From Nanobdellota archaeon (lineage in GTDB: Archaea; Nanobdellota; Nanobdellia; Pacearchaeales; JAHJTO01): a stretch of 64,000 bases of DNA. Positions within the stretch are counted from its first letter, which is position 1, and each line of letters begins with the position of its first letter. Where the stretch lies: assembly GCA_042572295.1 (NCBI GenBank), contig JBHPFA010000002.1:180-64179 (forward strand), in the 5' to 3' direction. This document shows, one piece after another, positions 1 to 64,000 of the stretch. The notes below the pieces were generated by a model. That model was not told where the DNA came from. It made no database searches and saw only the letters and a list, made by a program, of their open reading frames with translations. A program made the position numbers and the translations under genes.

Positions 1-660
1 AAGCTTGCTAGAATAGAAGCTCTTGAAAATTGGAAACCAAAAACTAAACTTGGAATGCTAGTTAGGGCTGGAAAAATAAAAGATATTGATGAAATATTTG
101 AAAAAGGATACAAAATTGTTGAACCACAAGTTGTGGATAAACTTTTACCAAATCTCAAAAATGAATTGTTGCTTTTAGGACAATCTAAAGGAAAGTTTGG
201 TGGTGGTAAGAGAAGATTCTGGAAACAAACTCAGAAAAAGACTTCTGAAGGAAATGTACCTCACTTTAGCTGTTTAGCAATAGTTGGAGATCAAAACGGA
301 CACATTGGATTTGGTGTAGGAAAGGCAAAAGAAACACTTCCTGCAAAAGAAAAAGCATTAAGGATTGCTAAGCTTAGCTTAACTCCAATTAAGAGAGGAT
401 GTGGTTCATTTGATTGTACTTGTACTGAAAAACACAGTATCCCTTTCATGATACAAGGTAAAAGGGGAAGTGCTTTGATTAAATTAATGCCTGCTCCTAA
501 AGGAACAGGATTGGTTATAGAGAAGGAATGTAAAAAGATATTGAAATTAGCTGGAATAAAAGATATTTATAGTAAAACTTTTGGACAAAGTAGAACTAAG
601 ATGAATTTAGCAGGAGCTTGTTTTAATTCACTTAAGAATGCTTTGAGGATGAGAGAATGA
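1..660 (+). CDS. rps5: 30S ribosomal protein uS5 (S5P), 5' end cut by window edge
   Basis: Frame 1 is open from base 1 (KLARIEALENWKPKTKLG precedes the ORF-track Met at 55). VGDQNGHIGFGVGKAKE and GSALIKLMPAPKGTGLV are typical uS5. The canonical S5-L30-L15-SecY order follows. Confidence 0.9.
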   Translation, partial: KLARIEALENWKPKTKLGMLVRAGKIKDIDEIFEKGYKIVEPQVVDKLLPNLKNELLLLGQSKGKFGGGKRRFWKQTQKKTSEGNVPHFSCLAIVGDQNGHIGFGVGKAKETLPAKEKALRIAKLSLTPIKRGCGSFDCTCTEKHSIPFMIQGKRGSALIKLMPAPKGTGLVIEKECKKILKLAGIKDIYSKTFGQSRTKMNLAGACFNSLKNALRMRE

Positions 661-1067
661 TAATTGCTGTTAGAATTGCTGGACAAATAAGAGTAAGAAG
701 AACTCAAAAATCTACTCTTGAGTCTCTGATGCTTAAGAGGAAATATACTGCGATAGTTGTTTCCGAGAATGAACTTCCAAGATTAAAAAGTGTTAAAGAT
801 TTGATAACTTTTGGAGAAATCGATGATGAATCTTTGAAGGAATTGGTAATCAAAAGGGGTAAGAAAGGGAAAAAATCAATATCTAATGCTGATGAAATTG
901 TCAAAGGATTAAAAAGTGGAAAGAGACTTAGAGAATTAGGAATAAATCCTTTTTTCACATTGCATCCTCCAAGAGGTGGATTCAAACAAAGTACTAAATT
1001 ACCTTATCCAAATGGAGTTTTAGGTAATAACAAAGATATTTTGAAGCTTGTCAAAAAGATGCTTTAA
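657..1067 (+). CDS. rpl30: 50S ribosomal protein uL30 (L30P)
   Basis: ATGA start/stop overlap with rps5. 136 aa. The N-terminus IAVRIAGQIRVRRTQKSTLESLMLKRKYTAIVV is uL30-like. It sits in the syntenic slot between S5 and L15. Confidence 0.85.
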   Translation: MIIAVRIAGQIRVRRTQKSTLESLMLKRKYTAIVVSENELPRLKSVKDLITFGEIDDESLKELVIKRGKKGKKSISNADEIVKGLKSGKRLRELGINPFFTLHPPRGGFKQSTKLPYPNGVLGNNKDILKLVKKML

Positions 1068-1069
1068 TT

Positions 1070-1513
1070 TTGAAAATGGTAGTAAAAAGAAATAAAAGAT
1101 CAAGGTTGCGTGGAAGCAAAAGTGCTGGACATGGTGCCAAAAAGAAAGGACGTGGCAGTGGTAGCCGTGGTGGAGTTGGTATGGCTGGAACTGGAAAGAA
1201 AGCTGGCCAAAAGTTAAGTTATGTTATGATGAAAATGCCTAAATACCTTGGGAAAAAAGGATTTATTAGGCATGGTACAAAAAAAATCTCATTAAAACCA
1301 ATTAATCTTGGAGATATAAATTTAAAATTAGCAAAATTTGAAAAAGAAGGTGTAGCTAAGAAAACTACTGGTGGATTTGAATTAAACCTATCCAAATACA
1401 AAGTCTTAGCTAAAGGAGACCTTAATCAAAAGATGATTATAACTGCTGGAAGCTTTTCTAAACAAGCAAAAAAGAAAATAGAAGCTAAAGGCGGTAAAGC
1501 ACTCCAAAAATGA
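1070..1513 (+). CDS. rpl15: 50S ribosomal protein uL15 (L15P)
   Basis: Gly/Lys-rich N-terminus RGSKSAGHGAKKKGRGSGSRGGVGMAGTGKK is typical of uL15. The start is TTG 1070 or ATG 1076. It sits in the slot before secY. Confidence 0.85.
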   Translation: MKMVVKRNKRSRLRGSKSAGHGAKKKGRGSGSRGGVGMAGTGKKAGQKLSYVMMKMPKYLGKKGFIRHGTKKISLKPINLGDINLKLAKFEKEGVAKKTTGGFELNLSKYKVLAKGDLNQKMIITAGSFSKQAKKKIEAKGGKALQK

Positions 1514-2841
1514 GTTTAAAAAGAATCTTAGAAAACTTGCCAGAGGTGAAAGGCCCTGCGGAAAAGAAACTTGGATTCAATGTCAAACTTAAGTGGACAT
1601 TGATTATCTTAGCATCTTATTTCGTTCTTGCAAATATCCCTCTTTTCGGACTTGCTTCAAATTCACTTTCAAGATTTGAGTTCTTAGCAATAATTCTTGG
1701 AACTCAGTTTGGTTCAGTTATTTCTTTAGGTATTGGTCCTATTGTTATGGCCTCTATTATATTACAATTGCTTGTAGGGTCTAAGATGCTTAATATTAAT
1801 ATGTCTTCTTCTGAAGGAAAGAAGACTTTCCAAGGATTACAGAAAATATTGATTATTTTCTTTTGTATATTTGAAGCAACAATCTATGTATTAATGAAAG
1901 GATTAGAAGCTGGACCTGGATTTACAGGGATATTAATCTTTCAGCTGTTCCTTGGTGGAATTTTAATTATGTTTATGGATGAAGTAATTAGTAAATGGGG
2001 TTTCGGCTCTGGAGTTAGTTTATTCATCGCAGCAGGAGTTGGATGGCAGTTATTCACAACTGCATTTGGTTTCCTTGGACCTCAGAATACAATAAGTGCT
2101 GTTGGAAGAGTATGGACTTTCTTTGCTTCATTATCTGCAGGAGACACTATTAATGCAACAGTTGCTGCAACTGCAATACTAGCTACAATTTTGGTTTTCT
2201 TAGTAGTTGTATGGGCTCAGGCAATTAAAGTAGAGATCCCCTTGTCTTTTGGAAGAATTAGGGGGTTTGGAATGAGATGGCCTTTAGCATTCTTTTATAC
2301 TTCAAATATTCCAGTAATCTTGACTGCTGCTTTGTTAGCAAATGTACAATTATTTGGAACTTTACTTGAAAACTGGTTAGGGATAAGTGCTGCGTCAGTT
2401 ACTGCTTTTGTCAATCCTCCAAATGTTGTTGAGAATTTGATTAGAGGAAGTTTTAGTGGAGGGATGTTCTTCCAAAGCTTGGTTTACATGGCTTTAATGG
2501 TTGCAGGTTCTATTATGTTTGCAATCTTCTGGGTAAAGACTTCAGGAATGGATGCTTCAAATGTTTCAAATCAGATACTTTCAAGCGGTTTACAGATTCC
2601 TGGATTTAGAAGGGATCCAAGAGTGTTAGAGACTGTTCTAAATAGATATATAATGCCTTTAACAATAATGGGTGGAGCTGCAGTAGGATTGCTTGCAGCA
2701 AGTGCAGATTTGGTTGGAGCATTAGTAAGAGGTACTGGTCTATTATTAGGAGTTATGATTGTTTACAAGCTTTATGAAGAGATTGCACAGCAACATGCAT
2801 ATGATATGTACCCTGCGCTAAGAAAGATAATGGTTAAATAG
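1510..2841 (+). CDS. secY: Preprotein translocase subunit SecY
   Basis: 443-aa polytopic membrane protein in the invariant slot after L15, with a 4-nt overlap. The N-terminal KLGFNVKLKWTLIILASYFVLANIPLFG and C-terminal GTGLLLGVMIVYKLYEE resemble SecY/Sec61-alpha. Confidence 0.95.
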   Translation: MSLKRILENLPEVKGPAEKKLGFNVKLKWTLIILASYFVLANIPLFGLASNSLSRFEFLAIILGTQFGSVISLGIGPIVMASIILQLLVGSKMLNINMSSSEGKKTFQGLQKILIIFFCIFEATIYVLMKGLEAGPGFTGILIFQLFLGGILIMFMDEVISKWGFGSGVSLFIAAGVGWQLFTTAFGFLGPQNTISAVGRVWTFFASLSAGDTINATVAATAILATILVFLVVVWAQAIKVEIPLSFGRIRGFGMRWPLAFFYTSNIPVILTAALLANVQLFGTLLENWLGISAASVTAFVNPPNVVENLIRGSFSGGMFFQSLVYMALMVAGSIMFAIFWVKTSGMDASNVSNQILSSGLQIPGFRRDPRVLETVLNRYIMPLTIMGGAAVGLLAASADLVGALVRGTGLLLGVMIVYKLYEEIAQQHAYDMYPALRKIMVK

Positions 2842-2868
2842 TGTATTAACTGATTATATTTAATTAAA

Positions 2869-3327
2869 ATGGTTATAGGAATTATTGAGACTTACCCCTT
2901 ATGGAGTTTATTAGTCTTATCTTTCTTAATTACATTAGGCCTTACACTTTCTTATAAAAAATTCTCTAATCAAAAAGAGATCAAAGCTTCAAAAGCAAGA
3001 ATAAAAGAGCTACAAAACCAGATAAAAGAAGAAAAAGATCAAGAAAAGGTAATGGCCTTACAAAAAGACATGTTGCAGATAAATATGGAGCATTTGAAGC
3101 ACAGTATGAAGCCAATGATGGTCACTTTCTTGCCATTAATCCTTATTTTTTGGTGGTTGAGAACCACTTTCATACCTTTTGGAGTATTGATTGATTATAA
3201 CTGGGGAATTCCTGGATTTTGTTTTATTTTCAAAGGAATATGTGATGGGGCTGGATGGTTTGTAGTTTATATATTCTCAAGCATGTTTTTTAATATCACT
3301 CTAAGAAAAGTGTTAAAAGTTCAATAA
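2869..3327 (+). CDS. DUF106/EMC3-type membrane protein (archaeal Oxa1-superfamily insertase candidate)
   Basis: 152 aa with a TM - charged coiled coil (KARIKELQNQIKEEKDQEKVMALQKDMLQINMEHLKHSMKPMM) - TM topology. This family usually follows secY/adk in archaea. Confidence 0.6.
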   Translation: MVIGIIETYPLWSLLVLSFLITLGLTLSYKKFSNQKEIKASKARIKELQNQIKEEKDQEKVMALQKDMLQINMEHLKHSMKPMMVTFLPLILIFWWLRTTFIPFGVLIDYNWGIPGFCFIFKGICDGAGWFVVYIFSSMFFNITLRKVLKVQ

Positions 3328-3328
3328 A

Positions 3329-3724
3329 ATGGAAAAAGACGATATGCAAAGCAAGATTTTTGAAATAAGTATGTTAGAGAACAAGCTCAAACAATTAGAT
3401 CAACAACTTAACATGATTGAGCAGCAAATAGCTGAGGATCAAAGATTAGAAGAGAATCTAAAGGATCTTAAGAATAATGAAAAATCTGACGCAATCTTAC
3501 CATTAGGTGGAGGAATATTTGCCCGTGGGAGTTTGAATAAGACTGATAAGCTGCTTGTTAATATAGGGGCAGGCATACTTTCAGAAAAAAGTCTTGATGA
3601 AGCCAGAGAAGGAGTTGGTAAGAGAAAAGATAGACTATTGGAGGCTAAAGAAGAACTAGGAAAGCAGATGCAAAAAATAGTCTTAACAATGTCAGATTTA
3701 GAAAAAACAATTAAAGGCAATTAA
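3329..3724 (+). CDS. pfdA: Prefoldin alpha subunit
   Basis: 131 aa. Two heptad-rich helices flank a beta-hairpin core, AILPLGGGIFARGSLNKTDKLLVNIGAGILSEKSLDEA, which is the prefoldin-alpha pattern. Confidence 0.6.
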   Translation: MEKDDMQSKIFEISMLENKLKQLDQQLNMIEQQIAEDQRLEENLKDLKNNEKSDAILPLGGGIFARGSLNKTDKLLVNIGAGILSEKSLDEAREGVGKRKDRLLEAKEELGKQMQKIVLTMSDLEKTIKGN

Positions 3725-4590
3725 ATTAATTCTTTGAATAATGAGGAAGCATCAATAGATGATTTCTTTGATTGTATTGTGTTTGTACAAAAAATCTTGT
3801 CTACTCCTGCTTTTTTGAGTTTAGATAATGCATTTTCTACAAAAATTCCGTGAACGCAAACAAGTGAAATCGAAGATGCACCTTTCTTTTTAAGAAGTTT
3901 TGCAGTTTCTGCAATTGTGTAACCAGTACTTACTACATCATCTATGATTACCACTTTTTTATCCTTAAAATTAAATTTAGGCATAGAAATCTTGACTTTT
4001 CTCGACGAGAAACGCTCTTTTCTTAAAACAAAGAAAGGAAAGCCTATTTCTTTAGATATTGCGCTAACCCACTGATGAGATTCAATATCTGGGCCTATTA
4101 ATGTGTGATTTGGAAAACTTTTTTTGATAAATCTAGCCAATAAAGATGTTGCATGTATAACTTTTGTTTTTGTTTTGAAAATTTGATTTAATTTTTTGAT
4201 CCTATGTAAATGAGGATCGATTGTTGTCAATGAATCTGCACAATCAAGTAGTTTTGCCATGATTCTGCTTGAAACTGCTTCTCCTGGATTAAAACGTTTA
4301 TCTTGTCTCATAAAAGCCAAGTAAGGAACAAAAACATGGACCTTCTTTGCTCCAAGATCTTTAGCAGTTTTTATTGCTAATAGAAGTTCTAATAAAGATT
4401 TGTTAGGGTTTGGATATAATGATTGTACAAGGAAGACTTCTTTTCCTTTAACTTCTTTAATAAATCTTAGATAGAGTTCTCCATCTGGAAAATTTTTAAT
4501 TTTTATCTGAGAATAAGTAAGATTGCTATGCTTTGCTATTGACTTGGCTAAAGAACCTGAATTAGATAATCCAAACACAATTTTTTTCAT
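3721..4590 (-). CDS. prs: Ribose-phosphate pyrophosphokinase (PRPP synthetase)
   Basis: 289 aa. Contains DGELYLRF and the PRPP-binding loop KVVIIDDVVSTGYTIAETAKLLK. Confidence 0.85.
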   Translation of the reverse strand: MKKIVFGLSNSGSLAKSIAKHSNLTYSQIKIKNFPDGELYLRFIKEVKGKEVFLVQSLYPNPNKSLLELLLAIKTAKDLGAKKVHVFVPYLAFMRQDKRFNPGEAVSSRIMAKLLDCADSLTTIDPHLHRIKKLNQIFKTKTKVIHATSLLARFIKKSFPNHTLIGPDIESHQWVSAISKEIGFPFFVLRKERFSSRKVKISMPKFNFKDKKVVIIDDVVSTGYTIAETAKLLKKKGASSISLVCVHGIFVENALSKLKKAGVDKIFCTNTIQSKKSSIDASSLFKELI

Positions 4591-4689
4591 TATAATCCTC
4601 TTTTTGATGAATTAATCAGTAAAAAGAGATATATAAAAGTTATTAGAGTTTTCAAAAACCTTTTTATAGCTCATTATCGATATAATGAA

Positions 4690-5550
4690 ATGTTAGAGAT
4701 GTTATTAGATCCTAGAAGGGCAGAGAGGAAACCTTGGGAATTATTCTTTATAGGAATGCTTTATGCAGGACTATCTTTGCTTCTTGCAAACTGGCTTTTT
4801 GCAGGGAATCCAGTGTTTGCAAAACACATTAGCATCCTTACAATAACCTTTACTGTTATGTTTAGCCTACCATTCTTTTATTTTATTATAAAATTAGAAG
4901 AAAGAAAAAGTTATAGGGGTGAAAGAAAGAGTTTCATTGGAGAGCATGGTAATGCTTTATCTGCGTTAATGTGGCTCTTCTTGGGTTTTGTTGTTGCTTA
5001 TTCTTTTGTATATATTGCCTTTCCAGAAATATCTGGAGAAACTTTTTCGGCACAAATTGAACAATACTGTAGCATTAACATGCCCTCTCAAATAGATCAG
5101 TGTGTTGACAGTTTTATAACTGGGAATTATGGATTAACAGGAGGAGCTAGTACAACTAAAGACTATGCAATGAGTATTTTTGTAAATAATATTTATGTCC
5201 TAATTTTCAGTATTCTTTTCTCTTTAATTTTTGGTGCAGGGGCGATATTTATTCTTGCATGGAATGCTAGTGTAATTGCTGCTGCAATAGGCATATTTGC
5301 CCAATCTTCACTTGCTAATTTTCCGGTAGCCTTGTCTAGATATATGATTCATGGCCTTCCAGAGATAGGCAGTTACTTTGTTGCAGCCCTGGCTGGAGGA
5401 ATAATAGGGGTTGCATTAATAAGGCATGAAGTTAATAGTAAGAAATTTTGGGATACTATGCGAGATTCCTTTAATTTGATTCTAATAGCCATAGGATTGT
5501 TGATTATTGGAGTTTTAATTGAAGCATTTGTGACTCCTAAGCTATTTTGA
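4690..5550 (+). CDS. SpoIIM/DUF95-family integral membrane protein
   Basis: 286 aa, multi-TM. LIFGAGAIFILAWNASVIAAAIG and HGLPEIGSYFVAALAGG resemble the stage II sporulation protein M family. Confidence 0.55.
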   Translation: MLEMLLDPRRAERKPWELFFIGMLYAGLSLLLANWLFAGNPVFAKHISILTITFTVMFSLPFFYFIIKLEERKSYRGERKSFIGEHGNALSALMWLFLGFVVAYSFVYIAFPEISGETFSAQIEQYCSINMPSQIDQCVDSFITGNYGLTGGASTTKDYAMSIFVNNIYVLIFSILFSLIFGAGAIFILAWNASVIAAAIGIFAQSSLANFPVALSRYMIHGLPEIGSYFVAALAGGIIGVALIRHEVNSKKFWDTMRDSFNLILIAIGLLIIGVLIEAFVTPKLF

Positions 5551-5602
5551 GCATATCTAAAATTTACATAATCTTTATAAATAAAAAGGTGTTTTATTTT
5601 AA

Positions 5603-5767
5603 ATGGCTTATGTTTGTAACCAATGCAATTATAAATTCACTTCTAGTAAACCTTTTCCTCCTAAAAAATGCCCCTATTGTTCTGTAGCAGGAAGTGTAAA
5701 AGCAGAAGTTAGTGCTTCAGACCTACTTAAAGAAGTTGAAGACCTTGTTGAGAAGGATAGAATTTAG
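5603..5767 (+). CDS. Small zinc-ribbon protein (54 aa), absent from the ORF track
   Basis: My own translation runs from ATG 5603 to TAG 5765-5767: MAYVCNQCNYKFTSSKPFPPKKCPYCSVAGSVKAEVSASDLLKEVEDLVEKDRI. It has a CxxC-x14-CxxC pattern. A TATA-like CTTTATAAATA lies about 25 nt upstream. Confidence 0.45.
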   Translation: MAYVCNQCNYKFTSSKPFPPKKCPYCSVAGSVKAEVSASDLLKEVEDLVEKDRI

Positions 5768-5857
5768 ATAGTTAACTTTTTAAATCAGTTTTCTAGTCCT
5801 CTATTATAGATAATGGCGTTGCTAAGGATTTAAAAGCTAAAATATCTAAGATTAAAG

Positions 5858-8515
5858 ATGAATGAAGAGGAGCAAATTCTTGAAGAAAGGAAGAAAAAAG
5901 TAGTTACCTTTTTACAGCAAAAAAAGGAATGGATATACTATTTAGGGCTGGCAATAGTGACTTGGTTTGGAGCCATATTCATAAGAACAGCCAATATTGA
6001 TAAATTAAAGGATGTGACTGGAGGATGGACTCTTGCCCCAGATCTTGACCCTTACTTATTCTTAAGATGGGCTGGAGATATAGTTAGTAAAGGTAGCCTG
6101 CCAGCAATAGACATGATGAGGTACTTTCCTTTAGGATATGAAACTGCTGGAGAATTACCCCTTGTTCCTTATGGGATTGCCTATATTCATAAATTCTTAA
6201 CTTTATTCTCAAGCAATATAGACATATATTATTCTGCAATTATATTTCCAGTAGTTTTCTTTGCAGGAATGACTGTTGTCTTCTTTTTACTTGTTAGGAG
6301 AATTTTTAGGAACTATAAATTTTCAGATTTAACTGCCCTAATAGCTACAGCAATTTTTGTAGTTATTCCTGGTTTCATACATAGAACTGTTGCAGGAGTT
6401 CCAGAAAAGGAGAGCATTGGTTTCTTTTTTATGTTCCTAGCACTTTATTTTATGGTTGTTGCTTGGCAGCAAAAAGAATGGAAAAGGGCCGGATTGTTTG
6501 GATTATTGGCAGGACTTTCGACTGGTTTAATGGGGCTAGCTTGGGGAGGAGTTACATTTCCAATTGTAATTATTTCATTAGCTGCTTTTGTTTACTTTTT
6601 TACTGCAGGTAGTGATAAATTAAAATTCTTAACATACTTTGGGTGGATTGTAGGATTTACTGCATTATTGCTACCCCATGCGCGTTATGGTACTGGCCTT
6701 TTCATGTCTACAACAAGTGGTTTTTCTTATTTTGTATTAGCTCTTTATTTTGTTCATTTAATTATATTTAAAACAAATATTAAATCAAAATTAAATCTTA
6801 ATGAAACAAGAATTCCCAAAAAGCTTATTTCATTATTAACAATATTAGTTTTAGGATTATTAGTAGTCTTAATCTTAATGCCCCAAGTGATTGGAGGAGT
6901 AGCCAATGATGCTTATACACAATTGGTTAAACCTTTTGAAGGCAATAGATTCACAGTTACTGTTGCTGAAAACAATCGTCCTTTTTTTAATTCTTGGAAA
7001 GGATCTTTTGGAGCCTTCTTTTGGGTATTCTTTTTTGGATCAATCTTGCTTTTTTATGAAGGCTTAAAATATTTAAAATCTAAAGATAAAAATTGGTTAA
7101 CAGTAGCTTTTTCATTAATGTTATTTGGAGTTGTTTTTACAAGGATTAAACCAGATTCTATATTGAATGGGTCTAGTCCCCTGAGTGTATTTTTATTTAT
7201 AGGGAGTATGCTGTTATTTTTGGCAGGGTTATTTTACTTTTATTTTAAAGAAAAGGAAGATGCCACTATAGATGCAGGATTAATCTTAGCATTGGCATGG
7301 GTATTCTTTGGTTTGATATCTGCTAGAGGAGCTATCCGTCTTTTGTACTTTGTCTATCCAATTGTTGCATTGGTCGGTTCTTTTGCTACAGTGATAATTA
7401 GTAAAAAATTCTTTGAAATAAAAGACGAAGCGGGTAAAGTGATTATTGGAGTTTTAGCAATAACTATGATTCTAATCTCTTGTTGGAGTGTTTACACTTA
7501 TTCTCAATCTTCTTATAATGAAGTTGCTTATGGTAGTGTCCCTTCTGTATATAACGTTCAATGGCAAAAAGCTATGGGATGGGTTAGAGAAAATACCTCT
7601 GAAGATGCTGTTTTTGCACATTGGTGGGATTATGGTTATTGGGTACAAACCATTGGAGAAAGGGCCACAGTACTGGATGGGGGAAATAGCATTGTTTATT
7701 GGGATCATTTGCTTGGAAGACATGTGCTTACTGGAGAAACTGAAAAAGAAGCTTTTGAATTCTTGAAAACTCATGACGCAACTCATTTATTAATTGATTC
7801 TACAGACATCGGAAAATACTCTGCTTATAGTAGCATTGGATCAGACGAAAATTATGATAGATATAGCTATATTGCAACTTTCAATAATGATCCAAGTGCG
7901 ACACAAGAAAGAAGAAATGAAACATTGTTTGTTTTAAATGGTGGAGCAGTACTCGACGAAGATATTATTTGGAAAGACAAAATTTTTGCAGGAGGATCTG
8001 CAGGTATAGCTGGATTTATTTTACCTATTGAAAACAAAGAAAATGATTCATTATATGACAGATTAAAACAACCACAGGCAGTTATTGTGGATAAGGGTCA
8101 ACAATTACAAGTTCCAATTAAATGTGCTTATTTGGGTGAAAAGAAAATTTTTGAAGGAGAAGGGATAGATGGATGTATCTATCTAATTCCAAGCGTGACT
8201 AATCAAGGGATGCAAAATATAGGGGCAGGATTATGGTTAAGCCCTAGATTAATGAAATCATTACTTATCAAATTATATCTATTTGATGAAGGAGAAGACA
8301 TAAAATTAGCACACACTGAGAATCATCCAGTTATAGATGAATTAAACACTAATTATAACTTAAACTTGCAAGGAATAGCTTTGGTTAATGGAGGGTTAAT
8401 TGGCCCTATAAAGATCTGGGAATTAGACTATCCAGAAGATATTGAGACGAACCCAGAATATTTAGAAAGAGACTATCCAGAAGACAAACCAGGTTTATGG
8501 CAGGTGGGAAGATGA
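5858..8515 (+). CDS. aglB: Oligosaccharyltransferase AglB (STT3 family, GT-C)
   Basis: 885 aa, with a polytopic N-terminal half and a soluble C-terminal domain. The catalytic WWDYG motif is present as HWWDYGYWVQT. Confidence 0.9.
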   Translation: MNEEEQILEERKKKVVTFLQQKKEWIYYLGLAIVTWFGAIFIRTANIDKLKDVTGGWTLAPDLDPYLFLRWAGDIVSKGSLPAIDMMRYFPLGYETAGELPLVPYGIAYIHKFLTLFSSNIDIYYSAIIFPVVFFAGMTVVFFLLVRRIFRNYKFSDLTALIATAIFVVIPGFIHRTVAGVPEKESIGFFFMFLALYFMVVAWQQKEWKRAGLFGLLAGLSTGLMGLAWGGVTFPIVIISLAAFVYFFTAGSDKLKFLTYFGWIVGFTALLLPHARYGTGLFMSTTSGFSYFVLALYFVHLIIFKTNIKSKLNLNETRIPKKLISLLTILVLGLLVVLILMPQVIGGVANDAYTQLVKPFEGNRFTVTVAENNRPFFNSWKGSFGAFFWVFFFGSILLFYEGLKYLKSKDKNWLTVAFSLMLFGVVFTRIKPDSILNGSSPLSVFLFIGSMLLFLAGLFYFYFKEKEDATIDAGLILALAWVFFGLISARGAIRLLYFVYPIVALVGSFATVIISKKFFEIKDEAGKVIIGVLAITMILISCWSVYTYSQSSYNEVAYGSVPSVYNVQWQKAMGWVRENTSEDAVFAHWWDYGYWVQTIGERATVLDGGNSIVYWDHLLGRHVLTGETEKEAFEFLKTHDATHLLIDSTDIGKYSAYSSIGSDENYDRYSYIATFNNDPSATQERRNETLFVLNGGAVLDEDIIWKDKIFAGGSAGIAGFILPIENKENDSLYDRLKQPQAVIVDKGQQLQVPIKCAYLGEKKIFEGEGIDGCIYLIPSVTNQGMQNIGAGLWLSPRLMKSLLIKLYLFDEGEDIKLAHTENHPVIDELNTNYNLNLQGIALVNGGLIGPIKIWELDYPEDIETNPEYLERDYPEDKPGLWQVGR

Positions 8516-9495
8516 TGATACCAATAACAATCTTTTTAATAAGCTTTTTAGCGACCTTTATTTCATTACCTTATCTTATAAGATACTTAAAAAGAACAGG
8601 ATTGGCAGTAAAAGACCAAAATAAAAAGAACAAACCTTTAATCCCTTTTTCTGGAGGACTTTCAGTCATGGGAGGAATATTTTTTGGCCTTGTAGCCTAT
8701 ATCTTTACTAGGACTTTTTTTTATCAAGACTCAACGACTCTTCTTGCCTTTTTTGCAGCAATAACCACCATCTTATTGATCACTTTGGTAGGATTCATAG
8801 ATGATTCAATAGTCAAGAAAAATAAAGAGTCCTCTGCTGGACTAAAGCAATGGCAAAAACCTTTACTTACATTAATTGCAGCTCTTCCTTTGATAATAAT
8901 AAACGCTGGTACTACAAAGATGGCCATTCCATTTATAGGAGTTATCGATTTCGGAGTACTTTATCCACTGTTAATTGTACCAATAATAGTCCTAATAGCG
9001 GCAAATATGGTTAATCTACTTGCAGGATTTAATGGATTGGAATCTGGAATGGGGATTGTTTATGTGGGAATGTTAGGATTGTATGCTGCTTACAATCAAA
9101 GATTTATTGCAGCAGTTATTGCTTGGGCAACCTTTGCTGCTTTACTTGCGTTTTTAAGATTTAACTGGACCCCTGCAAAAATACTCCCTGGAGATTCACT
9201 CACTTATTTGCTTGGAGGAGTTTTAGCATGTATTGCTATTTTGGGGAACATGGAAAAAGCTGTAGGAATAATAGCTATCCCTTTTGCTATAGAATTTTTC
9301 TTAAAATCGAGAAGCAAATTTAAAGCGCACTCTTTTGGAAAATATAAAAATGGAAAAATAATCTCTTTAAATGATAAAAAAGTGCACTCTTTAACACACC
9401 TATTTACCAATAGTGGAAAGTTCACAGAAAAACAAATAGTTGTTTCTTTCATACTTTTTGAATTTATCTTCTCCCTTTTAATTTGGATAATATAG
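8497..9495 (+). CDS. Polyprenyl-phosphate HexNAc-1-phosphate transferase (MraY/WecA/GPT family; AglH-like)
   Basis: 332 aa, polytopic. GFIDDS and AANMVNLLAGFNGLESG are signature motifs of this family. It overlaps the aglB 3' end; ATG 8512 is an alternative start. Confidence 0.8.
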   Translation: MAGGKMMIPITIFLISFLATFISLPYLIRYLKRTGLAVKDQNKKNKPLIPFSGGLSVMGGIFFGLVAYIFTRTFFYQDSTTLLAFFAAITTILLITLVGFIDDSIVKKNKESSAGLKQWQKPLLTLIAALPLIIINAGTTKMAIPFIGVIDFGVLYPLLIVPIIVLIAANMVNLLAGFNGLESGMGIVYVGMLGLYAAYNQRFIAAVIAWATFAALLAFLRFNWTPAKILPGDSLTYLLGGVLACIAILGNMEKAVGIIAIPFAIEFFLKSRSKFKAHSFGKYKNGKIISLNDKKVHSLTHLFTNSGKFTEKQIVVSFILFEFIFSLLIWII

Positions 9496-9496
9496 G

Positions 9497-10744
9497 ATGG
9501 CGAACTTAAAAAAAACAGAAAATAGTTTTATTAGGGGAGGATTTGGCCTTTTAGTAGCATTTGGATTTTTTAGTTTTGCCAACTTTTTATACCACTTTTT
9601 TACAGCAAGAGTCTTAGGACCAGCAGATTATTCTATTATTGCCTCACTTTTTTCTTTGATTTATTTAATTGCAATAGGGGCCCAGTCTATCCAGACCACA
9701 ATCACAAAATTTGTTTCTGAGTTTAAAGCTAAAAAGGAGTATGGAAAGATTAATTCTCTTTTCAGTAGGTCTCTAAAGAAAATATCATTGTATGCGATAA
9801 TTATTTTTGTAGTCTTTATGATTCTAAGCCCCATAACTTCTTGGTTTTTACACGTACCCTTGACTCCAGTATTAATAACTGGAATATCGGTTATTTTTGC
9901 AATACTGCTTCCAATAAATAGGGGTTTTCTTCAAGGATTGCAAAAGTTTGGGTCCTTGGGAATGAACATGGTTTATGAAGGCCTATTAAAGATCCTAGTA
10001 GTGGTGCTTTTAGTTTATTTAGGATTTAGAGTTAATGGTGCAATGTCTGCAGTTGCAATATCTATAATGGCTGCATTTGTACTGTCATTTATTCCATTAA
10101 AACCTTTAATAACCAAAAAAAGGTCTCCGGTTGATTCAAAAAGATTGTATAAGTATAGTGGGCCAGTGATATTTACTATGCTGAGCATCACCGCCCTGTA
10201 TTCTTTTGATTTACTACTTGTAAAACATTTCTTAAGCCCCTTACAAGCAGGACATTATTCTGCATTATCTTTGCTAGGTAAGATAATCTTCTTTGGAGCA
10301 ACATCTATTGCTTTGATAATGTTTCCAAAAAGCGTAGAATTATTCTCTAAGAAAAAAGAGACCAAGGGAATATTAATGAAGTCTTTAGCCTTTGTGATGA
10401 TAACAGGAACTCTTACAATAGGAATCTACCATCTTTTTTCAGAAGAAATAATAAGTATTCTGTTTGGAGCATCTTATCTCCCAGTAGCCAATTTATTAAG
10501 TCTTTTTGGATTATTCATGCTCTTGCTTTCATTAATTTATATTTTAGCACTCTACAAATTAAGCATAGAAAAGAAAAAGTTTGTAGTGTTATTGGGGGCC
10601 TTTAACATATTAGAAATAGGATTAATTTGGGTATTCCATAATTCTATACTTCAAATATTGATAATGTTGAATATACTTAGCTTCACTCTTCTACTGTTAC
10701 TTTCAATATTTTTATATAAAACGTTTAAGGGGGTCAAAAGATAA
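9497..10744 (+). CDS. MOP-superfamily polysaccharide/oligosaccharide flippase (Wzx-like)
   Basis: 415 aa with about 12 hydrophobic segments. It sits directly after the initiating transferase and before the GT2 genes. Confidence 0.65.
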   Translation: MANLKKTENSFIRGGFGLLVAFGFFSFANFLYHFFTARVLGPADYSIIASLFSLIYLIAIGAQSIQTTITKFVSEFKAKKEYGKINSLFSRSLKKISLYAIIIFVVFMILSPITSWFLHVPLTPVLITGISVIFAILLPINRGFLQGLQKFGSLGMNMVYEGLLKILVVVLLVYLGFRVNGAMSAVAISIMAAFVLSFIPLKPLITKKRSPVDSKRLYKYSGPVIFTMLSITALYSFDLLLVKHFLSPLQAGHYSALSLLGKIIFFGATSIALIMFPKSVELFSKKKETKGILMKSLAFVMITGTLTIGIYHLFSEEIISILFGASYLPVANLLSLFGLFMLLLSLIYILALYKLSIEKKKFVVLLGAFNILEIGLIWVFHNSILQILIMLNILSFTLLLLLSIFLYKTFKGVKR

Positions 10745-10745
10745 A

Positions 10746-11525
10746 ATGAGGATTTCAATAATAATTCCTGCACATAATGAAGAAAAAAGAATAAAGAGAA
10801 CCCTTTTAGAATATGGCAGGTATTTTAGGGTCCTCAAGAACAAAAGATTATTAGATTTTGAAATAATAGTTGTATTAAATGCTTGTACTGATAATACTTT
10901 AAAAGAAGTACAAGGTGTGAAGAAAAAATTTAAAGAGATTAAGATATTAAACTTCAAGCCTGGTGGAAAGGGTTTTGCTATCATTAAAGGATTTAATGAT
11001 GCATTAAAAAGAAAAAATGATCTGATAGGTTTTGTCGACGCAGATATGGCCACAAAACCAAAAGATTTTCACGATTTAATCAAAGGAATCAAAAATTCTG
11101 ATGGAGCTATTGCTAGTAGGTATGTAAAAGGATCTAAAATATGCCCCCAACAGTCTTTGAGTAGGATAATTGCATCTAGAATGTTCAATTTTTTAATAAA
11201 GATCATTTTATTTTTGAACTATAAAGATACTCAATGTGGGGCAAAAATATTTAAGAGAGCAGTTATTAAAAGCTCAATGCCTAAATTAAACATTACAAAA
11301 TGGGCTTTTGATGTCAATCTCCTTTATGTTTGCAAAAGAAATAAATTTGATATAAAGGAATTGCCAACTATCTGGAGTGATAAAGAATATAGTAAACTAA
11401 ATCTTAAAGATTGCGGAATACAGATGTTTTTTTCATTAGTAAGGCTCAGGCTAATTTACTCCCCCTTTAAGGGAATAATCCGCGTTTATGACAACTTAAC
11501 AAGATTTTTAGGAAAAAGTCATTGA
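10746..11525 (+). CDS. GT2 glycosyltransferase, dolichyl-phosphate hexose synthase (Dpm1)-like
   Basis: RISIIIPAHNEEKRIKRTL, VVLNACTDNT and FVDADMATKP (DxD) form the GT-A family 2 pattern. Confidence 0.8.
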   Translation: MRISIIIPAHNEEKRIKRTLLEYGRYFRVLKNKRLLDFEIIVVLNACTDNTLKEVQGVKKKFKEIKILNFKPGGKGFAIIKGFNDALKRKNDLIGFVDADMATKPKDFHDLIKGIKNSDGAIASRYVKGSKICPQQSLSRIIASRMFNFLIKIILFLNYKDTQCGAKIFKRAVIKSSMPKLNITKWAFDVNLLYVCKRNKFDIKELPTIWSDKEYSKLNLKDCGIQMFFSLVRLRLIYSPFKGIIRVYDNLTRFLGKSH

Positions 11526-11535
11526 ATAATAAAAA

Positions 11536-12465
11536 ATGAAAAAAATAAGCTTTTTAATTGCAGCACATAATGAAGAAAAAATTATAGCTGAAACGCTAGA
11601 GAACTTACTTAAAGTGCCTTATAAAAATTATGAAGTGATTATTGGATTGGATGGTTGCACAGATAATACAGAAGAAATTGTAAAAAAATATTCTAAGAAA
11701 TTTAAAAAAATAAAATACTTCAAATTAAACCTAAGAAGAGGAAAACCAGAAGTTATTGATAATATAATAAAAAGGGCTACAGGGGAAATAATCATAATTA
11801 ACGACGCTGATTGGAAATTCAAAGTAGGTAGTAAAAAATTAATGGATAAGTTTATTTCAGTATTTGATAATCCTCAAGTGGGAGGGATTGTAGAATCTTT
11901 CCCAGTAGAATGGGAAAGAAGCAAATTAAACAAAGGAAACATTGGTTATTTAATGGTAGCTTATAGCTCTTACTTCTGGATAAACTTTCAGAAAGAGAAT
12001 CTTACAATTAAAAAGGGGGATCATTGGGTCATCAAAGACCCTTTCATGTTTTTAACAAATATATTCAGGAAAAAATTATATCAAAAAAATTTCTCCTTGG
12101 GAGATGATTTTGAAAGAACTAAGAATATCTTAGAAAAAGGTTATGACTTGGTGATTTTTAAGGATATTAATATGCCTAGAAGAATTGCAGTCTATAATAA
12201 AATTAGAGTTTTAGATATATTCAAACAAAAGATAAGAACAGCTATTGCAAGGAAGCAATTAAATGAGATTTCTCAAACAAAATTGCCTTTTTTGAATTAT
12301 TATATAAAATTAGGAAAGTATATGCTATTTAAATCGTGGAAAGAAGGTTTCAATGTGGGCTTTTTAATTTTACTTTGGATGTTTTTGACAGGTTTAGGAG
12401 AATTAATCTCTAAATTCAAGAAAGGTGATACTAAGAAAGGATGGGAATTGAGGATGAAAAGGTAA
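11536..12465 (+). CDS. GT2 glycosyltransferase
   Basis: ISFLIAAHNEEKIIAETLENLL, GLDGCTDNT and IIINDADWKF, plus a C-terminal TM segment. Confidence 0.7.
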   Translation: MKKISFLIAAHNEEKIIAETLENLLKVPYKNYEVIIGLDGCTDNTEEIVKKYSKKFKKIKYFKLNLRRGKPEVIDNIIKRATGEIIIINDADWKFKVGSKKLMDKFISVFDNPQVGGIVESFPVEWERSKLNKGNIGYLMVAYSSYFWINFQKENLTIKKGDHWVIKDPFMFLTNIFRKKLYQKNFSLGDDFERTKNILEKGYDLVIFKDINMPRRIAVYNKIRVLDIFKQKIRTAIARKQLNEISQTKLPFLNYYIKLGKYMLFKSWKEGFNVGFLILLWMFLTGLGELISKFKKGDTKKGWELRMKR

Positions 12466-12466
12466 A

Positions 12467-13630
12467 ATGAAGAAGATAACTATAATGTATGAGTTTTTAT
12501 CAGAACCGGGGGGTCTTGAAAGAGTATTAAAGTTTCAAGGCAAGGCATTATCTAAGCATGGTTTTGAGGTAATGTATGCTTTTGCATTTGTCGACCCTAA
12601 ATTGAAGAATTATCTGAAGGGGTTTAAAATAATTGAATATTCTCCTTCAATAATCAAAAATGAACCTTTACAAATAATGAGTAGTGTTTTCAAACCTTCC
12701 TCACTAAAACATTTAGAATCAAGCGATTTAATTATAGTTCATTCTTTTCCAGGATCTACTATTGCTAATAGGCTCTTTAGGAAGAAGAATATCCCCTATA
12801 TCCAATATATCCACCACCAACCCCAATTTCTTTACAATTCTAATATTCAATGGGCCAAGAATACTTGGAAAAGAAGAATTGCTTTTTTCTTAGGAAGAAT
12901 ATTTGGAAGATATCTAAGAATGAAAGATAAAAAAGCAGTCAAAGATGCTAAAGAGATATTAGTAAACAGCAATATGGTTAGAAAAATTGTAGGGCAAATC
13001 TATGGTAGAAGAGGAGTTTTATGCTATCCACCAATAGATCCACTATTTATGAAAAAGGTGAAAAATCCTCGTGCTACTCTGAAAAAATATGGGCTTTCTG
13101 AAGATTTCATACTTGCTTCTGGAAGAATAGTGAATCAGAAAAGATTTGATTATTTAATAGATGCTTTTTCATACATACAAAAAGATTTTCCTAAATTAAG
13201 TTTGGTATTTGCAGGAAAAGTTGATAAAAAATATCAAGGATTTTTAGAAAATCTCGCTAAAGAGAAGGGCATTAAGGACATAAAATTCTTGGGTTCCATA
13301 AAATTAAAAGAACTAAAAAATCTTTATTCAAAGGCAAAGATAACTGTATTAACTTGTCCAAAAGAATATTTTGGTTTAGTCCCTCCAGAAGCCATTGCTA
13401 ATGGGTGTCCAGTAATTGCTTGGAGAGATAATTCTGGTCCTCAAGAGACTGTTAAAGAGGGAATTAATGGTTTTTTGGCTAAGCCTTACAGTGCCAAAGA
13501 CTTCGGAGATAAAATGAAAAAGGCTTTAAGGAAAAAATGGAATAAACAAAAAATAAAGAAGAGCATATTAAGATTTTCTGAAAAAAATATTGAAAAAGAT
13601 TTCATAAAAGTAGTTAAAAAAGTATTATGA
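12467..13630 (+). CDS. GT4 (GT-B) glycosyltransferase
   Basis: The C-terminal EYFGLVPPEAIANGCPVIAW is the E-x7-E region typical of GT4 retaining transferases. Confidence 0.8.
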   Translation: MKKITIMYEFLSEPGGLERVLKFQGKALSKHGFEVMYAFAFVDPKLKNYLKGFKIIEYSPSIIKNEPLQIMSSVFKPSSLKHLESSDLIIVHSFPGSTIANRLFRKKNIPYIQYIHHQPQFLYNSNIQWAKNTWKRRIAFFLGRIFGRYLRMKDKKAVKDAKEILVNSNMVRKIVGQIYGRRGVLCYPPIDPLFMKKVKNPRATLKKYGLSEDFILASGRIVNQKRFDYLIDAFSYIQKDFPKLSLVFAGKVDKKYQGFLENLAKEKGIKDIKFLGSIKLKELKNLYSKAKITVLTCPKEYFGLVPPEAIANGCPVIAWRDNSGPQETVKEGINGFLAKPYSAKDFGDKMKKALRKKWNKQKIKKSILRFSEKNIEKDFIKVVKKVL

Positions 13631-13687
13631 CTGAATGTATACTTTCTAAGAGATAGAGTATAACAACATTTTTAAACCATTTTTATT

Positions 13688-15097
13688 TTGATAGAGAGTA
13701 TGAAGATTTTGTTGATAAGTCCTAATTGCAAAAGAAAACTTGGAAAAAGTTTTAGAGTTTCTCCAGTGCTTTATCCCTTGGGTTTGGCATATCTTGCAGC
13801 AGTTTTAAGAAGAGATAAGCAAAAAGTTAAGATTTTAGATGCTGAAGCTTTGAATTTTAAAATGAAGCAAATAATGGACTATGTTGAGAGCTATAGGCCA
13901 GATGTTGTGGGATTTAGTGTAAAGACTCCTGCAGTCTATAATGTTTTTCGCATGGCCAAGAAGATTAAAGAAAAATATCCTCAAATAAAAATCGTTGTTG
14001 GTGGGCCTCATCCGTCTGCTATCCCTGAAGAATCTGCAAAGGAAGAATTTATTGATTTTGTAGTCGTCGGAGAAGGAGAATTAACGATGTTGGAGTTAGT
14101 TAATGAGTTAAATGGTAAAAAGAATTTTAAGAAAATTAATGGGCTGGTTTTTAGAAATAAAAAAAATAAAGTCATAGTTAATAAACCAAGAGAGCAAATA
14201 CATGACCTTGATGCATTGCCCTATCCTGCTTTTGATTTATTGCCCTTAGAGAAATATGTTTCTATAAATAGTAAAGACAAGAAGTTCATAAACATCTTAA
14301 CTTCTAGGGGTTGTCCTGGAAGATGTATTTTTTGTAATAAACGTGTTTTTGGTAATAATTGCCGTATGAGGAGTGCAAAGAATTTAATTCAAGAGATAGA
14401 ATTTTTGATTAAAACCTATGGTTATAAGGAATTCCATATTGTAGATGATTTATTTACAAATGACAGACAAAGAGTAATTGATTTTTGTAATCTGGTTATT
14501 AAAAAGAAGCTAAGAATAAAATGGAAATGTGGTAATGGGGTGAGGGTAGGCACTATTGATTTAGAACTTTTAAGACTCATGAAAAGATCTGGTTGTTATT
14601 CTTTAAGTTATGGCATAGAATCTGGAAATCAAAAAATATTGAATAATTTAAGAAAAGGTCAAACACTGCAACAATGTAAAAATGCTGTAACTTTAACCAA
14701 AAAGGTAGGGATTGATTGTATAGGGTTTTTCATATTTGGAGGTCTTGGAGAAGATAAAAAGACAATGAGAGAAACTCTTAACTTTGCAAAGAGTCTTGAT
14801 TTGGATTTGGCGCAATTTATGATAGTAGTGCCTTATCCTGGAACACTAATTAGAGAAGTTATAGAGCAAGAAGGAAAATTACTTGTAGATAGTTGGGAAA
14901 AATATGATCATCTTGAAGGAAAAGCTATTTTTGAGCATGGGAAACTTAAAGCTAAAGATATGGAAGAAATGCATAAAAAGGCATATAAGGAATTTTATAG
15001 AAGACCCCAATATCTCCTAAAAAAGATTTTTAAGAAAAGAACTTGGAATGAATTTAAAGGTGAATTAAGTGGCTTTTTAGCATTATTAGAGATGTAA
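13688..15097 (+). CDS. B12-binding-domain radical SAM enzyme (class B)
   Basis: An N-terminal Rossmann-like B12-type domain (VGFSVKTPA...VVGGPHPSA) is followed by TSRGCPGRCIFCN (CxxxCxxC). The likely true start is ATG 13700, which lies ~25 nt after a TATA-like CATTTTTAAACC. Confidence 0.8.
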   Translation: MIESMKILLISPNCKRKLGKSFRVSPVLYPLGLAYLAAVLRRDKQKVKILDAEALNFKMKQIMDYVESYRPDVVGFSVKTPAVYNVFRMAKKIKEKYPQIKIVVGGPHPSAIPEESAKEEFIDFVVVGEGELTMLELVNELNGKKNFKKINGLVFRNKKNKVIVNKPREQIHDLDALPYPAFDLLPLEKYVSINSKDKKFINILTSRGCPGRCIFCNKRVFGNNCRMRSAKNLIQEIEFLIKTYGYKEFHIVDDLFTNDRQRVIDFCNLVIKKKLRIKWKCGNGVRVGTIDLELLRLMKRSGCYSLSYGIESGNQKILNNLRKGQTLQQCKNAVTLTKKVGIDCIGFFIFGGLGEDKKTMRETLNFAKSLDLDLAQFMIVVPYPGTLIREVIEQEGKLLVDSWEKYDHLEGKAIFEHGKLKAKDMEEMHKKAYKEFYRRPQYLLKKIFKKRTWNEFKGELSGFLALLEM

Positions 15098-15106
15098 AGT
15101 ATTCTT

Positions 15107-16708
15107 TTAATCCCACTTAAGCTCGTAAATAATTAAAAGTGGTTGTTTTTGTTCTTGGTCTGCAAAAAATGCTTGGACAGGAATTGCTGATTCATTATGG
15201 CGTTGTGGCCAATCATAAGCCCATTGTGGTGTAAATCCTGGTTCAAATGAGGAAATAACTAGATACTTTGGTTTATTCTCATTAATTTCTTCATTAAACT
15301 TGGTTTCATTTTCATTAGAGCCATTTACATAAAAGTCATAGACTTTTCTTTCTGCGTAATATGCATGCTGAGTTATAGAAGCAGTCACTATTGTGTCTTC
15401 TGGTGAAGAATGTTCTTTCATCCATACTCCTGAATCCCTTACAGGGGCATAAGAGTCTATTTTCATTTTTGTAATTCCATCTGCATGCAGGACTTGGTTA
15501 TACATGCCAAGACCCAAGACTAAAAGTATCAAAAGAACAACTATTTTTTTATTTTTCAAAAAATATCCAATGTAATTAGAGGTCGTTATGATCCCTTTAC
15601 TTGTAAAGACAAGCATTGCAGTTAATAATGGAAAAAACCACCTATATTCAAATGATTGAGCCCTTATTAAAAATATGAAGATAATGAAAACTGAAATCAT
15701 TAAAAGGAAATTAAACAAATCTGCTTTCAACTCTAAATCTTCTTTGTCAACTTTACAGTGCATTAATTTCTTTTTGTTTATAAAAAAGTCGACTAGAACC
15801 AATATTAAGCCGATTATAATGAAATAAAACAATATTGAAGGGAGCCAAGGTATAACTGATTGATAAAAACCATGGAATACTGTTAAATTACTCCAAGCGA
15901 GTGGTCTTTGAGTGTTTACATAAAAACTAACTAAAGTCTGCAACCGCTCTGAAAATATGAATGCTAAAACGGCAGCAACACCGAGAGAGACTATAGATAT
16001 TAAATACTTTTTATTGAGAAGGTGTGATTTGTTGATCCATAAAACAAAAAGTATTATTGCTGGAATAAAAGGCATGTTTCCTGGCCTAAAGATTACTGAA
16101 ATTATAGATAATAACGCAATAATTAACAAAGAATATTTTGGTTTAATGAAGAAAGCTTCCTCTTTTTTAAGATAAACTTTGAATAGTAGATAAAATGCTA
16201 AAAACTGAAATATCAAAGCAAAATTCTCAGTATGGAATCTGTTACTATAAAAGACATGTTCCCATAAAACTGTTATTATTGCTGTTGAGATTAATGCAAC
16301 CCTTCTATCCTTATACATTTCTTTTATACATAAGTAAGTTAAAAAAATAACAATCAATGAAGGAATGAATAATGCTATAAAACGTATTACTACTTCATTA
16401 TTTATTCCTAAAATGAAGAATGCAGACATTAGTAAAGGATATCCTGGAAGTCTTATACTCTCTAATTGAAAATCCATGATTCCTGCATAAGATTTTGCTG
16501 AAGACATGTATACTCCTTCATCAAACCATAATGGTTGGTCCCTTGTAATAAAGAAATAATAGAAACGAATTATGAAAGCGAATAAAAATATACCTAGTAA
16601 TGAAAGATTATAGGGATTTTTGAGCCAGTTCTTTATCTTTTCTCCTATCCTTGGAGCTTTAACATTATGAATTTCTTTTTCTTCTATTTTTTTTTCTTCT
16701 TCAGTCAT
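15107..16708 (-). CDS. GT-C fold glycosyltransferase (ArnT/PMT, GT39/GT83-like)
   Basis: 533 aa, polytopic. A first-loop acidic motif (QPLWFDEGVYMSS) and a soluble C-terminal domain match the architecture of polyprenyl-phosphate-sugar dependent transferases. Confidence 0.6.
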   Translation of the reverse strand: MTEEEKKIEEKEIHNVKAPRIGEKIKNWLKNPYNLSLLGIFLFAFIIRFYYFFITRDQPLWFDEGVYMSSAKSYAGIMDFQLESIRLPGYPLLMSAFFILGINNEVVIRFIALFIPSLIVIFLTYLCIKEMYKDRRVALISTAIITVLWEHVFYSNRFHTENFALIFQFLAFYLLFKVYLKKEEAFFIKPKYSLLIIALLSIISVIFRPGNMPFIPAIILFVLWINKSHLLNKKYLISIVSLGVAAVLAFIFSERLQTLVSFYVNTQRPLAWSNLTVFHGFYQSVIPWLPSILFYFIIIGLILVLVDFFINKKKLMHCKVDKEDLELKADLFNFLLMISVFIIFIFLIRAQSFEYRWFFPLLTAMLVFTSKGIITTSNYIGYFLKNKKIVVLLILLVLGLGMYNQVLHADGITKMKIDSYAPVRDSGVWMKEHSSPEDTIVTASITQHAYYAERKVYDFYVNGSNENETKFNEEINENKPKYLVISSFEPGFTPQWAYDWPQRHNESAIPVQAFFADQEQKQPLLIIYELKWD

Positions 16709-18630
16709 TTTGTTGATTCAATACGCTCCCAAGCGTCTTGATAAGTTTTATTCTTTAGCTTGATGTCCCAATGAACATTAACCCACATATATAATCTTGC
16801 AAAAGCTAGTTGCATAGTCCAAAATGCTTCTTTAAGACTTTTGGGATAACTCAATAACCAAATGATTCCTTTAGCTTCATTTGTGAAGTTCTTAACTCTT
16901 GGAGTCGTCTTAGTGTCAACATATTTCTCAAGCGTTTCATGAGCCTTGCTTGTCCTTATCTTTTGAGTTATCCAATCTTTCCAATTACTTACATTTGTAA
17001 CATAAACGTGTGCTTTATCAGAATATCCAATTTTATATCCTCTCTCCCAAAAGGAATAGGGAATTACAGAATCTTCAGCTACATCCAAAGGTATCTGATC
17101 TATTTTGTTCTTTCTAAATGCAAATAAATATCCAGAGCATTCTATGAAAGAATTTGAAGCAGATGCGTTTTTTCTCAGTAGGTGGGCAGCATAAAATAAA
17201 AAGTTCGCCCAGTAACCATACTTTGTTTTCTTATCTTCAACAGGAACAGGCCTTCCAGTAGCAGCTCCAATTTCTGGATCATAAAAAAGATTAACCATCT
17301 CTTCGATAGCGTCTTTATTTATGTAAACATCACCATCTGTCAATATAAGTAAATCAGTTTTCCATTTTTTAAAGAAGAGATTTAATGCATAACTCTTCCC
17401 TTTTCCAGGATCTTTAAAAATTTTCAATCTTTTATCTTTTTTAGCATATTTTCTTGCGATATCCAAAGTTTCTTTATCTGGAGCAGATACCACAATCTCA
17501 TAATTATGGCGTGTTCTTTGATTTAATGCTGATTTTATTGCCCTTTCTATCATTGGCTCTTTGAAAGAAGTGATTAATAATGTAACTTTTTGTGAGAGGT
17601 TTCTATTTATTGCAGTCATAATTTCCTTAACAGATATTTTCTGTATGCTTTTACAATCATGATTGTAACAAGCAACACAACGGGATTTAGCAACAACCTT
17701 TTCTCCTAAACCATACATATCCAATTCTGTAGGAGATGTAGGGCCCACAAAACAAATAGTCTTTCTCTTTAATGCAAGCGCAATATGTAATCCAAGACTA
17801 TCTGAGGTAATAAATAAGCTACACACACTGATCAAAGCAGGAAATTCAATAAGATCATTCCCACATCCAGTGGTTATTATTGGAGATTTTGATAAGCTCA
17901 TGATTTCTTTATTCCTTTCAATCTCTGCAGGACCTCCAAAAAGAAGAATTTTTGCTTTGTATTTTTTATATAACATATCTATCAGCACAGCTGTCTTTTT
18001 TGCTGAAAGGGCTTTTGGCCACCTATCTGCAGCACCAGTATTCATCCCAATAATAAGCTCGGATCTAGAAAGATTATGTCTTCTTAGAAAGTCTTTAGCA
18101 AAATCTCTTTGGCCTTTTGTCAATCTCAAAAAAGGTTCATATTTTTTAGAATCAACTCCCACTATCTCTGACATTATCTGCTTATGGGTCTTCTTATTCT
18201 TCTTTTTTAGAAGATCATTTTGAGGTTTCGGACCTATAGCAGACATATTATACCACTCTTTTGCTGTAATGGTTGGTAAAACATGTTCATCTTTGATAGT
18301 AAAACCAATAAGCTCTTTAGTATTTAGAGAATTTGCAAACTTTGTGTTTTCTTTATCTTCTTCAAGGTTTATTACGAGATCAAAAGAATGTTTTTGCAGT
18401 TTCTGCCTGTTATCCTGATCAAAAACTTCTGTTACATAAGGATTATTTGTGAATAATGGCTTGACTTTTCTATCTGTAAACCAAAAGATCTTTGGATTTT
18501 GAGAGCTATATTTTTCTTTTAAAGCTTGGGCAATAAAAGTAGTCCTCAATACATCCCCCATAGCCCCTACCTTTATTATTAAGATCCTCATATATTGGAA
18601 GGGCTTATAGAGATTTATAAACTTTCTCAA
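16705..18630 (-). CDS. Fusion protein: GT9 heptosyltransferase-family domain + GT2 domain
   Basis: The N-terminal ~340 aa carry MRILIIKVGAMGDVLRTTFIAQALKEKY and FITSDSLGLHIALAL, the GT9 ADP-heptose:LPS heptosyltransferase pattern. The C-terminal ~290 aa carry VTLLITSFKEPMIERAIKSALNQ and LILTDGDVYI (GT2). Confidence 0.75.
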   Translation of the reverse strand: MRKFINLYKPFQYMRILIIKVGAMGDVLRTTFIAQALKEKYSSQNPKIFWFTDRKVKPLFTNNPYVTEVFDQDNRQKLQKHSFDLVINLEEDKENTKFANSLNTKELIGFTIKDEHVLPTITAKEWYNMSAIGPKPQNDLLKKKNKKTHKQIMSEIVGVDSKKYEPFLRLTKGQRDFAKDFLRRHNLSRSELIIGMNTGAADRWPKALSAKKTAVLIDMLYKKYKAKILLFGGPAEIERNKEIMSLSKSPIITTGCGNDLIEFPALISVCSLFITSDSLGLHIALALKRKTICFVGPTSPTELDMYGLGEKVVAKSRCVACYNHDCKSIQKISVKEIMTAINRNLSQKVTLLITSFKEPMIERAIKSALNQRTRHNYEIVVSAPDKETLDIARKYAKKDKRLKIFKDPGKGKSYALNLFFKKWKTDLLILTDGDVYINKDAIEEMVNLFYDPEIGAATGRPVPVEDKKTKYGYWANFLFYAAHLLRKNASASNSFIECSGYLFAFRKNKIDQIPLDVAEDSVIPYSFWERGYKIGYSDKAHVYVTNVSNWKDWITQKIRTSKAHETLEKYVDTKTTPRVKNFTNEAKGIIWLLSYPKSLKEAFWTMQLAFARLYMWVNVHWDIKLKNKTYQDAWERIESTK

Positions 18631-19735
18631 CCTTGCTTGCTATTTTATCCCAGGTTAAGTTAGAAGTAAATTTTTTAGCCCTTTTTCTCAAAAGGCCAAG
18701 TTTTCCATGATTATCTGAAGCATAAGTTATCTTCTTTGCAAGATCTTCAGAGTCCCCAATATCGAAAATAAACCCGTTTTTGCCATGTTTTACTAGTTCT
18801 TTTCCAGCCTTTGTAGAAGAGCTTATTACTACCTTCCCCGCAGCCATTGCCTCAATAAGAGACTGAGGCATCCCTTCCCTTTTACTCGGTAAAACGAATA
18901 TTCCTGCTTGAGACATAAGAGAAACCTTCTTCTTTAAAGAATAAACAGGCCCTAAGAACTTGACCCTTTTACCCAAATTTAATTCAGAGATCACTTCTTT
19001 TACAATTTTTCCATATTCTTCTTCTAATGGCCCTACTAATAGAAGCTTGGTTTTTTTGGGCAATAATGCCAACGCCCTAATTAGAGTAATAATGTCTTTT
19101 ATAGGAGCAATTCTTCCTAAAAAAAGAAGAGTGTTCTTATCACCCTTTTTGTTTGCTCTTAGAAACTCTTTATCAATCCCATTATAGATAGTGACTATGT
19201 TTTCTTTTTTTGCTTTTAGGCCTATAAGGAAGGGTTTTTCCCATTCAGTTATTGCAATTATCTTACTATAAGAATTCAGAATCGCTTTTCCCAATAGAAA
19301 ATCATATAGGGCAATTACTTTATTCAATAAACCACTTCTTAGGTCTTTTTCTACAAAAGGAGCATGAGTAGTCAATACTGCTTTTGCTTTGATTGATTTT
19401 GCTATAATTGGGAGGAATGTAGAATGGGGGTGCCTATAAACTTGTGAGTCGATTATGTCTGGTTTTAATTTGATTAATGAGGGAAGAAAATTCCAAAATA
19501 AGGTGCTCTCACCAAGAGATTTTCCAAGAAGCATTAATGCTGGAAATCTATGTATCTTTATTCCTTCAAACTTTTCATAATTTGAAGAAGTCTTATCAGT
19601 ATTTTTTATTAGGTTTGAAGAAAATACATGAACTTCATGACCTTTCCTTATCATTTCTTTTGCTACCTTATGTACCCTATTCCAGGTTCCACAAATACTT
19701 GGATGGCTAAATTGGCAAAAATATGCTATTTTCAT
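18605..19735 (-). CDS. GT4 (GT-B) glycosyltransferase
   Basis: 376 aa. Contains SKREGMPQSLIEAMAAGKVVISS (E-x7-E region). Confidence 0.8.
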   Translation of the reverse strand: MKIAYFCQFSHPSICGTWNRVHKVAKEMIRKGHEVHVFSSNLIKNTDKTSSNYEKFEGIKIHRFPALMLLGKSLGESTLFWNFLPSLIKLKPDIIDSQVYRHPHSTFLPIIAKSIKAKAVLTTHAPFVEKDLRSGLLNKVIALYDFLLGKAILNSYSKIIAITEWEKPFLIGLKAKKENIVTIYNGIDKEFLRANKKGDKNTLLFLGRIAPIKDIITLIRALALLPKKTKLLLVGPLEEEYGKIVKEVISELNLGKRVKFLGPVYSLKKKVSLMSQAGIFVLPSKREGMPQSLIEAMAAGKVVISSSTKAGKELVKHGKNGFIFDIGDSEDLAKKITYASDNHGKLGLLRKRAKKFTSNLTWDKIASKVEKVYKSL

Positions 19736-19841
19736 TTTTTTAATTGAGGGAATAATCTCACTAATTCTTATAAGAATAGGAAGTATTTATTCCTAACCTA
19801 TTATTAGCAATTACCTTTAAAAAGCTTCATTATTAGTTATT

Positions 19842-20885
19842 TTGATGAGATTGGGATACCTGTTAAAACAAGCAAGATACTATAAAAAATTAGAGGGAAG
19901 TATGAACAGAATGTTTATTAATTTTCTATTTGCGAGAACCCCTTTATCTAGACTCGTGAACACTCCAATGTATAATTGGATTTACAGAAAAAGAATGGAG
20001 AAGTTTACAAAAGGGCATAATCCAACTCTTCTTACTATTGAAAACACTAATGCTTGTAATGCTAAATGTATCATGTGCCCCCATAATAAAATGAAGAGGC
20101 CAGTAAAAATCATGAGCTTGAGGGACTTTAAAAAAGTGGTAGACAAAGTTATGAAGAGTTATCCAAAAATTAAGAGGCTTACTATAACTGGATTTGGAGA
20201 GACGACAGCAGATAAAGGCTTGGTGGAAAAAATAAAGTATGTTAATAAACATTATCCTAAATTAAAAATAGATTTTTTTACAAATGGATCCTTATTCACT
20301 AAAGAATTATCCGAGGCTATATTAAAAACAAGAGTGCATCGAATAAATTTTAGTATAAATGCTATGGAAAGGAATTATAAAAAAATAACTGGTCTTGATT
20401 ACAAAAAAGTTAGAAGCAATATATTATATTTTATTAAAAGAAAAAGAGAATTAAAAAAGGAATTTCCTTTAGTAAATTTCTCACTTATGATACTCAAGGA
20501 AAATGTGGACGATATTGAAGACTTCATAAAATTATGGACTCCTTACGGAGATTCTGTAATGACCTACTTGCCTCTTGATTGGGCGAGTAATAAGAAAATA
20601 GAGACTGTAGAAAATCCTATTCAAAATAAGAAAAAATGGGCTTGCATCCCTTTGTGGCAAAGTGTGAGTGTTGATGCTGAAGGAAATGTGATTATGTGTT
20701 GTCAAGATTATGAATCTAGAGTTAAATTTGGAAATGTACTCAAACAGCCAATAAAAGAAATAATGAATAGTCCAAAATTCGAAAAAATAAGAGAATTACA
20801 TAAAAAAGGTAATTATTCAATGCCAGTTTGTAATACTTGTGATAATTGGGTCAATTCTAGTTTATGGTGGTGGGCACCTAATTAA
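19842..20885 (+). CDS. Radical SAM enzyme with C-terminal Cys-rich (SPASM/twitch-like) extension
   Basis: ENTNACNAKCIMCPH provides CxxxCxxC. The C-terminal cysteines are WACIP, MCCQDY and PVCNTCDNW. ATG 19845 lies ~25 nt after CCTTTAAAAAGC. Confidence 0.7.
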   Translation: MMRLGYLLKQARYYKKLEGSMNRMFINFLFARTPLSRLVNTPMYNWIYRKRMEKFTKGHNPTLLTIENTNACNAKCIMCPHNKMKRPVKIMSLRDFKKVVDKVMKSYPKIKRLTITGFGETTADKGLVEKIKYVNKHYPKLKIDFFTNGSLFTKELSEAILKTRVHRINFSINAMERNYKKITGLDYKKVRSNILYFIKRKRELKKEFPLVNFSLMILKENVDDIEDFIKLWTPYGDSVMTYLPLDWASNKKIETVENPIQNKKKWACIPLWQSVSVDAEGNVIMCCQDYESRVKFGNVLKQPIKEIMNSPKFEKIRELHKKGNYSMPVCNTCDNWVNSSLWWWAPN

Positions 20886-21643
20886 TTCTTTCTTGCAATA
20901 AGTACAAGAGAGTAACTAAAATAAGAATCTAGAAAAGAGCCCCTTTCTTTTTTAAGTCTTTTATAATTTCTATTCTTTCTTGTCAGTAAAAGAAATGGAT
21001 TAACATATCTAAAAGATTTGAAAAAAGAGTCTCCAATGAACTTTATTTTCCTGAGATTTAATCTTAAAGCTATTTTTTTGAGTTCTAGTCTAGAAAAAGG
21101 ATATTCTTCCCCATATTTCCATTTTTTAATTAATTGTAAAAGAGTTTTATGTAACCTATAAGGGAAACACCACTTATTTGGAACAGAAATTACAATCATT
21201 CCCTTATCATTTACCAAGTCTAAATGGGATTTAATGACTAAAGTTCTCTCTTTTCCTATAAAATGTTCTGCAAGTCCAAAAGATAAAGAAAGATCATACT
21301 TCCCTTTTAATTTAGGAGATAGTTTAAGAGCATCTGCTAAAAGAAAATTGGCCTTACACTTATTTCGCTTAAAGAATTCTTTGCTTCTTTCAAGAGCTTT
21401 TTTTGAATAGTCCAGTATAGTTACTTTAGATCCTTTCTTTGCAAATAATAAGGCATTTGTCCCCCCACCAGCACCTACTTCGATGACTTTTAAATTCTTG
21501 AAGGTCCCAAAATTTTTTAGAACTTCTTTTTCGATCCTTTGCCACCTTATCCCTTTCTCTTCTCTAATCAAATTATATCTATCTTCTTCTTCAGAAGTCT
21601 CTTTCCAAAGAGAATCCCAAAGTTGTGGAGTATTTTTTTGCAT
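20882..21643 (-). CDS. Class I SAM-dependent methyltransferase
   Basis: Motif I is VIEVGAGGGTNALLFAKKGSKVTILDYS. Confidence 0.7.
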   Translation of the reverse strand: MQKNTPQLWDSLWKETSEEEDRYNLIREEKGIRWQRIEKEVLKNFGTFKNLKVIEVGAGGGTNALLFAKKGSKVTILDYSKKALERSKEFFKRNKCKANFLLADALKLSPKLKGKYDLSLSFGLAEHFIGKERTLVIKSHLDLVNDKGMIVISVPNKWCFPYRLHKTLLQLIKKWKYGEEYPFSRLELKKIALRLNLRKIKFIGDSFFKSFRYVNPFLLLTRKNRNYKRLKKERGSFLDSYFSYSLVLIARKN

Positions 21644-21667
21644 ATTTAATAATTAAAAATTAAGTAT

Positions 21668-22285
21668 TTAAATTTTTTTAGCCACTGCTAAAAAGTTATT
21701 TGATCCAAACCAATCAATATCAAAAGCTTTTATTGGAAAAAACCTCCAAAGATAAGGAACATTCTTAAAATTCCTTACTTTAATCACCTTAAATCCTGCC
21801 ATATTTAAGGCCATTACCATGCTCCTCTTAGTAAATGGAGACTTGTGTGTGGGATCATTATAAAAATCATTAAAATTCTTATTCCAATCTGGAGTCAAAA
21901 GAAATATCTTTCCTCCTTTCTTTAAGCATCTATTGGCCTCTTTTAAAAAATCTAAAGGCTCTTTTAAATGTTCTATAATGGACTTTGCAAAAAAGAAATC
22001 AATCTCTCCTTGTTTAAATGGAAATTTAGATTGATCCAAGTTTATCTTTTTACACTCAACACCCTTAGATCTCAATCTATCAAAATAAAAAGAGTCTTTA
22101 TCTAAGACAGTTACCTTGTAACCTTTTTTTTGAAATGCTAGAGAATTACTCCCATTTCCAGAGCCCACATCACAAAGTTTTCCAGGTCTCTTAAAGAATC
22201 TTTTATGAACCCATCCTGCAAAAAGAGCCTCAAAATGAGTATTAGTGGCATTTGCTTTCAAATTTTGATGATTATAACTCTCCAT
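21668..22285 (-). CDS. Class I SAM-dependent methyltransferase
   Basis: Motif I is LCDVGSGNGSNSLAFQKKGYKVTVLD, with a downstream IIEHL. Confidence 0.7.
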   Translation of the reverse strand: MESYNHQNLKANATNTHFEALFAGWVHKRFFKRPGKLCDVGSGNGSNSLAFQKKGYKVTVLDKDSFYFDRLRSKGVECKKINLDQSKFPFKQGEIDFFFAKSIIEHLKEPLDFLKEANRCLKKGGKIFLLTPDWNKNFNDFYNDPTHKSPFTKRSMVMALNMAGFKVIKVRNFKNVPYLWRFFPIKAFDIDWFGSNNFLAVAKKI

Positions 22286-22296
22286 TTTATTGAAAA

Positions 22297-23625
22297 TCAG
22301 GGTATTAATCTTTCGTCTAGCAATTTATAGGCCAAATCCTGGTAATGTAAAAGCTCAGGAATAGTTACGCTTGATAAGTTTATTTCAGTTTTATCATAAT
22401 AAGTTGTTTTTTCCATTTGTTCTAAATCGTCTGGATCAAGCAAGCCTTTTTCAACAGCCATCCTGTAAGCTTCTGTGCCTGGAACTGGAGTTAATAACAT
22501 GAATTTCATTTGTTCAGTGTTTAATTCCTTAGCAAAGTCTAAAGTTTGTTGAAGGGTTTCATGAGTGTCTCCAGGTAAGCCCAAAACATAACTAGTAGTT
22601 ATTGGAACTCCTTCATCTTTTAGAATCTTTACAGCATTTCTTATTTCATCTTTAGTTTCTTTCTTTTTTATTACTTTAAGCATCTCCTCATTTCCAGTTT
22701 CTACACCTATTGCTGCTGAAAGGCACCCTGATTCTTTCAGAGTATGTGCTAATTCTTGATTAACAGAATCTGCCCTAATCTGTACAATATATTTCATATT
22801 CAAACCTGAAGAGATCATCCTCTTGCCAAGTTCTATTGCTCTTTGAGGTTTAACTGCAAATTGATCATCATAGAAATAAAGGTTGTTTATGCCCTTCTTA
22901 GAAAGTGTCCCGAATTCTTCGATTACATTATCAATAGAGTGGAATCTTAATTTACGCTCCCAGGTAACCTTAGAAGCACAAAAAATACAGTCATAAGGGC
23001 AACCCCTTGTTGTAAAGATTCCTGCATGTGGCTCTTCTCCAAAAAATGCAGGGTCCTTATATTTCTTTAAGTCTAACAAATCCCAAGCAGGGCGTGGCAA
23101 TGCATCCAAATCTTTAATAAAAGCTGTTTTTGGATTAGTCATTACCTTGCCATTTTCTTTATATGCCAAATTGGGCGTTTTGGTGACATCTTGCTTAGAT
23201 TCTAAAGAGTTTAACAATTTTAAGAAAGCTTCTTCTCCTTCTCCAAGAATACCATAATCAATACCCTCATATTTGCAATCTTGGGGCCTTCCAGTAATAT
23301 GTGGACCCCCAACCATGGTTACTAGATCTTTATTGGCTTTTTTTAAGTCTCTACAAATCCTTGTAATAGTTGGAAAACGTGGAGTTAATGTAGAAAATCC
23401 TACATATTTTGCATTTTTAGATAATATCTTTTCAGCTACTTGAGGAATACTCTTGAAATCATATAATTCTAGATCTAAAACTTCTGGTTCATAAGCTCCC
23501 TTTTCTCTAATATAAGAACTTAACAGGGCTAGATTTGTTGGAGTTCTTAAAACTCCTTGTTTTTTCCATTGTTCTGATTTGTATAAGTTTGGAGCCCTTA
23601 CAAGCAATACTTTCTCCCTATCCAT
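22297..23625 (-). CDS. B12-binding-domain radical SAM enzyme (class B)
   Basis: An N-terminal B12-type domain (VGFSTLTPRF...MVGGPHITG) is followed by TTRGCPYDCIFCAS. Confidence 0.8.
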   Translation of the reverse strand: MDREKVLLVRAPNLYKSEQWKKQGVLRTPTNLALLSSYIREKGAYEPEVLDLELYDFKSIPQVAEKILSKNAKYVGFSTLTPRFPTITRICRDLKKANKDLVTMVGGPHITGRPQDCKYEGIDYGILGEGEEAFLKLLNSLESKQDVTKTPNLAYKENGKVMTNPKTAFIKDLDALPRPAWDLLDLKKYKDPAFFGEEPHAGIFTTRGCPYDCIFCASKVTWERKLRFHSIDNVIEEFGTLSKKGINNLYFYDDQFAVKPQRAIELGKRMISSGLNMKYIVQIRADSVNQELAHTLKESGCLSAAIGVETGNEEMLKVIKKKETKDEIRNAVKILKDEGVPITTSYVLGLPGDTHETLQQTLDFAKELNTEQMKFMLLTPVPGTEAYRMAVEKGLLDPDDLEQMEKTTYYDKTEINLSSVTIPELLHYQDLAYKLLDERLIP

Positions 23626-23700
23626 AAATTAAAATCTGAAAAGAGGTTATTTAAGCATTTCTATAGTAAAGACTAAATACCTTCTTTTTCTAAAATCGAT

Positions 23701-24564
23701 ATGAAAATTGAAGGATTAGGTAGGATTTACATAATCCATTATGTGAAACTAAAAGAAAGACGTGATTATTTGGAAAAAAGGCTCAATGAATTGGGTTTAG
23801 GAAAATATGCCCATTGGATTCTTATGACTAAAAATGGGAGATTTACAAAAAAAGAGTTGGCCATACATGATCCAAGTAAAAAGGCCTTGAAAGAAAGGGA
23901 GAAGATATTAGAAATGGTGCTTCCAAAAATTGGTGAGATAGATAAGATTATGATGTTGCAACATATCCAGATTATGAAAATGATTGCTCAAAGGAAAAAT
24001 GATAAGATTTCCATGGTTCTTGAAGATGATGCTCTTCTCTCAGATGATTTTCCATTAAAATTAAGCCATGCGATTAAAAAGCTTAGAGAAATAAAATGGG
24101 ATATTTGTTATTCTGATCAAGGATCTGCTTTAGTGGAGCCCAAAGTTCAAAGAAAGAAAGGGGAAAGAGTTTCTTTATATAACCCTCCAAATAAAATGGC
24201 AAATACAACTGGATCTTATCTGATAACTCCAAAATCTGCTAAGAAATTCTTGAAACTTATGAAAAAAATAACAATAGGTCCAGATCTTGAATTGAGTTAT
24301 ACTCAGAAAAAATATGGATTGAAGGTTTATTGGACTGTTCCTTTCCTTACCCACCAAGGTTCAATTGAAATGATCTATGATTCTAATGTAAGAAAGAGCT
24401 CTTTGTTTAGTGTGGGCTTAAAATTCATTAAAAAAATAGAAAGAATAAGCCCTTTTTGTGCTAACGGAATGAGACATTTACTCAAAAGAATTATGGATTT
24501 ATTATATAAGTCTAGATTTCTTCTCTGGGTGAAGGACAAACTAAAAAAGGTTTTGAGATACTAA
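23701..24564 (+). CDS. GT25-family glycosyltransferase (LOS/LPS-type)
   Basis: IYIIHYVKLKERRDYLEKRLNELGL and MVLEDDALLSDDF fit the GT25 pattern. Confidence 0.55.
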   Translation: MKIEGLGRIYIIHYVKLKERRDYLEKRLNELGLGKYAHWILMTKNGRFTKKELAIHDPSKKALKEREKILEMVLPKIGEIDKIMMLQHIQIMKMIAQRKNDKISMVLEDDALLSDDFPLKLSHAIKKLREIKWDICYSDQGSALVEPKVQRKKGERVSLYNPPNKMANTTGSYLITPKSAKKFLKLMKKITIGPDLELSYTQKKYGLKVYWTVPFLTHQGSIEMIYDSNVRKSSLFSVGLKFIKKIERISPFCANGMRHLLKRIMDLLYKSRFLLWVKDKLKKVLRY

Positions 24565-24612
24565 TTTTACATTACAGCTAAATTTAAATAGTGTTGTTAA
24601 GAGTAGTTTTTT

Positions 24613-25551
24613 ATGAAAGTATTAGTAACTGGATCATCTGGATTCTTAGGAAGACACTTAACAAAAAAGCTTGAATCTGAAGGACAGGAAGTTGTTGCAT
24701 TAAACAGTAAAGAATGTGACTTAACTCAACAAGGTTCTTTGGAAAGAAAGCTAGAAGGATCCAAATTTGAACATATATACCACTTAGCAACCTATACACG
24801 TGCAGGGCCTTTTTGTGCGAAACATCCTGGAGAAATGTGGGTAAGGAATCAAAAGATAGACACAAATGCTTTAGATTTTTGGAGAGAAAAACAGCCTCAA
24901 GCAAAAATGACTGCAATAGGAAGTAGTTGTGCATATGACCCTTCCTTACCTTTTGTAGAAGAGAATTACCTTAAAGGAACTCCTCTGGGTAATTTTTTTA
25001 GTTATGGTAATTCTAAAAGAATGCTTCTAGTAGGTTTACAATCATTGAATAAAGAATTTGGTTTGAAATATAATTGTCCAATACCTACAACCCTATATGG
25101 TCCAGACTATCATTTAGATGGAAGACCACTTCATTTTGTTTATGATTTAATGAGAAAAATAATAAGAGCAAAAAAGAATCCAGATAAACCAGTGGTTTTA
25201 TGGGGAGATGGTAGCCAAGAAAGAGAAATAATTCATGTTAATGATTTTATTAATATTATGGAAGGTGTAGACTCTAAAGAAGAGAATCAATTGTACAATT
25301 TAGGATCTGGTAAGGGATACACTATAAAAGATTTTGCTCAAATGATTTGTGGAGAAGTAGGATATGATTTTTCTGAGGTCCAGTTTGATACAACAAAAAA
25401 TGTGGGTGCAAAATCTAAAGTCTTCCCACTTGATAAGATGAAAAAACTTTATGGCAAGGAATATCAAGAAAAAGATATGTCAGAAGGGATAAAAGAGTCT
25501 GTTTCTTGGATGCTTGAACATAAAGATCATTTTCTAAGCAATTATGATTAA
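24613..25551 (+). CDS. SDR-family NDP-sugar epimerase/reductase (GDP-L-fucose synthase-like)
   Basis: MKVLVTGSSGFLGRHL is the Rossmann motif. YGNSKRM is the YxxxK motif. TTLYGPDYH resembles Fcl/WcaG-type 3,5-epimerase-4-reductases. Confidence 0.7.
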   Translation: MKVLVTGSSGFLGRHLTKKLESEGQEVVALNSKECDLTQQGSLERKLEGSKFEHIYHLATYTRAGPFCAKHPGEMWVRNQKIDTNALDFWREKQPQAKMTAIGSSCAYDPSLPFVEENYLKGTPLGNFFSYGNSKRMLLVGLQSLNKEFGLKYNCPIPTTLYGPDYHLDGRPLHFVYDLMRKIIRAKKNPDKPVVLWGDGSQEREIIHVNDFINIMEGVDSKEENQLYNLGSGKGYTIKDFAQMICGEVGYDFSEVQFDTTKNVGAKSKVFPLDKMKKLYGKEYQEKDMSEGIKESVSWMLEHKDHFLSNYD

Positions 25552-25553
25552 AT

Positions 25554-26282
25554 TCATAATTTAGATATAACCTTTCTAATAAGTTCTAGGTCTTTGTCAG
25601 TTTTTTCTATAGACTTGGTTACTTCAAGAGTGATATCTGCATCTTTTGGTAAGATTGAAAAGACTTTTTCCAAATCAACATCAGAATCTGAAAAATCCTG
25701 ATGTTCTTTATATGGTGAAAATTTTTGCCCACCTAAATGAAAATGTGCAGGCTTTAGTGCTATTAATTCTTTTAATACCGAAATATAATCAAGATCTTGA
25801 CTTAAGGCATAATTGATTGCATGGTTGATATCTAAACAAAAATCCTTTCCAGTATTTTGAAGAAAAGGCACTATTTGTTTTGGAGAGGAAAAAAAGGATG
25901 TCCTCCCCTTCAAATTCATGGCGTTATTATTCTCAATTAAAATTCGCTTATCTGTTAGAACGTTTAATAGCTTAGAAGACTGTTCCATTGAACAATTAGG
26001 ATTTTGGATTAAGCCTGGATGAAGGATTATCTTATCTGATTTACAAGAATCTGCTAATTTTATCGCAAAATTGAAAGCTTCTAAATTAAAGGCTTCTTTT
26101 TCTTTATCTGAAGCATTTACTTCAAAGCTCTCATGCATAGAATGTATGATTATTGGTATTTTAACCCCTTTGAGAAAGTCAAAATTATCTGAAGAAGAGG
26201 CCATAATCTCAATAAAGTCTGCTTTTGTCTTAAAATACTCTATAAATGGAGGGTCATAATAGGATTTAACACCGATTCTCAT
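25554..26282 (-). CDS. Xylose-isomerase-like TIM-barrel protein (sugar/sugar-phosphate isomerase or epimerase candidate)
   Basis: 242 aa with an alternating beta/alpha pattern. IILHPG, ILIEN and HFHLGG are strand-end His/Glu motifs reminiscent of the AP-endonuclease-2/xylose-isomerase TIM family. The call is weak. Confidence 0.4.
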   Translation of the reverse strand: MRIGVKSYYDPPFIEYFKTKADFIEIMASSSDNFDFLKGVKIPIIIHSMHESFEVNASDKEKEAFNLEAFNFAIKLADSCKSDKIILHPGLIQNPNCSMEQSSKLLNVLTDKRILIENNNAMNLKGRTSFFSSPKQIVPFLQNTGKDFCLDINHAINYALSQDLDYISVLKELIALKPAHFHLGGQKFSPYKEHQDFSDSDVDLEKVFSILPKDADITLEVTKSIEKTDKDLELIRKVISKL

Positions 26283-26392
26283 AACTCCATTTATTAGACC
26301 ATCTTTTTAAATATAGAGTATAGAGTTTATAGTTTAAGACATATAATAAGGGACAATAATGTTTAAAAGTAAAAATTCGGCTTTATTCCTTA

Positions 26393-26962
26393 ATGGCTGA
26401 GTCAATTGAATCAAAATTGAAGGGTTTTGAAACCGGGCTAAAGGGAGTATACTTATTTAAGCCCTATTTATTTAGAGACTTTAGAGGGGCTTATTCTGAA
26501 ACTTTTAATGAGAGGGATTACTCAAGAGAAATAAAGAAAGTTACAGGTAAGGAAGTAAAATTTGTCCAAGATAGCCTTTCTCGTAGCTTTAAGAACGTTC
26601 TAAGAGGGATACATGGGGATGACAAGACTTGGAAGCTTATAAGCTGCCCAATGGGTAGAATGTACACTGTAATTGTAAATTGTGATAAAAAGGATAAAGA
26701 TTACGGGAAGTGGCAATCTTTTGATTTGTCTCAGGAAACCATGTCCCAAGTTTTAGTGCCTCCAAAATTTGGTACATCACACATTGTTTTAAGTGATTGG
26801 GCAGTTTTTCAATATAAACAATCTACATACTATGATCCTAAGAATTTGAAGCAATTCACTTATAGGTATGATCATCCAGAATTCAATATTTGGTGGCCAA
26901 TTAAAAAACCAATATTATCCAAAAGAGATGAGCAGGCTAATACAGATCTTGCTGGAAAATAA
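26393..26962 (+). CDS. RmlC-like cupin NDP-4-keto-6-deoxy-sugar 3,5-epimerase
   Basis: FRDFRGAYSETFNERDY, VQDSLSRSFKNVLRGIHGD and KLISCPMGRMYTVIV follow the dTDP-4-dehydrorhamnose 3,5-epimerase pattern. Confidence 0.8.
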   Translation: MAESIESKLKGFETGLKGVYLFKPYLFRDFRGAYSETFNERDYSREIKKVTGKEVKFVQDSLSRSFKNVLRGIHGDDKTWKLISCPMGRMYTVIVNCDKKDKDYGKWQSFDLSQETMSQVLVPPKFGTSHIVLSDWAVFQYKQSTYYDPKNLKQFTYRYDHPEFNIWWPIKKPILSKRDEQANTDLAGK

Positions 26963-26973
26963 AGGAAAAGATT

Positions 26974-27912
26974 ATGGCAGAAAAGGTTCTAATAACTGGA
27001 GGAGCAGGTTATCTAGGTAGTGTTCTAAGCGAGCACCTCTTAAAAAAAGACTATGAAGTGACTTGTCTCGACAATTTAATGTACAGACAAAATTCTGTTC
27101 TAAATCTTACTAGTAATTCTAAATTTAATTTTATTTATGGAGATTCTAGGGATAAGGAGTTATTGAAGGAATTAATTCCAAAAAATGATGTTTTAATCCC
27201 CTTAGCAGCCATAGTTGGGGCAGGGGCTTGTAAAATAAGACATTTTGAAGCTGAAACAACTAATCTTGAAGCAGTTGTTAAAATGAATGATCTTAGGAGT
27301 AAAAATCAAAAATTAATTTATCCTACTACCAATAGTGGATATGGAATTACTACTGGAGAAAAATTTTGTACTGAAGAAACCCCCTTAAGCCCAATCTCCC
27401 ATTATGGTAGGACAAAAGTTGGGGCCGAAAAAGCAATACTAGATTCAGATAAAAAAGGAGTTACCTTTAGATTAGCTACAGTTTTTGGAGTTTCTCCAAA
27501 GATGAGAACTGATTTATTAGTTAACGATTTTGTATTGAGGGCAATAAGAGATAGGTTCTTAGGATTATTCGAACCACATTTTATGAGAAATTATATCCAC
27601 GTTAGAGATGTTGCAAGAGCATTTGAACATGCTATCGAAAAATATGACACTATGGACGGAGCATATAATGTCGGAGATGACAAAATTAACATGTCAAAAC
27701 TTCAACTTGCTAAAAGAATAAAAGAACATCTACCTAACTTAGAGATTTCTGAAATGGGGGGTAGTGATCCTGATAAAAGAAATTATATAGTCTCTAATGA
27801 AAAAATAAAAAAGACTGGATTTGATTGTAAGATTAGTTTAGACGATGGTATAAAAGAATTAATTAAAGCTTATGAGATACTTCTCAAATTAGATCCTACA
27901 AAAAATAATTAA
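26974..27912 (+). CDS. SDR-family NDP-sugar epimerase/dehydratase/reductase
   Basis: KVLITGGAGYLGSVLSEHLL (GxxGxxG) and HYGRTKVGAE (YxxxK). Confidence 0.75.
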   Translation: MAEKVLITGGAGYLGSVLSEHLLKKDYEVTCLDNLMYRQNSVLNLTSNSKFNFIYGDSRDKELLKELIPKNDVLIPLAAIVGAGACKIRHFEAETTNLEAVVKMNDLRSKNQKLIYPTTNSGYGITTGEKFCTEETPLSPISHYGRTKVGAEKAILDSDKKGVTFRLATVFGVSPKMRTDLLVNDFVLRAIRDRFLGLFEPHFMRNYIHVRDVARAFEHAIEKYDTMDGAYNVGDDKINMSKLQLAKRIKEHLPNLEISEMGGSDPDKRNYIVSNEKIKKTGFDCKISLDDGIKELIKAYEILLKLDPTKNN

Positions 27913-27913
27913 T

Positions 27914-28456
27914 ATGGCTCGTGCAATTTTTTTAGATAGAGATGGAGTAGTATGTGAAGACACTAATATGTTTTACCAAGGAACCCCCCTCTTAAAACCA
28001 GAAGATTTCAAATGGATTCCTGGATCAAAAGAAGCATTAAAATTGCTTTCTAACTTAGAATTTAAAGTTGCTTTAGTTACAAATCAATCCATAATAAATA
28101 AAGGCCTTCTTAGCGAAGAAGAATTCTTGAAAACTAATAATTCCCTTTATGGGGAAATGTCAAAAAATAATATAAATATAGAAAGAATTTATTATTGTAA
28201 GCATACTCCTAAAGAAAATTGTGAATGTAGGAAACCAAAAATAGGACTATTAATCCAGGCAGAAAAAGAATTGGGAGTTTCTCTTAAAGATTGTTATGTT
28301 ATTGGAGACAAAACTTCTGATATAAAAATGGGGGAAGATGCTGGTTGTAAAACGATTCTCGTTAAAACAGGATATGGAGGTAGAGATGACTCTTTCGAGG
28401 TAAATCCAGATTTTATAATGGATAACCTTTATGAAGCCATTAAGATATTAAAATGA
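27914..28456 (+). CDS. gmhB: D-glycero-D-manno-heptose 1,7-bisphosphate phosphatase (GmhB, HAD family)
   Basis: AIFLDRDGVV is HAD motif I. VTNQS, the Zn-site-like CKHTPKENCECRKPKIGLL and GDKTSDIKMGEDAGC complete the match. 180 aa is the typical GmhB size. Confidence 0.8.
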   Translation: MARAIFLDRDGVVCEDTNMFYQGTPLLKPEDFKWIPGSKEALKLLSNLEFKVALVTNQSIINKGLLSEEEFLKTNNSLYGEMSKNNINIERIYYCKHTPKENCECRKPKIGLLIQAEKELGVSLKDCYVIGDKTSDIKMGEDAGCKTILVKTGYGGRDDSFEVNPDFIMDNLYEAIKILK

Positions 28457-30516
28457 AAGCACTAATACTTGCTGGAGGTTTTGGAACAAGATTAAAAGAA
28501 ATTACTAAAGGTGTTCCTAAACCAATGGCACCTATTGCAGGCAAACCCTTTTTACACCACCAAATAAGACTACTTAGAGAACAAGGAATTACAGATATAG
28601 TCCTTGCAGTGCATTATATGAGTGATAAGATAAAAGCATATTTTGGAAATGGAAAGAGACATGGCGTAGATATTTCTTATGCTGAAGAAGAAATGCCTTT
28701 GGGAACAGGTGGAGCAATAAGAAATGCAAAAAGATATCTCGGAAATAATAAATTTGCCGTATTTAATGGAGATACTTATACTGGGATGAGTATTAAGAAC
28801 TTTAATAAATTTCATGAAGAAGTTGGTGAAGACTTTAGCATGGCAGTAACTTCTCATAATGAACCAGAACATCATGAGATTATTGAAATAAAGGACAATA
28901 TGGTAAAAACTCTTCATGAAAGAGGAAAATGTCCAAAAAATCTTGAATGCTTAATAAATAGTGGGGCCTATTTATTGGAACCAAACATATTTGATTATAT
29001 CGAAGAAGGAAGAAATATTTCTCTTGAAAAGGAAGTTTTTCCGAGAATTGTTGGTGAAGGTAAATTAGCTGCTTATAAACATACAGAGTATTTTATAGAT
29101 ATTGGTAGACCTGAAACTTATAAACAATTCAAAAAAGAAATGGTTAATGCCATGTTAATGAAAAAAACAGATTCTATAAGGAGTGCTATGAAAAGAATGG
29201 ACCGAAATGAAGAAGGTCTTGTATTTATTGTAGATGAAAACGAAAAACTAACAGGGATTGTAACCCCACATTTTATCAATAGTGCATTTATTAATGGGAA
29301 AACAAACCTCGAAGATAAACTTGAAAAAGTAATGCTTACTGAAGGCTTGGCTTTTGGAAATGAAAGTGATTCTCCTGAAAAAATAGCAGAAATAATGCTT
29401 CCCCGTACAAATAGGCTTCCGATACTTAATTCTCAAGGAAAAATTACAGACATAGTTTACAGACAAGAGGTATTGGGACCAAAAGAGTCTCCGACCTATA
29501 GGGCAATTTCTCCTTTAAGAATAAGTTTTTCAGGAGGGGGGACAGATAAAGAAGATTATTTCACAAGATTTGGTACAGGGGTTGTGATAAATGCGACAAT
29601 TGACAAATATTGTCATGCGACCACCAAACTAAGGCATGATAAATTGATAAGCATAAATCCTGGTGGCGAAGATGAAGAATTGCTAGACTTGAAAAAGGAA
29701 AAATTTGAATATAACGGCAGGTGGGATCTTGCAAAAGCAGTCGTTAAAGTGATGAATCCTGATTTTGGATTCGATCTTCATGCTTATAACGATGTTCCTC
29801 CAGGAAGAGGACTTGGTTCTTCTGGAAGTTTTGCAGTAATGCTTACTGAATTGATTGGACAAATGCGTGGAGAATACTTAACAAATGATCAAATAGCTAA
29901 ATTAGCAAGAAAAGCTGAAATAGAAGAATTAAAAATAAAAGGCGGATGGCAAGACCAATATGCTGCAAAAGTGGGGGGCTTTAATTTAATGGAATTTTCA
30001 CAAAATAAAATAACTCCTTCTTCACTTGCACTTTCTCCAGAAGTTGTAAGAGAGTTAGAAGAGAGCCTATTGCTCTGTTATATTGGAAAAACACATAATT
30101 CTGGAGAAATACATGCTGAACAAGAAAAGAATTTTCAAAAAGATGAAAAAAGAATACGTGGGGGTCTTGAAAAGTTAACTTCTATCGCAACGATTATAAG
30201 AGATTCTCTAGTTTCTAAAAATCCTTCAAAAGTTGGAGAGATTGGGAATTATTTACATGAAGCTTGGTTAATTAAAAAGGGGTTAAGTGGATCTATTTCT
30301 AATAATGAAATAGATGATTTGTATAACCTTGGATTAAAAAATGGGGCTACTGGGGGGAAACTTCTTGGAGCAGGAAACGGGGGATATCTTCTCTTCTTTT
30401 CACCTCCTGAGAGAAAAAGTTTGTTGGAAAAAGAACTATATAAAAATAAAAGAGAAATAATGAAGTTCCATTTTGAGCGACAACCTGCAGGAACACAGGT
30501 TTGGCCAGTCTATTAA
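28453..30516 (+). CDS. Tri-domain fusion: sugar-1-P nucleotidyltransferase (HddC-like) + CBS pair + GHMP sugar kinase (HddA-like)
   Basis: The N-terminal [34 protein letters not shown] is the NTP-transferase domain. The middle [31 protein letters not shown]...[15 protein letters not shown] is a CBS pair. The C-terminal [12 protein letters not shown] and [15 protein letters not shown] are the GHMP kinase domain. It overlaps gmhB by 4 nt. Confidence 0.8.
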   Translation: [687 protein letters not shown]

Positions 30517-30553
30517 TATGATAACCTTCAGTAAAACTTAAATAAGTTAGATA

Positions 30554-31435
30554 TTGGAGATATGTATGAAGACTCCAATAAGGGTTTCTATAATCATCCC
30601 CACATATAATGAAGAAAAAGATATCTCAGAAGCAATAGCCTCCTTATTAAAACAGTCATTTAAAGATTTTGAAATAATAATAGTGGATGATGGTTCAATT
30701 GATAACACTCTCCAAATAATCAAAAATTTCTCTAAAAAAGATAAAAGAGTGAAAATAATTCCTGGAAAGCATAAAGGTCCTGGATTTTCTAGAAACCTTG
30801 GAGCTAAAAAGGCTAAAGGAAAAATTTTAGTATTTGTCGACGCAGATATGACCTTTGACAAAGATTATATTAAGAATTTAATTGCTCCTTTAACAAAAAA
30901 TAAACAGATAATTGGATCAACTCACGAATTGGAGATGGTTAAAAATACTAAAAACATTTGGAGCAGGTGTTGGGGGAAAATAAGATTTGATAAAGAAAGT
31001 GCTAAAGACGCTAGAATTTTTAGGGCAATAAACAAAAATAAATTTTTTGATATGGGTGGTTTTGATTCAAAATATGGGTATGCAGATGATCAAACCTTCT
31101 GGTTTAAGTATGGTAAAAGGCCATTTGCTGCAAAAAAAACAAGCTGTTACCATAAAAATCCCGAAACTTTAAAATCAGTTTACAAGCAAAGTAAATGGAT
31201 TGGCGCTTCTATAGAAAATTTTTGGTTAAAAGTCCCAATAGTCAAATATTTAGTTCCCCTAGTTATGCTTATTTTTTTCCCTTTAGCAGTCCCAATACTT
31301 GGATTGAAAAAAAGTATCAAAAATAAGGATTTTAAATTATTTTTCCCTTGGATGTTGATATTCATGACAGTTAGATACTTTGGTACAATCTCAGGAATCT
31401 TTAGAGAAATATATCTTGGGAGGAATATTAGATAA
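30554..31435 (+). CDS. GT2 glycosyltransferase with C-terminal TM segments
   Basis: VSIIIPTYNEEKDISEAIASLLKQ, IIVDDGSIDNT and FVDADMTFD. ATG 30565 is an alternative start. Confidence 0.8.
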   Translation: MEICMKTPIRVSIIIPTYNEEKDISEAIASLLKQSFKDFEIIIVDDGSIDNTLQIIKNFSKKDKRVKIIPGKHKGPGFSRNLGAKKAKGKILVFVDADMTFDKDYIKNLIAPLTKNKQIIGSTHELEMVKNTKNIWSRCWGKIRFDKESAKDARIFRAINKNKFFDMGGFDSKYGYADDQTFWFKYGKRPFAAKKTSCYHKNPETLKSVYKQSKWIGASIENFWLKVPIVKYLVPLVMLIFFPLAVPILGLKKSIKNKDFKLFFPWMLIFMTVRYFGTISGIFREIYLGRNIR

Positions 31436-31436
31436 G

Positions 31437-32003
31437 ATGGATGCTCGATTAAAAAGTGACAAATTAAGATTTAAACTCATAAATAGATTCTTAATCGGGA
31501 AAGATATTTTGGATATTGGATCTTGCGAAGGATTCTTACACAGATTACTTGTTGAGAATAATCCTAATAAAAAGATTTTTACATTAGATTCTAATCAGAA
31601 GGCAGATTATTCATTTAGTTTAGATAAACCCAAAAAAATAAAAAAGAAATTTGACACAATTGTTGCCGGGGAAGTTATAGAACACCTCGAATCACCCATT
31701 AAATTTGTTAGATATTGTAAAAGCCTACTTAAGAATAAGGGGAGACTTATAATAACTACTCCTAACGCCATAGGCCTGCAATATTTAAGGAATCCTGGTT
31801 GGTGTGTCCATTACAAAGGTTATCGGGGCCACACCCAAGCATTTACAAAAGATATGATAAAAAGGATTTGTGAAGATGAAAAGTTAAAGGTTATCCAGGA
31901 AAAATATATTAATGCTTTTTGGATGGGCAATCCCTTGAAATACTTGTCTTGGATAATAAAAAGATTAAGACCAGATATAATGGTTGTGGCCGAAAAAATT
32001 TAA
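31437..32003 (+). CDS. Class I SAM-dependent methyltransferase
   Basis: Contains ILDIGSCEGFLHRLL and VAGEVIEHLESP. I prefer ATG 31437, 1 nt after the upstream stop, over the ORF-track TTG 31380, which would overlap the GT2 gene by 56 nt. Confidence 0.7.
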   Translation: MDARLKSDKLRFKLINRFLIGKDILDIGSCEGFLHRLLVENNPNKKIFTLDSNQKADYSFSLDKPKKIKKKFDTIVAGEVIEHLESPIKFVRYCKSLLKNKGRLIITTPNAIGLQYLRNPGWCVHYKGYRGHTQAFTKDMIKRICEDEKLKVIQEKYINAFWMGNPLKYLSWIIKRLRPDIMVVAEKI

Positions 32004-32022
32004 TACTTTTAATTTATCGAGA

Positions 32023-32802
32023 TTATAGTTTTTTCTTCGTACTTATGTTCCCTATTTTTCTATATATTAAGACCAAGTTTTTAAGAAATACTATAGGAGT
32101 TATTATTGACATCAATATGAGATACGTCCCAGGGATGTTGAAGACTATTGTTATAAATAAGAATGAAAAGGGGTTATTGGGCCTTAATAACTCCATAGTA
32201 TAATCCTTTACTGTTTTTATTAATCCTTTTTTCTGACCATAGGCTGTGGCAACCATATAGCTCTCTCTCATCTTGTATATTAAATCAAGTCTTTTTTCAT
32301 TTGCAAAAGTTTCGTATACTTTAAGTTTGTTGAGATTATCTAATAACAAAAAGATTGAGGTAGAGATACCTAAATACAAATAAGCAATATTTCCATTAGT
32401 GTTATAAATCCCCCACCCTAATGCCAGTACTAATAACCCTCTGTGGATATAGTGGAAAAGCCTATCAAGATATGTTCCACCAATAGTAGTTATTTTTTTT
32501 GCTTTTGCGATTTCTCCATCAACATAATCTAGTAATACTGCAAAATGATACAAAATGGCTCCAAAAACCATATAAGAATATCCTCCGAGACCTATAAAAA
32601 AACATGCAACAACTCCTAAAAATCCCCAAGTAAAACTTATTTGATTTGGTGTTAAAGGAGTAAATCTTGCAAAAATGTATGCGACATAACTTGAAAAAGG
32701 TCCTAGAATTCGAATGTTTATGGGGTGTTTACCCCAATCATCTGATGCATCTTTTATTTGCTGTAAAGTAATTTTCTTATCCATTCTTAAACAAGCCCTC
32801 AC
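32023..32802 (-). CDS. CDP-alcohol phosphotransferase-family membrane protein
   Basis: Polytopic. LDYVDGEIAKAKKITTIGGTYLDRLFH matches D-x2-DG-x2-A(R/K)-x8-G-x3-D-x3-(D), with His in place of the last Asp. It overlaps the upstream rSAM gene by 4 nt. Confidence 0.7.
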   Translation of the reverse strand: MRACLRMDKKITLQQIKDASDDWGKHPINIRILGPFSSYVAYIFARFTPLTPNQISFTWGFLGVVACFFIGLGGYSYMVFGAILYHFAVLLDYVDGEIAKAKKITTIGGTYLDRLFHYIHRGLLVLALGWGIYNTNGNIAYLYLGISTSIFLLLDNLNKLKVYETFANEKRLDLIYKMRESYMVATAYGQKKGLIKTVKDYTMELLRPNNPFSFLFITIVFNIPGTYLILMSIITPIVFLKNLVLIYRKIGNISTKKKL

Positions 32803-34274
32803 ATATATTTTTTCTTATAAATTTTACTTAACTCCAAAAATGCTTCATTTCCTTTTTGATCAAACTTTTCTGCGAGTTCAATCTTTGGCCACATTTCTTT
32901 CTGGAATCTTACGTAAAGAGGGAATGTTCTTTGAAGTCCTTTAACTTGCTCCCTGTTTAACTGGGGCATGTCCAATCCTGCATCAGAACGATAATCTCCA
33001 GCATAACCTTCTCTTGGAATGTATCCCTTTTTGACCGAATGATCCCATAAAGGGGTTCCCCTATATGCACAAAAAATATTTGTTATAAGATTATCTGCCT
33101 GACAATCCCTATTAAGTTGAATTGTATCAAAAACAAGGTCTCTTGTTTCTTCTGGGAAGCCAATTATGTTATTTGCACAAATTCTTATTCCAGATTGTCT
33201 TGCTATTTCAAATGCATTGATTATCTTTTTGTTATCCACATAACGATTAAGCATTTTCCTCCTAAACTCATCATTTCCATGTTCTAAACCAATACTAATT
33301 CCTTCACAACCTATTTCTTTTAGTTTACTTACTCTATCAAGCTTAACTGTTTCTGGCCTTGTTTCAATCCAAAAAGGCAATCCAATTTCCTTGTATCCTT
33401 TAATAAAATCATCAAATCTTTTAGGACCCATTTGTAGAAAATTTTCTGCAACAAGGTAAAGATATTCTAAACCAAACTCTTCTTTCTTAGTTTTTAATTC
33501 ACTCATGAAATTCTCTATAGATCTTTGTCTAGGGTATCTTCCTATTCCTTTGTAATGTGCTTGTAATTTATCGTTACAACAGAATGCACAATGGTAAGTA
33601 CAACCCCTATTCAATTCTACAGGGCCACTTATGTTAATCTTTCCACCCATTGGCTTAAAGAACCTTTTCTTTTCATAAATACTCCAATCTTGGTCTGGTA
33701 ATGAATCAAGATCTGCAAGTGGAGCAAGAGGATTTTTTATTATGCCTCCATCTTTCTTTAACCAAATATTATCTGTACGAGAATAATCTTCTTTTGATCT
33801 TATTTTATTTGCAAGATCGACTATTGCCTTTTCACCTTCTCCAACACAAATCATATCGATAGAATCTTCTTTTAGAATATCTTCGAGACCCATTGTTGCA
33901 TGTATTCCCCCGACAATTTTGGGAGTTTTTAAGTCTTTGATGCTATTTAATAAATTTAAAGCAATATGGTAGGTAGGCTCTACGACTGAAACTCCTATTA
34001 AATCTGGTTTAAATGAATCTATAGATTTGTGAAAATCTTTTACAAGGTTTTCTTTCTTTTCAGTTATTCCAAGCTCCTCAAGATTGGTTTCTTTTACTTG
34101 AAGAGATTCGACTCTTGCTTCATCCCCTGTTTTTTCCCTTGTTCTATAAAAAGTTGTGTCAAACAAAGCTGTTTCATGTCCCGCTTTTTTTAAACAAGAA
34201 GACAAAAGAGAAGGTCCGATAGGTATTAAATTGTCCATAAAACTATTTGCATAAACTAGAAGTACTTTTGACAT
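32799..34274 (-). CDS. B12-binding-domain radical SAM enzyme (class B)
   Basis: An N-terminal B12-type domain (IGVSVVEPTY...IVGGIHATM) is followed by LNRGCTYHCAFCCN. Confidence 0.8.
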   Translation of the reverse strand: MSKVLLVYANSFMDNLIPIGPSLLSSCLKKAGHETALFDTTFYRTREKTGDEARVESLQVKETNLEELGITEKKENLVKDFHKSIDSFKPDLIGVSVVEPTYHIALNLLNSIKDLKTPKIVGGIHATMGLEDILKEDSIDMICVGEGEKAIVDLANKIRSKEDYSRTDNIWLKKDGGIIKNPLAPLADLDSLPDQDWSIYEKKRFFKPMGGKINISGPVELNRGCTYHCAFCCNDKLQAHYKGIGRYPRQRSIENFMSELKTKKEEFGLEYLYLVAENFLQMGPKRFDDFIKGYKEIGLPFWIETRPETVKLDRVSKLKEIGCEGISIGLEHGNDEFRRKMLNRYVDNKKIINAFEIARQSGIRICANNIIGFPEETRDLVFDTIQLNRDCQADNLITNIFCAYRGTPLWDHSVKKGYIPREGYAGDYRSDAGLDMPQLNREQVKGLQRTFPLYVRFQKEMWPKIELAEKFDQKGNEAFLELSKIYKKKYM

Positions 34275-34275
34275 T

Positions 34276-35766
34276 TTAAGTTACTCTTCCCAAAATTAAA
34301 TCTGCCTTATCTCCATGTCTTTTCAGAAATTGTTTGAACTTTGATTCCCATGCTCCAGGATTTTTCTTTTTTATATATTCATTGAAAGCTGTTGTTTTTT
34401 CTATAACTAATTTCTCAAGTTCTCCTGGAGAGATTATATAATCAGCAGAAGTTGGAGGAATTTTTATTGCAACATGTTTTAGGTCCCCTTTTACTCCAGA
34501 ATCAAGATATCCTTTTTCTTTACAGATTTTATGTAATCTGGAACCAATCATTGGATGAGCAAGGAAAAGAGAGGCGCTATCAAATCCTACTTCATAAGGA
34601 TAATTGAAAGTATCTTCCATCTCTTCTCTTTTTTCTCCAGGAAATCCAACGATGAACAACCCATGAACTTGTACACCCTTATCATGACATATATCAATCA
34701 AACTTTTTACTTTTTCTTTTGATGGGACCCTTTTGTTAATTATTTCTTTTCTAACTCTTTCATTTCCAGACTCCACAGCAAAAGTAAGTTGATAGGCTCC
34801 AGATTGGGCCATTAAATCTATCATCTCTTCATCCAATGTTTGAATCATAAGCCCATTTGGAGTACACCAAGAAAGATTATAGGGTTTTAATCTTTTAAAT
34901 AATTCTTTTGCCCTAGGTTTGTGTGCTGTTAAGTTATCATCTGCAAACTGTATTTCTTTAACTCCATAATTTTTTGTTAAGTCATCAATTTCTTCAATTA
35001 TGTTATCAACAGATCTTGTCCTAAAATGATGCCCCCAATAATTTACAGTAGAACAAAAAACACAATCAAATGGACAGCCCCTAGAAGTCATAACTTGTTC
35101 AACACGGTCTTCTTTTGAGAATGGGCCAAAGGGAACTCCTATTTGGATATAACGTTCCATATTTATCATATCTCTTGCAGGTTGGGGTAAGGCATTTAAG
35201 TCTTTTATCCTATTAATTAGTGGATTTACTATGGCTTCTCCATTTTTTTTATAGGCTACTCCATCAAAAGATAAGGAAGTCTCTCCTTTATTGAGAGCCT
35301 CAAGAAGGTTTAGTGCCCTATATTCTCCTTCCCCTATCACAACATAATCTACTGATTTGTTCATTATTGATTCTTTTGGAGCAAGTGAAGGGTGTATTCC
35401 TCCCAAAACAACTGAAATATCTGGATTTATTTTTTTAACTAAATTACAATGGTCTATAGCATTTTCTTGATGAGCTGAAAACATCGAAGTTATTCCCACT
35501 ATATCTGGATTATAATCCTTTATTCTGTTGGAAATTTCCTCTTTTGATAATCCATAGGTAAGATAATCTCCATTTATACTTGTTTTATGGTATCCCTCAC
35601 AAGGGGAGTCTAAAATTTTAACATCATAGCCCTTATCTCTTAATAATGCACCCATATATAAGAAACCTAGGGGGGTTGTAAGCCTTCTTGCACTATCTTT
35701 GGGCATAGTATTCGAAGGATTCAAAAATAAGACTTTTCTATATTTACCCTTTGCCATCTTAAACAC
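34276..35766 (-). CDS. B12-binding-domain radical SAM enzyme (class B)
   Basis: An N-terminal B12-type domain (VGITSMFSAH...VLGGIHPSL) is followed by TSRGCPFDCVFCS. Only 1 nt separates it from the downstream rSAM gene. Confidence 0.8.
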   Translation of the reverse strand: MFKMAKGKYRKVLFLNPSNTMPKDSARRLTTPLGFLYMGALLRDKGYDVKILDSPCEGYHKTSINGDYLTYGLSKEEISNRIKDYNPDIVGITSMFSAHQENAIDHCNLVKKINPDISVVLGGIHPSLAPKESIMNKSVDYVVIGEGEYRALNLLEALNKGETSLSFDGVAYKKNGEAIVNPLINRIKDLNALPQPARDMINMERYIQIGVPFGPFSKEDRVEQVMTSRGCPFDCVFCSTVNYWGHHFRTRSVDNIIEEIDDLTKNYGVKEIQFADDNLTAHKPRAKELFKRLKPYNLSWCTPNGLMIQTLDEEMIDLMAQSGAYQLTFAVESGNERVRKEIINKRVPSKEKVKSLIDICHDKGVQVHGLFIVGFPGEKREEMEDTFNYPYEVGFDSASLFLAHPMIGSRLHKICKEKGYLDSGVKGDLKHVAIKIPPTSADYIISPGELEKLVIEKTTAFNEYIKKKNPGAWESKFKQFLKRHGDKADLILGRVT

Positions 35767-35807
35767 TATAGAGGGTGCTTTTTAAACTTTACTTTAGAAT
35801 GACGACA

Positions 35808-36518
35808 CTATTGATTTTCTATCGATTTTAATGCTCTTGGGATGTCTTCTTTTTTGTCAATTTCAGACCATGCCAAGTTTAAATCTACAAAACCATACCA
35901 GGGAGAAATTTTGCTTGCATTATATGCACAATCCTCATAATATTCATCAAGATTTCCCTGTTCGAGGTTTTCTTTATGAAGATTAAACATAATATCCATA
36001 AATTCTTTTGAGAACTTTGAAATTCCTGTAAACTCAAAGGGGTTTTTTCCAGGATTCTTTTTTCCTAAATAAGTTATTTTATTTGATGAATCTAAAAGCA
36101 CATAAACTTCATCATTACTCCCACAACATTTTGTAAGAACTACTTTTGATTTATCATCTGAATTGATTAGCTTATTTATTATTTCCCCATCATAAACTAT
36201 GTCTCCATCAAGAACAAGACATTCCTTAGAATTTCTCAAAGCAGTATAAAGAGAATGCATACTCCCTGTTGTTTCATAAGATTTATTAAAGACATATGAA
36301 AGTTCTATGTCTCCCTTCCATTTTTCAAGATATTCTTTTATTATCTCTCCTTTGAATCCTAAAGCAATTGTTGCTTTTTTAACACCTGCTGCAGCAAGAG
36401 CTTCTAATGAATATTGAATAAGAGGTTTTCCTTTTATCTCTAAAAGGGGCTTCGGCTTTCCATTTAATATTTCTTTAAGCCTTGTCCCCATGCCTGCTGC
36501 TAAAATTATTGCTTCCAT
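35808..36518 (-). CDS. LicC/PntC-like nucleotidyl(cytidylyl)transferase
   Basis: MEAIILAAGMGTRLKEILNGKPKPLLEIKGKPLIQYSLE is the NTP-transferase G-loop. 236 aa. It starts 1 nt after the stop of the ppd-like gene. Confidence 0.75.
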   Translation of the reverse strand: MEAIILAAGMGTRLKEILNGKPKPLLEIKGKPLIQYSLEALAAAGVKKATIALGFKGEIIKEYLEKWKGDIELSYVFNKSYETTGSMHSLYTALRNSKECLVLDGDIVYDGEIINKLINSDDKSKVVLTKCCGSNDEVYVLLDSSNKITYLGKKNPGKNPFEFTGISKFSKEFMDIMFNLHKENLEQGNLDEYYEDCAYNASKISPWYGFVDLNLAWSEIDKKEDIPRALKSIENQ

Positions 36519-36519
36519 T

Positions 36520-37638
36520 TTAATCTCTTAAAGAACCCAAAAAAGATTCTTTGTTTTCTAAGGGTGTTTTTGTTGGCCTTCCAAGATCTTTTCTTGATTC
36601 AGAATTTACTTTTATTATTAGAAGAACTGGACCTTTCAAGTCATTGATTTTTTTCATTGATTCTTCTAATTCTTTTTTGGTTTCTATTTGTAATGCAAAA
36701 GCATAACCACTTGCTAAAGCTATACTTTTAAAATCAACATTATCTGAAATTGTTGGTTGTCCCCCTGTAGAACCGTGTGCCCCATTATCAAATATGAAAT
36801 GATAAAGATTATTTGGTTTTTGATAGCCTATTGTTGCCATTGATCCAAGCTGCATTAAGATTGCTCCATCGCCATCAAATGCAAAAATCTTCTTTTGTGG
36901 TTTTTGAAGAGCAACTGAATTGGCAAGAGAAGCTACACACCCCATGCTTCCGACCATGTAGAAGTCCTTTGGATCTTGATTTTTAGAAATACGGTATTCA
37001 AATAGCTCTCTTGAAGTTTTTCCAGTTGTAGATATTATTGCTTCCGAACCAGATGAAAAATCAATAATTGTTTTTATGGCTTCTTCCCTAGACATTTCAA
37101 AACTTCTTATTTTCTTAGTTTTAGTAGGATAATCATCAATAACTCCTTTTTTGATGATTAATGCCACTGGAGCTTGCTTTTTGAAGGCCTCTTCTTTCAT
37201 CTTAGCTATAACTTTTTCTGCTTCTTTAGGATTGTCTGGAAGAATTTCGTAAGGGACCTCTAAGCAGTCAAGAAGATTGAAAGTTATTCTTCCCATTTTT
37301 TTATGCTGTGGTTCATCTTTTTTCCCGGGCTCTCCCCTTAATCCTATCATTAAAAGCATTGGAATACTATAGACCTCTTTGTCACATAAAGAAGTAAGTG
37401 GATTTACACATTTTCCAAGGCCTGAATTCTGCATATATACTACACCTAATTTTCCTGTTGAGAGATTATATCCTGCACATATGGCTGTAGCCTCACATTC
37501 ATTTACTGCTACGATATTTGTTAAGTCTTTAGCTTCTGCTAAATAACTCATCCATCCCTTGAAAGTACTATCTGGAACTCCTGAAAAAAATGAAATTTCA
37601 TGTTTCTTAAATATCTCTGAAAGAGATGTAAAATCCAT
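36520..37638 (-). CDS. ppd: Phosphonopyruvate decarboxylase (ThDP-dependent)
   Basis: 372 aa, the short ThDP-enzyme size typical of Ppd. The ThDP motif is FDGDGAILMQLGSMATIG...IFDNGAHGSTGGQ. It sits next to PEP mutase and the AEP transaminase. Confidence 0.85.
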   Translation of the reverse strand: MDFTSLSEIFKKHEISFFSGVPDSTFKGWMSYLAEAKDLTNIVAVNECEATAICAGYNLSTGKLGVVYMQNSGLGKCVNPLTSLCDKEVYSIPMLLMIGLRGEPGKKDEPQHKKMGRITFNLLDCLEVPYEILPDNPKEAEKVIAKMKEEAFKKQAPVALIIKKGVIDDYPTKTKKIRSFEMSREEAIKTIIDFSSGSEAIISTTGKTSRELFEYRISKNQDPKDFYMVGSMGCVASLANSVALQKPQKKIFAFDGDGAILMQLGSMATIGYQKPNNLYHFIFDNGAHGSTGGQPTISDNVDFKSIALASGYAFALQIETKKELEESMKKINDLKGPVLLIIKVNSESRKDLGRPTKTPLENKESFLGSLRD

Positions 37639-37659
37639 ATAATCTCCATAAGCGATATG

Positions 37660-37667
37660 TTTATAAG
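37660..37667. promoter_or_regulatory. Single central TATA-like element (TTTATAAG) in the 50-nt ppd / AEP-transaminase divergent gap
   Basis: The box centre (37663.5) is 25.5 nt from the ppd start codon (CAT at 37636-37638) and 25.5 nt from ATG 37689. No other A/T box fits between the two genes. Confidence 0.4.
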
Positions 37668-37676
37668 TTTTTTTAT

Positions 37677-38789
37677 GTGTCTCGATTTATGGAAAGAAAG
37701 GTATTAATGACTCCTGGACCTGCTACGACTTCTCGAGGAGTGAAAGAAGCACAAGTAGTTCCAGATATTTGCCCTAGAGAGGAAGAATTTGGAAGAGTTA
37801 TGGAAGATATTAGGGAAAAATTGATTAGAATAGCTGGAGGAGATGAGAATTATGAGTGTGTTTTGATGGGGGGCCCTGGTACTGCTGGAATGGAAGCTAC
37901 GCTTAGTTCAGTTGTAAATGGCAAGGTTCTAATTATCAACAACGGAGCCTATGGTGAAAGGTTTGTCAAAATAGCTAAATGCTATAATATGGATTTTAAA
38001 GAAGTAGTCTTTGGTTGGGATGAAGAAATTAATCCTGAAAAAGTTGAGGCAGAGATTGATGAAGGAGTCAAATACATTGTTATGATCCATCATGAAACAA
38101 CTACTGGAATTCTTAATCCTGTTGAAAAGATTTCAGAATTAGCCAAAAAACATAATTGTGTTTTTATTCTTGATGCAATCTCTAGTTTTGCAGGTCTTCC
38201 TATAGATGTAAAAAAACTCAATGTTGATTTTCTTATATCTTCAAGTAATAAATGTATTCAAGGCATGCCAGGAATATGTTTTATTATATGCAAAAAAGAA
38301 GAACTTGTAAAATTAAAAGAGGTTCCAAAAAGAGGTTTTTACTTAAACATGTATTTGGAACATGAATATGTTAAATTAAAGAAACAAACAAGATTTACCC
38401 CTCCCGTTCAAACTGCCTATGCTTTAAAAAAGGCAATTGAAGAATTTTTTGAAGAGGGAGCTGAAAAAAGATATGGGAGATATCAAGAAAATAATAAGAT
38501 CCTTTTAGAAGGTATGGCAAAATTGGGTTTCAAAAAAATATTCCCTGACCATTTTGAGGAAAGTGGTTTGTTAACTACCTTTTTTGACCCAGATAATAAA
38601 AATTATTCATTTGATAAAATGCATGATGGTTTATACAAGAGAGGATTTACTATTTATCCTGGAAAAATAAAAGAAAAAACATTCAGACTTTCTAATTTAG
38701 GTGATTTGAATATAGAAGATATTAAAAAGTTTATTGAAGAACTTAAAAAAGTAATGAAAGAAATGGATTTAGAATTAATTAGCGCTTAA
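37677..38789 (+). CDS. phnW: 2-aminoethylphosphonate:pyruvate aminotransferase-like class V aminotransferase
   Basis: LMTPGPATTS, and SSSNKCIQGMPG carrying the PLP lysine. About 365 aa. The ORF track starts at GTG 37677; ATG 37689 (MERKVLMTPGP) is more likely. Confidence 0.8.
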   Translation: MSRFMERKVLMTPGPATTSRGVKEAQVVPDICPREEEFGRVMEDIREKLIRIAGGDENYECVLMGGPGTAGMEATLSSVVNGKVLIINNGAYGERFVKIAKCYNMDFKEVVFGWDEEINPEKVEAEIDEGVKYIVMIHHETTTGILNPVEKISELAKKHNCVFILDAISSFAGLPIDVKKLNVDFLISSSNKCIQGMPGICFIICKKEELVKLKEVPKRGFYLNMYLEHEYVKLKKQTRFTPPVQTAYALKKAIEEFFEEGAEKRYGRYQENNKILLEGMAKLGFKKIFPDHFEESGLLTTFFDPDNKNYSFDKMHDGLYKRGFTIYPGKIKEKTFRLSNLGDLNIEDIKKFIEELKKVMKEMDLELISA

Positions 38790-40496
38790 TATGTCTTTAA
38801 CAGAATAAAGATCTTTTTCATTGTGTATTTCTAACCATCCACCATGTGTTTCATGTATTGCGATTTTAAATCCCCGATTTATCATTTCTTGAATCATATC
38901 TGTATCAACAGCCTCTTTAAAATTAATTGAATCATGGAACCTTCCTTGAGAATTTTTTTTACAGTCTTCATAGACTTTGATAAGATTTTCTGCCCCCACT
39001 TTTGAAAACTTTGCAAGACCCAAATATTCGTGAGTCATTTCTTCAGTTGAAATATTTCTCCCAATCTTAAGGGCTTCATCATTGTGTGTCCTAAACCTTT
39101 GATATGCTAATTTATTGTTGTTCTTTGTAATAACACAATCTAATTTTTTATCGACTTCGTGCTCGTGGTAAAGATAAGAGTTATCTACAACAATAACAAT
39201 ATCTTCTTTTCTCCCAAGAATTTCTTTTACAAGTATTTCATCAAGAAGGATATCTGAATTAACATAAATAAACCCATTTTTCATCTTATCTTTCGCTTCC
39301 ATTATACTATGGAGCATTCCTTCTGAACTATAATTTTCTTTTTGAAAATAATTAATTCCTTTGAGGTTGAATTTTTCTTTTTGATAACCAATTATTACAT
39401 TAATATCATCCAACCCCTGTGCTTTAAACGCTGAGATTTGATGTTCCAATAAAGTTTTACCATTAATTTGAATTAGTGCTTTAGGAATATCTCCAGTAGA
39501 CTCAAAAGGTTGATGGGCCCCTGCTGCAGGAATTATCACTGTTGGTTTTGGAGATATTGATTTATCTTTTTCCTTAATATCAAGAAACCCTACTTTTTCA
39601 AAAACTTCTTTGGTTGTAACAATATAAGGATCTGCTTCAAGAGATCTTTTATTTTCCAAGATGATCCTTCCAACATTCTGCATTGCCTTATAAGAAGATC
39701 TCAACATATGGTTCGCATATATGACTACATTAAATCCTTTTTCTTTAAATTCCTCTTCATAAATAGAATTATAAGTTGTAGGAACACAAACAAGAGGTTT
39801 TTTAAGATTTAGTTCATGGCATAACTTTTTGTAGCCTTCTGCAAACTCAAAAATACCTTTAGGAGATATTGATTTTGAATGGATCATAATCCCATCCACT
39901 CCTGCTAGAAGGTATTTTCTTGCCCTGTATAAAGCATCTTCTACAGATTTCCCTGCAATAAGGCTTTCTATCCTTGCTATAATCATAAAATCTTTAGATC
40001 TTTGTATTTTTTTCCCAGTCATTATTTTGTTAGCAAATTTGTCTGGATCTTCTTGATCTTGGTTTGTTCCACCTTCAAGACTATTCCTTTTTGGAAATAT
40101 TTTATCTTCGATTATAATTGCGGAGACTCCTGTTTTTTCTAATTTAGGAATTAAATACTCAAAATGATGGATATCTCCCCCCGTATCCCCATCTACAATC
40201 ATAGGTTTATTAGTTACTTCAAGTATTTCTGAGATAGTTCTTAATCTTGAATCAAAACTGATTATTTCTATATCTGGATGCCCTTTAGAAGCGGAATCTG
40301 TTAGGCTGCTTTCCCAGAAAAAGTCAAATTCTTCAGATTTATCACATTTATCTTGAGTACAACATTTTAAATCGTTTACAATAAGGCCACTTAGAGCGTT
40401 ATGGACTTCCATACCCTTTATAAGTTTGTTAGATTTTAACAATTCTGATAATTTTCGTCTTCTCTCTTCAGGCGTTATTAGATGTCTTAAAGTCAT
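38775..40496 (-). CDS. pepM: Fusion protein: phosphoenolpyruvate mutase (N-terminal) + nucleotidyltransferase domain (C-terminal)
   Basis: The N-terminal ICL/PEP-mutase barrel carries the discriminating EDKxxxxxNS motif as AIIIEDKIFPKRNSLEG, plus MIVDGDTGGD. The C-terminal ~260 aa (TVIIPAAGAHQPFESTGDIPKALIQINGKTLLEHQI) form an NTP-transferase fold. Confidence 0.9.
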   Translation of the reverse strand: MTLRHLITPEERRRKLSELLKSNKLIKGMEVHNALSGLIVNDLKCCTQDKCDKSEEFDFFWESSLTDSASKGHPDIEIISFDSRLRTISEILEVTNKPMIVDGDTGGDIHHFEYLIPKLEKTGVSAIIIEDKIFPKRNSLEGGTNQDQEDPDKFANKIMTGKKIQRSKDFMIIARIESLIAGKSVEDALYRARKYLLAGVDGIMIHSKSISPKGIFEFAEGYKKLCHELNLKKPLVCVPTTYNSIYEEEFKEKGFNVVIYANHMLRSSYKAMQNVGRIILENKRSLEADPYIVTTKEVFEKVGFLDIKEKDKSISPKPTVIIPAAGAHQPFESTGDIPKALIQINGKTLLEHQISAFKAQGLDDINVIIGYQKEKFNLKGINYFQKENYSSEGMLHSIMEAKDKMKNGFIYVNSDILLDEILVKEILGRKEDIVIVVDNSYLYHEHEVDKKLDCVITKNNNKLAYQRFRTHNDEALKIGRNISTEEMTHEYLGLAKFSKVGAENLIKVYEDCKKNSQGRFHDSINFKEAVDTDMIQEMINRGFKIAIHETHGGWLEIHNEKDLYSVKDILSAN

Positions 40497-40530
40497 AGAT
40501 TTTGGAACATTAGTTCTCTTTTAAGCTTTT

Positions 40531-42111
40531 CTATACCTTGGCCATACTTTGTCTTTTTTTTGCCAATTTACTATTTATTGCATCAAGAATCATAAAGTCA
40601 TTCTTATCCAATCCCTTAAACAAAATGACTAATAATCCATAAGAAATTAAAAATAAAATGAAAAGTAAAATTAAAGAAAATAGATTAATTGTGAATAGAG
40701 ATCTTAGATAAACTAAAAATGCTGAGGCAATTATGCCTGCTAGAAAAATATTGATCATCTTTCTTCTGACAAAAATGTGTTTTAAATAATACTTTGATTG
40801 GGCGAGGAAAAGAAGGTTTAGGAATATTATGGAGATTAATGTTGCTAAAGCTGCACCATTTATTCCTAAAGAATTTTCTATGAACAGAACATAGGGCATA
40901 GGGACCAATATCGCATTAAGGATAACATTCATTATGAAGGCAAGAGTAATGTTAAACAATACCAGTTTGGATTTTCCAATTATATAGATTAGCTGGGTGG
41001 GGACTATAAAAACAGCCGAGATAAAAGCCCCTATTGCAAGAATTCTCAAGGCATTTGCTGCAGCAAGATACGCTGGACCAAATATTATATTGATTATTGC
41101 TCCAGGAAATAATATAATCAGTGAAAATGCAGTTATATTAATTAAAAATATCCACTTTGTAACTTGTTTACTTGTCTCAATTATCACCTTTGTTCTTTTC
41201 TTGGAATATTCCCTGCTTATTAAGGGGAAGAAAAGTTGCATGAACAATTCAGGAGCTATGGCTAATAATAAAGCTATTGGAACTGCTGCCTGATATATTC
41301 CTACTTCAACTACTGATTTATAGAAGCCTATAGCAAAGGTATCTACCCAATAGAGTAATATGAGTATCACTCCTGAAAACAAAAGTGGAAAAGAATAACT
41401 GAAAAAGAGTTTTCTTGTTTTTACTTTTTCTTTTTTATTCAAATCACTTTTAATAAAGAGCTCAGGTATTTTACGTTTAGAGACGAAATAAGACACCATT
41501 AAAACAACAATCATTCCAAATAAATAAGAAAGAATTGTAGAGCCCCCCTTAACACCCATAAAAATAAGTAATACAATAATAATGAATTTTGAAAGAGGAT
41601 TTATAATATTTGCTATAAATGAATGGATGGATATTTTTTCATAAGCCCTTAGTGCCCCTATAAATGGAGAGGTAAGCATTGTTGCAGGTATTATGAAACT
41701 TGCGACTTTAAAATAAAATATAAGTTGAGAGTTGTTGAAAACATTCAACGCAAGGGGTTCTGATAGAAAAAATAGTAATATCCCTGAAAGTATGCTTGAA
41801 AAGGTTAGAATTATCAAAGAAAGATTGAAGATATATGTAACCTTGTTAGACTTCCCTTTTGCACGATAAATCGGAATAAATCTTGCGAGACCCTCCGAAA
41901 GACCCAATGCTGCAACTGCTATGAACCATCCACTAATCATTAAAGCTATGGAAAATAAACCATAAACCTCTGGACCAAAATACCTTGCAATTATAACTCT
42001 GTATAAGTAACCTATGATTTTTGACAATACAAGACTTAGGAATACAATTCCAGAGGTTTTAACTAAAAGTTTTAAATTAAGATGTAGTCCCTCTTTTTGT
42101 TTACTGGCCAT
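40531..42111 (-). CDS. MOP-superfamily polysaccharide flippase (Wzx/RfbX-like)
   Basis: 526 aa with about 14 hydrophobic segments. The N-terminal RVIIARYFGPEVYGLFSIALMI is typical of polysaccharide biosynthesis (Polysacc_synt) proteins. Confidence 0.7.
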   Translation of the reverse strand: MASKQKEGLHLNLKLLVKTSGIVFLSLVLSKIIGYLYRVIIARYFGPEVYGLFSIALMISGWFIAVAALGLSEGLARFIPIYRAKGKSNKVTYIFNLSLIILTFSSILSGILLFFLSEPLALNVFNNSQLIFYFKVASFIIPATMLTSPFIGALRAYEKISIHSFIANIINPLSKFIIIVLLIFMGVKGGSTILSYLFGMIVVLMVSYFVSKRKIPELFIKSDLNKKEKVKTRKLFFSYSFPLLFSGVILILLYWVDTFAIGFYKSVVEVGIYQAAVPIALLLAIAPELFMQLFFPLISREYSKKRTKVIIETSKQVTKWIFLINITAFSLIILFPGAIINIIFGPAYLAAANALRILAIGAFISAVFIVPTQLIYIIGKSKLVLFNITLAFIMNVILNAILVPMPYVLFIENSLGINGAALATLISIIFLNLLFLAQSKYYLKHIFVRRKMINIFLAGIIASAFLVYLRSLFTINLFSLILLFILFLISYGLLVILFKGLDKNDFMILDAINSKLAKKRQSMAKV

Positions 42112-42160
42112 TATTAATTAAGAAAAGATAAGTAGTTGATAAATGTTTTTATGACTCTTT

Positions 42161-42982
42161 TTATGGCTTGAGATTAAAATATTCCTTTAAGGCTTCTTTC
42201 CAAGACCTAAGACTTACTTTTTTAGAAGTTAATGCCTCACTATGTGAACGGAGGATGCCTTCTTGTTGGGAAAGTTTATTTTTTATTATCTTGGATTTAG
42301 AATTTATTCCTTTAATAGAGATTATTTCATTAAGTATGTCTTCTGGAGTCGCAATCCCTCTATTTACTACATGAAAGATGCCCTTAAATCCATTTTGTAT
42401 AAGTTCTTTCATTTTATCAATAAAATCTGGCAAGTAGGTTGGAGATCCTGTTTGATCTGTCACTACTTTTACTTCTTCCCCTTTTTCTAAAGAATTAATC
42501 ATTCTTTTAATGAAATCGATCTTCTTGCTATTATTTGTTCCGAAAATCCACCCAGTCCGGATTATTAAGTAATTAGGAGTTATAATTGGAAGAGACTTTT
42601 CTGCAAGATACTTCGTTTGGCCATAAATATTTTGGGGTTGAGGAGTATCTTCTTCATTAAAAGATTTATTTACAGGCCCATTAAAGATCGCTCCAGTAGA
42701 TAATAGGATTATAGGGATATTTCTTTTTGCGGCCTCTTTTGCAAGATTAATGACTCCATTAACATTTACTTCATGTGCTTGAGAGGGATTTTTTTCACAT
42801 GAACGGATATCTTTAGAAGATAAACAAAGAATCCCGGAGGGATTTATCTCATCACAGACTTTTTTAATATTCTTGGAATTTGTCACGTCTAATTCTCTAT
42901 GTGATTTTTTTACACCAAAATCTAATTGGCTCCCTATAACTCCTTCACTGCCAGTTATTAGAATACGTGAAAGATCAACCAT
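42161..42982 (-). CDS. RmlD-like NDP-4-keto-sugar reductase (SDR)
   Basis: ILITGSEGVIGSQL, YGQTKYLAE (YxxxK) and a size of 273 aa resemble dTDP-4-dehydrorhamnose reductase. Confidence 0.65.
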   Translation of the reverse strand: MVDLSRILITGSEGVIGSQLDFGVKKSHRELDVTNSKNIKKVCDEINPSGILCLSSKDIRSCEKNPSQAHEVNVNGVINLAKEAAKRNIPIILLSTGAIFNGPVNKSFNEEDTPQPQNIYGQTKYLAEKSLPIITPNYLIIRTGWIFGTNNSKKIDFIKRMINSLEKGEEVKVVTDQTGSPTYLPDFIDKMKELIQNGFKGIFHVVNRGIATPEDILNEIISIKGINSKSKIIKNKLSQQEGILRSHSEALTSKKVSLRSWKEALKEYFNLKP

Positions 42983-44210
42983 TTTTTACCAATTCTAATT
43001 TGGGAAATGGAACTATCATTGTAAACTCTGGAAAAATTTCCTTTAGTTTCGTTATAAAATGATCTTTGTAATTCCAAGAAAGAAGAAAGAAGATAGGATT
43101 TTGTTCTGTTTTAAGAGAATCAAATGACTTTACGGGAACATGAACTCCAGGAGTCAACTTTCCTTGTTTTAGAGGTGTGTCGTCAACTAAATAGGCTATA
43201 TCTTCGATACCTATACCACAATAATTCAATATAACTACTCCTCTTGCTGGACCTCCAAGCCCAATTAACTTACTGCCTTTTTGTTTTTCTTGATCTATAA
43301 GTTTTCTTAATTCTTTTTTAAATTCCTTCACTTTTGGATCCACAGAATCATATATTTGAGGATTCGTTAAACCCTGTTCAGATTCTTCTTTTAAGAGATT
43401 AGTAACTGCTTCAGACACGCTTGAAGATCCTTCCATTTTTTGTGCATAAATACGAAGAGATCCTCCTTGTGTGGGAATCTTTTCGACACCTACAACCTTT
43501 AGATTTGCTTGTTTAAATGTGGATATCAAAGAATGAAGCGAAAACGAATATACGTGTTCATGATATATAGTATCGAACTCTCCTTTGAGAATCGTTTCTA
43601 AAGCATATGCTCCTTCCATTACCAAAGTGCCATTGGGGCTTAGAATTCTTTCTACACCTTGGAGTAAGTCGACTACGTCTGGGGTGTGAGGTATAACATT
43701 TAATGCAACAATTAAATCATAGTGTCCTTTATCTTCTAAAATCTTTGCTGCAGTAGATGTATTGAAAAATTCTGGAATATAATCCACTCCCTTTTCTTTA
43801 TTCATATCAACTAAATTCTTTGCAGGATCTACCCCTAGGACTTGATCTGTTTTTTCCTTAAGAAAAGAGAGAAGAGTTCCATCATTAGAACCTATCTCTA
43901 AAATTTTCGTGTCTTGAGTTATACTGAAATGAGAATTTAGATTATCTGCTACTTCCCTTAAATGTTTTATATTTGATGCAGATCCTGAGGAAAGGTGTAA
44001 ATAATTTGAAAATAATTTTTCTGGAGGGACTATATCTTCTATTTGAACTAACAAACAAGATTCACAATATGCAAGATTTAAAGGATATGCTTTTTCATTT
44101 GGCAACTCTTCTTCACTTATGAAAGCATTTACCGGAGGGATATCTCCTAGCTCTAGAAATCTTTTTAGTTTTCCAGTTTTACAAACTTTACAATTTGGGA
44201 AGTTATCCAT
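42975..44210 (-). CDS. NDP-hexose C-methyltransferase (TylCIII-like; Zn-ribbon + SAM MTase + C-methyltransferase C-terminal domain)
   Basis: An N-terminal Zn ribbon (CKVCKTGKLKRFLELGDIPPVNAF...CESC) is followed by ILEIGSNDGTLLSF and a C-terminal Rossmann-like domain (LIGLGGPARGVVILNY). Confidence 0.75.
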   Translation of the reverse strand: MDNFPNCKVCKTGKLKRFLELGDIPPVNAFISEEELPNEKAYPLNLAYCESCLLVQIEDIVPPEKLFSNYLHLSSGSASNIKHLREVADNLNSHFSITQDTKILEIGSNDGTLLSFLKEKTDQVLGVDPAKNLVDMNKEKGVDYIPEFFNTSTAAKILEDKGHYDLIVALNVIPHTPDVVDLLQGVERILSPNGTLVMEGAYALETILKGEFDTIYHEHVYSFSLHSLISTFKQANLKVVGVEKIPTQGGSLRIYAQKMEGSSSVSEAVTNLLKEESEQGLTNPQIYDSVDPKVKEFKKELRKLIDQEKQKGSKLIGLGGPARGVVILNYCGIGIEDIAYLVDDTPLKQGKLTPGVHVPVKSFDSLKTEQNPIFFLLSWNYKDHFITKLKEIFPEFTMIVPFPKLELVKNG

Positions 44211-44211
44211 T

Positions 44212-45018
44212 TTATTTTTTTAATTTTGGAAATAAGTGATTATGAGAGATATTCATTTTTGCTAAAATAAACTTTCCTAACACCAAAAAGGTTTGTAATG
44301 CATAAAGTGCTGCATTACTCAATACATGGGAAGTATGGGCACTCTTGTAGTCTGCTTCTACTGGAACCTCTCTAACCTTCACCCCATAATATGCTGCTTG
44401 AGCAATTATCTCAAAACTAAAAAGATAATTGTTGGTATTTGCCATATAGGGGACCTTCTTTAAAAACTCTTTTCCATAAACACGAAAACCTGTGTGGAAC
44501 TCTGTTAAGGGAAGTCCTAAAATGACTCTGTCAAAAAAACTTAAGAACTTATTACCCAAAAACCTAACAAGAGGCATTCCGTTTTCCAAAGCTTTCTTTG
44601 GTTGCTGAAATCTTGAGCCCAAAATAAGTTGAGCGCCTTTATTCATAGGTTCAATAGCGTGAAATATTGATTTGGGGTCAAATTGTGCACCGTCTCCGTG
44701 TATCTCAAAAACGTAGTCTGCTCCCATAGACAATGCCTTTTTAAGGCCTTCTTTTAAATTCCCCCCATAGCCCCTATTTGGAGTGTGTCTAAAAACCTTT
44801 AATCCCAATTTTTTGGCAACTTGAGAAGTGTTATCTTTTGAACCGTCATCCATCACAATTATATCACTTAAAACTCCTTTTGGAATCCTTTCATACGCAC
44901 GGGGCAACATCTTTGCACAATTATATGCTAAAATCACTCCGATAATCTTTGGTTTCTTTGAACGATTTAAAGTCTTACCTCTCATTTTGATATTTTTTAA
45001 AAGAATTTCAGGCCTCAT
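44212..45018 (-). CDS. GT2 glycosyltransferase, polyprenyl-phosphate hexose synthase-like
   Basis: IIGVILAYNCAKMLPRAYERI, IVMDDGSKDNT and EIHGDGAQFDP. Confidence 0.8.
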   Translation of the reverse strand: MRPEILLKNIKMRGKTLNRSKKPKIIGVILAYNCAKMLPRAYERIPKGVLSDIIVMDDGSKDNTSQVAKKLGLKVFRHTPNRGYGGNLKEGLKKALSMGADYVFEIHGDGAQFDPKSIFHAIEPMNKGAQLILGSRFQQPKKALENGMPLVRFLGNKFLSFFDRVILGLPLTEFHTGFRVYGKEFLKKVPYMANTNNYLFSFEIIAQAAYYGVKVREVPVEADYKSAHTSHVLSNAALYALQTFLVLGKFILAKMNISHNHLFPKLKK

Positions 45019-46069
45019 TAACCCATCTAGGGCCTGAAGCCAAGCTATAAGTTATCAATTTTTCTTTTATTAATTTTTTCATAACTTCAACATTATAGTA
45101 TTTTTCATTATCCATGTCTTTCAATAAACCTGCTTTAAAGGCTTCTTCTATTTCTTTTAAGCCATCTTCTATTGAGTATTTTGCTTCAAAATTGAATATC
45201 TTTTCAAATTTTTTGAAACTTGCCCTATAAGATCTAACATCTTTACCTACATCCACTCTTTCTACTTTACTATTGGGGAAATAAGCTTGAATTACTTTTA
45301 CAAGGTCTTTTATTCTAAAATTTAGATTTTTATTACCTACATTAAATATTTGTTTATTAGTTATGGCCTTGTCTTCATCCATTATGGTGATAATGGATCT
45401 TGAAGCGTCTTTTACATGAAGGAATGGCCTGTACTGCATGCCTTCTCCGTGTAAGAAAAGAGGTTTTCCTTGTAGGATTCTTTTAGCCATAACATTAACT
45501 GCTAAATCAAACCTCATACGTGGAGAATATCCAAAAAGTGTAGCGAATCTAAGCATTGTTGTTGAAAAACTAGGGTCTGCCAAACCTAACAAAACATTTT
45601 CACATTGTAATTTTGATAAAGCATATAGAGTTACTGGGCCTACTGGAGATTGCTCATCAAGCATGTTATCTCCGCTTGCACCATAAACACTACAAGATGA
45701 AATAAATATGAATTGTTTTACACCTTCCACTTTTGCCCTTCTTGCAAGAGAGACTGTTGCTAAGAAATTAGACTGAATTGTAAGATTTGGATCTAAGTCT
45801 CCAGAAGGATCATTTGACATTCCAGATAAATGGATTACCGTATCTACTCCTTTAAGTAAATCTGGTAGATTTTCATGGTGTGAGACATCTATGTCTGTTA
45901 GCTTTAGGTTTGGATGGTCTATAAATCCCTTTAGGGGCTCTTTTCCAAAGTAGAATTGGTCTACTATATGTACTTTGTGTCCTCTTTCAAGAAGCATAGG
46001 CACTAAAACTGAACCGAGATAGCCTGCGCCACCTGTAACTAACACCTTTTTTGCTTTCTGCTCTCCCAT
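45008..46069 (-). CDS. SDR-family NDP-sugar epimerase/dehydratase
   Basis: KVLVTGGAGYLGSVLVPMLLERGHKV, SSCSVYG and LYALSKLQCE (S...YxxxK triad). Confidence 0.8.
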   Translation of the reverse strand: MGEQKAKKVLVTGGAGYLGSVLVPMLLERGHKVHIVDQFYFGKEPLKGFIDHPNLKLTDIDVSHHENLPDLLKGVDTVIHLSGMSNDPSGDLDPNLTIQSNFLATVSLARRAKVEGVKQFIFISSCSVYGASGDNMLDEQSPVGPVTLYALSKLQCENVLLGLADPSFSTTMLRFATLFGYSPRMRFDLAVNVMAKRILQGKPLFLHGEGMQYRPFLHVKDASRSIITIMDEDKAITNKQIFNVGNKNLNFRIKDLVKVIQAYFPNSKVERVDVGKDVRSYRASFKKFEKIFNFEAKYSIEDGLKEIEEAFKAGLLKDMDNEKYYNVEVMKKLIKEKLITYSLASGPRWVNEA

Positions 46070-46145
46070 CTTAGTTAAAGTTTTGTTCTATCATTTATAA
46101 ACTTTTGTGCACTATTTTATTGATATTTGGTAAGTATCTAAAAGT

Positions 46146-47969
46146 TTATTCTTCTTGCTTATAAATCAAATAAAAAGGGAATATTGTAGAGATTATTGCT
46201 AAAAAGATCATAGAAAACAAGACAACGTATGCAAAAAAATTCAATGTTTTGTCCAAAATCCCTTTGACCTCATAATAGTCATATGCTTGGGTAGGATTAC
46301 GGTCCCTAGGTAGATCATAAAAGAAAAAACTATGTGTATTTTCCACTTGTGCTAAAATTTCTGGATTCATAAGGATTTGGGTTTCATAAATTCTAAAATA
46401 TGGTGTGCTTTTAGATTCATACCTTCTATTTTTTGGAGAACCACCTCCAAAGATATCTGTTCTTTGATTTACATCACTAAATAAGTTTACAAAATTTTCA
46501 GCAGATTCATTAAGTTCTGGTTGATTTTTGATAGTCCCCCAACCACAATCATCTGGTACACATTCTATAAAGAATGTATGAACATTAACTTTCTGAGAAT
46601 CACTGCTTTGATCAGAGTTCATAACTTGAGAAAAGGTATTTGCATTAATGTACTTTTTACCACTTAACATCCAGGAAGTGTATCCTGTATAAATCCTAGA
46701 GTCTACAATAACAAGATTATTATCACCAATTTTTTCTGAAAAAGAAGTTATTTTTTCGACAGCACTTTTTGAGGACAAGCTTTCTCCAAGTTGATTAATT
46801 GAAAAAATCATCATTAAAAGTAAAAGAATAATCAACACATATTTGCCTTTGGAGAATTTTCTTAAAAATTTATTTAAATTAAATAATGAAATTCCCCCAA
46901 AAATTGCAAATAAGGGAATAAAAGAAGTATAATGTGTTTGTAAAAGAACAGATAAAATAATTATGGGTAATGGAAATAGTATCAATCCCAAAATGAATAA
47001 TTTTCTCAAATCCTTTCTATTGATTTTAGAGAAATAAACTAACCCTATCCCAAAAATTCCAAGTATTAAATTAAAAGGATCTTCTTCGAAAAAATAATGG
47101 CCAAAAACTGTTTTTACTCCTGAAAAGATTAAGGGTAGTTGAAACCCTTTCTCGTGTGCTAAACCTGGACCTTGATAAAATTCCTTATTAATATCAAGAT
47201 ACATTGAAAAGGGAAGATCCACTAATTGTTTTTCTTTAAAAAGAAAATAATTATGTGCTAAAACTGGCATGAAACAAACTAATAAAATAAGGCCAAAGAT
47301 AAAAAATCTTTTTAGATTCTCTTTAAAGAGATTCTTATCTAATTTATAATTTTTATAAAGTATTATTAACATGAAAAAGGCGAAGACTAAATCAAATAGG
47401 GGTGTAATAATCTTGGCTAAAGAAGCGATTCCCAAAAAAAGTGCGGCCAAAAGAGAAATCTTGCCACTTGATTTATACTCCTTTAAAAATAAGTAAGTCC
47501 CTATTAAAATAAAGAACATCATTGTTTGATCCATATAAACTGCAGTCCAATGTATGTGGAAAGGAGATATGGCCATTAAAAATGAGGCAAATAATCCTAC
47601 TTTTCTATTAAAAAGTTCTGATCCAAGTAGGTATACTAAAATAATTGATAATGAGCCAAAAATAATTGATAAAAATCTCGCACTAAATAAATGGACTCCA
47701 AAGATCTTGTAAGAAATGTCTGTTAAGTAAAACCATACTGGACCTTGAGTCATAACACTAAGTGGTTTTAGCTCAGAAATACCTAAAGCATGTGAACCAT
47801 GGACTACTTCATCAGGAACTGGTGGAACATGAGAAGCCACCAGAAATCTTAAGAGGATACCCAATATCAAAATAAGAATAACCCATTTTCTTTTATCACT
47901 TGAAAAAAGAAAATCTATTGCTTTATTGATAAAACCTTCATTTGTCTTACTAGAGATTTCTCCAGCCAT
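46146..47969 (-). CDS. GT-C fold glycosyltransferase (ArnT/PMT-like)
   Basis: 607 aa, polytopic. A first-loop acidic motif (VPPVPDEVVHGSH), a soluble domain and a C-terminal TM. Confidence 0.6.
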   Translation of the reverse strand: MAGEISSKTNEGFINKAIDFLFSSDKRKWVILILILGILLRFLVASHVPPVPDEVVHGSHALGISELKPLSVMTQGPVWFYLTDISYKIFGVHLFSARFLSIIFGSLSIILVYLLGSELFNRKVGLFASFLMAISPFHIHWTAVYMDQTMMFFILIGTYLFLKEYKSSGKISLLAALFLGIASLAKIITPLFDLVFAFFMLIILYKNYKLDKNLFKENLKRFFIFGLILLVCFMPVLAHNYFLFKEKQLVDLPFSMYLDINKEFYQGPGLAHEKGFQLPLIFSGVKTVFGHYFFEEDPFNLILGIFGIGLVYFSKINRKDLRKLFILGLILFPLPIIILSVLLQTHYTSFIPLFAIFGGISLFNLNKFLRKFSKGKYVLIILLLLMMIFSINQLGESLSSKSAVEKITSFSEKIGDNNLVIVDSRIYTGYTSWMLSGKKYINANTFSQVMNSDQSSDSQKVNVHTFFIECVPDDCGWGTIKNQPELNESAENFVNLFSDVNQRTDIFGGGSPKNRRYESKSTPYFRIYETQILMNPEILAQVENTHSFFFYDLPRDRNPTQAYDYYEVKGILDKTLNFFAYVVLFSMIFLAIISTIFPFYLIYKQEE

Positions 47970-48432
47970 TTTTCCCCCCCTTTATTAAAAAATAAATTAA
48001 TGAAATTTTCTTGAGGTAAAAGCCCCTGTATATTGAATGAATTGTGTCTAAAAATAAATGAAATAATGCCCCTATTAAAACATAAATGAAAAAAGGATTG
48101 AGGAAGGACAATAAAATAATTACAATGAAGGATTCAATTGTGTGGAAAACATATAACCTTTTTCTTTTATTGATTATGCCTTCTCTACATTGTTTTAAAT
48201 AGGCTTTATAGAACCAATTGAAAGCTCTTCTAACATTCAGATCTTTTTTATTAATGACATAAATGAACCAATGGTCTACATCTATGAAAAATCCTGCTGC
48301 TATAATTATCAATGCTTGAAATGGGTTTATTAATTCAAAAAATATTAAAATTGCACTAAATATCAATGTTAGAACTAAGTGAGTTTTGGGTAACATCTTA
48401 TTCCTTTGTGATCTGTTGTATAATGTTTGCAA
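47950..48432 (-). CDS. DUF457/YdjM-like membrane-bound putative metal-dependent hydrolase
   Basis: 160 aa, 4 TM. The His/Asp positions KTHLVLT, FIDVDHW, VFHT and FHLFLDT resemble DUF457. It overlaps both neighbours. Confidence 0.4.
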   Translation of the reverse strand: MQTLYNRSQRNKMLPKTHLVLTLIFSAILIFFELINPFQALIIIAAGFFIDVDHWFIYVINKKDLNVRRAFNWFYKAYLKQCREGIINKRKRLYVFHTIESFIVIILLSFLNPFFIYVLIGALFHLFLDTIHSIYRGFYLKKISLIYFLIKGGKNGWRNL

Positions 48433-50152
48433 ATGCTGGTCTTGTGATTAATACTCCGATGCTGATTCCTATCAGAGTAGTTAATGCGAATCCCCGGATT
48501 ATTCCTGCTCCTGCCCACCACAGAGGTATCATTGCTACAAAGGTTGTTGCAAATGCTCCCATGATTATGAAAAAAGCTCTTTTGATCCTTTCTTTTAGAC
48601 TGAATCTAACTGCTTGTTTTCTAGCTTCATCAATAATTATTACTTGGTCATCCACTCCAGTACCTATTGCGGCAATTATTCCTGCAATACTTGCAAGATC
48701 TAGATTCCACCTAATTAATGCTGCAGCCCCAAGAATAATTACTACCTCACTAAGTAAAGTAAGTATTACTGGTAGGACTAATTTAATATCTCTATATCTA
48801 ACAAAAATAATTATTGCTACTGCAACAATTGCAGCCAAGCCTGCTAAGATTACATTTTTGATGAATTCTTTTCCCAATAAAGAAGATATAGAATCTAATT
48901 TCTCTATACTTAATTTAACTGGAAGGCTTCCTGTAACAAGAACTGTTTGAAGGTGTATCATGTTGGCCATGGCATCATCAAAGGCTTCCTGTTGTGTTGC
49001 TCCTGATCCTGGACCAGTGATTGCTATATTTGTTGTTGCTTTCCCTTTAAGGTTAGCACTTATTTGAAGGGTGTCTACAAGAGAATCATCCAAGTATAAA
49101 TCTAAAGGTTCACTTAAAATCCTACTCCCTGAGGCAGTTATATTTTCTGAAAGTTCTCCTGTTAGTTCTGCTTGTTTTTTTGCAGCTTTTTGGCTTAAGT
49201 AAATAACAAATTCAAAAGTACAGACTTGTCCTTGTCCAGAAGGTTGACATTCCCTTATACCTGCACATTTAGCATCATTTCTACAAACACTTGTTATGTC
49301 TTCTTTTCCGCCAATGAATACTGTATCATTCCCAATCTTTGCTTCAAACTTTCCTTGTTGTCCTATTAATTCTTCCAACTCTGCAGGTGTTGTTCCTGCG
49401 ACTTCAATAAGCATGAACGTATTTCCACTTAAATCTGTTGCAGATCTAACAATAACATCTGAAAGACCAAAAACATTAAGCCTTTCTTTAGTGATTGTAA
49501 TTAAGTCATCCATATCCCCTGTAGAGAAGTTCCCTACAGGTTTTACCAAAGCCTTTGATCCCCCTGACAAATCTAATCCTGCTTTAATATTAGACTTGGG
49601 AATAGGTCCTGCAGTCATATCTAAGGAAGTTGTAAAGAAAACATATTTTCCTTTATTTGTTTGTAAGTCCAACTTTACTTTAGGTTCTAATTTATTTTTC
49701 AAAGAATAAAATCCTGTTTGATCTTCAATTTCTTCTCCGTTTACTTCTAAAACAACAATCCCTTTAGCAAGACCTTCTGCACTTGCTTCTTTTAATACAG
49801 AAGTAATTGTGAGATTTTCATCAATTTCAAAACCTACTTTAAAACTTTCATATTCGAAGGTTTCATTTTCAGTTTCTATAGTCCACCCAATAGGTTCTAT
49901 TTCTTTAAAGATCTCATTTGTAACTTCACTGAATTCAATTAAAGAGGTTATTTTTTGCCCATTAACACTACTAATTATTTCTCCCCTTTCTATCCCCTCT
50001 AATGAAGCTTGAGAGTTGGGAGCAATAGTTTTTATTTGAACTCCTTCTTTAAAATAACCTGTTGGATTTATTGCAATAACTGATGCTATTAAAATGAATA
50101 CTACTAACCATAATCTAAATGTCATTCTCATTTTCTTTTCTCCATATACCAC
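48398..50152 (-). CDS. secD: Protein-export membrane protein SecD
   Basis: 584 aa: an N-terminal TM, a large extracytoplasmic domain and a 5-TM C-terminal block with AAIGTGVDDQVIIIDE. Confidence 0.8.
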   Translation of the reverse strand: MVYGEKKMRMTFRLWLVVFILIASVIAINPTGYFKEGVQIKTIAPNSQASLEGIERGEIISSVNGQKITSLIEFSEVTNEIFKEIEPIGWTIETENETFEYESFKVGFEIDENLTITSVLKEASAEGLAKGIVVLEVNGEEIEDQTGFYSLKNKLEPKVKLDLQTNKGKYVFFTTSLDMTAGPIPKSNIKAGLDLSGGSKALVKPVGNFSTGDMDDLITITKERLNVFGLSDVIVRSATDLSGNTFMLIEVAGTTPAELEELIGQQGKFEAKIGNDTVFIGGKEDITSVCRNDAKCAGIRECQPSGQGQVCTFEFVIYLSQKAAKKQAELTGELSENITASGSRILSEPLDLYLDDSLVDTLQISANLKGKATTNIAITGPGSGATQQEAFDDAMANMIHLQTVLVTGSLPVKLSIEKLDSISSLLGKEFIKNVILAGLAAIVAVAIIIFVRYRDIKLVLPVILTLLSEVVIILGAAALIRWNLDLASIAGIIAAIGTGVDDQVIIIDEARKQAVRFSLKERIKRAFFIIMGAFATTFVAMIPLWWAGAGIIRGFALTTLIGISIGVLITRPAFANIIQQITKE

Positions 50153-51042
50153 TTAAGCAATGAAGCATTCATCAACCAAGTAGCAATCAAATCTACTGAA
50201 AGCCCTATAGATAATACAAGGAATACTTGTTTCAAAACGGGTGAAACAACTAAAAAGTATGCAACTAAAACTGCAACTAATGAAGTGATAGTCATTGTTA
50301 AACCAGTTTTTAATGCTCCCAAAAATCTTTGATTTAAGGGTTCTTCTTTTCTTTTCAAAACTCTTGTTGTAAGCAAAATATCTGTATCTACACTGTAACC
50401 GATTAACATTAAGAATGCTGCAAGCCCTGCCGTAGATATCCTTATACCTGCAAAATTGATTATTGCTAGTGGAACGACTAAATCCATGAATGCTGATAAT
50501 ACTACATAAGTACTTGGTAATGCTGATCTAAAGATTATGAAGACTACAATAACCATGAAGATAAAAGCCAGAACTACTGAGAAAATTAATTCCCTATAGA
50601 AAGAATTACTTAAGGAAGATCCTGTAAACTCTAAACTTGAGTTTTCAGTATCTAATTCATAATCTAATAATTTTTCAACAGCAGATTTTAGTTCATTATG
50701 ATCTCCTTGAGTTTCTAGAGTTATTGCAATTTGCTTGCCACTTGTAAAATCAGTTAGTTTCCTTAAGATAATGTCTTCAAATTCAGGCTTTAGTTCTTTT
50801 TCTAAATCCTCTAGTGAAAGGCCTTCACCAAAAATAGTTAAGGTTGTTCCCCCTGTAAGAGTCACATCTTTATTTACAATATCTCCAGTGTTTGCATAAA
50901 AAACAAATAGGTAAATTAGAGCTACAGAAATCAATAAAGCTGGAACTATTAAGAATAATTTGTAATACTTATCGTAATTAAATCTGAAGGGTTCTTTCTT
51001 TACCTCTTCTTTAGTTTCATTATGACTTTCTTCTTGATCCAT
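50128..51042 (-). CDS. secF: Protein-export membrane protein SecF
   Basis: 304 aa. The RND-like TM block carries LIGYSVDTDILLTTRVLKRKE. It overlaps secD by 25 nt. Confidence 0.8.
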   Translation of the reverse strand: MDQEESHNETKEEVKKEPFRFNYDKYYKLFLIVPALLISVALIYLFVFYANTGDIVNKDVTLTGGTTLTIFGEGLSLEDLEKELKPEFEDIILRKLTDFTSGKQIAITLETQGDHNELKSAVEKLLDYELDTENSSLEFTGSSLSNSFYRELIFSVVLAFIFMVIVVFIIFRSALPSTYVVLSAFMDLVVPLAIINFAGIRISTAGLAAFLMLIGYSVDTDILLTTRVLKRKEEPLNQRFLGALKTGLTMTITSLVAVLVAYFLVVSPVLKQVFLVLSIGLSVDLIATWLMNASLLKWYMEKRK

Positions 51043-51063
51043 AAAAATTGAATTATATGAATA

Positions 51064-51071
51064 TTTAAAAA
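51064..51071 (+). promoter_or_regulatory. TATA-box candidate (TTTAAAAA) for tRNA-Gly
   Basis: The box ends 23 nt before the first tRNA base (51095). The same TTTAAAA-type box sits at the same spacing before the other stand-alone RNA genes in this window. Confidence 0.5.
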
Positions 51072-51094
51072 GCTTTAGTTAGTTAGGGGATTGA

Positions 51095-51166
51095 GCGCCG
51101 ATCATCTAATGGCTAGGATAGTTGCCTTCCAAGCAACTTGTCTGGGTTCGAATCCCAGTCGGCGCA
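51095..51166 (+). tRNA. tRNA-Gly (anticodon TCC at 51128-51130)
   Basis: Hand-folded cloverleaf. Acceptor GCGCCGA/TCGGCGC, D-stem ATCT/GGAT, anticodon stem GTTGC/GCAAC with loop CTTCCAA, T-arm CTGGG-TTCGAAT-CCCAG, discriminator A. No encoded CCA. Confidence 0.9.
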
Positions 51167-51198
51167 TGTTTTTCTCCAAATATGCCATTAAGAATAAA

Positions 51199-51273
51199 CG
51201 AGACTGGAAGGATTCGAACCTTCGACCTACGCCTTAGGAGAGCGCCGCTCTATCCAGACTGAGCTACAGTCCC
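51199..51273 (-). tRNA. tRNA-Arg (anticodon CCT; plus-strand AGG at 51236-51238)
   Basis: The reverse complement folds as acceptor GGGACTG/CAGTCTC (one G-U), D-arm GCTC-AGTCTGGATA-GAGC, anticodon loop CTCCTAA and T-arm GAAGG-TTCGAAT-CCTTC. Confidence 0.9.
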
Positions 51274-51295
51274 ATGAATTAACTTAAGAAGTTGG

Positions 51296-51305
51296 TTTTA
51301 AAATT
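51296..51305 (-). promoter_or_regulatory. TATA-box candidate for tRNA-Arg
   Basis: The minus strand reads AATTTTAAAA, 23-32 nt upstream of the tRNA 5' end at 51273. Confidence 0.45.
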
Positions 51306-51389
51306 GTATCGGATTGCTGAGGAGCAATTTATTTTTAAAAAGTATACAAAGGTTTAAAAGTGCCACCCTCTTTTTGTGTTTGAAAATAG

Positions 51390-52265
51390 ATGTGGGCTCG
51401 TCAGGCATGTGATAAAACAAAAATGTTTGTAAGATTAAAAAAACTTTGGGGACAGAAGAGATATCTTAAAAGATTTAGCCAGATAACAAAATATTTTACT
51501 TGTAGAGTTAAATCTATGGAGCTTGCAGTGCTTTATGCTTGTAACCAAAATTGTCCAGGGTGTTATGCTGGTGACTTGAAAAGTCCGGCCTACCTAACTA
51601 GGGATCAAATTAGAGAGATTATGAGGAAGTATAGGCCCTTCCATGTAAACATTACGGGTGGAGAGCCCCTTTTAAGAAAAGATATTTTTGAGATTATAGA
51701 AGGGATGCCGAAAGGAGTTGTAATCAGCCTTGTTACGAATGGGAAACTACTTACTAAAGAAAAATTAAGAAAATTGAAAAAGGCAGGACTTAATACACTT
51801 CAATTAAGCTATGGGGCAAATTATGATAACAATCTTGAAGTCATTAAGTCCAAAGCTGCAAGAGGAGTAAATATTTGTTTAAGTGTCACAAATACAAAGA
51901 AAAATAAAAAATATATTGAACAGGCCATTAAAGAGGCTAAATTAAATAAATGGCATGTTCTGTACAATCTTCCCTCTGGAAGTATAGCTAAGAATTTTGA
52001 TAGAGAGACTTACTTCAAATACAGAAATAATCCACTTATTAGGGAAGATAATATGTTCTGGGCTGGATGGAATAAGTGTCCTGCCGGAAACGAAAAAATA
52101 TATGTAACTGCAAAAAATGAATTAATGCCTTGTGATAGGTTACATGATGTATATCCTAATCTAAAAACCATGAGAAAAGAATTTAAACGTAAACCTTGGT
52201 GTAGTAGATTAGGAGATGTAAGAAATGAAGAATCCACTTGTGTCGGTTGTGCTTCCTGCACATAA
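51390..52265 (+). CDS. Radical SAM enzyme (small, non-B12 type)
   Basis: AVLYACNQNCPGCYAGD provides CxxxCxxC. ITGGEPLLRKD is the SAM-binding GGE motif. There are C-terminal Cys residues (CPAGN, MPCD, CVGCASC). The TATA-like GGTTTAAAAGTG lies ~30 nt upstream of ATG 51390. Confidence 0.7.
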   Translation: MWARQACDKTKMFVRLKKLWGQKRYLKRFSQITKYFTCRVKSMELAVLYACNQNCPGCYAGDLKSPAYLTRDQIREIMRKYRPFHVNITGGEPLLRKDIFEIIEGMPKGVVISLVTNGKLLTKEKLRKLKKAGLNTLQLSYGANYDNNLEVIKSKAARGVNICLSVTNTKKNKKYIEQAIKEAKLNKWHVLYNLPSGSIAKNFDRETYFKYRNNPLIREDNMFWAGWNKCPAGNEKIYVTAKNELMPCDRLHDVYPNLKTMRKEFKRKPWCSRLGDVRNEESTCVGCASCT

Positions 52266-53043
52266 TGAAGAAAAATATATTGGAGTATGTATTGAATCAC
52301 TTCTTAAACAGTCATATAATCCTATTGAGATATTTATAGTAAATGATGGTAGTACAGATAACACTGCTGAGGTTGTTAAAAAATATCCAGTAACACTTTT
52401 AAGCCAAAAAAAGAGTGGACCTGGCGCGGCATGGAACCTTGGAATGAAGCATGCTAAGGGTAAGGTCTTAATGTTCTGGGCATCAGACCATATCTATGGT
52501 GAGAATTACATTAAAGATTTAATAAAGCCAATTCTTGAAGGAGATTGTGTAAGGACGCTGCACTTAAAAGAAAAGATAGCCAATAAAAACAAACTTTGGG
52601 GTAGAGCCTGGGGAGAAAGAGATTATACAAGTATGAAAGACAAAGGGGTAAATACTGCTTCCCTCACATTAAGAGAAGTTTATGAAAAATCTGGAGGATT
52701 TGATCCTACAAAAGGCTATGCAGATGACCAATCAATTTATCATAAAATGGGCATTAAAGCAAAATTGATAGATACTGATGTGCAGCATTTTAATCCTGAA
52801 TCTTTAAAAGAGACATTTGCCCAAACAGTTTGGATTGCCACCTCCCACAAACATCCTTTGTTGATTGTCTTGGGATTGCCCTTATTTCCAGCTTATGCAG
52901 TCTACAAATCAATAAAGCACCTAAGAAAAGATCCTTATATTCATTTCTTCTGGTTTTTGCCATTCTTTTATTCAGTAAAATATTTAGGGTTCTTTACTGG
53001 GGCATTAAGAAAAATGATCTTTGGAAAGGTTACTAGGATATAA
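52225..53043 (+). CDS. GT2 glycosyltransferase
   Basis: VSVVLPAHNEEKYIGVCIESLLKQ and IVNDGSTDNT. It starts 41 nt inside the rSAM gene. Confidence 0.8.
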   Translation: MKNPLVSVVLPAHNEEKYIGVCIESLLKQSYNPIEIFIVNDGSTDNTAEVVKKYPVTLLSQKKSGPGAAWNLGMKHAKGKVLMFWASDHIYGENYIKDLIKPILEGDCVRTLHLKEKIANKNKLWGRAWGERDYTSMKDKGVNTASLTLREVYEKSGGFDPTKGYADDQSIYHKMGIKAKLIDTDVQHFNPESLKETFAQTVWIATSHKHPLLIVLGLPLFPAYAVYKSIKHLRKDPYIHFFWFLPFFYSVKYLGFFTGALRKMIFGKVTRI

Positions 53044-53053
53044 AATTAATATT

Positions 53054-53638
53054 TTATTTTTTTCTTATCTCAACTAACATTGTTGGACCAAATGGCAGTT
53101 TTAGATGAGATAATAAGTATAACATCTGATTAATTAATCCAGGCAAATTAGGTGTTTTACCTGATGTGAATGTTCTAATCAAATATAATGGAATCAAGGC
53201 TCCAAAAAGAAATTTAATCTTATATTTGATATGTAAATTTCTATTTTTCTTAAAAAATTTTCTTATATCTCTGCTGTGGTATCTTCGATAATGTCCAAGA
53301 GATTTGTCATAATCTGACCAAAGCCATTTGTAGGCTGGCACTGTAATAATAACCTTTCTTTTTGAAACTCTTATAGACTCAAGTAATGCTTTTTCCCAAT
53401 CTTCAATATGCTCTATAACATCAGATAAAATTACTGTATCAAAAGAATTGTTTTCATAAGGTAAGTCTGTTGCTCCTTCATCAATGTTTACTGCATTTGG
53501 AATCATATGGGTGCCGCAACCAACATTTAGGCAACTTCCTTTAATTAACTTCTCTATTATCTCCCTTTTATATCTAAAATAAAAATTTGATTTTCCCTCT
53601 AACCAATTTATATTAACTTTGTCCATTTCAATTTCCAC
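53054..53638 (-). CDS. Class I SAM-dependent methyltransferase
   Basis: CLNVGCGTHMIPNAVNID and FDTVILSDVIEHIEDW. Confidence 0.7.
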   Translation of the reverse strand: MEIEMDKVNINWLEGKSNFYFRYKREIIEKLIKGSCLNVGCGTHMIPNAVNIDEGATDLPYENNSFDTVILSDVIEHIEDWEKALLESIRVSKRKVIITVPAYKWLWSDYDKSLGHYRRYHSRDIRKFFKKNRNLHIKYKIKFLFGALIPLYLIRTFTSGKTPNLPGLINQMLYLLSHLKLPFGPTMLVEIRKK

Positions 53639-54363
53639 CAGAGTTTAAACATATATAACAAAATATTGGATTCTCTTTTTATACTTAACTTCGTCCATTG
53701 CATCTCCTTCCATTTAATAGGGATTATTCTTATCCTATAACCCAACCTGGATGCATAAATTAACATTTCTGCATCCCAAAACATACTTCTTTGTTTATTT
53801 CCAATTCCAGTATTCCTCAAAATGTGCTTGATTGTATTTTTATGAAAGGCTTTGAAACCACAAAAATGATCTCTACTGCCTCTTGAAATTTCAAAAAACA
53901 TAAACTTTGTAAGATAATTTAAAAATTTGCTTGCCCACCACCTTTTTCTAGTTCTTTTTGTTTTACTCAACCGATTGTATCTGTCACCGATGACTACTGT
54001 CTTTTCATCAACCAAGGAAAATAACTTTGGTAAGTCAGTTATATCTGTAGAAAGATCTGTATCTGTAAAGGCAAGTACATTGCCCTTGGCATGTTTAAAG
54101 CTTCTGATTAAATTTTCTCTTCTTGTTGGTTTTTTGCCTTCGTAGTTAATAACTCTTACCTCCTTGAAGGATTTAGCTAGATTTTCTGCTATTTTTCTTG
54201 TGTTATCCTCGGAGCAGTCATTTACTATGATTAGTTCAAATGAGAATTTTGGATCTTTTTTCCTATGGTCCCTTAGAGAATATAGAATCTTCTGCATGTT
54301 CTCCTTTAAACATCGTTCTTCATTATAACAGGGAACAAACAGGCTAAACATTTTATTTATCAT
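53608..54363 (-). CDS. GT2 glycosyltransferase
   Basis: FSLFVPCYNEERCLKENMQKI, IIVNDCSEDNT and AFTDTDLSTD. Confidence 0.8.
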   Translation of the reverse strand: MINKMFSLFVPCYNEERCLKENMQKILYSLRDHRKKDPKFSFELIIVNDCSEDNTRKIAENLAKSFKEVRVINYEGKKPTRRENLIRSFKHAKGNVLAFTDTDLSTDITDLPKLFSLVDEKTVVIGDRYNRLSKTKRTRKRWWASKFLNYLTKFMFFEISRGSRDHFCGFKAFHKNTIKHILRNTGIGNKQRSMFWDAEMLIYASRLGYRIRIIPIKWKEMQWTKLSIKRESNILLYMFKLWWKLKWTKLI

Positions 54364-54479
54364 TCAATAATTAATATCTTACTTATCATAAAAGGCGTTT
54401 ATAAATTTACTTACTTTCCAATATATACCCCATTATAAGAAGCATTTATTGGGTAAATTTTGAAGTTCAGAGTTAATAA

Positions 54480-55016
54480 TTATCTCTTGCCAAAGAATGA
54501 AAAGCTTTTTTTCTGAACTCTTGGTTTCGCCCTAACAAACCAAACTTTAATACCATAAGCAGCTGCCGATTTTGCTTGTACAAAATCAGAAGTAATTAAG
54601 GTTGCTTCCTTTCCGAATGCAAGACTTCTTATCAAAGCATCAATTTCTCCAGATTTAGCATATTTTATTTCATGTGCAGTTGGACGAGGAGGTGCAAATT
54701 CAATTTTTAGAGAGTACTTATTCTTGAATTTATGAAGTTTAGCTAATTCATCCAATCCATCAAATCCTATTTCTTTCCCAATATTTGCTTGATGTTCTAA
54801 TTCTGCAATAGAAGCGTCGGGAATGATTACTTTTCCACGTAAGCCTTTTTTCTCTATCAAAAAGGATAATTTCTTTGCAGCAATTATGCTTGTGTCGATA
54901 ACATACTTACCTAAGAAACCACCTGTTTTCTTTTTGGGAATCTGTTTCTTAACGGGTTTTTTCGCTACCTTTTTTATTGGCTTCTTAACCTTCTTTTTAT
55001 TCACCTTATTTTTCAT
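54480..55016 (-). CDS. PIN-domain protein with Lys-rich N-terminal tail
   Basis: YVIDTSIIA, IIPDASIAELEHQANIGKEIGFDGLDEL and GEIDALIRSLAFGKEATLITSDFVQAKSAAAYGI resemble the N-terminal PIN module of archaeal PIN-ATPase-KH proteins. Here only the PIN part is present, after a KKKVKKPIKKVAKKPVKK tail. Confidence 0.55.
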   Translation of the reverse strand: MKNKVNKKKVKKPIKKVAKKPVKKQIPKKKTGGFLGKYVIDTSIIAAKKLSFLIEKKGLRGKVIIPDASIAELEHQANIGKEIGFDGLDELAKLHKFKNKYSLKIEFAPPRPTAHEIKYAKSGEIDALIRSLAFGKEATLITSDFVQAKSAAAYGIKVWFVRAKPRVQKKSFSFFGKR

Positions 55017-55070
55017 ATTAATGTTAAGACTTTGTTATTTAAAAATGTCCCCTTAGCTATTTTGTTTCAA

Positions 55071-55154
55071 TGCGGAGAGGAGGGTTCGAACCTCCGTAGG
55101 CACTAAGCCATCGCGTCTTGAGCGCGACCCGTTTGACCGCTCCGGCATCCCCGC
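55071..55154 (-). tRNA. tRNA-Leu (anticodon CAA; plus-strand TTG at 55118-55120), class II with long variable arm
   Basis: Reverse complement: GCGGGGATGCCGGAGCGGTCAAACGGGTCGCGCTCAAGACGCGATGGCTTAGTGCCTACGGAGGTTCGAACCCTCCTCTCCGCA. Acceptor GCGGGGA/TCTCCGC (G4-U69 and G5-U68 wobbles), anticodon stem TCGCG/CGCGA with loop CTCAAGA, T-arm GGAGG-TTCGAAC-CCTCC. Confidence 0.9.
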
Positions 55155-55178
55155 ATTCAATTTTAAGAACTGCTCTAC

Positions 55179-55184
55179 TTAAAA
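55179..55184 (-). promoter_or_regulatory. TATA-box candidate for tRNA-Leu(CAA)
   Basis: The minus strand reads CTCTTTTAAGTAG, with the TTTTAA core 25-30 nt upstream of the tRNA 5' end (55154). Confidence 0.45.
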
Positions 55185-55375
55185 GAGTTTTGTTTAAAGG
55201 AAAAGATTGGCAGGCTTGCTCATAATGAAACAACTAGCAAACAGTAAGCAAGACACCGAAGTGTCAAAAAGTCTACCAGACCTGTCAATCCCTTCCAGAA
55301 CCTCCAAATAAAAAGCATATTTAAAGTTAATTGAGAGATTAAGCGAATTATTGGAGGTTTTTTCAAAGAGAAAGC

Positions 55376-55386
55376 TTTTTAAAATA
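55376..55386 (+). promoter_or_regulatory. TATA-box candidate for the 55411 ORF / L21e-RpoF-S13 operon
   Basis: TTTTTAAAATA ends 25 nt before ATG 55411, implying a leaderless or near-leaderless transcript. Confidence 0.45.
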
Positions 55387-55410
55387 GATTTAGCAGATTA
55401 ACATAAGAAA

Positions 55411-55779
55411 ATGGTTGAAGAAAAGGCTGGAAAAGAGACAAAATTGGGCGGAAATATAGCCCTTGTAGGCTTTGAAATATTGGAACCAGTGGAATTAATA
55501 GTCATAAAGAAGATGGTAGGCAATTACGTGCGTAAACTTGGGAATAATGGTAAATATAAGGAAATGAGATTAACGCTTCAACAACACCCCCATGGCAAGT
55601 CCTTTAAGCATGAAATACAGGGCCTTGCATTATTTGAAGAAGGAAGATTCCATAGTGAAGCTATGGAATGGAATATTTACAATGCACTTGCTCAAGTTTG
55701 TGATAAACTCCTAGAACAGTCTCGTAAAAAGGAAGATATCACTAGACTAAAGAAGCAAGAAGGAGTAAAAGAGCAATAA
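55411..55779 (+). CDS. Hypothetical protein with HPF/RaiA (ribosome hibernation factor, S30AE)-like pattern
   Basis: 122 aa. The order of predicted elements, NIALVGF (b1), EPVELIVIKKMVGNYVRKL (a1), KEMRLTLQQ (b2), FKHEIQGLALF (b3), GRFHSEAME (b4) and WNIYNALAQVCDKLLEQSRKKED (a2), parallels E. coli YfiA/HPF (..[32 protein letters not shown]). The match is by eye only. Confidence 0.4.
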   Translation: MVEEKAGKETKLGGNIALVGFEILEPVELIVIKKMVGNYVRKLGNNGKYKEMRLTLQQHPHGKSFKHEIQGLALFEEGRFHSEAMEWNIYNALAQVCDKLLEQSRKKEDITRLKKQEGVKEQ

Positions 55780-55780
55780 A

Positions 55781-56035
55781 ATGTTAAAGAGAAAAAGTAT
55801 CAGAGAAAAAGGAAAGCTAGGGCTTAGTAAGCTCTTTGTTAAAATGCAACCAGGAGATAAAGTGTCTTTGATAAGAAATCTTACATTTACACAAGATTTC
55901 CCTAAGAGATTTCAAGGAAAGACAGGAACTGTCCTTGAGAGTAGAGGGATTAGTTGTGTGGTCAAGATTTATGATGGTAAAAGGCCAAAAACCCTGATTG
56001 TAAAAAGGATAAATTTAAAAAAGCTTTCAAACTGA
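55781..56035 (+). CDS. rpl21e: 50S ribosomal protein L21e
   Basis: 84 aa. SH3-like GDKVSLIRN...FPKRFQGKTGTVLESRG...YDGKRPKTLIVKRINLKKL. The conserved L21e-RpoF-DUF655 order follows. Confidence 0.85.
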   Translation: MLKRKSIREKGKLGLSKLFVKMQPGDKVSLIRNLTFTQDFPKRFQGKTGTVLESRGISCVVKIYDGKRPKTLIVKRINLKKLSN

Positions 56036-56049
56036 TTTTTTTAGCTAAA

Positions 56050-56376
56050 ATGATAAAAGATAAGACTGCCGTGTCCCTAACAGAGGTAAAGGAAATTCTT
56101 AGTGAGCACCCTCCAATTGAAGATAATAAGAGGGCTGAAGCAGTTCTTAAGTACATCAAAAAGTTCTCAAAAAGCAAGCCTGAGAAAGGAAAAGCTTTGT
56201 TAAAAGTATTAGAAGATTTGGATTTGATTAAATTAAAGAAAGAACACTTGGCAAAGATCGTTGATTTAATGCCTGAAGATGCAGAAGATTTGAAAAAGAT
56301 ATTTGTTGGATCAGAAGTCACTTTGGATCAAGATGAAATCAATACAATACTCGAAAGGGTTAAACAACACAAATAA
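56050..56376 (+). CDS. rpoF: DNA-directed RNA polymerase subunit Rpo4 (RpoF)
   Basis: 108 aa, helical, Rpb4-like (SLTEVKEILSEH...LKKEHLAKIVDLMPEDAEDLKKIF). It sits in the syntenic slot after L21e. Confidence 0.7.
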   Translation: MIKDKTAVSLTEVKEILSEHPPIEDNKRAEAVLKYIKKFSKSKPEKGKALLKVLEDLDLIKLKKEHLAKIVDLMPEDAEDLKKIFVGSEVTLDQDEINTILERVKQHK

Positions 56377-56378
56377 AA

Positions 56379-56918
56379 ATGGAAAACAGAGAAGAACGAG
56401 CAATTATTTTAGACTTTTTACCAAATGGGTATCCTTTGGAAGGGAAAATGCTTCCAATAGCCCAAGCAATTGGTCTAAAGAGTTTCACACTATTACAATT
56501 GGTACCTCGAAGAGGAATCACCCTTGAATTGAAGGAAGAAGTTTATATTGGATCAGGAAAACGAGATAAAATTTCTTATATCTTTGGCAGGTTGCCAAAA
56601 GATAAAATTACTGAAACGGCTAAGATAGAGCTTAAAGAGTTCATATCTCAAATCGTTACAGAAGGAGAAGAAAAATTTGTTGGATTTTTCAATAATGCAA
56701 ATCCAATTAATACAAGACTTCATCAGTTGGAATTACTTCCGGGATTCGGAAGAAAACACACTGATGCAATAATCAAAGAAAGACAAGAAAATGCTTTCAA
56801 GTCTTTTGAAGATATCAAAACAAGAGTAAAATCCTTGCCAGATCCGAGAAAATCAATCGAGAAAAGATTGTTTGAAGAGCTTACTGAACTTGTAAAAGTA
56901 AAGCTTTTTGTTGCATAA
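56379..56918 (+). CDS. DUF655-family conserved archaeal protein (OB + helix-hairpin-helix, nucleic-acid binding)
   Basis: RAIILDFLPNGYP...QLELLPGFGRKHTDAIIKERQ are typical DUF655 motifs. It holds the conserved position after rpoF. Confidence 0.7.
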   Translation: MENREERAIILDFLPNGYPLEGKMLPIAQAIGLKSFTLLQLVPRRGITLELKEEVYIGSGKRDKISYIFGRLPKDKITETAKIELKEFISQIVTEGEEKFVGFFNNANPINTRLHQLELLPGFGRKHTDAIIKERQENAFKSFEDIKTRVKSLPDPRKSIEKRLFEELTELVKVKLFVA

Positions 56919-56919
56919 A

Positions 56920-57405
56920 ATGGGAAAACAAAAACCACAACACATTGAAGATGAAAATGAAAGTAATGTAATCTTAGTTAGAATTCACTCCACAGATATT
57001 CCTGGAAACTTTAGTCTTTATTCTGGATTAGTTAGAATAAAAGGAGTTTCTTGGGCTTTTGCGAATGCTCTTTGTCATATTCTTAAATTAGATAGAACTA
57101 GAAAAATTTCTTCATTAAAAGAAGCTGAGATAGAACAGATAGTTAAATTTTTGAAAAATCCAAAAGTTCCTGAATGGTTAATGAACAGAAAAAGAGATAG
57201 AGAAACAGGAGAATCAAAACATCTTACACTTACTGACCTTGACTTAACAAAAGAATGGGATATCAGAAGAATGAAAAAAATAAAATCTTACAAAGGTTGG
57301 AGACATGCTCTTGGACAACCAGTAAGAGGACAGAGAACAAAGGCACACTTCCGTGAAAAAGGAAAAGCTGTTGGTGTTAAGAAAGCTAAGGGGGGCAAGA
57401 AGTAA
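56920..57405 (+). CDS. rps13: 30S ribosomal protein uS13
   Basis: ILVRIHSTDIPGN, GVSWAFANALCHILKLD and YKGWRHALGQPVRGQRTKAHFR. I prefer ATG 56920, just after the upstream stop, over the ORF-track TTG 56908. Confidence 0.9.
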   Translation: MGKQKPQHIEDENESNVILVRIHSTDIPGNFSLYSGLVRIKGVSWAFANALCHILKLDRTRKISSLKEAEIEQIVKFLKNPKVPEWLMNRKRDRETGESKHLTLTDLDLTKEWDIRRMKKIKSYKGWRHALGQPVRGQRTKAHFREKGKAVGVKKAKGGKK

Positions 57406-57436
57406 ACTTTTTAAAAGGGTTTGATTAAAAAATAAA

Positions 57437-57955
57437 ATGACTGGAATAAGAAGACAAAAGAAAAAATATTCAAGACCAAGAAAGGCGTTTGAAACTGAAA
57501 GAATCTCAGAGGAGAATGCAGTTATTAAGAAATATGGCCTTAAGAATAAAAGAGAGATTTGGAAGGCAGAAGCCCAAGTCGCAAGATTAAGAAATATTGC
57601 TAAAAGTTTAATTACTGCTTCAGACGAAGAACAAGAATCATTTATTTCAAAATTGGTTGAAAGAGGATTCTTATCTAGTGGAAGCAAAATTGACAATGTT
57701 TTAGATATGAAGAGAGAAGATTATTTAAGTAGGAGATTACAAACAGTTGTCCACAAGAAAGGTTTCGGAAGAAGCCCTAAACATGCAAGACAAATGGTTA
57801 CACATAGGTTCATAAGAATCAAAGACAGAATCGTAACAGTGCCTTCTTATATTGTTGATTTGAAGGAAGAAAAATTAGTTACAGTAAAGGCTATGAAAGC
57901 AAAAGCTGCACCAAAGCCAATGATGGAGGAAAAACAAAATGAATCCAAGAAATAA
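57437..57955 (+). CDS. rps4: 30S ribosomal protein uS4
   Basis: RRQKKKYSRPRKAFETERI, YGLKNKREIWKAE and an S4 RNA-binding domain (LQTVVHKKGFGRSPKHARQMVTHRFIRI). Confidence 0.9.
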   Translation: MTGIRRQKKKYSRPRKAFETERISEENAVIKKYGLKNKREIWKAEAQVARLRNIAKSLITASDEEQESFISKLVERGFLSSGSKIDNVLDMKREDYLSRRLQTVVHKKGFGRSPKHARQMVTHRFIRIKDRIVTVPSYIVDLKEEKLVTVKAMKAKAAPKPMMEEKQNESKK

Positions 57956-58340
57956 AGATGATAGACAAAGTGTTATTGGAATTGCATACATTTATGCTAC
58001 CTATAACAATACAATAATCCACATTACAGATTTAGCAAATAACACAATAGCACAAATTTCTGGTGGGAAAGCTACTAAACACAGTAGACTAAAAGCAACA
58101 CCAACTGTTGCTATGTTCGCTGCAAAAAGAGCTGCAGAGATTGCTAAAGAAGCTGGAATCACTGATCTGTATGTAAAGATAAGTTCTAAGGCTGGAGCTT
58201 CAAATCCAGGGCCTGGAGCCAATTCAGCAGTTAAAAGACTAGGAAAAGAAGGTTTAAGAATCATAAACATCTTAGATAAAATACCTATGCCACGTGGTGG
58301 TCCAAAAGCCAAGGGTGGAAAAAGAGGTAGGAGAGTATAA
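57939..58340 (+). CDS. rps11: 30S ribosomal protein uS11
   Basis: GIAYIYATYNNTIIHITD, and PGPGANSAVKRLGKEGLRIINILDKIPMPRGGPKAKGGKRGRR. Confidence 0.9.
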   Translation: MNPRNKDDRQSVIGIAYIYATYNNTIIHITDLANNTIAQISGGKATKHSRLKATPTVAMFAAKRAAEIAKEAGITDLYVKISSKAGASNPGPGANSAVKRLGKEGLRIINILDKIPMPRGGPKAKGGKRGRRV

Positions 58341-59123
58341 ATGATAGAAATATTAAAAAATGAAGATTTGAAATTAAGTTTTATTTTAAGAGATGCAGGG
58401 AATAGTTATGCTAACGCCTTGAGAAAAAGTTCTAATGAAATTCCAATATTGGCAGTAGATACCGTTGAGATTTCAAAAAATGATTCTGCATTATTTGATG
58501 AAATGCTTGCCCATAGAATAGGGTTAATCCCCTTAAAATCTGAGAAAAAGACATTCACAGAAACAGAAAAATGTACTTGTAAGGGAAAAGGATGTATGAA
58601 ATGTACAGTTGCATTAACTATGCAAGTTAGTGGAGAAACTGCTACTAGTGCTGATCTTAAAAGTAAAACAGTATCAGCAATTCATCCAGATACCCCTCTT
58701 ACTTTATTACAAAAAGGGCAAGAGATTGAATTGGTTGCTGAAGCAAGACTTGGAAGAGGAGTAGATCATGCAAAGTACTCTCCAGGATTAGTTTGGATCC
58801 GTGTAGTGCCACATATAGAACTGTCCAAAGATAAATCTTCCCTTAAACCATGTGCAGAAAAATGTCCTAAAAATGTTTATCAATTAGACCCAAAGGTTGA
58901 AGTGAAGAATTTAATGAACTGTGATCTTTGTATGGCTTGTGTTGAAGAATGTGAAAAACACAATGGCAAAGAAAAAATCAAAGTTTGGGGCGATGAAAAA
59001 GATTTCATTGTAGAAATTGAAAGTTGGGGACAACTTAAACCTAAGGAGATTTTGACTGAATCTTGTACTGCGCTAAAGAAAAATATCGATGAGTTTTTGA
59101 AAGAAGCTTCTAAGATTAAATAA
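58341..59123 (+). CDS. rpoD: DNA-directed RNA polymerase subunit Rpo3 (RpoD)
   Basis: 260 aa. ANALRKSSNEIPILAVDTVEISKNDSALFDEMLAHRIGLIPL is the Rpb3/RpoD dimerisation domain. A Cys-cluster domain is present (CAEKCPKNVY...CDLCMACVEEC). It holds the slot after S11. Confidence 0.85.
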   Translation: MIEILKNEDLKLSFILRDAGNSYANALRKSSNEIPILAVDTVEISKNDSALFDEMLAHRIGLIPLKSEKKTFTETEKCTCKGKGCMKCTVALTMQVSGETATSADLKSKTVSAIHPDTPLTLLQKGQEIELVAEARLGRGVDHAKYSPGLVWIRVVPHIELSKDKSSLKPCAEKCPKNVYQLDPKVEVKNLMNCDLCMACVEECEKHNGKEKIKVWGDEKDFIVEIESWGQLKPKEILTESCTALKKNIDEFLKEASKIK

Positions 59124-59127
59124 TAAC

Positions 59128-59211
59128 GCGGGGATGCCGGAGCGGTCAAACGGGTCAGGTTAAGGTCCTGATAGCTTAGTGCTTACGGAGGTTCGAGTCC
59201 TCCTCTCCGCA
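59128..59211 (+). tRNA. tRNA-Leu, class II, apparent anticodon AAG (59162-59164)
   Basis: GCGGGGATGCCGGAGCGGTCAAACGGGTCAGGTTAAGGTCCTGATAGCTTAGTGCTTACGGAGGTTCGAGTCCTCCTCTCCGCA. It has the same length and fold as the 55071-55154 gene. Anticodon stem TCAGG/CCTGA with 7-nt loop TTAAGGT puts A-A-G at positions 34-36. It starts 4 nt after the rpoD stop. Confidence 0.8.
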
Positions 59212-59232
59212 TTGAAGAAAATATAAATCAAA

Positions 59233-59598
59233 ATGGTAAGTCAAACAAAAATTAAGGATAGAGTAAGGAAAAAAGAAAATCCTGAAATGAAAGAAGTAGT
59301 TTCTGCTCTAAGAAAGAAAAGTGCTTTCTGGCAAGAAGTTGCTACTTTATTAGTTAAACCTAAGAAAAGAAGTATTAAGGTTAATTTAGGGAAGTTGGAT
59401 AAGGAAACAAAAGCAGGGGAAGTTGTTATAGTTCCTGGAAAAATACTTTCATCTGGAGAATTAAGTCACAAATTAACACTTGGAGCATTTTCATTTTCAG
59501 AGAAGGCCTTAGAAAAAATGAAGGCTGTTAAAGTTATGAGTTTAGATAAAATGGCTGATAGCTATAAAGATGGAAAAGGAGTAAAATTAATTGTTTAA
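59233..59598 (+). CDS. rpl18e: 50S ribosomal protein L18e
   Basis: 121 aa. FWQEVATLLVKPKKRSIKVNLGKL and VVIVPGKILSSGELSHKLTLGAFSFSEKA. It holds the slot before L13. Confidence 0.85.
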   Translation: MVSQTKIKDRVRKKENPEMKEVVSALRKKSAFWQEVATLLVKPKKRSIKVNLGKLDKETKAGEVVIVPGKILSSGELSHKLTLGAFSFSEKALEKMKAVKVMSLDKMADSYKDGKGVKLIV

Positions 59599-59599
59599 A

Positions 59600-59998
59600 A
59601 TGGAAGTTGTTATTGATGCTGAAGGTGCAATTATTGGGAGATTAGGTACTTTTGTAGCTAAGCAAGCATTAATTGGGAATGAAGTAAGAATATTAAATTG
59701 TGAAAAAGGAATTATCACTGGAAGTAAAGAAGCATTACAAGCTGTTTACTTAAGTAGGAAATGGAGAGGAGGGTATGCACAAAAAGGGCCTTACTTTTCA
59801 AAAAGTCCTGAAAAAATTGTTAAAAGATCTTTTAGAGGAATGCTTCCTTGGAAAACAACAAGGGGAAAAGATGCATTCAAGAGAATAAAATGTTATTCAG
59901 GAGTTCCTGAAGAATTTGAGAAAAAGGAAAAGAAAGAATTTAAGAGGACTTTAAAGAAACCATATTTAACAGTTAAAGAAGTTTCAAAATTAATGTAA
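59600..59998 (+). CDS. rpl13: 50S ribosomal protein uL13
   Basis: VIDAEGAIIGRLGTFVAKQAL and RSFRGMLPWKTTRGKDAFKRIKCYSGVP. I prefer ATG 59600 over the ORF-track TTG 59591. Confidence 0.9.
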   Translation: MEVVIDAEGAIIGRLGTFVAKQALIGNEVRILNCEKGIITGSKEALQAVYLSRKWRGGYAQKGPYFSKSPEKIVKRSFRGMLPWKTTRGKDAFKRIKCYSGVPEEFEKKEKKEFKRTLKKPYLTVKEVSKLM

Positions 59999-59999
59999 A

Positions 60000-60455
60000 A
60001 TGGCAGAAGCTAAAAAAACTAAAAAGAAGAAAGTAAAGGTAGTCAAGGCTCCGGTTTTAACTATCGCTGGGAAAAGAAAGACTTCTATTGCAAAGGCTAC
60101 TATTAAGGCCGGAAATGGAAAAATAATGATTAACAACAAACATTTGGCAAATTTTCCTTACTTAAGAAAACTTTACATCTCTGAGCCTTTAAGGATTGCA
60201 GAAGACGTTCTTAAAGAAGAAGCAAGTAAATTTGACATCAGTGTTAATGTAAAGGGTGGAGGAATGGAATCTCAAACAGAAGCTGCCCGTTTAGCAATTG
60301 GAAGAGCTTTAGTTGGATTCACAAAGAATAATACTCTTAAGGAAGCATTTGTCAATTATGACAGAGCAATCTTAGTAGCAGATGTAAGAAGAAAAGAAAT
60401 GAGGAAGCCTGGAGACAGTAAAGCAAGAAAGAGAAGGCAAACCTCTTACCGTTAA
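60000..60455 (+). CDS. rps9: 30S ribosomal protein uS9
   Basis: GKRKTSIAKATIKAGNGKIMIN, GGGMESQTEAARLAIGRAL and a C-terminal RKPGDSKARKRRQTSYR. Confidence 0.9.
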   Translation: MAEAKKTKKKKVKVVKAPVLTIAGKRKTSIAKATIKAGNGKIMINNKHLANFPYLRKLYISEPLRIAEDVLKEEASKFDISVNVKGGGMESQTEAARLAIGRALVGFTKNNTLKEAFVNYDRAILVADVRRKEMRKPGDSKARKRRQTSYR

Positions 60456-60488
60456 ACATAAAAACTATGATTTGGAGATAAATATAAG

Positions 60489-60686
60489 ATGATAATACCA
60501 ATTAGATGTTTCACATGCGGAAAACCTATTGCACATTTGTGGGATAAGTTTAAACAGCGTGTTGAAGCAGGCGAAGAAGCAAAGAAGGTTCTTGAAGAAC
60601 TTGGTCTAGAAAGATATTGCTGTAGATCAATGTTCATGGGACATGTTGACTTACTTGAGATTGTAAGCAAGTTCAAGAAAGCTTAA
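60489..60686 (+). CDS. rpoN: DNA-directed RNA polymerase subunit Rpo10 (RpoN)
   Basis: 65 aa. MIIPIRCFTCGKPIAHLW...GLERYCCRSM is the Rpb10/RpoN zinc motif. Confidence 0.9.
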   Translation: MIIPIRCFTCGKPIAHLWDKFKQRVEAGEEAKKVLEELGLERYCCRSMFMGHVDLLEIVSKFKKA

Positions 60687-60751
60687 GCACTGTTACTTTA
60701 AAGTAGTTACTTATAACAAGATTTAAATAGTTCTATTGAATATGCTCTTTA

Positions 60752-61936
60752 ATGAAAGATCAAGTAAAAACAATTCTCGAAGGCATTGAATCAACATTTC
60801 TTTCTGATGAAAAATATAATGGGAAAAACCCAAAAGAAGATCTAAAATTAGTCAATTATCTGAAGTCTCAATATTACATGGGAACTGGCGATGCTTGGGA
60901 GATCATTAAGCTAGTACGTAATCCTTTAACTTATTCAAATGAGATAAATAAAAAATTGGGAGATGTCAAATACAAAGCAACACCTGAAAGAGTTGTTGGA
61001 GTGTGTAAGTCAGCCCATAAATTAGAAAGAATAGTTAATGAGTATCTAGATATTAGAGGATTCGTAGATGGCCTAAATGACAATTTCTGGACAGATAAAA
61101 TAGGCTTGACTATGTCGACTTTCTTTTGGAGTACTGAAAACCCTGGATTTGAAAAAGAAATAAATGAACTAGAAGTTCCATTTAAGAACCCTGAAGACCC
61201 TCTTAATTTTTCATATAAAGAGACTAAAGAGGCTATAACAAATATTTTTTTGGAAGCAAATAAGAAAGGAATTGATAATGACCAAGATTTTGGAAAATTC
61301 GTTGGAGATTATATCTCTAAAAAAAATGAGGAAGAAGATATAAGCCATTTAGGTAATAGAAGCGCCATGATATGGGAAATTTATAAAAGATTTTTGAATA
61401 CTGCAATCAAGGAATTTGATTGGGAAGGAGGATTATCAAAAGCGGAATATTCTAGTGAGGTAAAACACATCAGTAAAGCATTCTTACCTTCAGAGAAGAT
61501 TATAAAGAATGTTCTTAGAGATCAAGTAAGTGATAGAATTATGTATAGGAGACAAGCATTAGAGGGTTATTTAACAAATCCTGCTTTTGTGGAAGGTCCA
61601 GTTGAAAGCTATGATAATTTAATGGATTATTTTAAGGAAATGATTGCAGTTCATGGGAAAAATATTGAAGATACTAAGATAAAACTTGGCTCTAAAAACA
61701 TTGGAGATAAGGAGATTAGAGAATATGAAGAAGAATTTGAAAGAAAGGGGATAAAATGGCTTGATTTGTCCTATAACCAAACTTTCCTTAATGAAGATAT
61801 TCCTTACTATGTCACAAAAATAGCTTACGTTAAAGAAGAAAAAGAAAAATTACAAGTCTACAAATTCTTATATAAGAACTGTAATTCTGAGAAAAAGTTT
61901 GTCAAGAGATTATTGAATATTGAAGAAGAAAAATAG
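60752..61936 (+). CDS. Hypothetical protein (394 aa, acidic, no family recognised)
   Basis: A long ORF with the local codon bias and no TM segments. I recognise no motif. Confidence 0.5.
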   Translation: MKDQVKTILEGIESTFLSDEKYNGKNPKEDLKLVNYLKSQYYMGTGDAWEIIKLVRNPLTYSNEINKKLGDVKYKATPERVVGVCKSAHKLERIVNEYLDIRGFVDGLNDNFWTDKIGLTMSTFFWSTENPGFEKEINELEVPFKNPEDPLNFSYKETKEAITNIFLEANKKGIDNDQDFGKFVGDYISKKNEEEDISHLGNRSAMIWEIYKRFLNTAIKEFDWEGGLSKAEYSSEVKHISKAFLPSEKIIKNVLRDQVSDRIMYRRQALEGYLTNPAFVEGPVESYDNLMDYFKEMIAVHGKNIEDTKIKLGSKNIGDKEIREYEEEFERKGIKWLDLSYNQTFLNEDIPYYVTKIAYVKEEKEKLQVYKFLYKNCNSEKKFVKRLLNIEEEK

Positions 61937-61949
61937 GTAAATCGCAACC

Positions 61950-61957
61950 TTTAAAAA
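61950..61957 (+). promoter_or_regulatory. TATA-box candidate (TTTAAAAA) for 5S rRNA
   Basis: The box ends 20 nt before the predicted 5S 5' end (61978). It has the same sequence as the tRNA-Gly box. Confidence 0.5.
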
Positions 61958-61977
61958 GTGTTAATTCTCGGTAAAAT

Positions 61978-62090
61978 TGAGGAAGATCCTAATAAGCTGG
62001 AAACACCCGTTCCCATCTGAACACGGAAGTTAAGCAGCTTGTGTTATGGAGTGTACTGGCTTCGGTCGGGAAATCTATAAGTCATCCTCA
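61978..62090 (+). rRNA. 5S ribosomal RNA (ends approximate)
   Basis: The conserved core AAACACCCGTTCCCATCTGAACACGGAAGTTAAGC and GTACTGGCTTCGGTCGGGAA is present. The terminal helix pairs TGAGGA (61978-61983) with TCCTCA (62085-62090). The stretch is GC-richer than its surroundings. Confidence 0.85.
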
Positions 62091-62147
62091 CTTATACTCC
62101 TTTTACGTTAGATTTATTAAGACTTTTTTACTATTTTATTCATTAAA

Positions 62148-62948
62148 ATGGGTGTGTTAAGTAGTTTTGGATTATGGATAAGTAGGTCTGCATTGATCTT
62201 CTTTCTAATTGCTGCAATCTTTACTGCGGGGCTTGTAGACTTAACAAAGAGTGATACAGTTAATTCTGCATTTGAATCGTTGGTTGAAAGTGCTAGTGGT
62301 GGACAATTAAATTTAGAGGAATTAGCTAAAGATATACATCCAGAAGTTGTTAATTTATGTGAAGAAGGAAATAAAGAGACAGTTTCAATACCTGCAGAGG
62401 AAGGGATAAATCTAGAATTTAATTGTGATGATGTTAAATCTAAAGGAGTGGCTGAAGTTAAGAGTGTTCTTGTAAATGAAGTAATCTCTTCAAATATTCC
62501 AGAATCCTCAGAAGATCTTTGTCAAGAAGATAACTGTCTTGGTAATTTTGTAAAGACAATAATTAGCAGTCCTCTTCAAGGAATGTCTATGATTTTGGAT
62601 GAGGATTTTAATAAAGCTGTATCCAAACTTCCTTTAATTCTTTTTATTATTGCGATCCTTGGTGCAATTGGATTAGTTGTATTCTCTTCTGGAATTAGTG
62701 GTAGAATAATGGGTCTCGGATATCCACTTGCAGTAGCTGGTTTGCCTTATTTCGGATTAAGATTGCTAGGTCCTAAAGTTGGAGAAAATTTATCTGGCAA
62801 TGCAGCTTTAATAATTCAGGAGATTCTAGCGAGTGTATCTCTTAGATTCATGATAGTATTGATATTGGGAATTGCCCTATTAGTCATAGGGCTTATCTTG
62901 AAATTCTCATTAGAAGCTGGAAAGAAGAAAGTCGGTGCAAAGAAATAA
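62148..62948 (+). CDS. Hypothetical membrane protein (N-terminal TM, Cys-containing extracytoplasmic domain, 3 C-terminal TM)
   Basis: Hydrophobic segments FGLWISRSALIFFLIAAIFTAGLV, LPLILFIIAILGAIGLVVF, YPLAVAGLPYFGL and FMIVLILGIALLVIGLIL. No family recognised. Confidence 0.5.
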   Translation: MGVLSSFGLWISRSALIFFLIAAIFTAGLVDLTKSDTVNSAFESLVESASGGQLNLEELAKDIHPEVVNLCEEGNKETVSIPAEEGINLEFNCDDVKSKGVAEVKSVLVNEVISSNIPESSEDLCQEDNCLGNFVKTIISSPLQGMSMILDEDFNKAVSKLPLILFIIAILGAIGLVVFSSGISGRIMGLGYPLAVAGLPYFGLRLLGPKVGENLSGNAALIIQEILASVSLRFMIVLILGIALLVIGLILKFSLEAGKKKVGAKK

Positions 62949-63809
62949 TTATTTATTCTTGATGATATAATAAATTTCATTAGAGGTATCTAATTTTGTA
63001 AATTTTAGATTGAGTCTTTTTAACATTAATTCAAACCAAGTTCTTTGTTTGAATTTCATTTCTTTTTGAGATATTGTTTTTGTGGCAAAGCTTGTTATAA
63101 TCCATTTACTTTTTATTGAGGTTAGGAGGGCTTCTACGAGCCTATATTTTCTTTTCTTCGAAAATTCTATAGACTCTATTAACTTAAACATAAAACAAAC
63201 ATCTGTATCCGATAATTTCTTCAATTTATCAAGAGAATCTTCTTCACTTAAATCTAGGATGCTTGCTTTTCCATTTAACCCTTTACTTTTCATTAAATTA
63301 AAATAATCATTTAAGAAGTCTACATCTTCTTTGTTAATCTCAGTTGCAGTATATTGTATTTTCTTAAGGTTCATCCAAGGAAAGGATAAGGGATTTAGTC
63401 CAGAACTTAAATCAAGTATACTTTTAGGATTGGAAGTTATTAAAAATATATCTTTGTATAAACTTTCATAATGTGAGAGTCTTTCTCTAGTCGATATATT
63501 TGTTTTTAAGATTTTTTTGTATACTTCTAAATCTTCAGATTCTTTAAGCTCTTGTAAAAACTTTTCTCTCAAGACTTTCTTTCCTTTTTGAAAAACCCCA
63601 TGAGATTTATGCAGGCCTTTTCTCACTTCTTTGACTGCTTGTTTAAAGAGAGTAGATCTAATCCCTTTTTCTTCTAGTTGTTTTTGGACTTTGGGATTTC
63701 TTTTAAAGAAAAGATTCATTTCCCTCTTAGCAATACTATCTGCAAGTCCTGCAAACTCTTTCTTCTTTTTTATAGATTCTAAAAAGAGTTTTCTCTTATG
63801 TTCTTCCAT
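62949..63809 (-). CDS. FmrO-family (ArmA/RmtB-like) 16S rRNA methyltransferase homologue
   Basis: The protein is colinear with ArmA/RmtB. NISTRERLSHYESLYKDIF matches HASTKERLAELDTLYDFIF. ILDLSSGLNPLSF matches VLDIACGLNPLAL. DVCFMFKLIESIE matches DLALIFKLLPLLE. WIITSFATKTISQKEMKFKQRTWFE matches MAVSFPTRSLGGRGKGMEANYAAWFE. The C-terminal NEIYYIIKNK matches TELIYLIKKNG. Confidence 0.7.
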   Translation of the reverse strand: MEEHKRKLFLESIKKKKEFAGLADSIAKREMNLFFKRNPKVQKQLEEKGIRSTLFKQAVKEVRKGLHKSHGVFQKGKKVLREKFLQELKESEDLEVYKKILKTNISTRERLSHYESLYKDIFLITSNPKSILDLSSGLNPLSFPWMNLKKIQYTATEINKEDVDFLNDYFNLMKSKGLNGKASILDLSEEDSLDKLKKLSDTDVCFMFKLIESIEFSKKRKYRLVEALLTSIKSKWIITSFATKTISQKEMKFKQRTWFELMLKRLNLKFTKLDTSNEIYYIIKNK

Positions 63810-63833
63810 CTAAAAATAAAGAATTTGAAGTTT

Positions 63834-64000
63834 TTAAGCTGATGGCCTCATAGGGCCTGTTGCAATATCAAGAGGAGATTTGATTTTCTTTAATTCCTCT
63901 GTTGAAACATGAGTATATATCTGAGTTGTTGAAAGACTACTGTGTCCAAGCAATTCTTGGATAAAACGAATGTCTGTTCCAGCTTCTAAAAGATGTGTAG
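63834..64000 (-). CDS. Tyrosine recombinase/integrase (XerA/XerC/D-like), C-terminal 55 codons only; rest lies beyond the window
   Basis: My reverse-strand translation: [54 protein letters not shown]-stop. It contains the LLGH...Y catalytic box. Not in the ORF track. Confidence 0.8.

What the first reader, a model, noticed from the sequence alone, without database searches (positions are those of the whole stretch)
32023..40496. Complete phosphonate (2-aminoethylphosphonate-type) pathway with CMP-activation and transfer genes in an archaeal glycan island
Seen: 38775-40496(-) has a PEP-mutase barrel with the discriminating EDKxxxxxNS motif (IIEDKIFPKRNS). 36520-37638(-) is a short ThDP enzyme (GDGAILMQLGSMATIG...DNGAHGSTGGQ). 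37677-38789(+) is a class V aminotransferase (SSSNKCIQGMPG). Downstream of ppd in one tight minus-strand operon (gaps of 1 to 41 nt, or overlaps) lie a LicC/PntC-like NTase (35808-36518), two B12-rSAM genes and a CDP-alcohol phosphotransferase (32023-32802). Established: PepM, Ppd and the AEP transaminase are the canonical route PEP -> phosphonopyruvate -> phosphonoacetaldehyde -> 2-AEP. PntC-type cytidylyltransferases make CMP-AEP for phosphonolipids and phosphonoglycans. In archaea, the well-known case is methylphosphonate synthesis in Nitrosopumilus, which uses an MpnS dioxygenase absent here. Inference: this archaeon decorates a lipid or its surface glycan with an AEP-derived C-P head group. 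The operon combination (Ppd-NTase-rSAM-rSAM-CDP-alcohol transferase, plus a PepM-NTase fusion and a divergent transaminase) is not one I recognise as described, and it is the strongest candidate for a novel system in this window.
Basis: partly seen in the sequence, partly recalled or inferred. Interest (0 to 1): 0.9.

Follow-up and report, generated by a model that had tools for sequence, protein, structure and literature searches.

The report
Archaeal aminoethylphosphonate pathway with radical-SAM tailoring
A tiny symbiotic-type archaeon carries a complete, intact gene set for making the carbon-phosphorus compound 2-aminoethylphosphonate, activating it with CMP and attaching it to a membrane-bound acceptor; most of this is a known kind of cell-surface pathway, but two vitamin-B12 radical enzymes in the operon, one a relative of the fosfomycin methylase Fom3, suggest a new methylated phosphonate head group.

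Summary
All seven ORFs are intact at the stated coordinates. PepM, Ppd and the AEP transaminase each pass their curated NCBIfam equivalog cut-offs. The stand-alone NTase best matches the solved AEP cytidylyltransferase PntC. The contig is archaeal (a Nanoarchaeota/DPANN MAG).

The claim that the combination is undescribed is only partly right. The PepM-NTase fusion, Ppd, AEPT, a second PntC and a CDP-alcohol transferase together form the commonest published phosphonate neighbourhood (Rice 2019; Li & Horsman 2022).

Three things are not described in the papers I could search:
1. A pair of B12-radical-SAM genes inside the operon. rSAM-1 is 36% identical to a Fom3 orthologue. It is sister to the SD_1168 family, whose substrate is unknown. 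It occurs naturally fused to PntC and to AEPT, and 12 of 12 clade members have a PntC next to them.
2. The transferase belongs to a lineage that lacks the fourth catalytic Asp.
3. Phosphonate synthesis in DPANN archaea.

A sister DPANN cluster couples Fom1/Fom2/FomC/Fom3-like genes to the same kind of transferase, which supports the proposed logic. Best model: AEP is converted to CMP-AEP, C-methylated by the rSAMs, and transferred to a membrane acceptor. The methylation and the acceptor are inferred. Verdict: new variant of a known kind, interest about 0.6.

The parts
38775..40496 (-). PEP mutase (residues ~16-300) fused to a C-terminal PF12804 NTase-like domain (residues ~320-573, nt 38775-39539)
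   Evidence: TIGR02320 338.6 bits, above the 319.55 cut-off. EDKIFPKRNS aligns to EDKLFPKTNS of Mytilus PepM 1m1b, with W44, S46, L48, D58, D85, D87, E114, K120, N122, S123, R159 and H190 conserved (alignment). The NTase domain scores PF12804 36.7 bits, but its signature loop is AAGAHQ, not GxG(T/S)R (Arg15 of Tde-PntC is Gln).
37677..38789 (+). 2-aminoethylphosphonate:pyruvate aminotransferase (AepZ/PhnW type); likely true start is ATG 37689
   Evidence: TIGR03301 395.8 bits, above 360.8, over profile positions 1-355 of 355. PLP-lysine context SSSNK.
37639..37676 (.). 38-nt divergent spacer with one TATA-like element TTTATAA (37660-37666), about 25 nt from the ppd ATG and about 25 nt from ATG 37689 of the transaminase
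   Evidence: Sequence only. A bidirectional archaeal promoter with leaderless transcripts is an inference and was not tested.
36520..37638 (-). phosphonopyruvate decarboxylase (ThDP enzyme), first gene of the five-gene operon
   Evidence: TIGR03297 442 bits, above 312.5, over profile positions 2-357 of 360. PF02776 plus PF02775.
35808..36518 (-). stand-alone PntC-like cytidylyltransferase (predicted CMP-AEP synthase)
   Evidence: Best PDB match is 6pd1, T. denticola PntC, E 3.3e-24 over residues 2-233. PntC residues R15, K25, K153 and E196 are conserved as R13, K23, K153 and E195; E104 is Asp.
34276..35766 (-). rSAM-1: cobalamin-dependent radical SAM enzyme of the Fom3/SD_1168 subfamily (predicted C-methyltransferase acting on CMP-AEP)
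   Evidence: PF02310 plus PF04055, CxxxCxxC = C231/C235/C238. NF038361 373.8 bits, below the 575 cut-off. 36% identity and E 4e-106 to the Fom3 orthologue of a fosfomycin-type cluster. Natural NTase-rSAM and rSAM-AEPT fusions exist. Clade A has 12/12 members with a neighbouring PntC-like NTase.
32799..34274 (-). rSAM-2: second cobalamin-dependent radical SAM enzyme from an unnamed family; reaction unknown (a second methylation is guessed)
   Evidence: PF02310 plus PF04055. No curated family above cut-off in 13/13 members. 24% identity to rSAM-1 and 22% to Fom3. It recurs next to rSAM-1, PntC or CDP-OH in L002, L006, L010, L014, L082, L085 and L086.
32023..32802 (-). divergent CDP-alcohol phosphotransferase-family membrane protein (predicted to transfer the phosphonyl head group from its CMP conjugate); likely start 32784
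   Evidence: PF01066 30.1 bits, above 22. Motif D92xxD95GxxAK100...G109xxxD113xxxH117: the 4th Asp is His. The subfamily profile best matches AF2299 4o6m (E 5.5e-22) and IPCT-DIPPS 4mnd.
40531..42111 (-). Wzx/Polysacc_synt flippase-like gene immediately upstream of pepM (context; possibly part of export)
   Evidence: PF01943 86.2 bits. Wzx-like genes also flank related clusters L008 (49% identity), L010, L013, L015, L017, L085 and L086.

Best explanation
This is a phosphonyl-tailoring (Pnt-type) pathway of a DPANN archaeon that builds a modified 2-aminoethylphosphonate head group and attaches it to a membrane-bound acceptor.

Steps shown by sequence: PepM converts PEP to phosphonopyruvate, Ppd pulls the reaction forward to phosphonoacetaldehyde, and the transaminase makes AEP.

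Inferred step 1: the stand-alone PntC-like NTase makes CMP-AEP from CTP and AEP. The NTase domain fused to PepM has lost the signature Arg and is probably impaired or repurposed.

Inferred step 2: rSAM-1 is a B12-radical-SAM enzyme related to Fom3, which C-methylates CMP-2-hydroxyethylphosphonate. rSAM-1 would use the CMP handle in the same way and C-methylate CMP-AEP, most simply at C2, giving CMP-2-aminopropylphosphonate. rSAM-2 would carry out a second modification, either another methylation or something else.

Inferred step 3: the CDP-alcohol-family membrane protein uses the CMP conjugate, a structural analogue of CDP-ethanolamine, as donor. It transfers the phosphonyl group to a membrane-anchored alcohol with release of CMP. 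The acceptor would be an archaeol-type lipid or a lipid-linked glycan. The CMP group thus serves both as the recognition handle for the radical enzyme and as the leaving group for transfer.
For: Core enzymes pass curated equivalog cut-offs and the PepM catalytic residues are conserved. The NTase best matches solved PntC at full length, with 4 of 5 functional residues kept.

rSAM-1: 36% identity and E 4e-106 to the Fom3 orthologue of a fosfomycin-type cluster. Its closest curated model is the SD_1168 family, and a true member of that family (L062, 1006 bits) also sits in PepM-Ppd-AEPT-rSAM-...-NTase. Natural fusions NTase-rSAM-1 (P0021, P0033, P0072; L081) and rSAM-1-AEPT (P0077) exist. In the NJ tree, clade A has a PntC-like NTase in 12/12 loci, AEPT in 8/12 and PepM in 7/12. 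C-P genes are enriched among close homologues, 13/19 against 8/65, Fisher p = 4e-6.

Synteny is conserved across domains: all 7 genes in L002 (Woesearchaeota); similar sets in L001, L005, L006, L007, L080, L085 and L086. A CDP-OH transferase sits directly beside rSAM-1, rSAM-2 or the NTase in the window, L002, L003, L082, L086 and L088.

Independent parallel: DPANN clade-B loci L010, L013, L015 and L017 encode Fom1-architecture CyTase-PepM, Ppd, Fe-ADH and a Fom3-like rSAM (the route to CMP-HPP). Three of them add a CDP-OH transferase, and no HppE-like or FomA-like gene was found in the one locus scanned in full, L013. The NTase and transferase both weakly match the two halves of IPCT-DIPPS, where an NTase product is used directly by a CDP-OH transferase.
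Against: No biochemistry: the methylation, its position, the role of rSAM-2 and the acceptor are all inferred. rSAM-1 fails the SD_1168 equivalog cut-off (374 against 575) and is only 36% identical to Fom3, so substrate and reaction could differ. SD_1168's own physiological substrate is unknown (PMC9204698).

Two clade-A loci on long contigs (L082 Theionarchaea, L088 Riflebacteria) have NTase, rSAM-1 and CDP-OH but no PepM or Ppd within 10 kb. The module is therefore not strictly tied to local C-P genes. More distant rSAM-2 relatives (47% identity) occur with no phosphonate genes.

The transferase lacks the fourth motif Asp, the proposed catalytic base in canonical enzymes (my knowledge of the family). 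Its chemistry or acceptor may be unusual, or it may be less active. No C-methylated AEP natural product was found in the searchable literature. DPANN archaea would have to acquire cobalamin.
Confidence: 0.5

Rival explanations
1. Plain AEP decoration. The cluster makes CMP-AEP and transfers unmodified AEP, as in published Pnt / 'CDP-OH' clusters. The two B12-rSAM enzymes act on something else in the glycan island, such as a sugar, a lipid or a protein.
For: The window's island holds four B12-rSAM genes in all (13688-15097, 22297-23625, rSAM-1, rSAM-2), an rSAM-SPASM gene and several class-I methyltransferases. Many relatives of rSAM-1 at 40% identity or less, and of rSAM-2 at 47%, have no phosphonate context.
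Against: rSAM-1 is fused to PntC and to AEPT in nature. It sits between the NTase and the transferase in one tight operon. It is a Fom3/SD_1168 relative, and both of those live in phosphonate clusters. Clade A has 12/12 members with a PntC neighbour.
Confidence: 0.2
2. The NTase / rSAM-1 / rSAM-2 / CDP-OH module is a general head-group tailoring cassette. Its natural substrate is a CDP/CMP-activated amino-alcohol phosphate such as phosphoethanolamine, and AEP is only one of several inputs or is not the rSAM substrate.
For: L082 and L088 carry the module without PepM or Ppd within 10 kb. The stand-alone NTase has the LicC-like Asp at the position of PntC Glu104. CMP-AEP is isosteric with CDP-ethanolamine (established chemistry).
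Against: In the window the module is co-operonic with ppd and adjacent to AEPT and pepM. Most clade-A loci carry C-P genes. PepM could lie elsewhere in the L082 and L088 genomes; this was not testable.
Confidence: 0.12
3. The cluster makes a soluble bioactive phosphonate, a fosfomycin-like small molecule with CMP as a transient handle, rather than a cell-surface head group.
For: rSAM-1 is related to Fom3. In fosfomycin biosynthesis cytidylylation is transient (PMC6697681, citing Cho 2017). The DPANN Fom1-like protein is 64% identical to Streptomyces Fom1.
Against: No FomD-type hydrolase, HppE-type epoxidase, resistance kinase or exporter was found among the scanned neighbours. A membrane transferase closes the operon. 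The setting is a Wzx/GT glycan island.
Confidence: 0.08
4. rSAM-1 is a P-methyltransferase, as the NCBIfam name of its nearest model says, and the product is a phosphinate (C-P-C).
For: The best curated hit is NF038361 'Sden_1168 family ... P-methyltransferase'. According to reviews, SD_1168 methylated a phosphinate surrogate in vitro (PMC9204698, reference 48).
Against: The score is below cut-off. P-methylation needs an H-phosphinate, and no genes for making one are present (no phosphonoformate or CPEP-mutase route; one search shows only weak CPEP_Pphonmut similarity to PepM itself). Reviews list SD_1168 as C- or P-methylase of unknown substrate, and the 2026 review groups it with Csp3 methylases (PMC9204698, PMC12931638). 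The PhpK model scores only 126.6 against a 600 cut-off.
Confidence: 0.03

Closest known systems
Phosphonyl-tailoring (Pnt) AEP clusters; 'Burkholderiales_CDP-OH' group (Rice et al. 2019, PMC6697681; Li & Horsman 2022, PMC8942020)
   Same: Ppm fused to a PF12804 NTase, Ppd, AEPT, a second stand-alone PntC, and a CDP-OH-family transferase. Predicted cell-surface or lipid AEP head group. The product has never been characterised there either.
   Different: The window has two B12-radical-SAM genes in place of the alpha-ketoglutarate oxygenase. The transferase lacks the 4th Asp, whereas the classical L084 enzyme keeps it. The fused NTase loop lacks the signature Arg, whereas classical fused domains keep it. 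The host is a DPANN archaeon and the setting is a glycan island.
Early fosfomycin pathway of Streptomyces: Fom1 (CyTase-PepM), Fom2, FomC, Fom3
   Same: A cytidylyltransferase paired with a B12-radical-SAM enzyme acting on a C2 phosphonate. rSAM-1 is 36% identical (E 4e-106) to the Fom3 orthologue of L064. The proposed use of the CMP handle by the radical enzyme is the same.
   Different: The window makes AEP (transaminase) rather than HEP, with no Fe-ADH. Its NTase is PF12804 (PntC type), not PF01467. It has no HppE, FomA or FomD. The CMP conjugate is predicted to be consumed by a membrane transferase rather than hydrolysed. A closer copy of the fosfomycin logic occurs in other DPANN MAGs (L010, L013, L015, L017).
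SD_1168 (Sden_1168) family B12-rSAM methyltransferase, NF038361
   Same: Nearest curated model (373.8 bits). A true member (L062, 1006 bits) also follows PepM-Ppd-AEPT and is accompanied by a PF12804 NTase.
   Different: The window protein and its whole clade score 316-383 bits, below the 575 cut-off, and form a separate clade in the tree. SD_1168's natural substrate is unknown, so no function can be transferred.
IPCT-DIPPS / AF2299 archaeal CDP-alcohol phosphotransferases
   Same: Closest solved relatives of the transferase (4o6m E 5.5e-22; 4mnd E 6e-11). In IPCT-DIPPS an NTase makes a soluble CDP-alcohol that the membrane domain uses directly as donor.
   Different: Those enzymes keep all four motif Asp residues and act on inositol phosphates. 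Here D4 is His, Arg is Lys, and the NTase is a separate gene.

Membership tests
PEP mutase (TIGR02320) | Equivalog HMM score above the curated cut-off, and higher than for PnPy hydrolase, methylisocitrate lyase or CPEP mutase | tested here: met
   338.6 bits, above 319.55. The other models score 140.1, 88.2 and 35.2 bits, all far below their cut-offs.
PEP mutase (TIGR02320) | EDKxxxxxNS motif and catalytic/Mg residues of Mytilus PepM (D58, D85, D87, E114, K120, N122, S123, R159, H190) | tested here: met
   EDKIFPKRNS at residues 130-139. All listed residues are identical in the alignment to 1m1b. The residue list comes from my knowledge of the Mytilus structure papers.
Phosphonopyruvate decarboxylase (TIGR03297) | Equivalog HMM above cut-off; ThDP GDG...N motif | tested here: met
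   442 bits, above 312.5, nearly full length. GDGAILMQ...DNGAHGSTGGQ is present.
AEP aminotransferase (TIGR03301 PhnW-AepZ) | Equivalog HMM above cut-off; class-V fold with PLP lysine | tested here: met
   395.8 bits, above 360.8. PF00266. SSSNK motif.
PntC (AEP cytidylyltransferase), stand-alone NTase 35808-36518 | Similarity to solved PntC; Arg15, Lys25 and Lys153 (needed for activity) and Glu104/Glu196 (contact the AEP amine), from PMC6697681 | tested here: met
   6pd1 is the best PDB hit, E 3.3e-24, full length. R13, K23, K153 and E195 are conserved; Glu104 is Asp, the LicC-like state. Substrate preference is not testable here.
PntC, NTase domain fused to PepM (38775-39539) | GxG(T/S)R...PK signature with Arg15 and Lys25 | tested here: not met
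   The loop is IIPAAGAHQPFESTGDIPK: Arg15 is Gln, Lys25 is kept, there is no Lys153 equivalent, E104 is Asn and E196 is Asp. PF12804 is still matched (36.7 bits).
Cobalamin-dependent radical SAM enzymes (both rSAMs) | N-terminal B12-binding domain plus radical SAM core with CxxxCxxC | tested here: met
   PF02310 plus PF04055 in both. RGCPFDCVFC in rSAM-1 and RGCTYHCAFC in rSAM-2; the cysteines are invariant in A1 and A3.
Sden_1168 family (NF038361) | Equivalog score of at least 575 bits | tested here: not met
   373.8 bits. Clade relatives score 316-383, while true members L062 and L055 score 1006 and 587.
PhpK P-methyltransferase family (TIGR04479) | Score of at least 600 bits; pathway that supplies an H-phosphinate | tested here: not met
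   126.6 bits. No phosphinate-forming genes were seen in the scanned neighbourhood.
Fom3-type CMP-phosphonate C-methyltransferase | Sequence relationship to Fom3; partner cytidylyltransferase; HEP supply (Fe-ADH); activity on the CMP conjugate | tested here: inconclusive
   36% identity and E 4e-106 to the Fom3 orthologue. A partner NTase is present and sometimes fused. There is no Fe-ADH in the window, so the substrate cannot be HEP-CMP. Activity is not testable.
CDP-alcohol phosphotransferase (PF01066) | Pfam gathering score; motif D1xxD2GxxAR...GxxxD3xxxD4 | tested here: inconclusive
   30.1 bits, above 22. D92, D95, G96, G109 and D113 are present, but Arg is Lys100 and D4 is His117. D4 is absent in most of the subfamily and in most rSAM-linked loci.
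'Burkholderiales_CDP-OH' phosphonolipid-type cluster (PMC8942020) | Ppm-PntC, Ppd, AEPT, second PntC, alpha-KG/Fe(II) oxygenase, two phospholipid genes | tested here: not met
   Five of the features are present. No oxygenase was found among the scanned neighbours, and there are two B12-rSAMs instead.
Methylphosphonate (MpnS) pathway | Fe-ADH (PhpC) plus an MpnS/HepD-type dioxygenase next to pepM/ppd | tested here: not met
   No Fe-ADH or cupin was found among ORFs 18605-32003 and 40531-51042. tblastn with the L013 Fe-ADH finds nothing in the window. MpnS itself was not searched with a dedicated model.

The most novel reading that the evidence does not exclude
The operon makes a phosphonate head group not yet reported in nature: a C-methylated AEP such as 2-aminopropylphosphonate, possibly methylated twice. 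A Fom3-like B12-radical-SAM enzyme would act on CMP-AEP, and an Asp4-less CDP-alcohol-family transferase would install the product directly from the CMP conjugate onto scavenged archaeal lipid or a lipid-linked glycan. This would also give the orphan SD_1168/Fom3 subfamily a physiological substrate class (CMP-phosphonates), and would show that DPANN archaea customise their envelope with C-P compounds.
Probability: 0.4. Interest if true: 0.75.

Novelty: new variant of a known kind. Interest (0 to 1): 0.6.

Why it matters
Most microbial phosphonate genes are thought to decorate cell surfaces, yet what happens after CMP-AEP is formed is essentially unknown. No product of the very common 'CDP-OH' clusters has been characterised.

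This locus and its relatives in at least eight DPANN MAGs and several bacterial phyla make a concrete, testable prediction: a Fom3-like radical enzyme tailors the CMP-phosphonate before a membrane transferase uses it. If true, it would:
- add a new natural phosphonate;
- assign a substrate class to the biochemically studied but orphan SD_1168 family;
- show that the transient cytidylylation of fosfomycin biosynthesis is a special case of a wider logic;
- reveal envelope chemistry in host-dependent DPANN archaea, which are not known in the searched literature to make C-P compounds. C-P head groups resist phosphatases and phospholipases, which could matter for an episymbiont.

If the rSAMs prove unrelated to the phosphonate, the locus is an ordinary AEP decoration cluster in an unusual host.

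Tried and rejected
- Exact look-up of the PepM fusion in the assembly index found nothing. The source was identified instead through 100%-identical rSAM proteins.
- The primary SD_1168 paper (PMC4362910) is not held, so I relied on two reviews.
- Literature searches found nothing relevant on B12-rSAM in AEP/PntC clusters, phosphonates in DPANN, natural 2-aminopropylphosphonate, or Fom3 homologues in AEP pathways. This is absence in the held open-access library only.
- PDB searches for both rSAMs gave only distant B12-rSAM or rSAM folds (AprD4, 9ccb, OxsB, TsrM, TokK, CysS), with no functional clue.
- NCBIfam on 13 rSAM-2 relatives gave no family above cut-off.
- I considered that the window's AP_endonuc_2 gene (25554-26282) might be the recurrent partner of rSAM-2-like genes seen in L083, L084, L086 and L087. 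This was rejected because tblastn finds no similarity.
- The third B12-rSAM (22297-23625) resembles the non-phosphonate clade D at about 31% identity and is not part of the system.
- The bacterial promoter/terminator scan gave fewer hits than shuffles and is uninformative for an archaeon. There is no riboswitch in the window.
- No compositional sign of recent transfer: GC is 0.30-0.34 throughout.
- Structure prediction was not run. Sequence relationships to Fom3, PntC and AF2299 were already decisive for family placement, and a model would not reveal substrate.

Full report
OBSERVATION

The seven ORFs are present at the stated coordinates and strands, and the quoted peptide motifs are in their translations. 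Family assignments are unambiguous.
- 38775-40496(-) scores 338.6 bits on the PEP-mutase equivalog TIGR02320 (cut-off 319.55). It scores only 140, 88 and 35 bits on phosphonopyruvate hydrolase, methylisocitrate lyase and CPEP mutase.
- 36520-37638(-) scores 442 bits on the Ppd equivalog (cut-off 312.5).
- 37677-38789(+) scores 395.8 bits on PhnW-AepZ (cut-off 360.8).

The alignment to Mytilus PepM shows EDKIFPKRNS opposite EDKLFPKTNS, with the Mg and catalytic residues identical. Pfam confirms B12-binding plus radical-SAM domains in both rSAMs and a weak but above-threshold CDP-OH_P_transf match in the last gene. Operon junctions are as described.

Two refinements. First, pepM is not in the ppd operon: it ends a longer minus-strand unit behind a Wzx-like flippase, and its 3' end overlaps the transaminase convergently. 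Second, the 38-nt ppd/transaminase spacer holds a single TATA-like TTTATAA about 25 nt from each likely start codon. A bidirectional promoter is an inference from this.

The contig is archaeal. Archaeal-type uS4, SecY and RNA polymerase subunit D pass their curated cut-offs. Archaeal-type uS13 and uS9 are the best matches, just below theirs. There is a weak STT3/AglB-like match. NCBI labels the identical rSAM proteins 'Nanoarchaeota archaeon', on a 162-kb contig. The flanks are a glycan island.

WHAT IS ORDINARY

Rice et al. found that 33% of all Ppm proteins are fused to a PF12804 NTase, and they showed clusters with both a fused and a stand-alone PntC (PMC6697681). Li & Horsman describe a seven-gene 'Burkholderiales_CDP-OH' core: Ppm-PntC, Ppd, AEPT, a second PntC, an alpha-KG oxygenase and two phospholipid genes. 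It accounts for 36% of RefSeq ppm neighbourhoods (PMC8942020). An example of this classical type turned up in my own survey (L084).

The stand-alone NTase is a good PntC. Its best PDB hit is T. denticola PntC (6pd1, E 3.3e-24, full length). Arg15, Lys25, Lys153 and Glu196 are conserved, and Glu104 is Asp.

WHAT IS NOT ORDINARY

(a) rSAM-1. Its nearest curated model is the 'Sden_1168 family P-methyltransferase' (373.8 bits, below the 575 cut-off). HpnJ, BchE and PhpK models score far lower. It has more than 1300 homologues in uncultured archaea and bacteria. These include natural NTase-rSAM fusions (P0021, P0033, P0072) and an rSAM-aminotransferase fusion (P0077). The fusion in L081 keeps the gene order NTase then rSAM seen in the window and lies beside an AEPT gene.

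A scan of one genome per GTDB species gave 79 loci. I ran tblastn with all window proteins and built a neighbour-joining tree. These resolve four clades.
- Clade A (window, L001-L007, L027, L080-L082): a PntC-like NTase in 12/12 loci, AEPT in 8/12, PepM in 7/12.
- Clade B (shorter DPANN proteins L010, L013, L014, L015, L017), sister to L053 and Streptomyces L059/L064.
- Clade C: the true SD_1168 family (L062 1006 bits, L055 587 bits).
- Clade D: large, with no phosphonate context.

C-P genes accompany 13/19 homologues at 42% identity or more, against 8/65 below that (Fisher p = 4e-6).

L064 has the fosfomycin architecture: B12-rSAM, HTH+cupin (HppE-like), AA_kinase (FomA-like), CTP_transf_like-PepM (Fom1), Ppd and Fe-ADH (FomC-like). 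Its rSAM is therefore a Fom3 orthologue. The window's rSAM-1 is 36% identical to it over 451 residues, E 4e-106. The true SD_1168-family member in L062 follows PepM-Ppd-AEPT and is accompanied by a PF12804 NTase. Reviews state that SD_1168's physiological substrate is unknown and that it may be a C- or a P-methylase (PMC9204698; PMC12931638).

(b) rSAM-2. It is only 24% identical to rSAM-1 and 22% to Fom3. It matches no curated family and has no close solved relative. It is nonetheless a recurrent partner. At least 14 of its top hits share contig lengths with rSAM-1 hits. It lies beside rSAM-1, PntC or CDP-OH genes in L002, L006, L010, L014, L082, L085 and L086. More distant relatives (47% identity) form a different conserved trio, AP_endonuc_2 / rSAM / LPG_synthase_TM, without C-P genes.

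(c) The transferase. It belongs to a small divergent subfamily: only 10 representative clusters reach E <= 1e-30 among 1.8 billion. D1, D2, G and D3 of the CDP-alcohol motif are invariant. The fourth Asp is His in the window and is His, Ser, Ala or Gly in most rSAM-linked loci. The classical L084 enzyme and AF2299 keep Asp. Its closest solved relatives are AF2299 and IPCT-DIPPS.

(d) The NTase domain fused to PepM lacks the GxG(T/S)R arginine. The same degenerate loop occurs in other rSAM-linked clusters, while classical fused domains keep the Arg and, in the PK pair, the Lys.

MECHANISM

Shown by sequence: a complete route from PEP to AEP. Inferred: the following three steps.

1. The stand-alone PntC makes CMP-AEP.
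2. rSAM-1 C-methylates CMP-AEP, by analogy with Fom3, which methylates CMP-HEP made by the Fom1 cytidylyltransferase (established knowledge, cited in PMC6697681 and PMC9204698). Supporting this are the natural fusions and the invariant NTase neighbour. rSAM-2 then performs a further modification.
3. The CDP-alcohol-family protein uses the CMP conjugate, an analogue of CDP-ethanolamine, as donor onto a membrane-anchored alcohol.

The strongest independent support is clade B. Four DPANN MAGs encode, in conserved order, a CTP_transf_like protein, a Fom3-like rSAM, Fom1-architecture CyTase-PepM (64% identical to Streptomyces Fom1), Ppd and Fe-ADH. That is the whole early fosfomycin route to CMP-2-hydroxypropylphosphonate. 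L013, the one locus scanned in full, has no HppE-like or FomA-like gene, and three of the four have a CDP-OH transferase. The same logic (cytidylylate, radical-methylate, transfer) thus appears twice, with different amino/hydroxy chemistry and different NTase folds.

I put about 0.9 on AEP and CMP-AEP formation, about 0.5 on C-methylation of the CMP conjugate by rSAM-1, and about 0.6 on transfer from the CMP conjugate by the last gene. Lipid versus lipid-linked glycan acceptor is open. Family precedent favours a lipid or small alcohol. The Wzx/GT context and the LicD plus CDP-OH pair in L080 leave glycan possible.

CAVEATS

Two clade-A loci on long contigs (L082 Theionarchaea, L088 Riflebacteria) have the NTase / rSAM-1 / CDP-OH module without PepM or Ppd within 10 kb. 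L088 instead carries transaldolase, transketolase and two aminotransferases. The module may therefore accept other activated head groups, or pepM lies elsewhere in those genomes. The tree is a quick NJ tree without support values. 'Fom3 orthologue' is inferred from cluster architecture, not from a reference sequence. The literature check covers only the held open-access library.

VERDICT

The novelty claim is narrowed to the B12-rSAM pair acting (as inferred) on a CMP-phosphonate, the Asp4-less transferase lineage, and the DPANN host. This is a new variant of a known kind. Interest is about 0.6.

Noticed in passing
window 38775-39539 (C-terminal domain of the PepM fusion): The fused NTase domain has a degenerate signature loop (IIPAAGAHQPFESTGDIPK; PntC Arg15 is Gln, no Lys153 equivalent). 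The same loss is seen in L001, L002, L006, L007, L051 and L056, whereas classical fused domains (L005, L053, L084) keep 'AASRG...PK'. The fused domain may be inactive or repurposed in rSAM-linked clusters.
   Followed up: partly
window 32452-32454 (His117 of the transferase); L002, L003, L007, L013, L015, L080, L086, L088: The CDP-alcohol transferase lineage that travels with rSAM-1 lacks the fourth motif Asp (His, Ser, Ala or Gly instead). L051, L084, L085 and solved AF2299 keep it. The consequence for catalysis or acceptor is unexplained.
   Followed up: partly
window 37639-37676: The 38-nt divergent spacer has a single TATA-like TTTATAA placed about 25 nt from both the ppd ATG (37638) and an in-frame ATG (37689) of the transaminase. 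This suggests one bidirectional archaeal promoter and leaderless mRNAs, and that the transaminase starts at 37689 rather than GTG 37677.
   Followed up: no
L010, L013, L015, L017 (Woesearchaeota/Nanoarchaeota MAGs), e.g. L013:8623-15024: DPANN archaea carry the early fosfomycin gene set (CyTase-PepM with Fom1 architecture, 64% identical to Streptomyces Fom1; Ppd; Fe-ADH; Fom3-like B12-rSAM). Three of the four loci add a CDP-OH transferase, and L013 has no HppE-like or FomA-like gene. The predicted product is a 2-hydroxypropylphosphonate head group. The high identity suggests inter-domain transfer.
   Followed up: partly
L064:9893-18302 (Streptomyces viridochromogenes NRRL 3413) and L059: Apparent fosfomycin-type biosynthetic cluster (Fom3, HppE-like HTH+cupin, FomA-like kinase, Fom1, Ppd, FomC-like Fe-ADH) in strains I do not know as fosfomycin producers.
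   Followed up: partly
L062:4906-14587 (Streptomyces tamarix): A true Sden_1168-family rSAM (1006 bits) sits in the order AA_kinase, PepM, Ppd, AEPT, rSAM, FAD/NAD(P)-binding protein, PF12804 NTase. This uncharacterised AEP-derived cluster hints that CMP-AEP could also be the natural substrate of SD_1168-type enzymes.
   Followed up: partly
L083:8923-12714, L087:9110-12829 (Scalindua and another bacterium): A conserved trio of AP_endonuc_2, an rSAM-2-like B12-rSAM (47% identity) and LPG_synthase_TM, with no phosphonate genes. An AP_endonuc_2 plus rSAM-2-like pair also lies 3 kb from the classical AEP cluster in L084. Function unknown, possibly lipid-related.
   Followed up: no
L088 (= L004, Riflebacteria) 1-15668: A cluster with NTase, three radical SAM genes, two aminotransferases (one AEPT-like, 52% identity), transaldolase, transketolase, rSAM-1 homologue (55%), CDP-OH transferase, a methyltransferase and another B12-rSAM, but no PepM or Ppd within reach. 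It may build a different activated head group.
   Followed up: no
L085:2886-16614: A relative with PepM-NTase, AEPT, NTase, three B12-rSAMs and CDP-OH but no Ppd. It carries instead a CTP_transf_like-citrate-synthase fusion, a different thermodynamic pull on phosphonopyruvate as in FR-900098-type pathways, plus HD and LPG_synthase_TM genes.
   Followed up: no
window 13688-15097(+), 22297-23625(-), 19842-20885(+): The same island holds two further B12-radical-SAM genes and an rSAM-SPASM gene, plus class-I methyltransferases at 20882-22285 and 31380-32003 and a sugar C-methyltransferase at 42975-44210. That is an unusually methylation-rich glycan island for a small-genome archaeon that presumably must import cobalamin.
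   Followed up: partly
window 27914-30516: A HAD phosphatase is followed by a 687-aa fusion of sugar-1-phosphate NTase, CBS and GHMP-kinase domains. The stand-alone PntC-like NTase (35808-36518) also gave a weak match to the HddC heptose-1-phosphate guanosyltransferase model. This looks like a compact sugar activation module, possibly for a heptose.
   Followed up: no
window 5858-8515: A weak STT3/AglB-like oligosaccharyltransferase match (81.7 bits against a 450 cut-off) lies about 24 kb from the cluster. N-glycans are therefore a possible destination for the phosphonate.
   Followed up: no

What the first reader, a model, noticed from the sequence alone, without database searches (positions are those of the whole stretch)
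32799..35766. Tandem B12-radical-SAM genes inside the phosphonate operon: Fom3-like logic acting on a CMP-phosphonate?
Seen: two paralogous ~490-aa class B rSAM genes separated by 1 nt lie between the cytidylyltransferase and the CDP-alcohol phosphotransferase. Established: in fosfomycin biosynthesis the bifunctional Fom1 (cytidylyltransferase + PEP mutase) makes cytidylyl-2-hydroxyethylphosphonate, and the B12-rSAM Fom3 C-methylates that CMP-conjugate. PhpK/BcpD are B12-rSAM P-methyltransferases. Inference: a PepM-NTase fusion is again paired with B12-rSAM enzymes, which suggests one or two radical methylations (or another radical edit) on CMP-AEP or a precursor. The products would be, for example, aminopropyl- or dimethylated aminoalkyl-phosphonate head groups. 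The class I MTase at 31437-32003 could add N-methylation. A doubly rSAM-tailored AEP attached to a cell-surface molecule would be new chemistry.
Basis: partly seen in the sequence, partly recalled or inferred. Interest (0 to 1): 0.8.

Follow-up and report, generated by a model that had tools for sequence, protein, structure and literature searches.

The report
B12 radical-SAM pair in aminoethylphosphonate operon
In the surface-glycan gene island of an uncultured DPANN archaeon, two different cobalamin-type radical SAM enzymes sit inside an operon that makes, CMP-activates and transfers 2-aminoethylphosphonate; the same arrangement recurs in other uncultured archaea and bacteria, and probably gives a radical-methylated phosphonate decoration that has not yet been described chemically.

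Summary
Two intact class-B (B12-binding) radical SAM genes, rSAM-B at 34276-35757/35766 and rSAM-A at 32799-34274, lie 1 nt apart on the minus strand. They sit between a PntC-like cytidylyltransferase and a CDP-alcohol-phosphotransferase-like membrane protein, in a tight run Ppd-PntC-rSAM-B-rSAM-A-transferase.

They are not close paralogs. They share 24% identity and belong to two separate families. The window holds four B12-rSAM genes in all.

The source is a Nanoarchaeota (DPANN) MAG, and the genes lie in an AglB/STT3 N-glycosylation-type island.

Both families are strongly linked to PEP mutase. PepM or Ppd lies within 10 kb in 11 of 16 outside loci with close homologs, against 4 of 76 control loci with distant B12-rSAMs (p about 1e-7). 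Some rSAM-B homologs are fused to the PntC-like NTase, and some sit beside Fom1-type CyTase-PepM fusions.

The nearest curated family to rSAM-B is SD_1168 (374 bits, below its 575-bit cutoff). A cited review records a proposed C- or P-methylation for SD_1168 and an unknown physiological substrate.

The Fom3-like reading, radical C-methylation of CMP-AEP before transfer to a lipid-linked glycan, is the best-supported mechanism. It remains inferred: the chemistry, substrate and product are untested, and Fom3 could not be compared directly. The class-I MTase is not a conserved part of the cassette.

The parts
34276..35766 (-). rSAM-B: class-B (B12-binding) radical SAM, 493 aa from the ATG at 35757. 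Sister group of the SD_1168 family. Travels with, and is sometimes fused to, the PntC-like NTase.
   Evidence: Pfam PF02310 and PF04055. CPFDCVFC at 228. NF038361 373.8 bits against a cutoff of 575; HpnJ 170; PhpK 127. AF2 pLDDT 91; Foldseek top hits TsrM, MgmA, AprD4, TokK, CysS, OxsB. Fusions P0021, P0033, P0073.
32799..34274 (-). rSAM-A: class-B radical SAM, 491 aa, from a separate uncharacterised family. Usually lies directly upstream of the CDP-OH-PT-like gene.
   Evidence: Pfam. CTYHCAFC at 225. No NCBIfam hit above 111 bits. 24% identity to rSAM-B. AF2 pLDDT 92 with the same class-B fold hits. Adjacent to CDP-OH-PT in the window, L083 and L132.
35808..36518 (-). PntC-like nucleotidyltransferase, predicted AEP cytidylyltransferase.
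   Evidence: PF12804/PF00483. Best PDB match is 6pd1/6pd2, annotated nucleotidyl transferase/class V aminotransferase, E 3e-24 over residues 2-233. That this entry is Treponema denticola Tde1415, the PntC studied in PMC6697681, is my own knowledge.
36520..37638 (-). Phosphonopyruvate decarboxylase (Ppd), first gene of the 5-gene run.
   Evidence: TIGR03297 442 bits, cutoff 312.5. Its stop lies 1 nt before the PntC start.
37677..38789 (+). 2-aminoethylphosphonate transaminase (AEPT), on the opposite strand.
   Evidence: TIGR03301 395.8 bits, cutoff 360.8.
38775..40496 (-). PEP mutase fused to a C-terminal LicC/PntC-type NTase domain.
   Evidence: TIGR02320 338.6 bits, cutoff 319.55, plus PF12804 at residues 321-439. 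EDKIFPKRNS motif at 130. Best PDB hit of the NTase domain is LicC 1jyk.
32023..32802 (-). CDP-alcohol-phosphotransferase-like integral membrane protein. Predicted to transfer the phosphonyl head group from the CMP conjugate to an acceptor hydroxyl.
   Evidence: PF01066 30.1 bits, cutoff 22. Motif D86xxD89G90xxA93K94...G103xxxD107xxxH111; the fourth Asp is not conserved in this subfamily. Hydrophobic segments present. Conserved in 10 related loci.
40531..42111 (-). Wzx/MATE-like polysaccharide flippase directly upstream of PepM, conserved in related cassettes.
   Evidence: PF01943/PF13440. 46-54% identical homologs beside the cassette in L083, L086 and L132, and Polysacc_synt genes in L127 and L128.
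31380..32003 (+). Class-I methyltransferase, convergent with the operon. Probably not part of the cassette.
   Evidence: Pfam Methyltransf_23. Not orthologous to the MTase that follows CDP-OH-PT in L001, L127 and L128. tblastn finds no relative of it in L132.

Best explanation
The two genes encode two distinct cobalamin-dependent radical SAM enzymes that tailor the 2-aminoethylphosphonate (AEP) head group of a surface glycan.

Proposed pathway:
- PepM, Ppd and AEPT make AEP. This step follows from equivalog-level matches.
- The PntC-like NTase converts AEP to CMP-AEP. This is inferred from its full-length match to the solved PntC structure.
- rSAM-B, which is genetically coupled to PntC, acts on the CMP-activated phosphonate. 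The most likely reaction is a Fom3-type radical C-methylation of an unactivated sp3 carbon of the aminoethyl chain (inferred).
- rSAM-A, which is genetically coupled to the transferase, performs a second, different radical edit just before or after transfer. The most likely reaction is another C-methylation (inferred).
- The CDP-alcohol-phosphotransferase-like membrane enzyme moves the tailored phosphonyl group from CMP onto a lipid-linked glycan or lipid hydroxyl.
- The adjacent Wzx-like flippase exports that intermediate. In this archaeon AglB would then deliver it to surface proteins.

My estimates for the separate steps are about 0.8 that both enzymes work in the phosphonate pathway, about 0.6 (rSAM-B) and 0.45 (rSAM-A) that they are methyltransferases, and about 0.5 that the CMP conjugate is the substrate.
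For: - Tight 5-gene run Ppd-PntC-rSAM-B-rSAM-A-transferase, with gaps or overlaps of 1 nt, 41-50 nt, 1 nt and an overlap.
- Close homologs (at least 45% identity) of either rSAM have PepM or Ppd within 10 kb in 11 of 16 outside loci. These include DPANN and other archaea, Omnitrophota and an alphaproteobacterial MAG. The figure is 4 of 76 for loci of at least 10 kb holding only distant B12-rSAMs (Fisher p = 9e-8).
- Internal control: loci holding the 38-40% relatives of the window's rSAM at 13688-15097 contain no PepM.
- Rosetta-stone fusions of the PntC-like NTase to rSAM-B: P0033, 743 aa, N-terminus 39% identical to the window NTase (E 1e-40) and rSAM part 58% identical to rSAM-B; also P0021 and P0073.
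- rSAM-B homologs sit beside Fom1-architecture CTP_transf_like-PepM fusions in L123 and L130.
- The conserved adjacencies PntC then rSAM-B, and rSAM-A then CDP-OH-PT, persist when the locus is rearranged in L132.
- The nearest curated family of rSAM-B is NF038361, SD_1168 (373.8 bits; next best HpnJ 170). True members lie beside PepM, Ppd and NTases in Streptomyces heliomycini (1037 bits) and a melainabacterial MAG (587 bits).
- PMC9204698 places SD_1168 in the main SSN cluster that also holds Fom3, MoeK5 and HpnJ, and records a proposed C- or P-methylation with unknown physiological substrate.
- Both AF2 models (pLDDT 91 and 92) match the class-B enzymes TsrM, MgmA, TokK and CysS.
- Fom3's use of a CMP-phosphonate substrate is established (PMC8158854; PMC6697681).
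Against: - There is no biochemical evidence for any member of either family.
- Sequence and fold do not separate methylases from other class-B chemistries. AprD4 and OxsB, which are not methylases, are equally good structural matches.
- rSAM-B falls below the SD_1168 cutoff, and rSAM-A has no informative family at all.
- Five of 16 close-homolog loci show no PepM or Ppd within 10 kb. L083 and L125 have the rSAM-A, rSAM-B and transferase genes but no PepM, Ppd or AEPT. L001 has AEPT, NTase and transferase only. The anammox loci L002 and L131 have only AP_endonuc_2, an rSAM-A-like gene and an HpnL-like gene.
- Gene order in L127 and L128 puts the rSAMs between Ppd and AEPT. That order would equally fit action on an earlier intermediate.
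- The literature searches run here returned no paper reporting a C-methylated AEP natural product.
Confidence: 0.5

Rival explanations
1. One or both enzymes perform a non-methylating radical edit of the phosphonate. Examples are O2-independent hydroxylation to 1-hydroxy-AEP, dehydrogenation, dehydration or a rearrangement. They would then be the anaerobic counterpart of the 2OG/Fe(II) oxygenase found in aerobic versions of the same cassette.
For: - The cassette CDP-OH-PT + NTase + PepM + Ppd + AEPT + HpnL + 2OG-Fe(II) oxidase is described in Nostoc and Burkholderia (PMC5987646).
- The loci seen here come from mostly anaerobic uncultured lineages, carry B12-rSAMs, and show no 2OG oxygenase in the Pfam listings.
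- HpnL-like genes sit beside rSAM-A-like genes in L002, L126 and L131.
- The best NCBIfam hit of rSAM-A is BchE, an anaerobic oxidative cyclase, although at only 110.6 bits.
- AprD4 (a dehydratase) and OxsB are among the top structural matches.
Against: - rSAM-B's nearest curated family is SD_1168, for which the cited review records a proposed C- or P-methylation.
- Most characterised class-B enzymes are methylases (PMC9204698 and PMC12931638).
- The BchE score is far below its cutoff of 481.
- No B12-rSAM hydroxylase acting on a small phosphonate is known (my own knowledge).
Confidence: 0.2
2. The rSAMs tailor the glycan, the lipid carrier or a phosphoester head group such as phosphoethanolamine, rather than the phosphonate itself. 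They would then travel with the transferase module, and the link to PepM would be indirect.
For: - The window is a glycan island with four B12-rSAMs, an rSAM-SPASM gene, several MTases and many GTs.
- L083 and L125 keep rSAM-A, rSAM-B and the transferase (plus NTase in L125) without PepM, Ppd or AEPT within 10 kb.
- The anammox loci have an rSAM-A-like gene without any phosphonate gene nearby.
- B12-rSAM sugar C-methylases exist, for example GenK and Fms7 (PMC9204698).
Against: - The fusion to the PntC-like NTase argues for a small nucleotide-linked substrate.
- PepM or Ppd co-localise in 11 of 16 loci against 4 of 76 controls.
- rSAM-B-only loci (L085, L086, L123, L130) place it inside the PepM/AEPT/NTase core.
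- PepM may simply lie elsewhere in the genomes behind L083 and L125, since those are metagenomic contigs.
Confidence: 0.15
3. rSAM-B is a P-methyltransferase, as the name of its nearest NCBIfam family says, and makes a phosphinate (C-P-C) head group.
For: The best NCBIfam hit is 'Sden_1168 family B12-binding radical SAM P-methyltransferase'. SD_1168 P-methylates N-acetyl-demethylphosphinothricin in vitro (Allen & Wang 2014, cited in PMC9204698 and PMC8950095; the detail of the assay is from my own knowledge).
Against: - The score is below the cutoff (373.8 against 575), and the PhpK family scores 126.6 against 600.
- The review states that SD_1168's physiological reaction is either C- or P-methylation and that its substrate is unknown.
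- The window's gene set (PepM, Ppd, AEPT) leads to AEP, a phosphonate with no P-H bond to methylate. No phosphinate-forming genes were recognised in the window.
Confidence: 0.05

Closest known systems
Fom1/Fom3 of fosfomycin biosynthesis (CyTase-PepM fusion plus a B12-rSAM that C-methylates CMP-2-hydroxyethylphosphonate)
   Same: PepM fused to an NTase, Ppd, and a class-B rSAM sit in one locus. rSAM-B homologs are fused to, or adjacent to, the phosphonate NTase, and some lie beside true Fom1-architecture PF01467-PepM fusions. A review places SD_1168, rSAM-B's nearest curated family, in the same main network cluster as Fom3.
   Different: The intermediate here is AEP, because a transaminase is present and no FomC-type reductase is. 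The fused NTase is PF12804 and C-terminal. There are two different rSAMs. The product is passed to a membrane transferase and flippase in a glycan island, not to HppE and FomD for an antibiotic. Direct sequence comparison with Fom3 was not possible.
SD_1168 / NF038361 family (Shewanella denitrificans B12-rSAM methylase of unknown physiological role)
   Same: It is the best-scoring curated family for rSAM-B. True members also lie beside PepM, Ppd and NTases.
   Different: rSAM-B scores 373.8 bits against a cutoff of 575 and is about 33-37% identical to true members. rSAM-A scores only 68.6 bits.
Pnt (phosphonyl tailoring) pathway: PntC AEP cytidylyltransferase plus LicD-type transferase (Rice et al. 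2019, PMC6697681)
   Same: PepM-NTase fusion, Ppd, AEPT and a PntC-like NTase that matches the solved structure 6pd1/6pd2 over its full length. A cell-surface destination.
   Different: The transferase is a CDP-alcohol-phosphotransferase-like membrane protein rather than LicD (L123 and L130 do have LicD). Two B12-rSAMs lie between activation and transfer. The host is archaeal.
Putative phosphonolipid-type cassette of Nostoc and Burkholderia (CDP-OH-PT, NTase, PepM, Ppd, AEPT, HpnL, 2OG-Fe(II) oxidase; PMC5987646)
   Same: The same five-gene core, PepM/Ppd/AEPT/NTase/CDP-OH-PT, also seen as a tight operon in the alphaproteobacterial L129.
   Different: The tailoring enzyme there is an O2-dependent oxygenase; here it is one to five B12-rSAMs. 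Here the cassette is embedded in GT, flippase and AglB context.
PhpK/BcpD P-methyltransferases
   Same: Class-B rSAM enzymes in phosphonate or phosphinate pathways.
   Different: TIGR04479 scores are 126.6 and 70.6 bits against a cutoff of 600. No phosphinate-forming genes are present.

Membership tests
Class B (cobalamin-binding) radical SAM enzymes | N-terminal B12-binding Rossmann domain plus a radical SAM core with a CxxxCxxC cluster motif | tested here: met
   PF02310 (48.5 and 80.5 bits, cutoff 32.1) and PF04055 (77.7 and 93.8 bits, cutoff 29.5) in both. One CxxxCxxC motif in each.
Class B (cobalamin-binding) radical SAM enzymes | Three-dimensional architecture like solved class-B enzymes | tested here: met
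   AF2 pLDDT 91 and 92. Foldseek top hits TsrM, MgmA, AprD4, TokK, CysS and OxsB, E 1e-17 to 1e-25, TM about 0.6-0.7.
Class B (cobalamin-binding) radical SAM enzymes | Actual binding of cobalamin and a [4Fe-4S] cluster | not testable with these tools
   Needs purified protein. AprD4, a close structural match, has the domain but is not a methylase.
Fom3-type CMP-phosphonate C-methyltransferase | Sequence orthology or close clustering with Fom3 (UniProt Q56184) | not testable with these tools
   The Fom3 sequence could not be obtained. It was absent from the PDB hits, no NCBIfam model for it appeared, and the papers that might hold it are not in the library. Indirect evidence only: rSAM-B's top families are SD_1168 and then HpnJ, and a review places both in the same main SSN cluster as Fom3.
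Fom3-type CMP-phosphonate C-methyltransferase | Genomic coupling to PepM, Ppd and a phosphonate cytidylyltransferase | tested here: met
   Window operon. 11 of 16 related loci against 4 of 76 controls. NTase::rSAM-B fusions. Fom1-type fusions in L123 and L130.
Fom3-type CMP-phosphonate C-methyltransferase | HEP-forming reductase (FomC) and downstream FomD/HppE | tested here: not met
   No such genes appeared among the window ORFs scanned. An AEP transaminase is present instead.
Fom3-type CMP-phosphonate C-methyltransferase | Methylcobalamin-dependent methyl transfer to the carbon of a CMP-phosphonate | not testable with these tools
   Requires an anaerobic enzyme assay.
SD_1168 family (NF038361) | Score at or above the curated cutoff of 575 bits | tested here: not met
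   rSAM-B 373.8 bits, rSAM-A 68.6 bits. Positive controls: L006 1037 bits, L004 587 bits.
PhpK/BcpD P-methyltransferase (TIGR04479) | Score at or above the cutoff of 600 bits, and an H-phosphinate-forming pathway in the cluster | tested here: not met
   126.6 and 70.6 bits. The gene set gives AEP only.
PntC AEP cytidylyltransferase (for 35808-36518) | Full-length similarity to the characterised PntC and location in a PepM/Ppd/AEPT cluster | tested here: met
   6pd1/6pd2, E 3.3e-24, residues 2-233 against 4-234. Cluster context. Substrate preference was not tested.
CDP-alcohol phosphotransferase (for 32023-32802) | PF01066 above cutoff and the motif D1xxD2GxxAR...GxxxD3xxxD4 | tested here: inconclusive
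   PF01066 scores 30.1 bits against a cutoff of 22. D1, D2, G, A, G and D3 are present and invariant in 10 homologs. R is replaced by K. D4 is His here and varies across the subfamily.

The most novel reading that the evidence does not exclude
A widespread cassette that I found described in no paper searched here exists in mostly anaerobic uncultured lineages, including DPANN and other archaea, Omnitrophota and Riflebacteria. In it, one to five cobalamin radical SAM enzymes remodel CMP-activated 2-aminoethylphosphonate, for example to C-methylated aminoalkylphosphonates. A divergent CDP-alcohol-phosphotransferase then attaches the product to lipid-linked glycans. This would give a new class of natural phosphonate head groups and the first phosphonate-modified archaeal N-glycans. 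It would also suggest a physiological reaction type for the SD_1168-like enzymes: C-methylation of nucleotidyl-phosphonates.
Probability: 0.4. Interest if true: 0.75.

Novelty: new variant of a known kind. Interest (0 to 1): 0.6.

Why it matters
- Fom3 is the only B12-rSAM known to act on a nucleotide-activated phosphonate, and it serves an antibiotic pathway.
- This locus and at least a dozen related ones suggest that the same logic is used, sometimes several times over, to diversify the common cell-surface phosphonate AEP in organisms that cannot use O2-dependent tailoring enzymes.
- If confirmed, it would add new natural phosphonates such as methylated AEPs.
- It would suggest a physiological context for the SD_1168-like enzymes, whose substrate is unknown.
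- It would reveal phosphonate decoration of archaeal surface glycans.
- It would supply two new, compact (about 490 aa) class-B rSAM families with a predictable small-molecule substrate for mechanistic work.
- It would also bear on the sources and structures of environmental phosphonates in anoxic habitats.

Tried and rejected
I used those loci as a control set.
- The metagenome scan gave only 4 close loci. Contexts were therefore gathered with all 12 encoding-contig look-ups.
- A direct comparison with Fom3, and reading the SD_1168 paper, both failed. Fom3 was not among the PDB sequence matches, no NCBIfam model for it appeared, and PMC4362910, PMC6103835, PMC4048823 and PMC6554712 are not held.
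- Foldseek and PDB sequence searches confirm the class-B architecture but cannot separate methylases from other chemistries.
- The idea that the class-I MTase at 31380-32003 belongs to the cassette was rejected. It is not orthologous to the conserved post-transferase MTase of L001, L127 and L128, and tblastn finds no relative of it in L132.
- The idea that the window's AP_endonuc_2 gene (25554-26282) matches the AP_endonuc_2 genes next to rSAM-A-like genes in L002, L128, L129 and L131 was rejected. tblastn finds no hit at 1e-5.
- Literature searches for CMP-AEP with radical SAM, for methylated AEP or aminopropylphosphonate natural products, and for DPANN or Omnitrophota phosphonates returned no relevant paper.
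- The third protein-homology search and the representative-library search were not used. They would not have named functions.

Full report
**1. Observation**

The two ORFs are present as described. rSAM-A is 32799..34274 (-), 491 aa. rSAM-B is 34276..35766 (-), 496 aa from a GTG. The junction reads TAA-A-ATG. The more likely start of rSAM-B is the ATG at 35757, which gives a 493-aa protein identical to an NCBI protein (P0001).

Both proteins carry PF02310 (B12-binding) and PF04055 (Radical_SAM) above the Pfam cutoffs. Each has a single CxxxCxxC motif.

They are only 24% identical to each other (E 5e-29). The window contains two further B12-rSAM genes, at 13688-15097 (+) and 22297-23625 (-), and rSAM-B is closer to those (31% and 29%) than to rSAM-A. 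'Paralogous' therefore holds only at superfamily level.

**2. Surroundings**

On the minus strand, Ppd (36520-37638; TIGR03297 442 bits), a 236-aa NTase (35808-36518), rSAM-B, rSAM-A and a PF01066 CDP-alcohol-phosphotransferase-like membrane protein (32023-32802) form a tight run. The junctions are a 1-nt gap, a 41-50 nt gap, a 1-nt gap and an overlap.

Upstream lie a Wzx-like flippase (40531-42111) and PepM fused to a C-terminal PF12804 NTase (38775-40496). PepM scores 338.6 bits on TIGR02320 and has the EDKIFPKRNS motif. The AEP transaminase (37677-38789; TIGR03301 395.8 bits) is on the plus strand between them. The gene set therefore specifies AEP.

The stand-alone NTase matches PDB 6pd1/6pd2, annotated as a nucleotidyl transferase/class V aminotransferase, over its full length (E 3e-24). 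From my own knowledge this entry is Tde1415, the PntC AEP cytidylyltransferase studied in PMC6697681. The PepM-fused NTase domain matches LicC best.

The exact-match proteins are labelled 'Nanoarchaeota archaeon' and lie on a 162-kb contig. The window also holds an STT3/AglB oligosaccharyltransferase (5858-8515), a GT4-family phosphosugar transferase, a second flippase, many GTs, sugar-nucleotide enzymes, an rSAM-SPASM gene and several MTases. The operon therefore sits in an archaeal N-glycosylation-type island.

**3. Comparative genomics**

Homologs of both proteins are numerous in metagenomes, and none carries an informative name. I collected 16 outside loci holding a homolog at least 45% identical to rSAM-A or rSAM-B. 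I scored them by tblastn with the window's proteins.

- PepM and/or Ppd lie within 10 kb in 11 of the 16 loci. Most of these also have AEPT, a PntC-like NTase and a CDP-OH-PT-like gene.
- The hosts include DPANN and other archaea (L123 carries archaeal-type ribosomal protein genes), Omnitrophota (L127) and an alphaproteobacterial MAG (L129).
- As a control, among loci of at least 10 kb retrieved with the same tools but holding only distant B12-rSAMs, 4 of 76 have PepM or Ppd. Two of those four are true SD_1168-family members. Fisher p = 9e-8.
- Loci holding the 38-40% relatives of the window's rSAM at 13688-15097 show no PepM. The association is therefore specific to the A and B families, not a general property of glycan-island rSAMs.

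Three rSAM-B homologs are natural fusions with the PntC-like NTase. P0033 is 743 aa; its N-terminus is 39% identical to the window NTase (E 1e-40), and its rSAM part is 58% identical to rSAM-B. P0021 and P0073 are the others.

In L123 and L130, rSAM-B homologs sit beside PF01467-PepM fusions, which is the Fom1 architecture.

In L132, the closest relative, the locus is rearranged into Ppd-PntC-rSAM-B and AEPT-rSAM-A-transferase units. This shows two conserved adjacencies: PntC with rSAM-B, and rSAM-A with the transferase. The rSAM-A/transferase pair is also seen in L083.

The number of B12-rSAMs per locus varies from one (L085, L086, L123) to at least five (L083, L127, L132).

This is an inference.

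Exceptions:
- L083 and L125 keep rSAM-A, rSAM-B and the transferase without PepM, Ppd or AEPT within 10 kb.
- L001 keeps AEPT, NTase, rSAM-B and the transferase without PepM or Ppd.
- The anammox loci L002 and L131 have AP_endonuc_2, an rSAM-A-like gene (47% identity) and an HpnL-like gene, with no phosphonate genes nearby.

**4. Family placement**

rSAM-B's best curated family is NF038361, 'Sden_1168 family B12-binding radical SAM P-methyltransferase'. It scores 373.8 bits against a cutoff of 575. Next come HpnJ (170), BchE (144) and PhpK (127).

True NF038361 members were recovered beside PepM, Ppd and NTases in Streptomyces heliomycini (1037 bits) and a melainabacterial MAG (587 bits). rSAM-B is therefore a sister group of a PepM-associated family.

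According to a review (PMC9204698), SD_1168 lies in the main SSN cluster that also contains Fom3, MoeK5 and HpnJ. [quoted passage not shown] Its in vitro P-methylation of demethylphosphinothricin (Allen & Wang 2014) is cited there and in PMC8950095. I could not read the primary paper.

rSAM-A has no informative family; its best hit is BchE at 110.6 bits.

The AlphaFold models are confident (pLDDT 91 and 92). They match TsrM, MgmA, AprD4, TokK, CysS and OxsB. This confirms the class-B architecture but does not identify the chemistry.

The transferase retains D86, D89, G90, A93, G103 and D107 of the CDP-alcohol-phosphotransferase motif. It has K in place of R, and the fourth Asp position is variable (His here) across ten cassette homologs.

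**5. Most likely mechanism**

- Shown at equivalog level: PEP to PnPy to PnAA to AEP.
- Inferred from structure-level similarity: AEP to CMP-AEP by the PntC-like NTase.
- Inferred from fusion, synteny, the Fom1/Fom3 precedent (PMC8158854; PMC6697681) and the SD_1168 relationship: rSAM-B acts on the CMP-phosphonate, most likely by radical C-methylation.
- Inferred from adjacency: rSAM-A performs a second, distinct edit next to the transfer step.
- Inferred from Pfam, hydrophobic segments and the conserved flippase: the transferase moves the phosphonyl group from CMP to a lipid-linked glycan or lipid, which is flipped and, in this archaeon, handed to AglB.

**6. Rival readings**

- Non-methylating radical tailoring, as an anaerobic counterpart of the 2OG oxygenase in the Nostoc/Burkholderia version of the cassette (PMC5987646).
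- Action on the glycan, the lipid or a phosphoester head group.
- P-methylation.

Their weights are given in the rivals section.

**7.

- The Fom3-like logic is supported by context but unproven.
- The PhpK analogy fails the cutoffs and does not fit AEP chemistry.
- The class-I MTase at 31380-32003 is convergent with the operon and is not a conserved cassette member. A different class-I MTase family does follow the transferase in L001, L127 and L128.

**8. Novelty**

None of the literature searches run here returned a paper describing B12-rSAMs in AEP surface-glycan cassettes, methylated AEP natural products, or phosphonates in DPANN or Omnitrophota. The kind of system, a B12-rSAM tailoring a nucleotidyl-phosphonate, is known from fosfomycin. 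This case is a new variant. It uses different enzyme families and a different intermediate (AEP), has several rSAMs, uses a different transferase, is aimed at a surface glycan, and occurs in archaea as well as bacteria.

Noticed in passing
window 13688-15097 (+) and 22297-23625 (-): Two further B12-binding radical SAM genes (469 and 442 aa, each with CxxxCxxC) lie in the same glycan island, making four in 64 kb. Loci holding 38-40% relatives of the first one contain no PepM, so it probably tailors something other than the phosphonate.
   Followed up: partly
window 5858-8515, 8497-9495, 9497-10744: An STT3/AglB-type oligosaccharyltransferase, a GT4-family (PF00953) phosphosugar transferase and a second Wzx-like flippase. 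The whole 5.8-48 kb region looks like an archaeal N-glycosylation island, which suggests that the phosphonate ends up on an N-glycan.
   Followed up: partly
window 19842-20885 (+); also L001 637-1677, L124 2066-3076, L125 2871-3881, L130 3606-4598, L083 18537-19574: An rSAM-SPASM protein of about 330-347 aa recurs in the same glycan islands as the rSAM-B homologs. Its function is unknown.
   Followed up: no
protein P0070 (797 aa, rSAM-B homolog): The precomputed Pfam hits list Intein_splicing (PF14890) and HNH_3 (PF13392) inside an rSAM-B homolog. This appears to be an intein-interrupted member of the family.
   Followed up: no
L126 13018-14322: A cassette with an rSAM-A homolog (67%), PepM-NT, AEPT and NTases has no Ppd. 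It has instead a CTP_transf_like-citrate-synthase fusion and an HD protein. This hints at a phosphonomethylmalate-type branch combined with B12-rSAMs.
   Followed up: no
L002 and L131 (anammox Brocadiales/Scalindua), 8.9-12.8 kb: A conserved triad of AP_endonuc_2, an rSAM-A-like B12-rSAM (47% identity) and an HpnL/LPG_synthase_TM-like membrane protein, with no phosphonate genes within 10 kb. In the alphaproteobacterial L129, the AP_endonuc_2 and rSAM pair sits next to a PepM-Ppd-AEPT-NTase-CDP-OH-PT operon.
   Followed up: partly
L001 (Riflebacteria) 4232-9972: An AEPT homolog (51%), an rSAM-B homolog (55%) and a CDP-OH-PT gene occur with transaldolase/FSA-like and transketolase genes and three further rSAMs, but with no PepM or Ppd within 10 kb. 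This may be a different route to the aminoalkyl head group, or PepM may lie elsewhere in the genome.
   Followed up: no
window 32023-32802 and homologs (alignment A3): In this cassette-associated CDP-alcohol-phosphotransferase subfamily, the fourth Asp of the canonical motif is not conserved (H, S, G, A or D). This may reflect the use of a CMP-phosphonate donor.
   Followed up: partly
window 28453-30516: A triple fusion of NTP_transferase, a CBS domain and a GHMP kinase (687 aa), followed by a GT2. The same fusion lies near the cassette in L132. It is probably a sugar-1-phosphate activation module.
   Followed up: no
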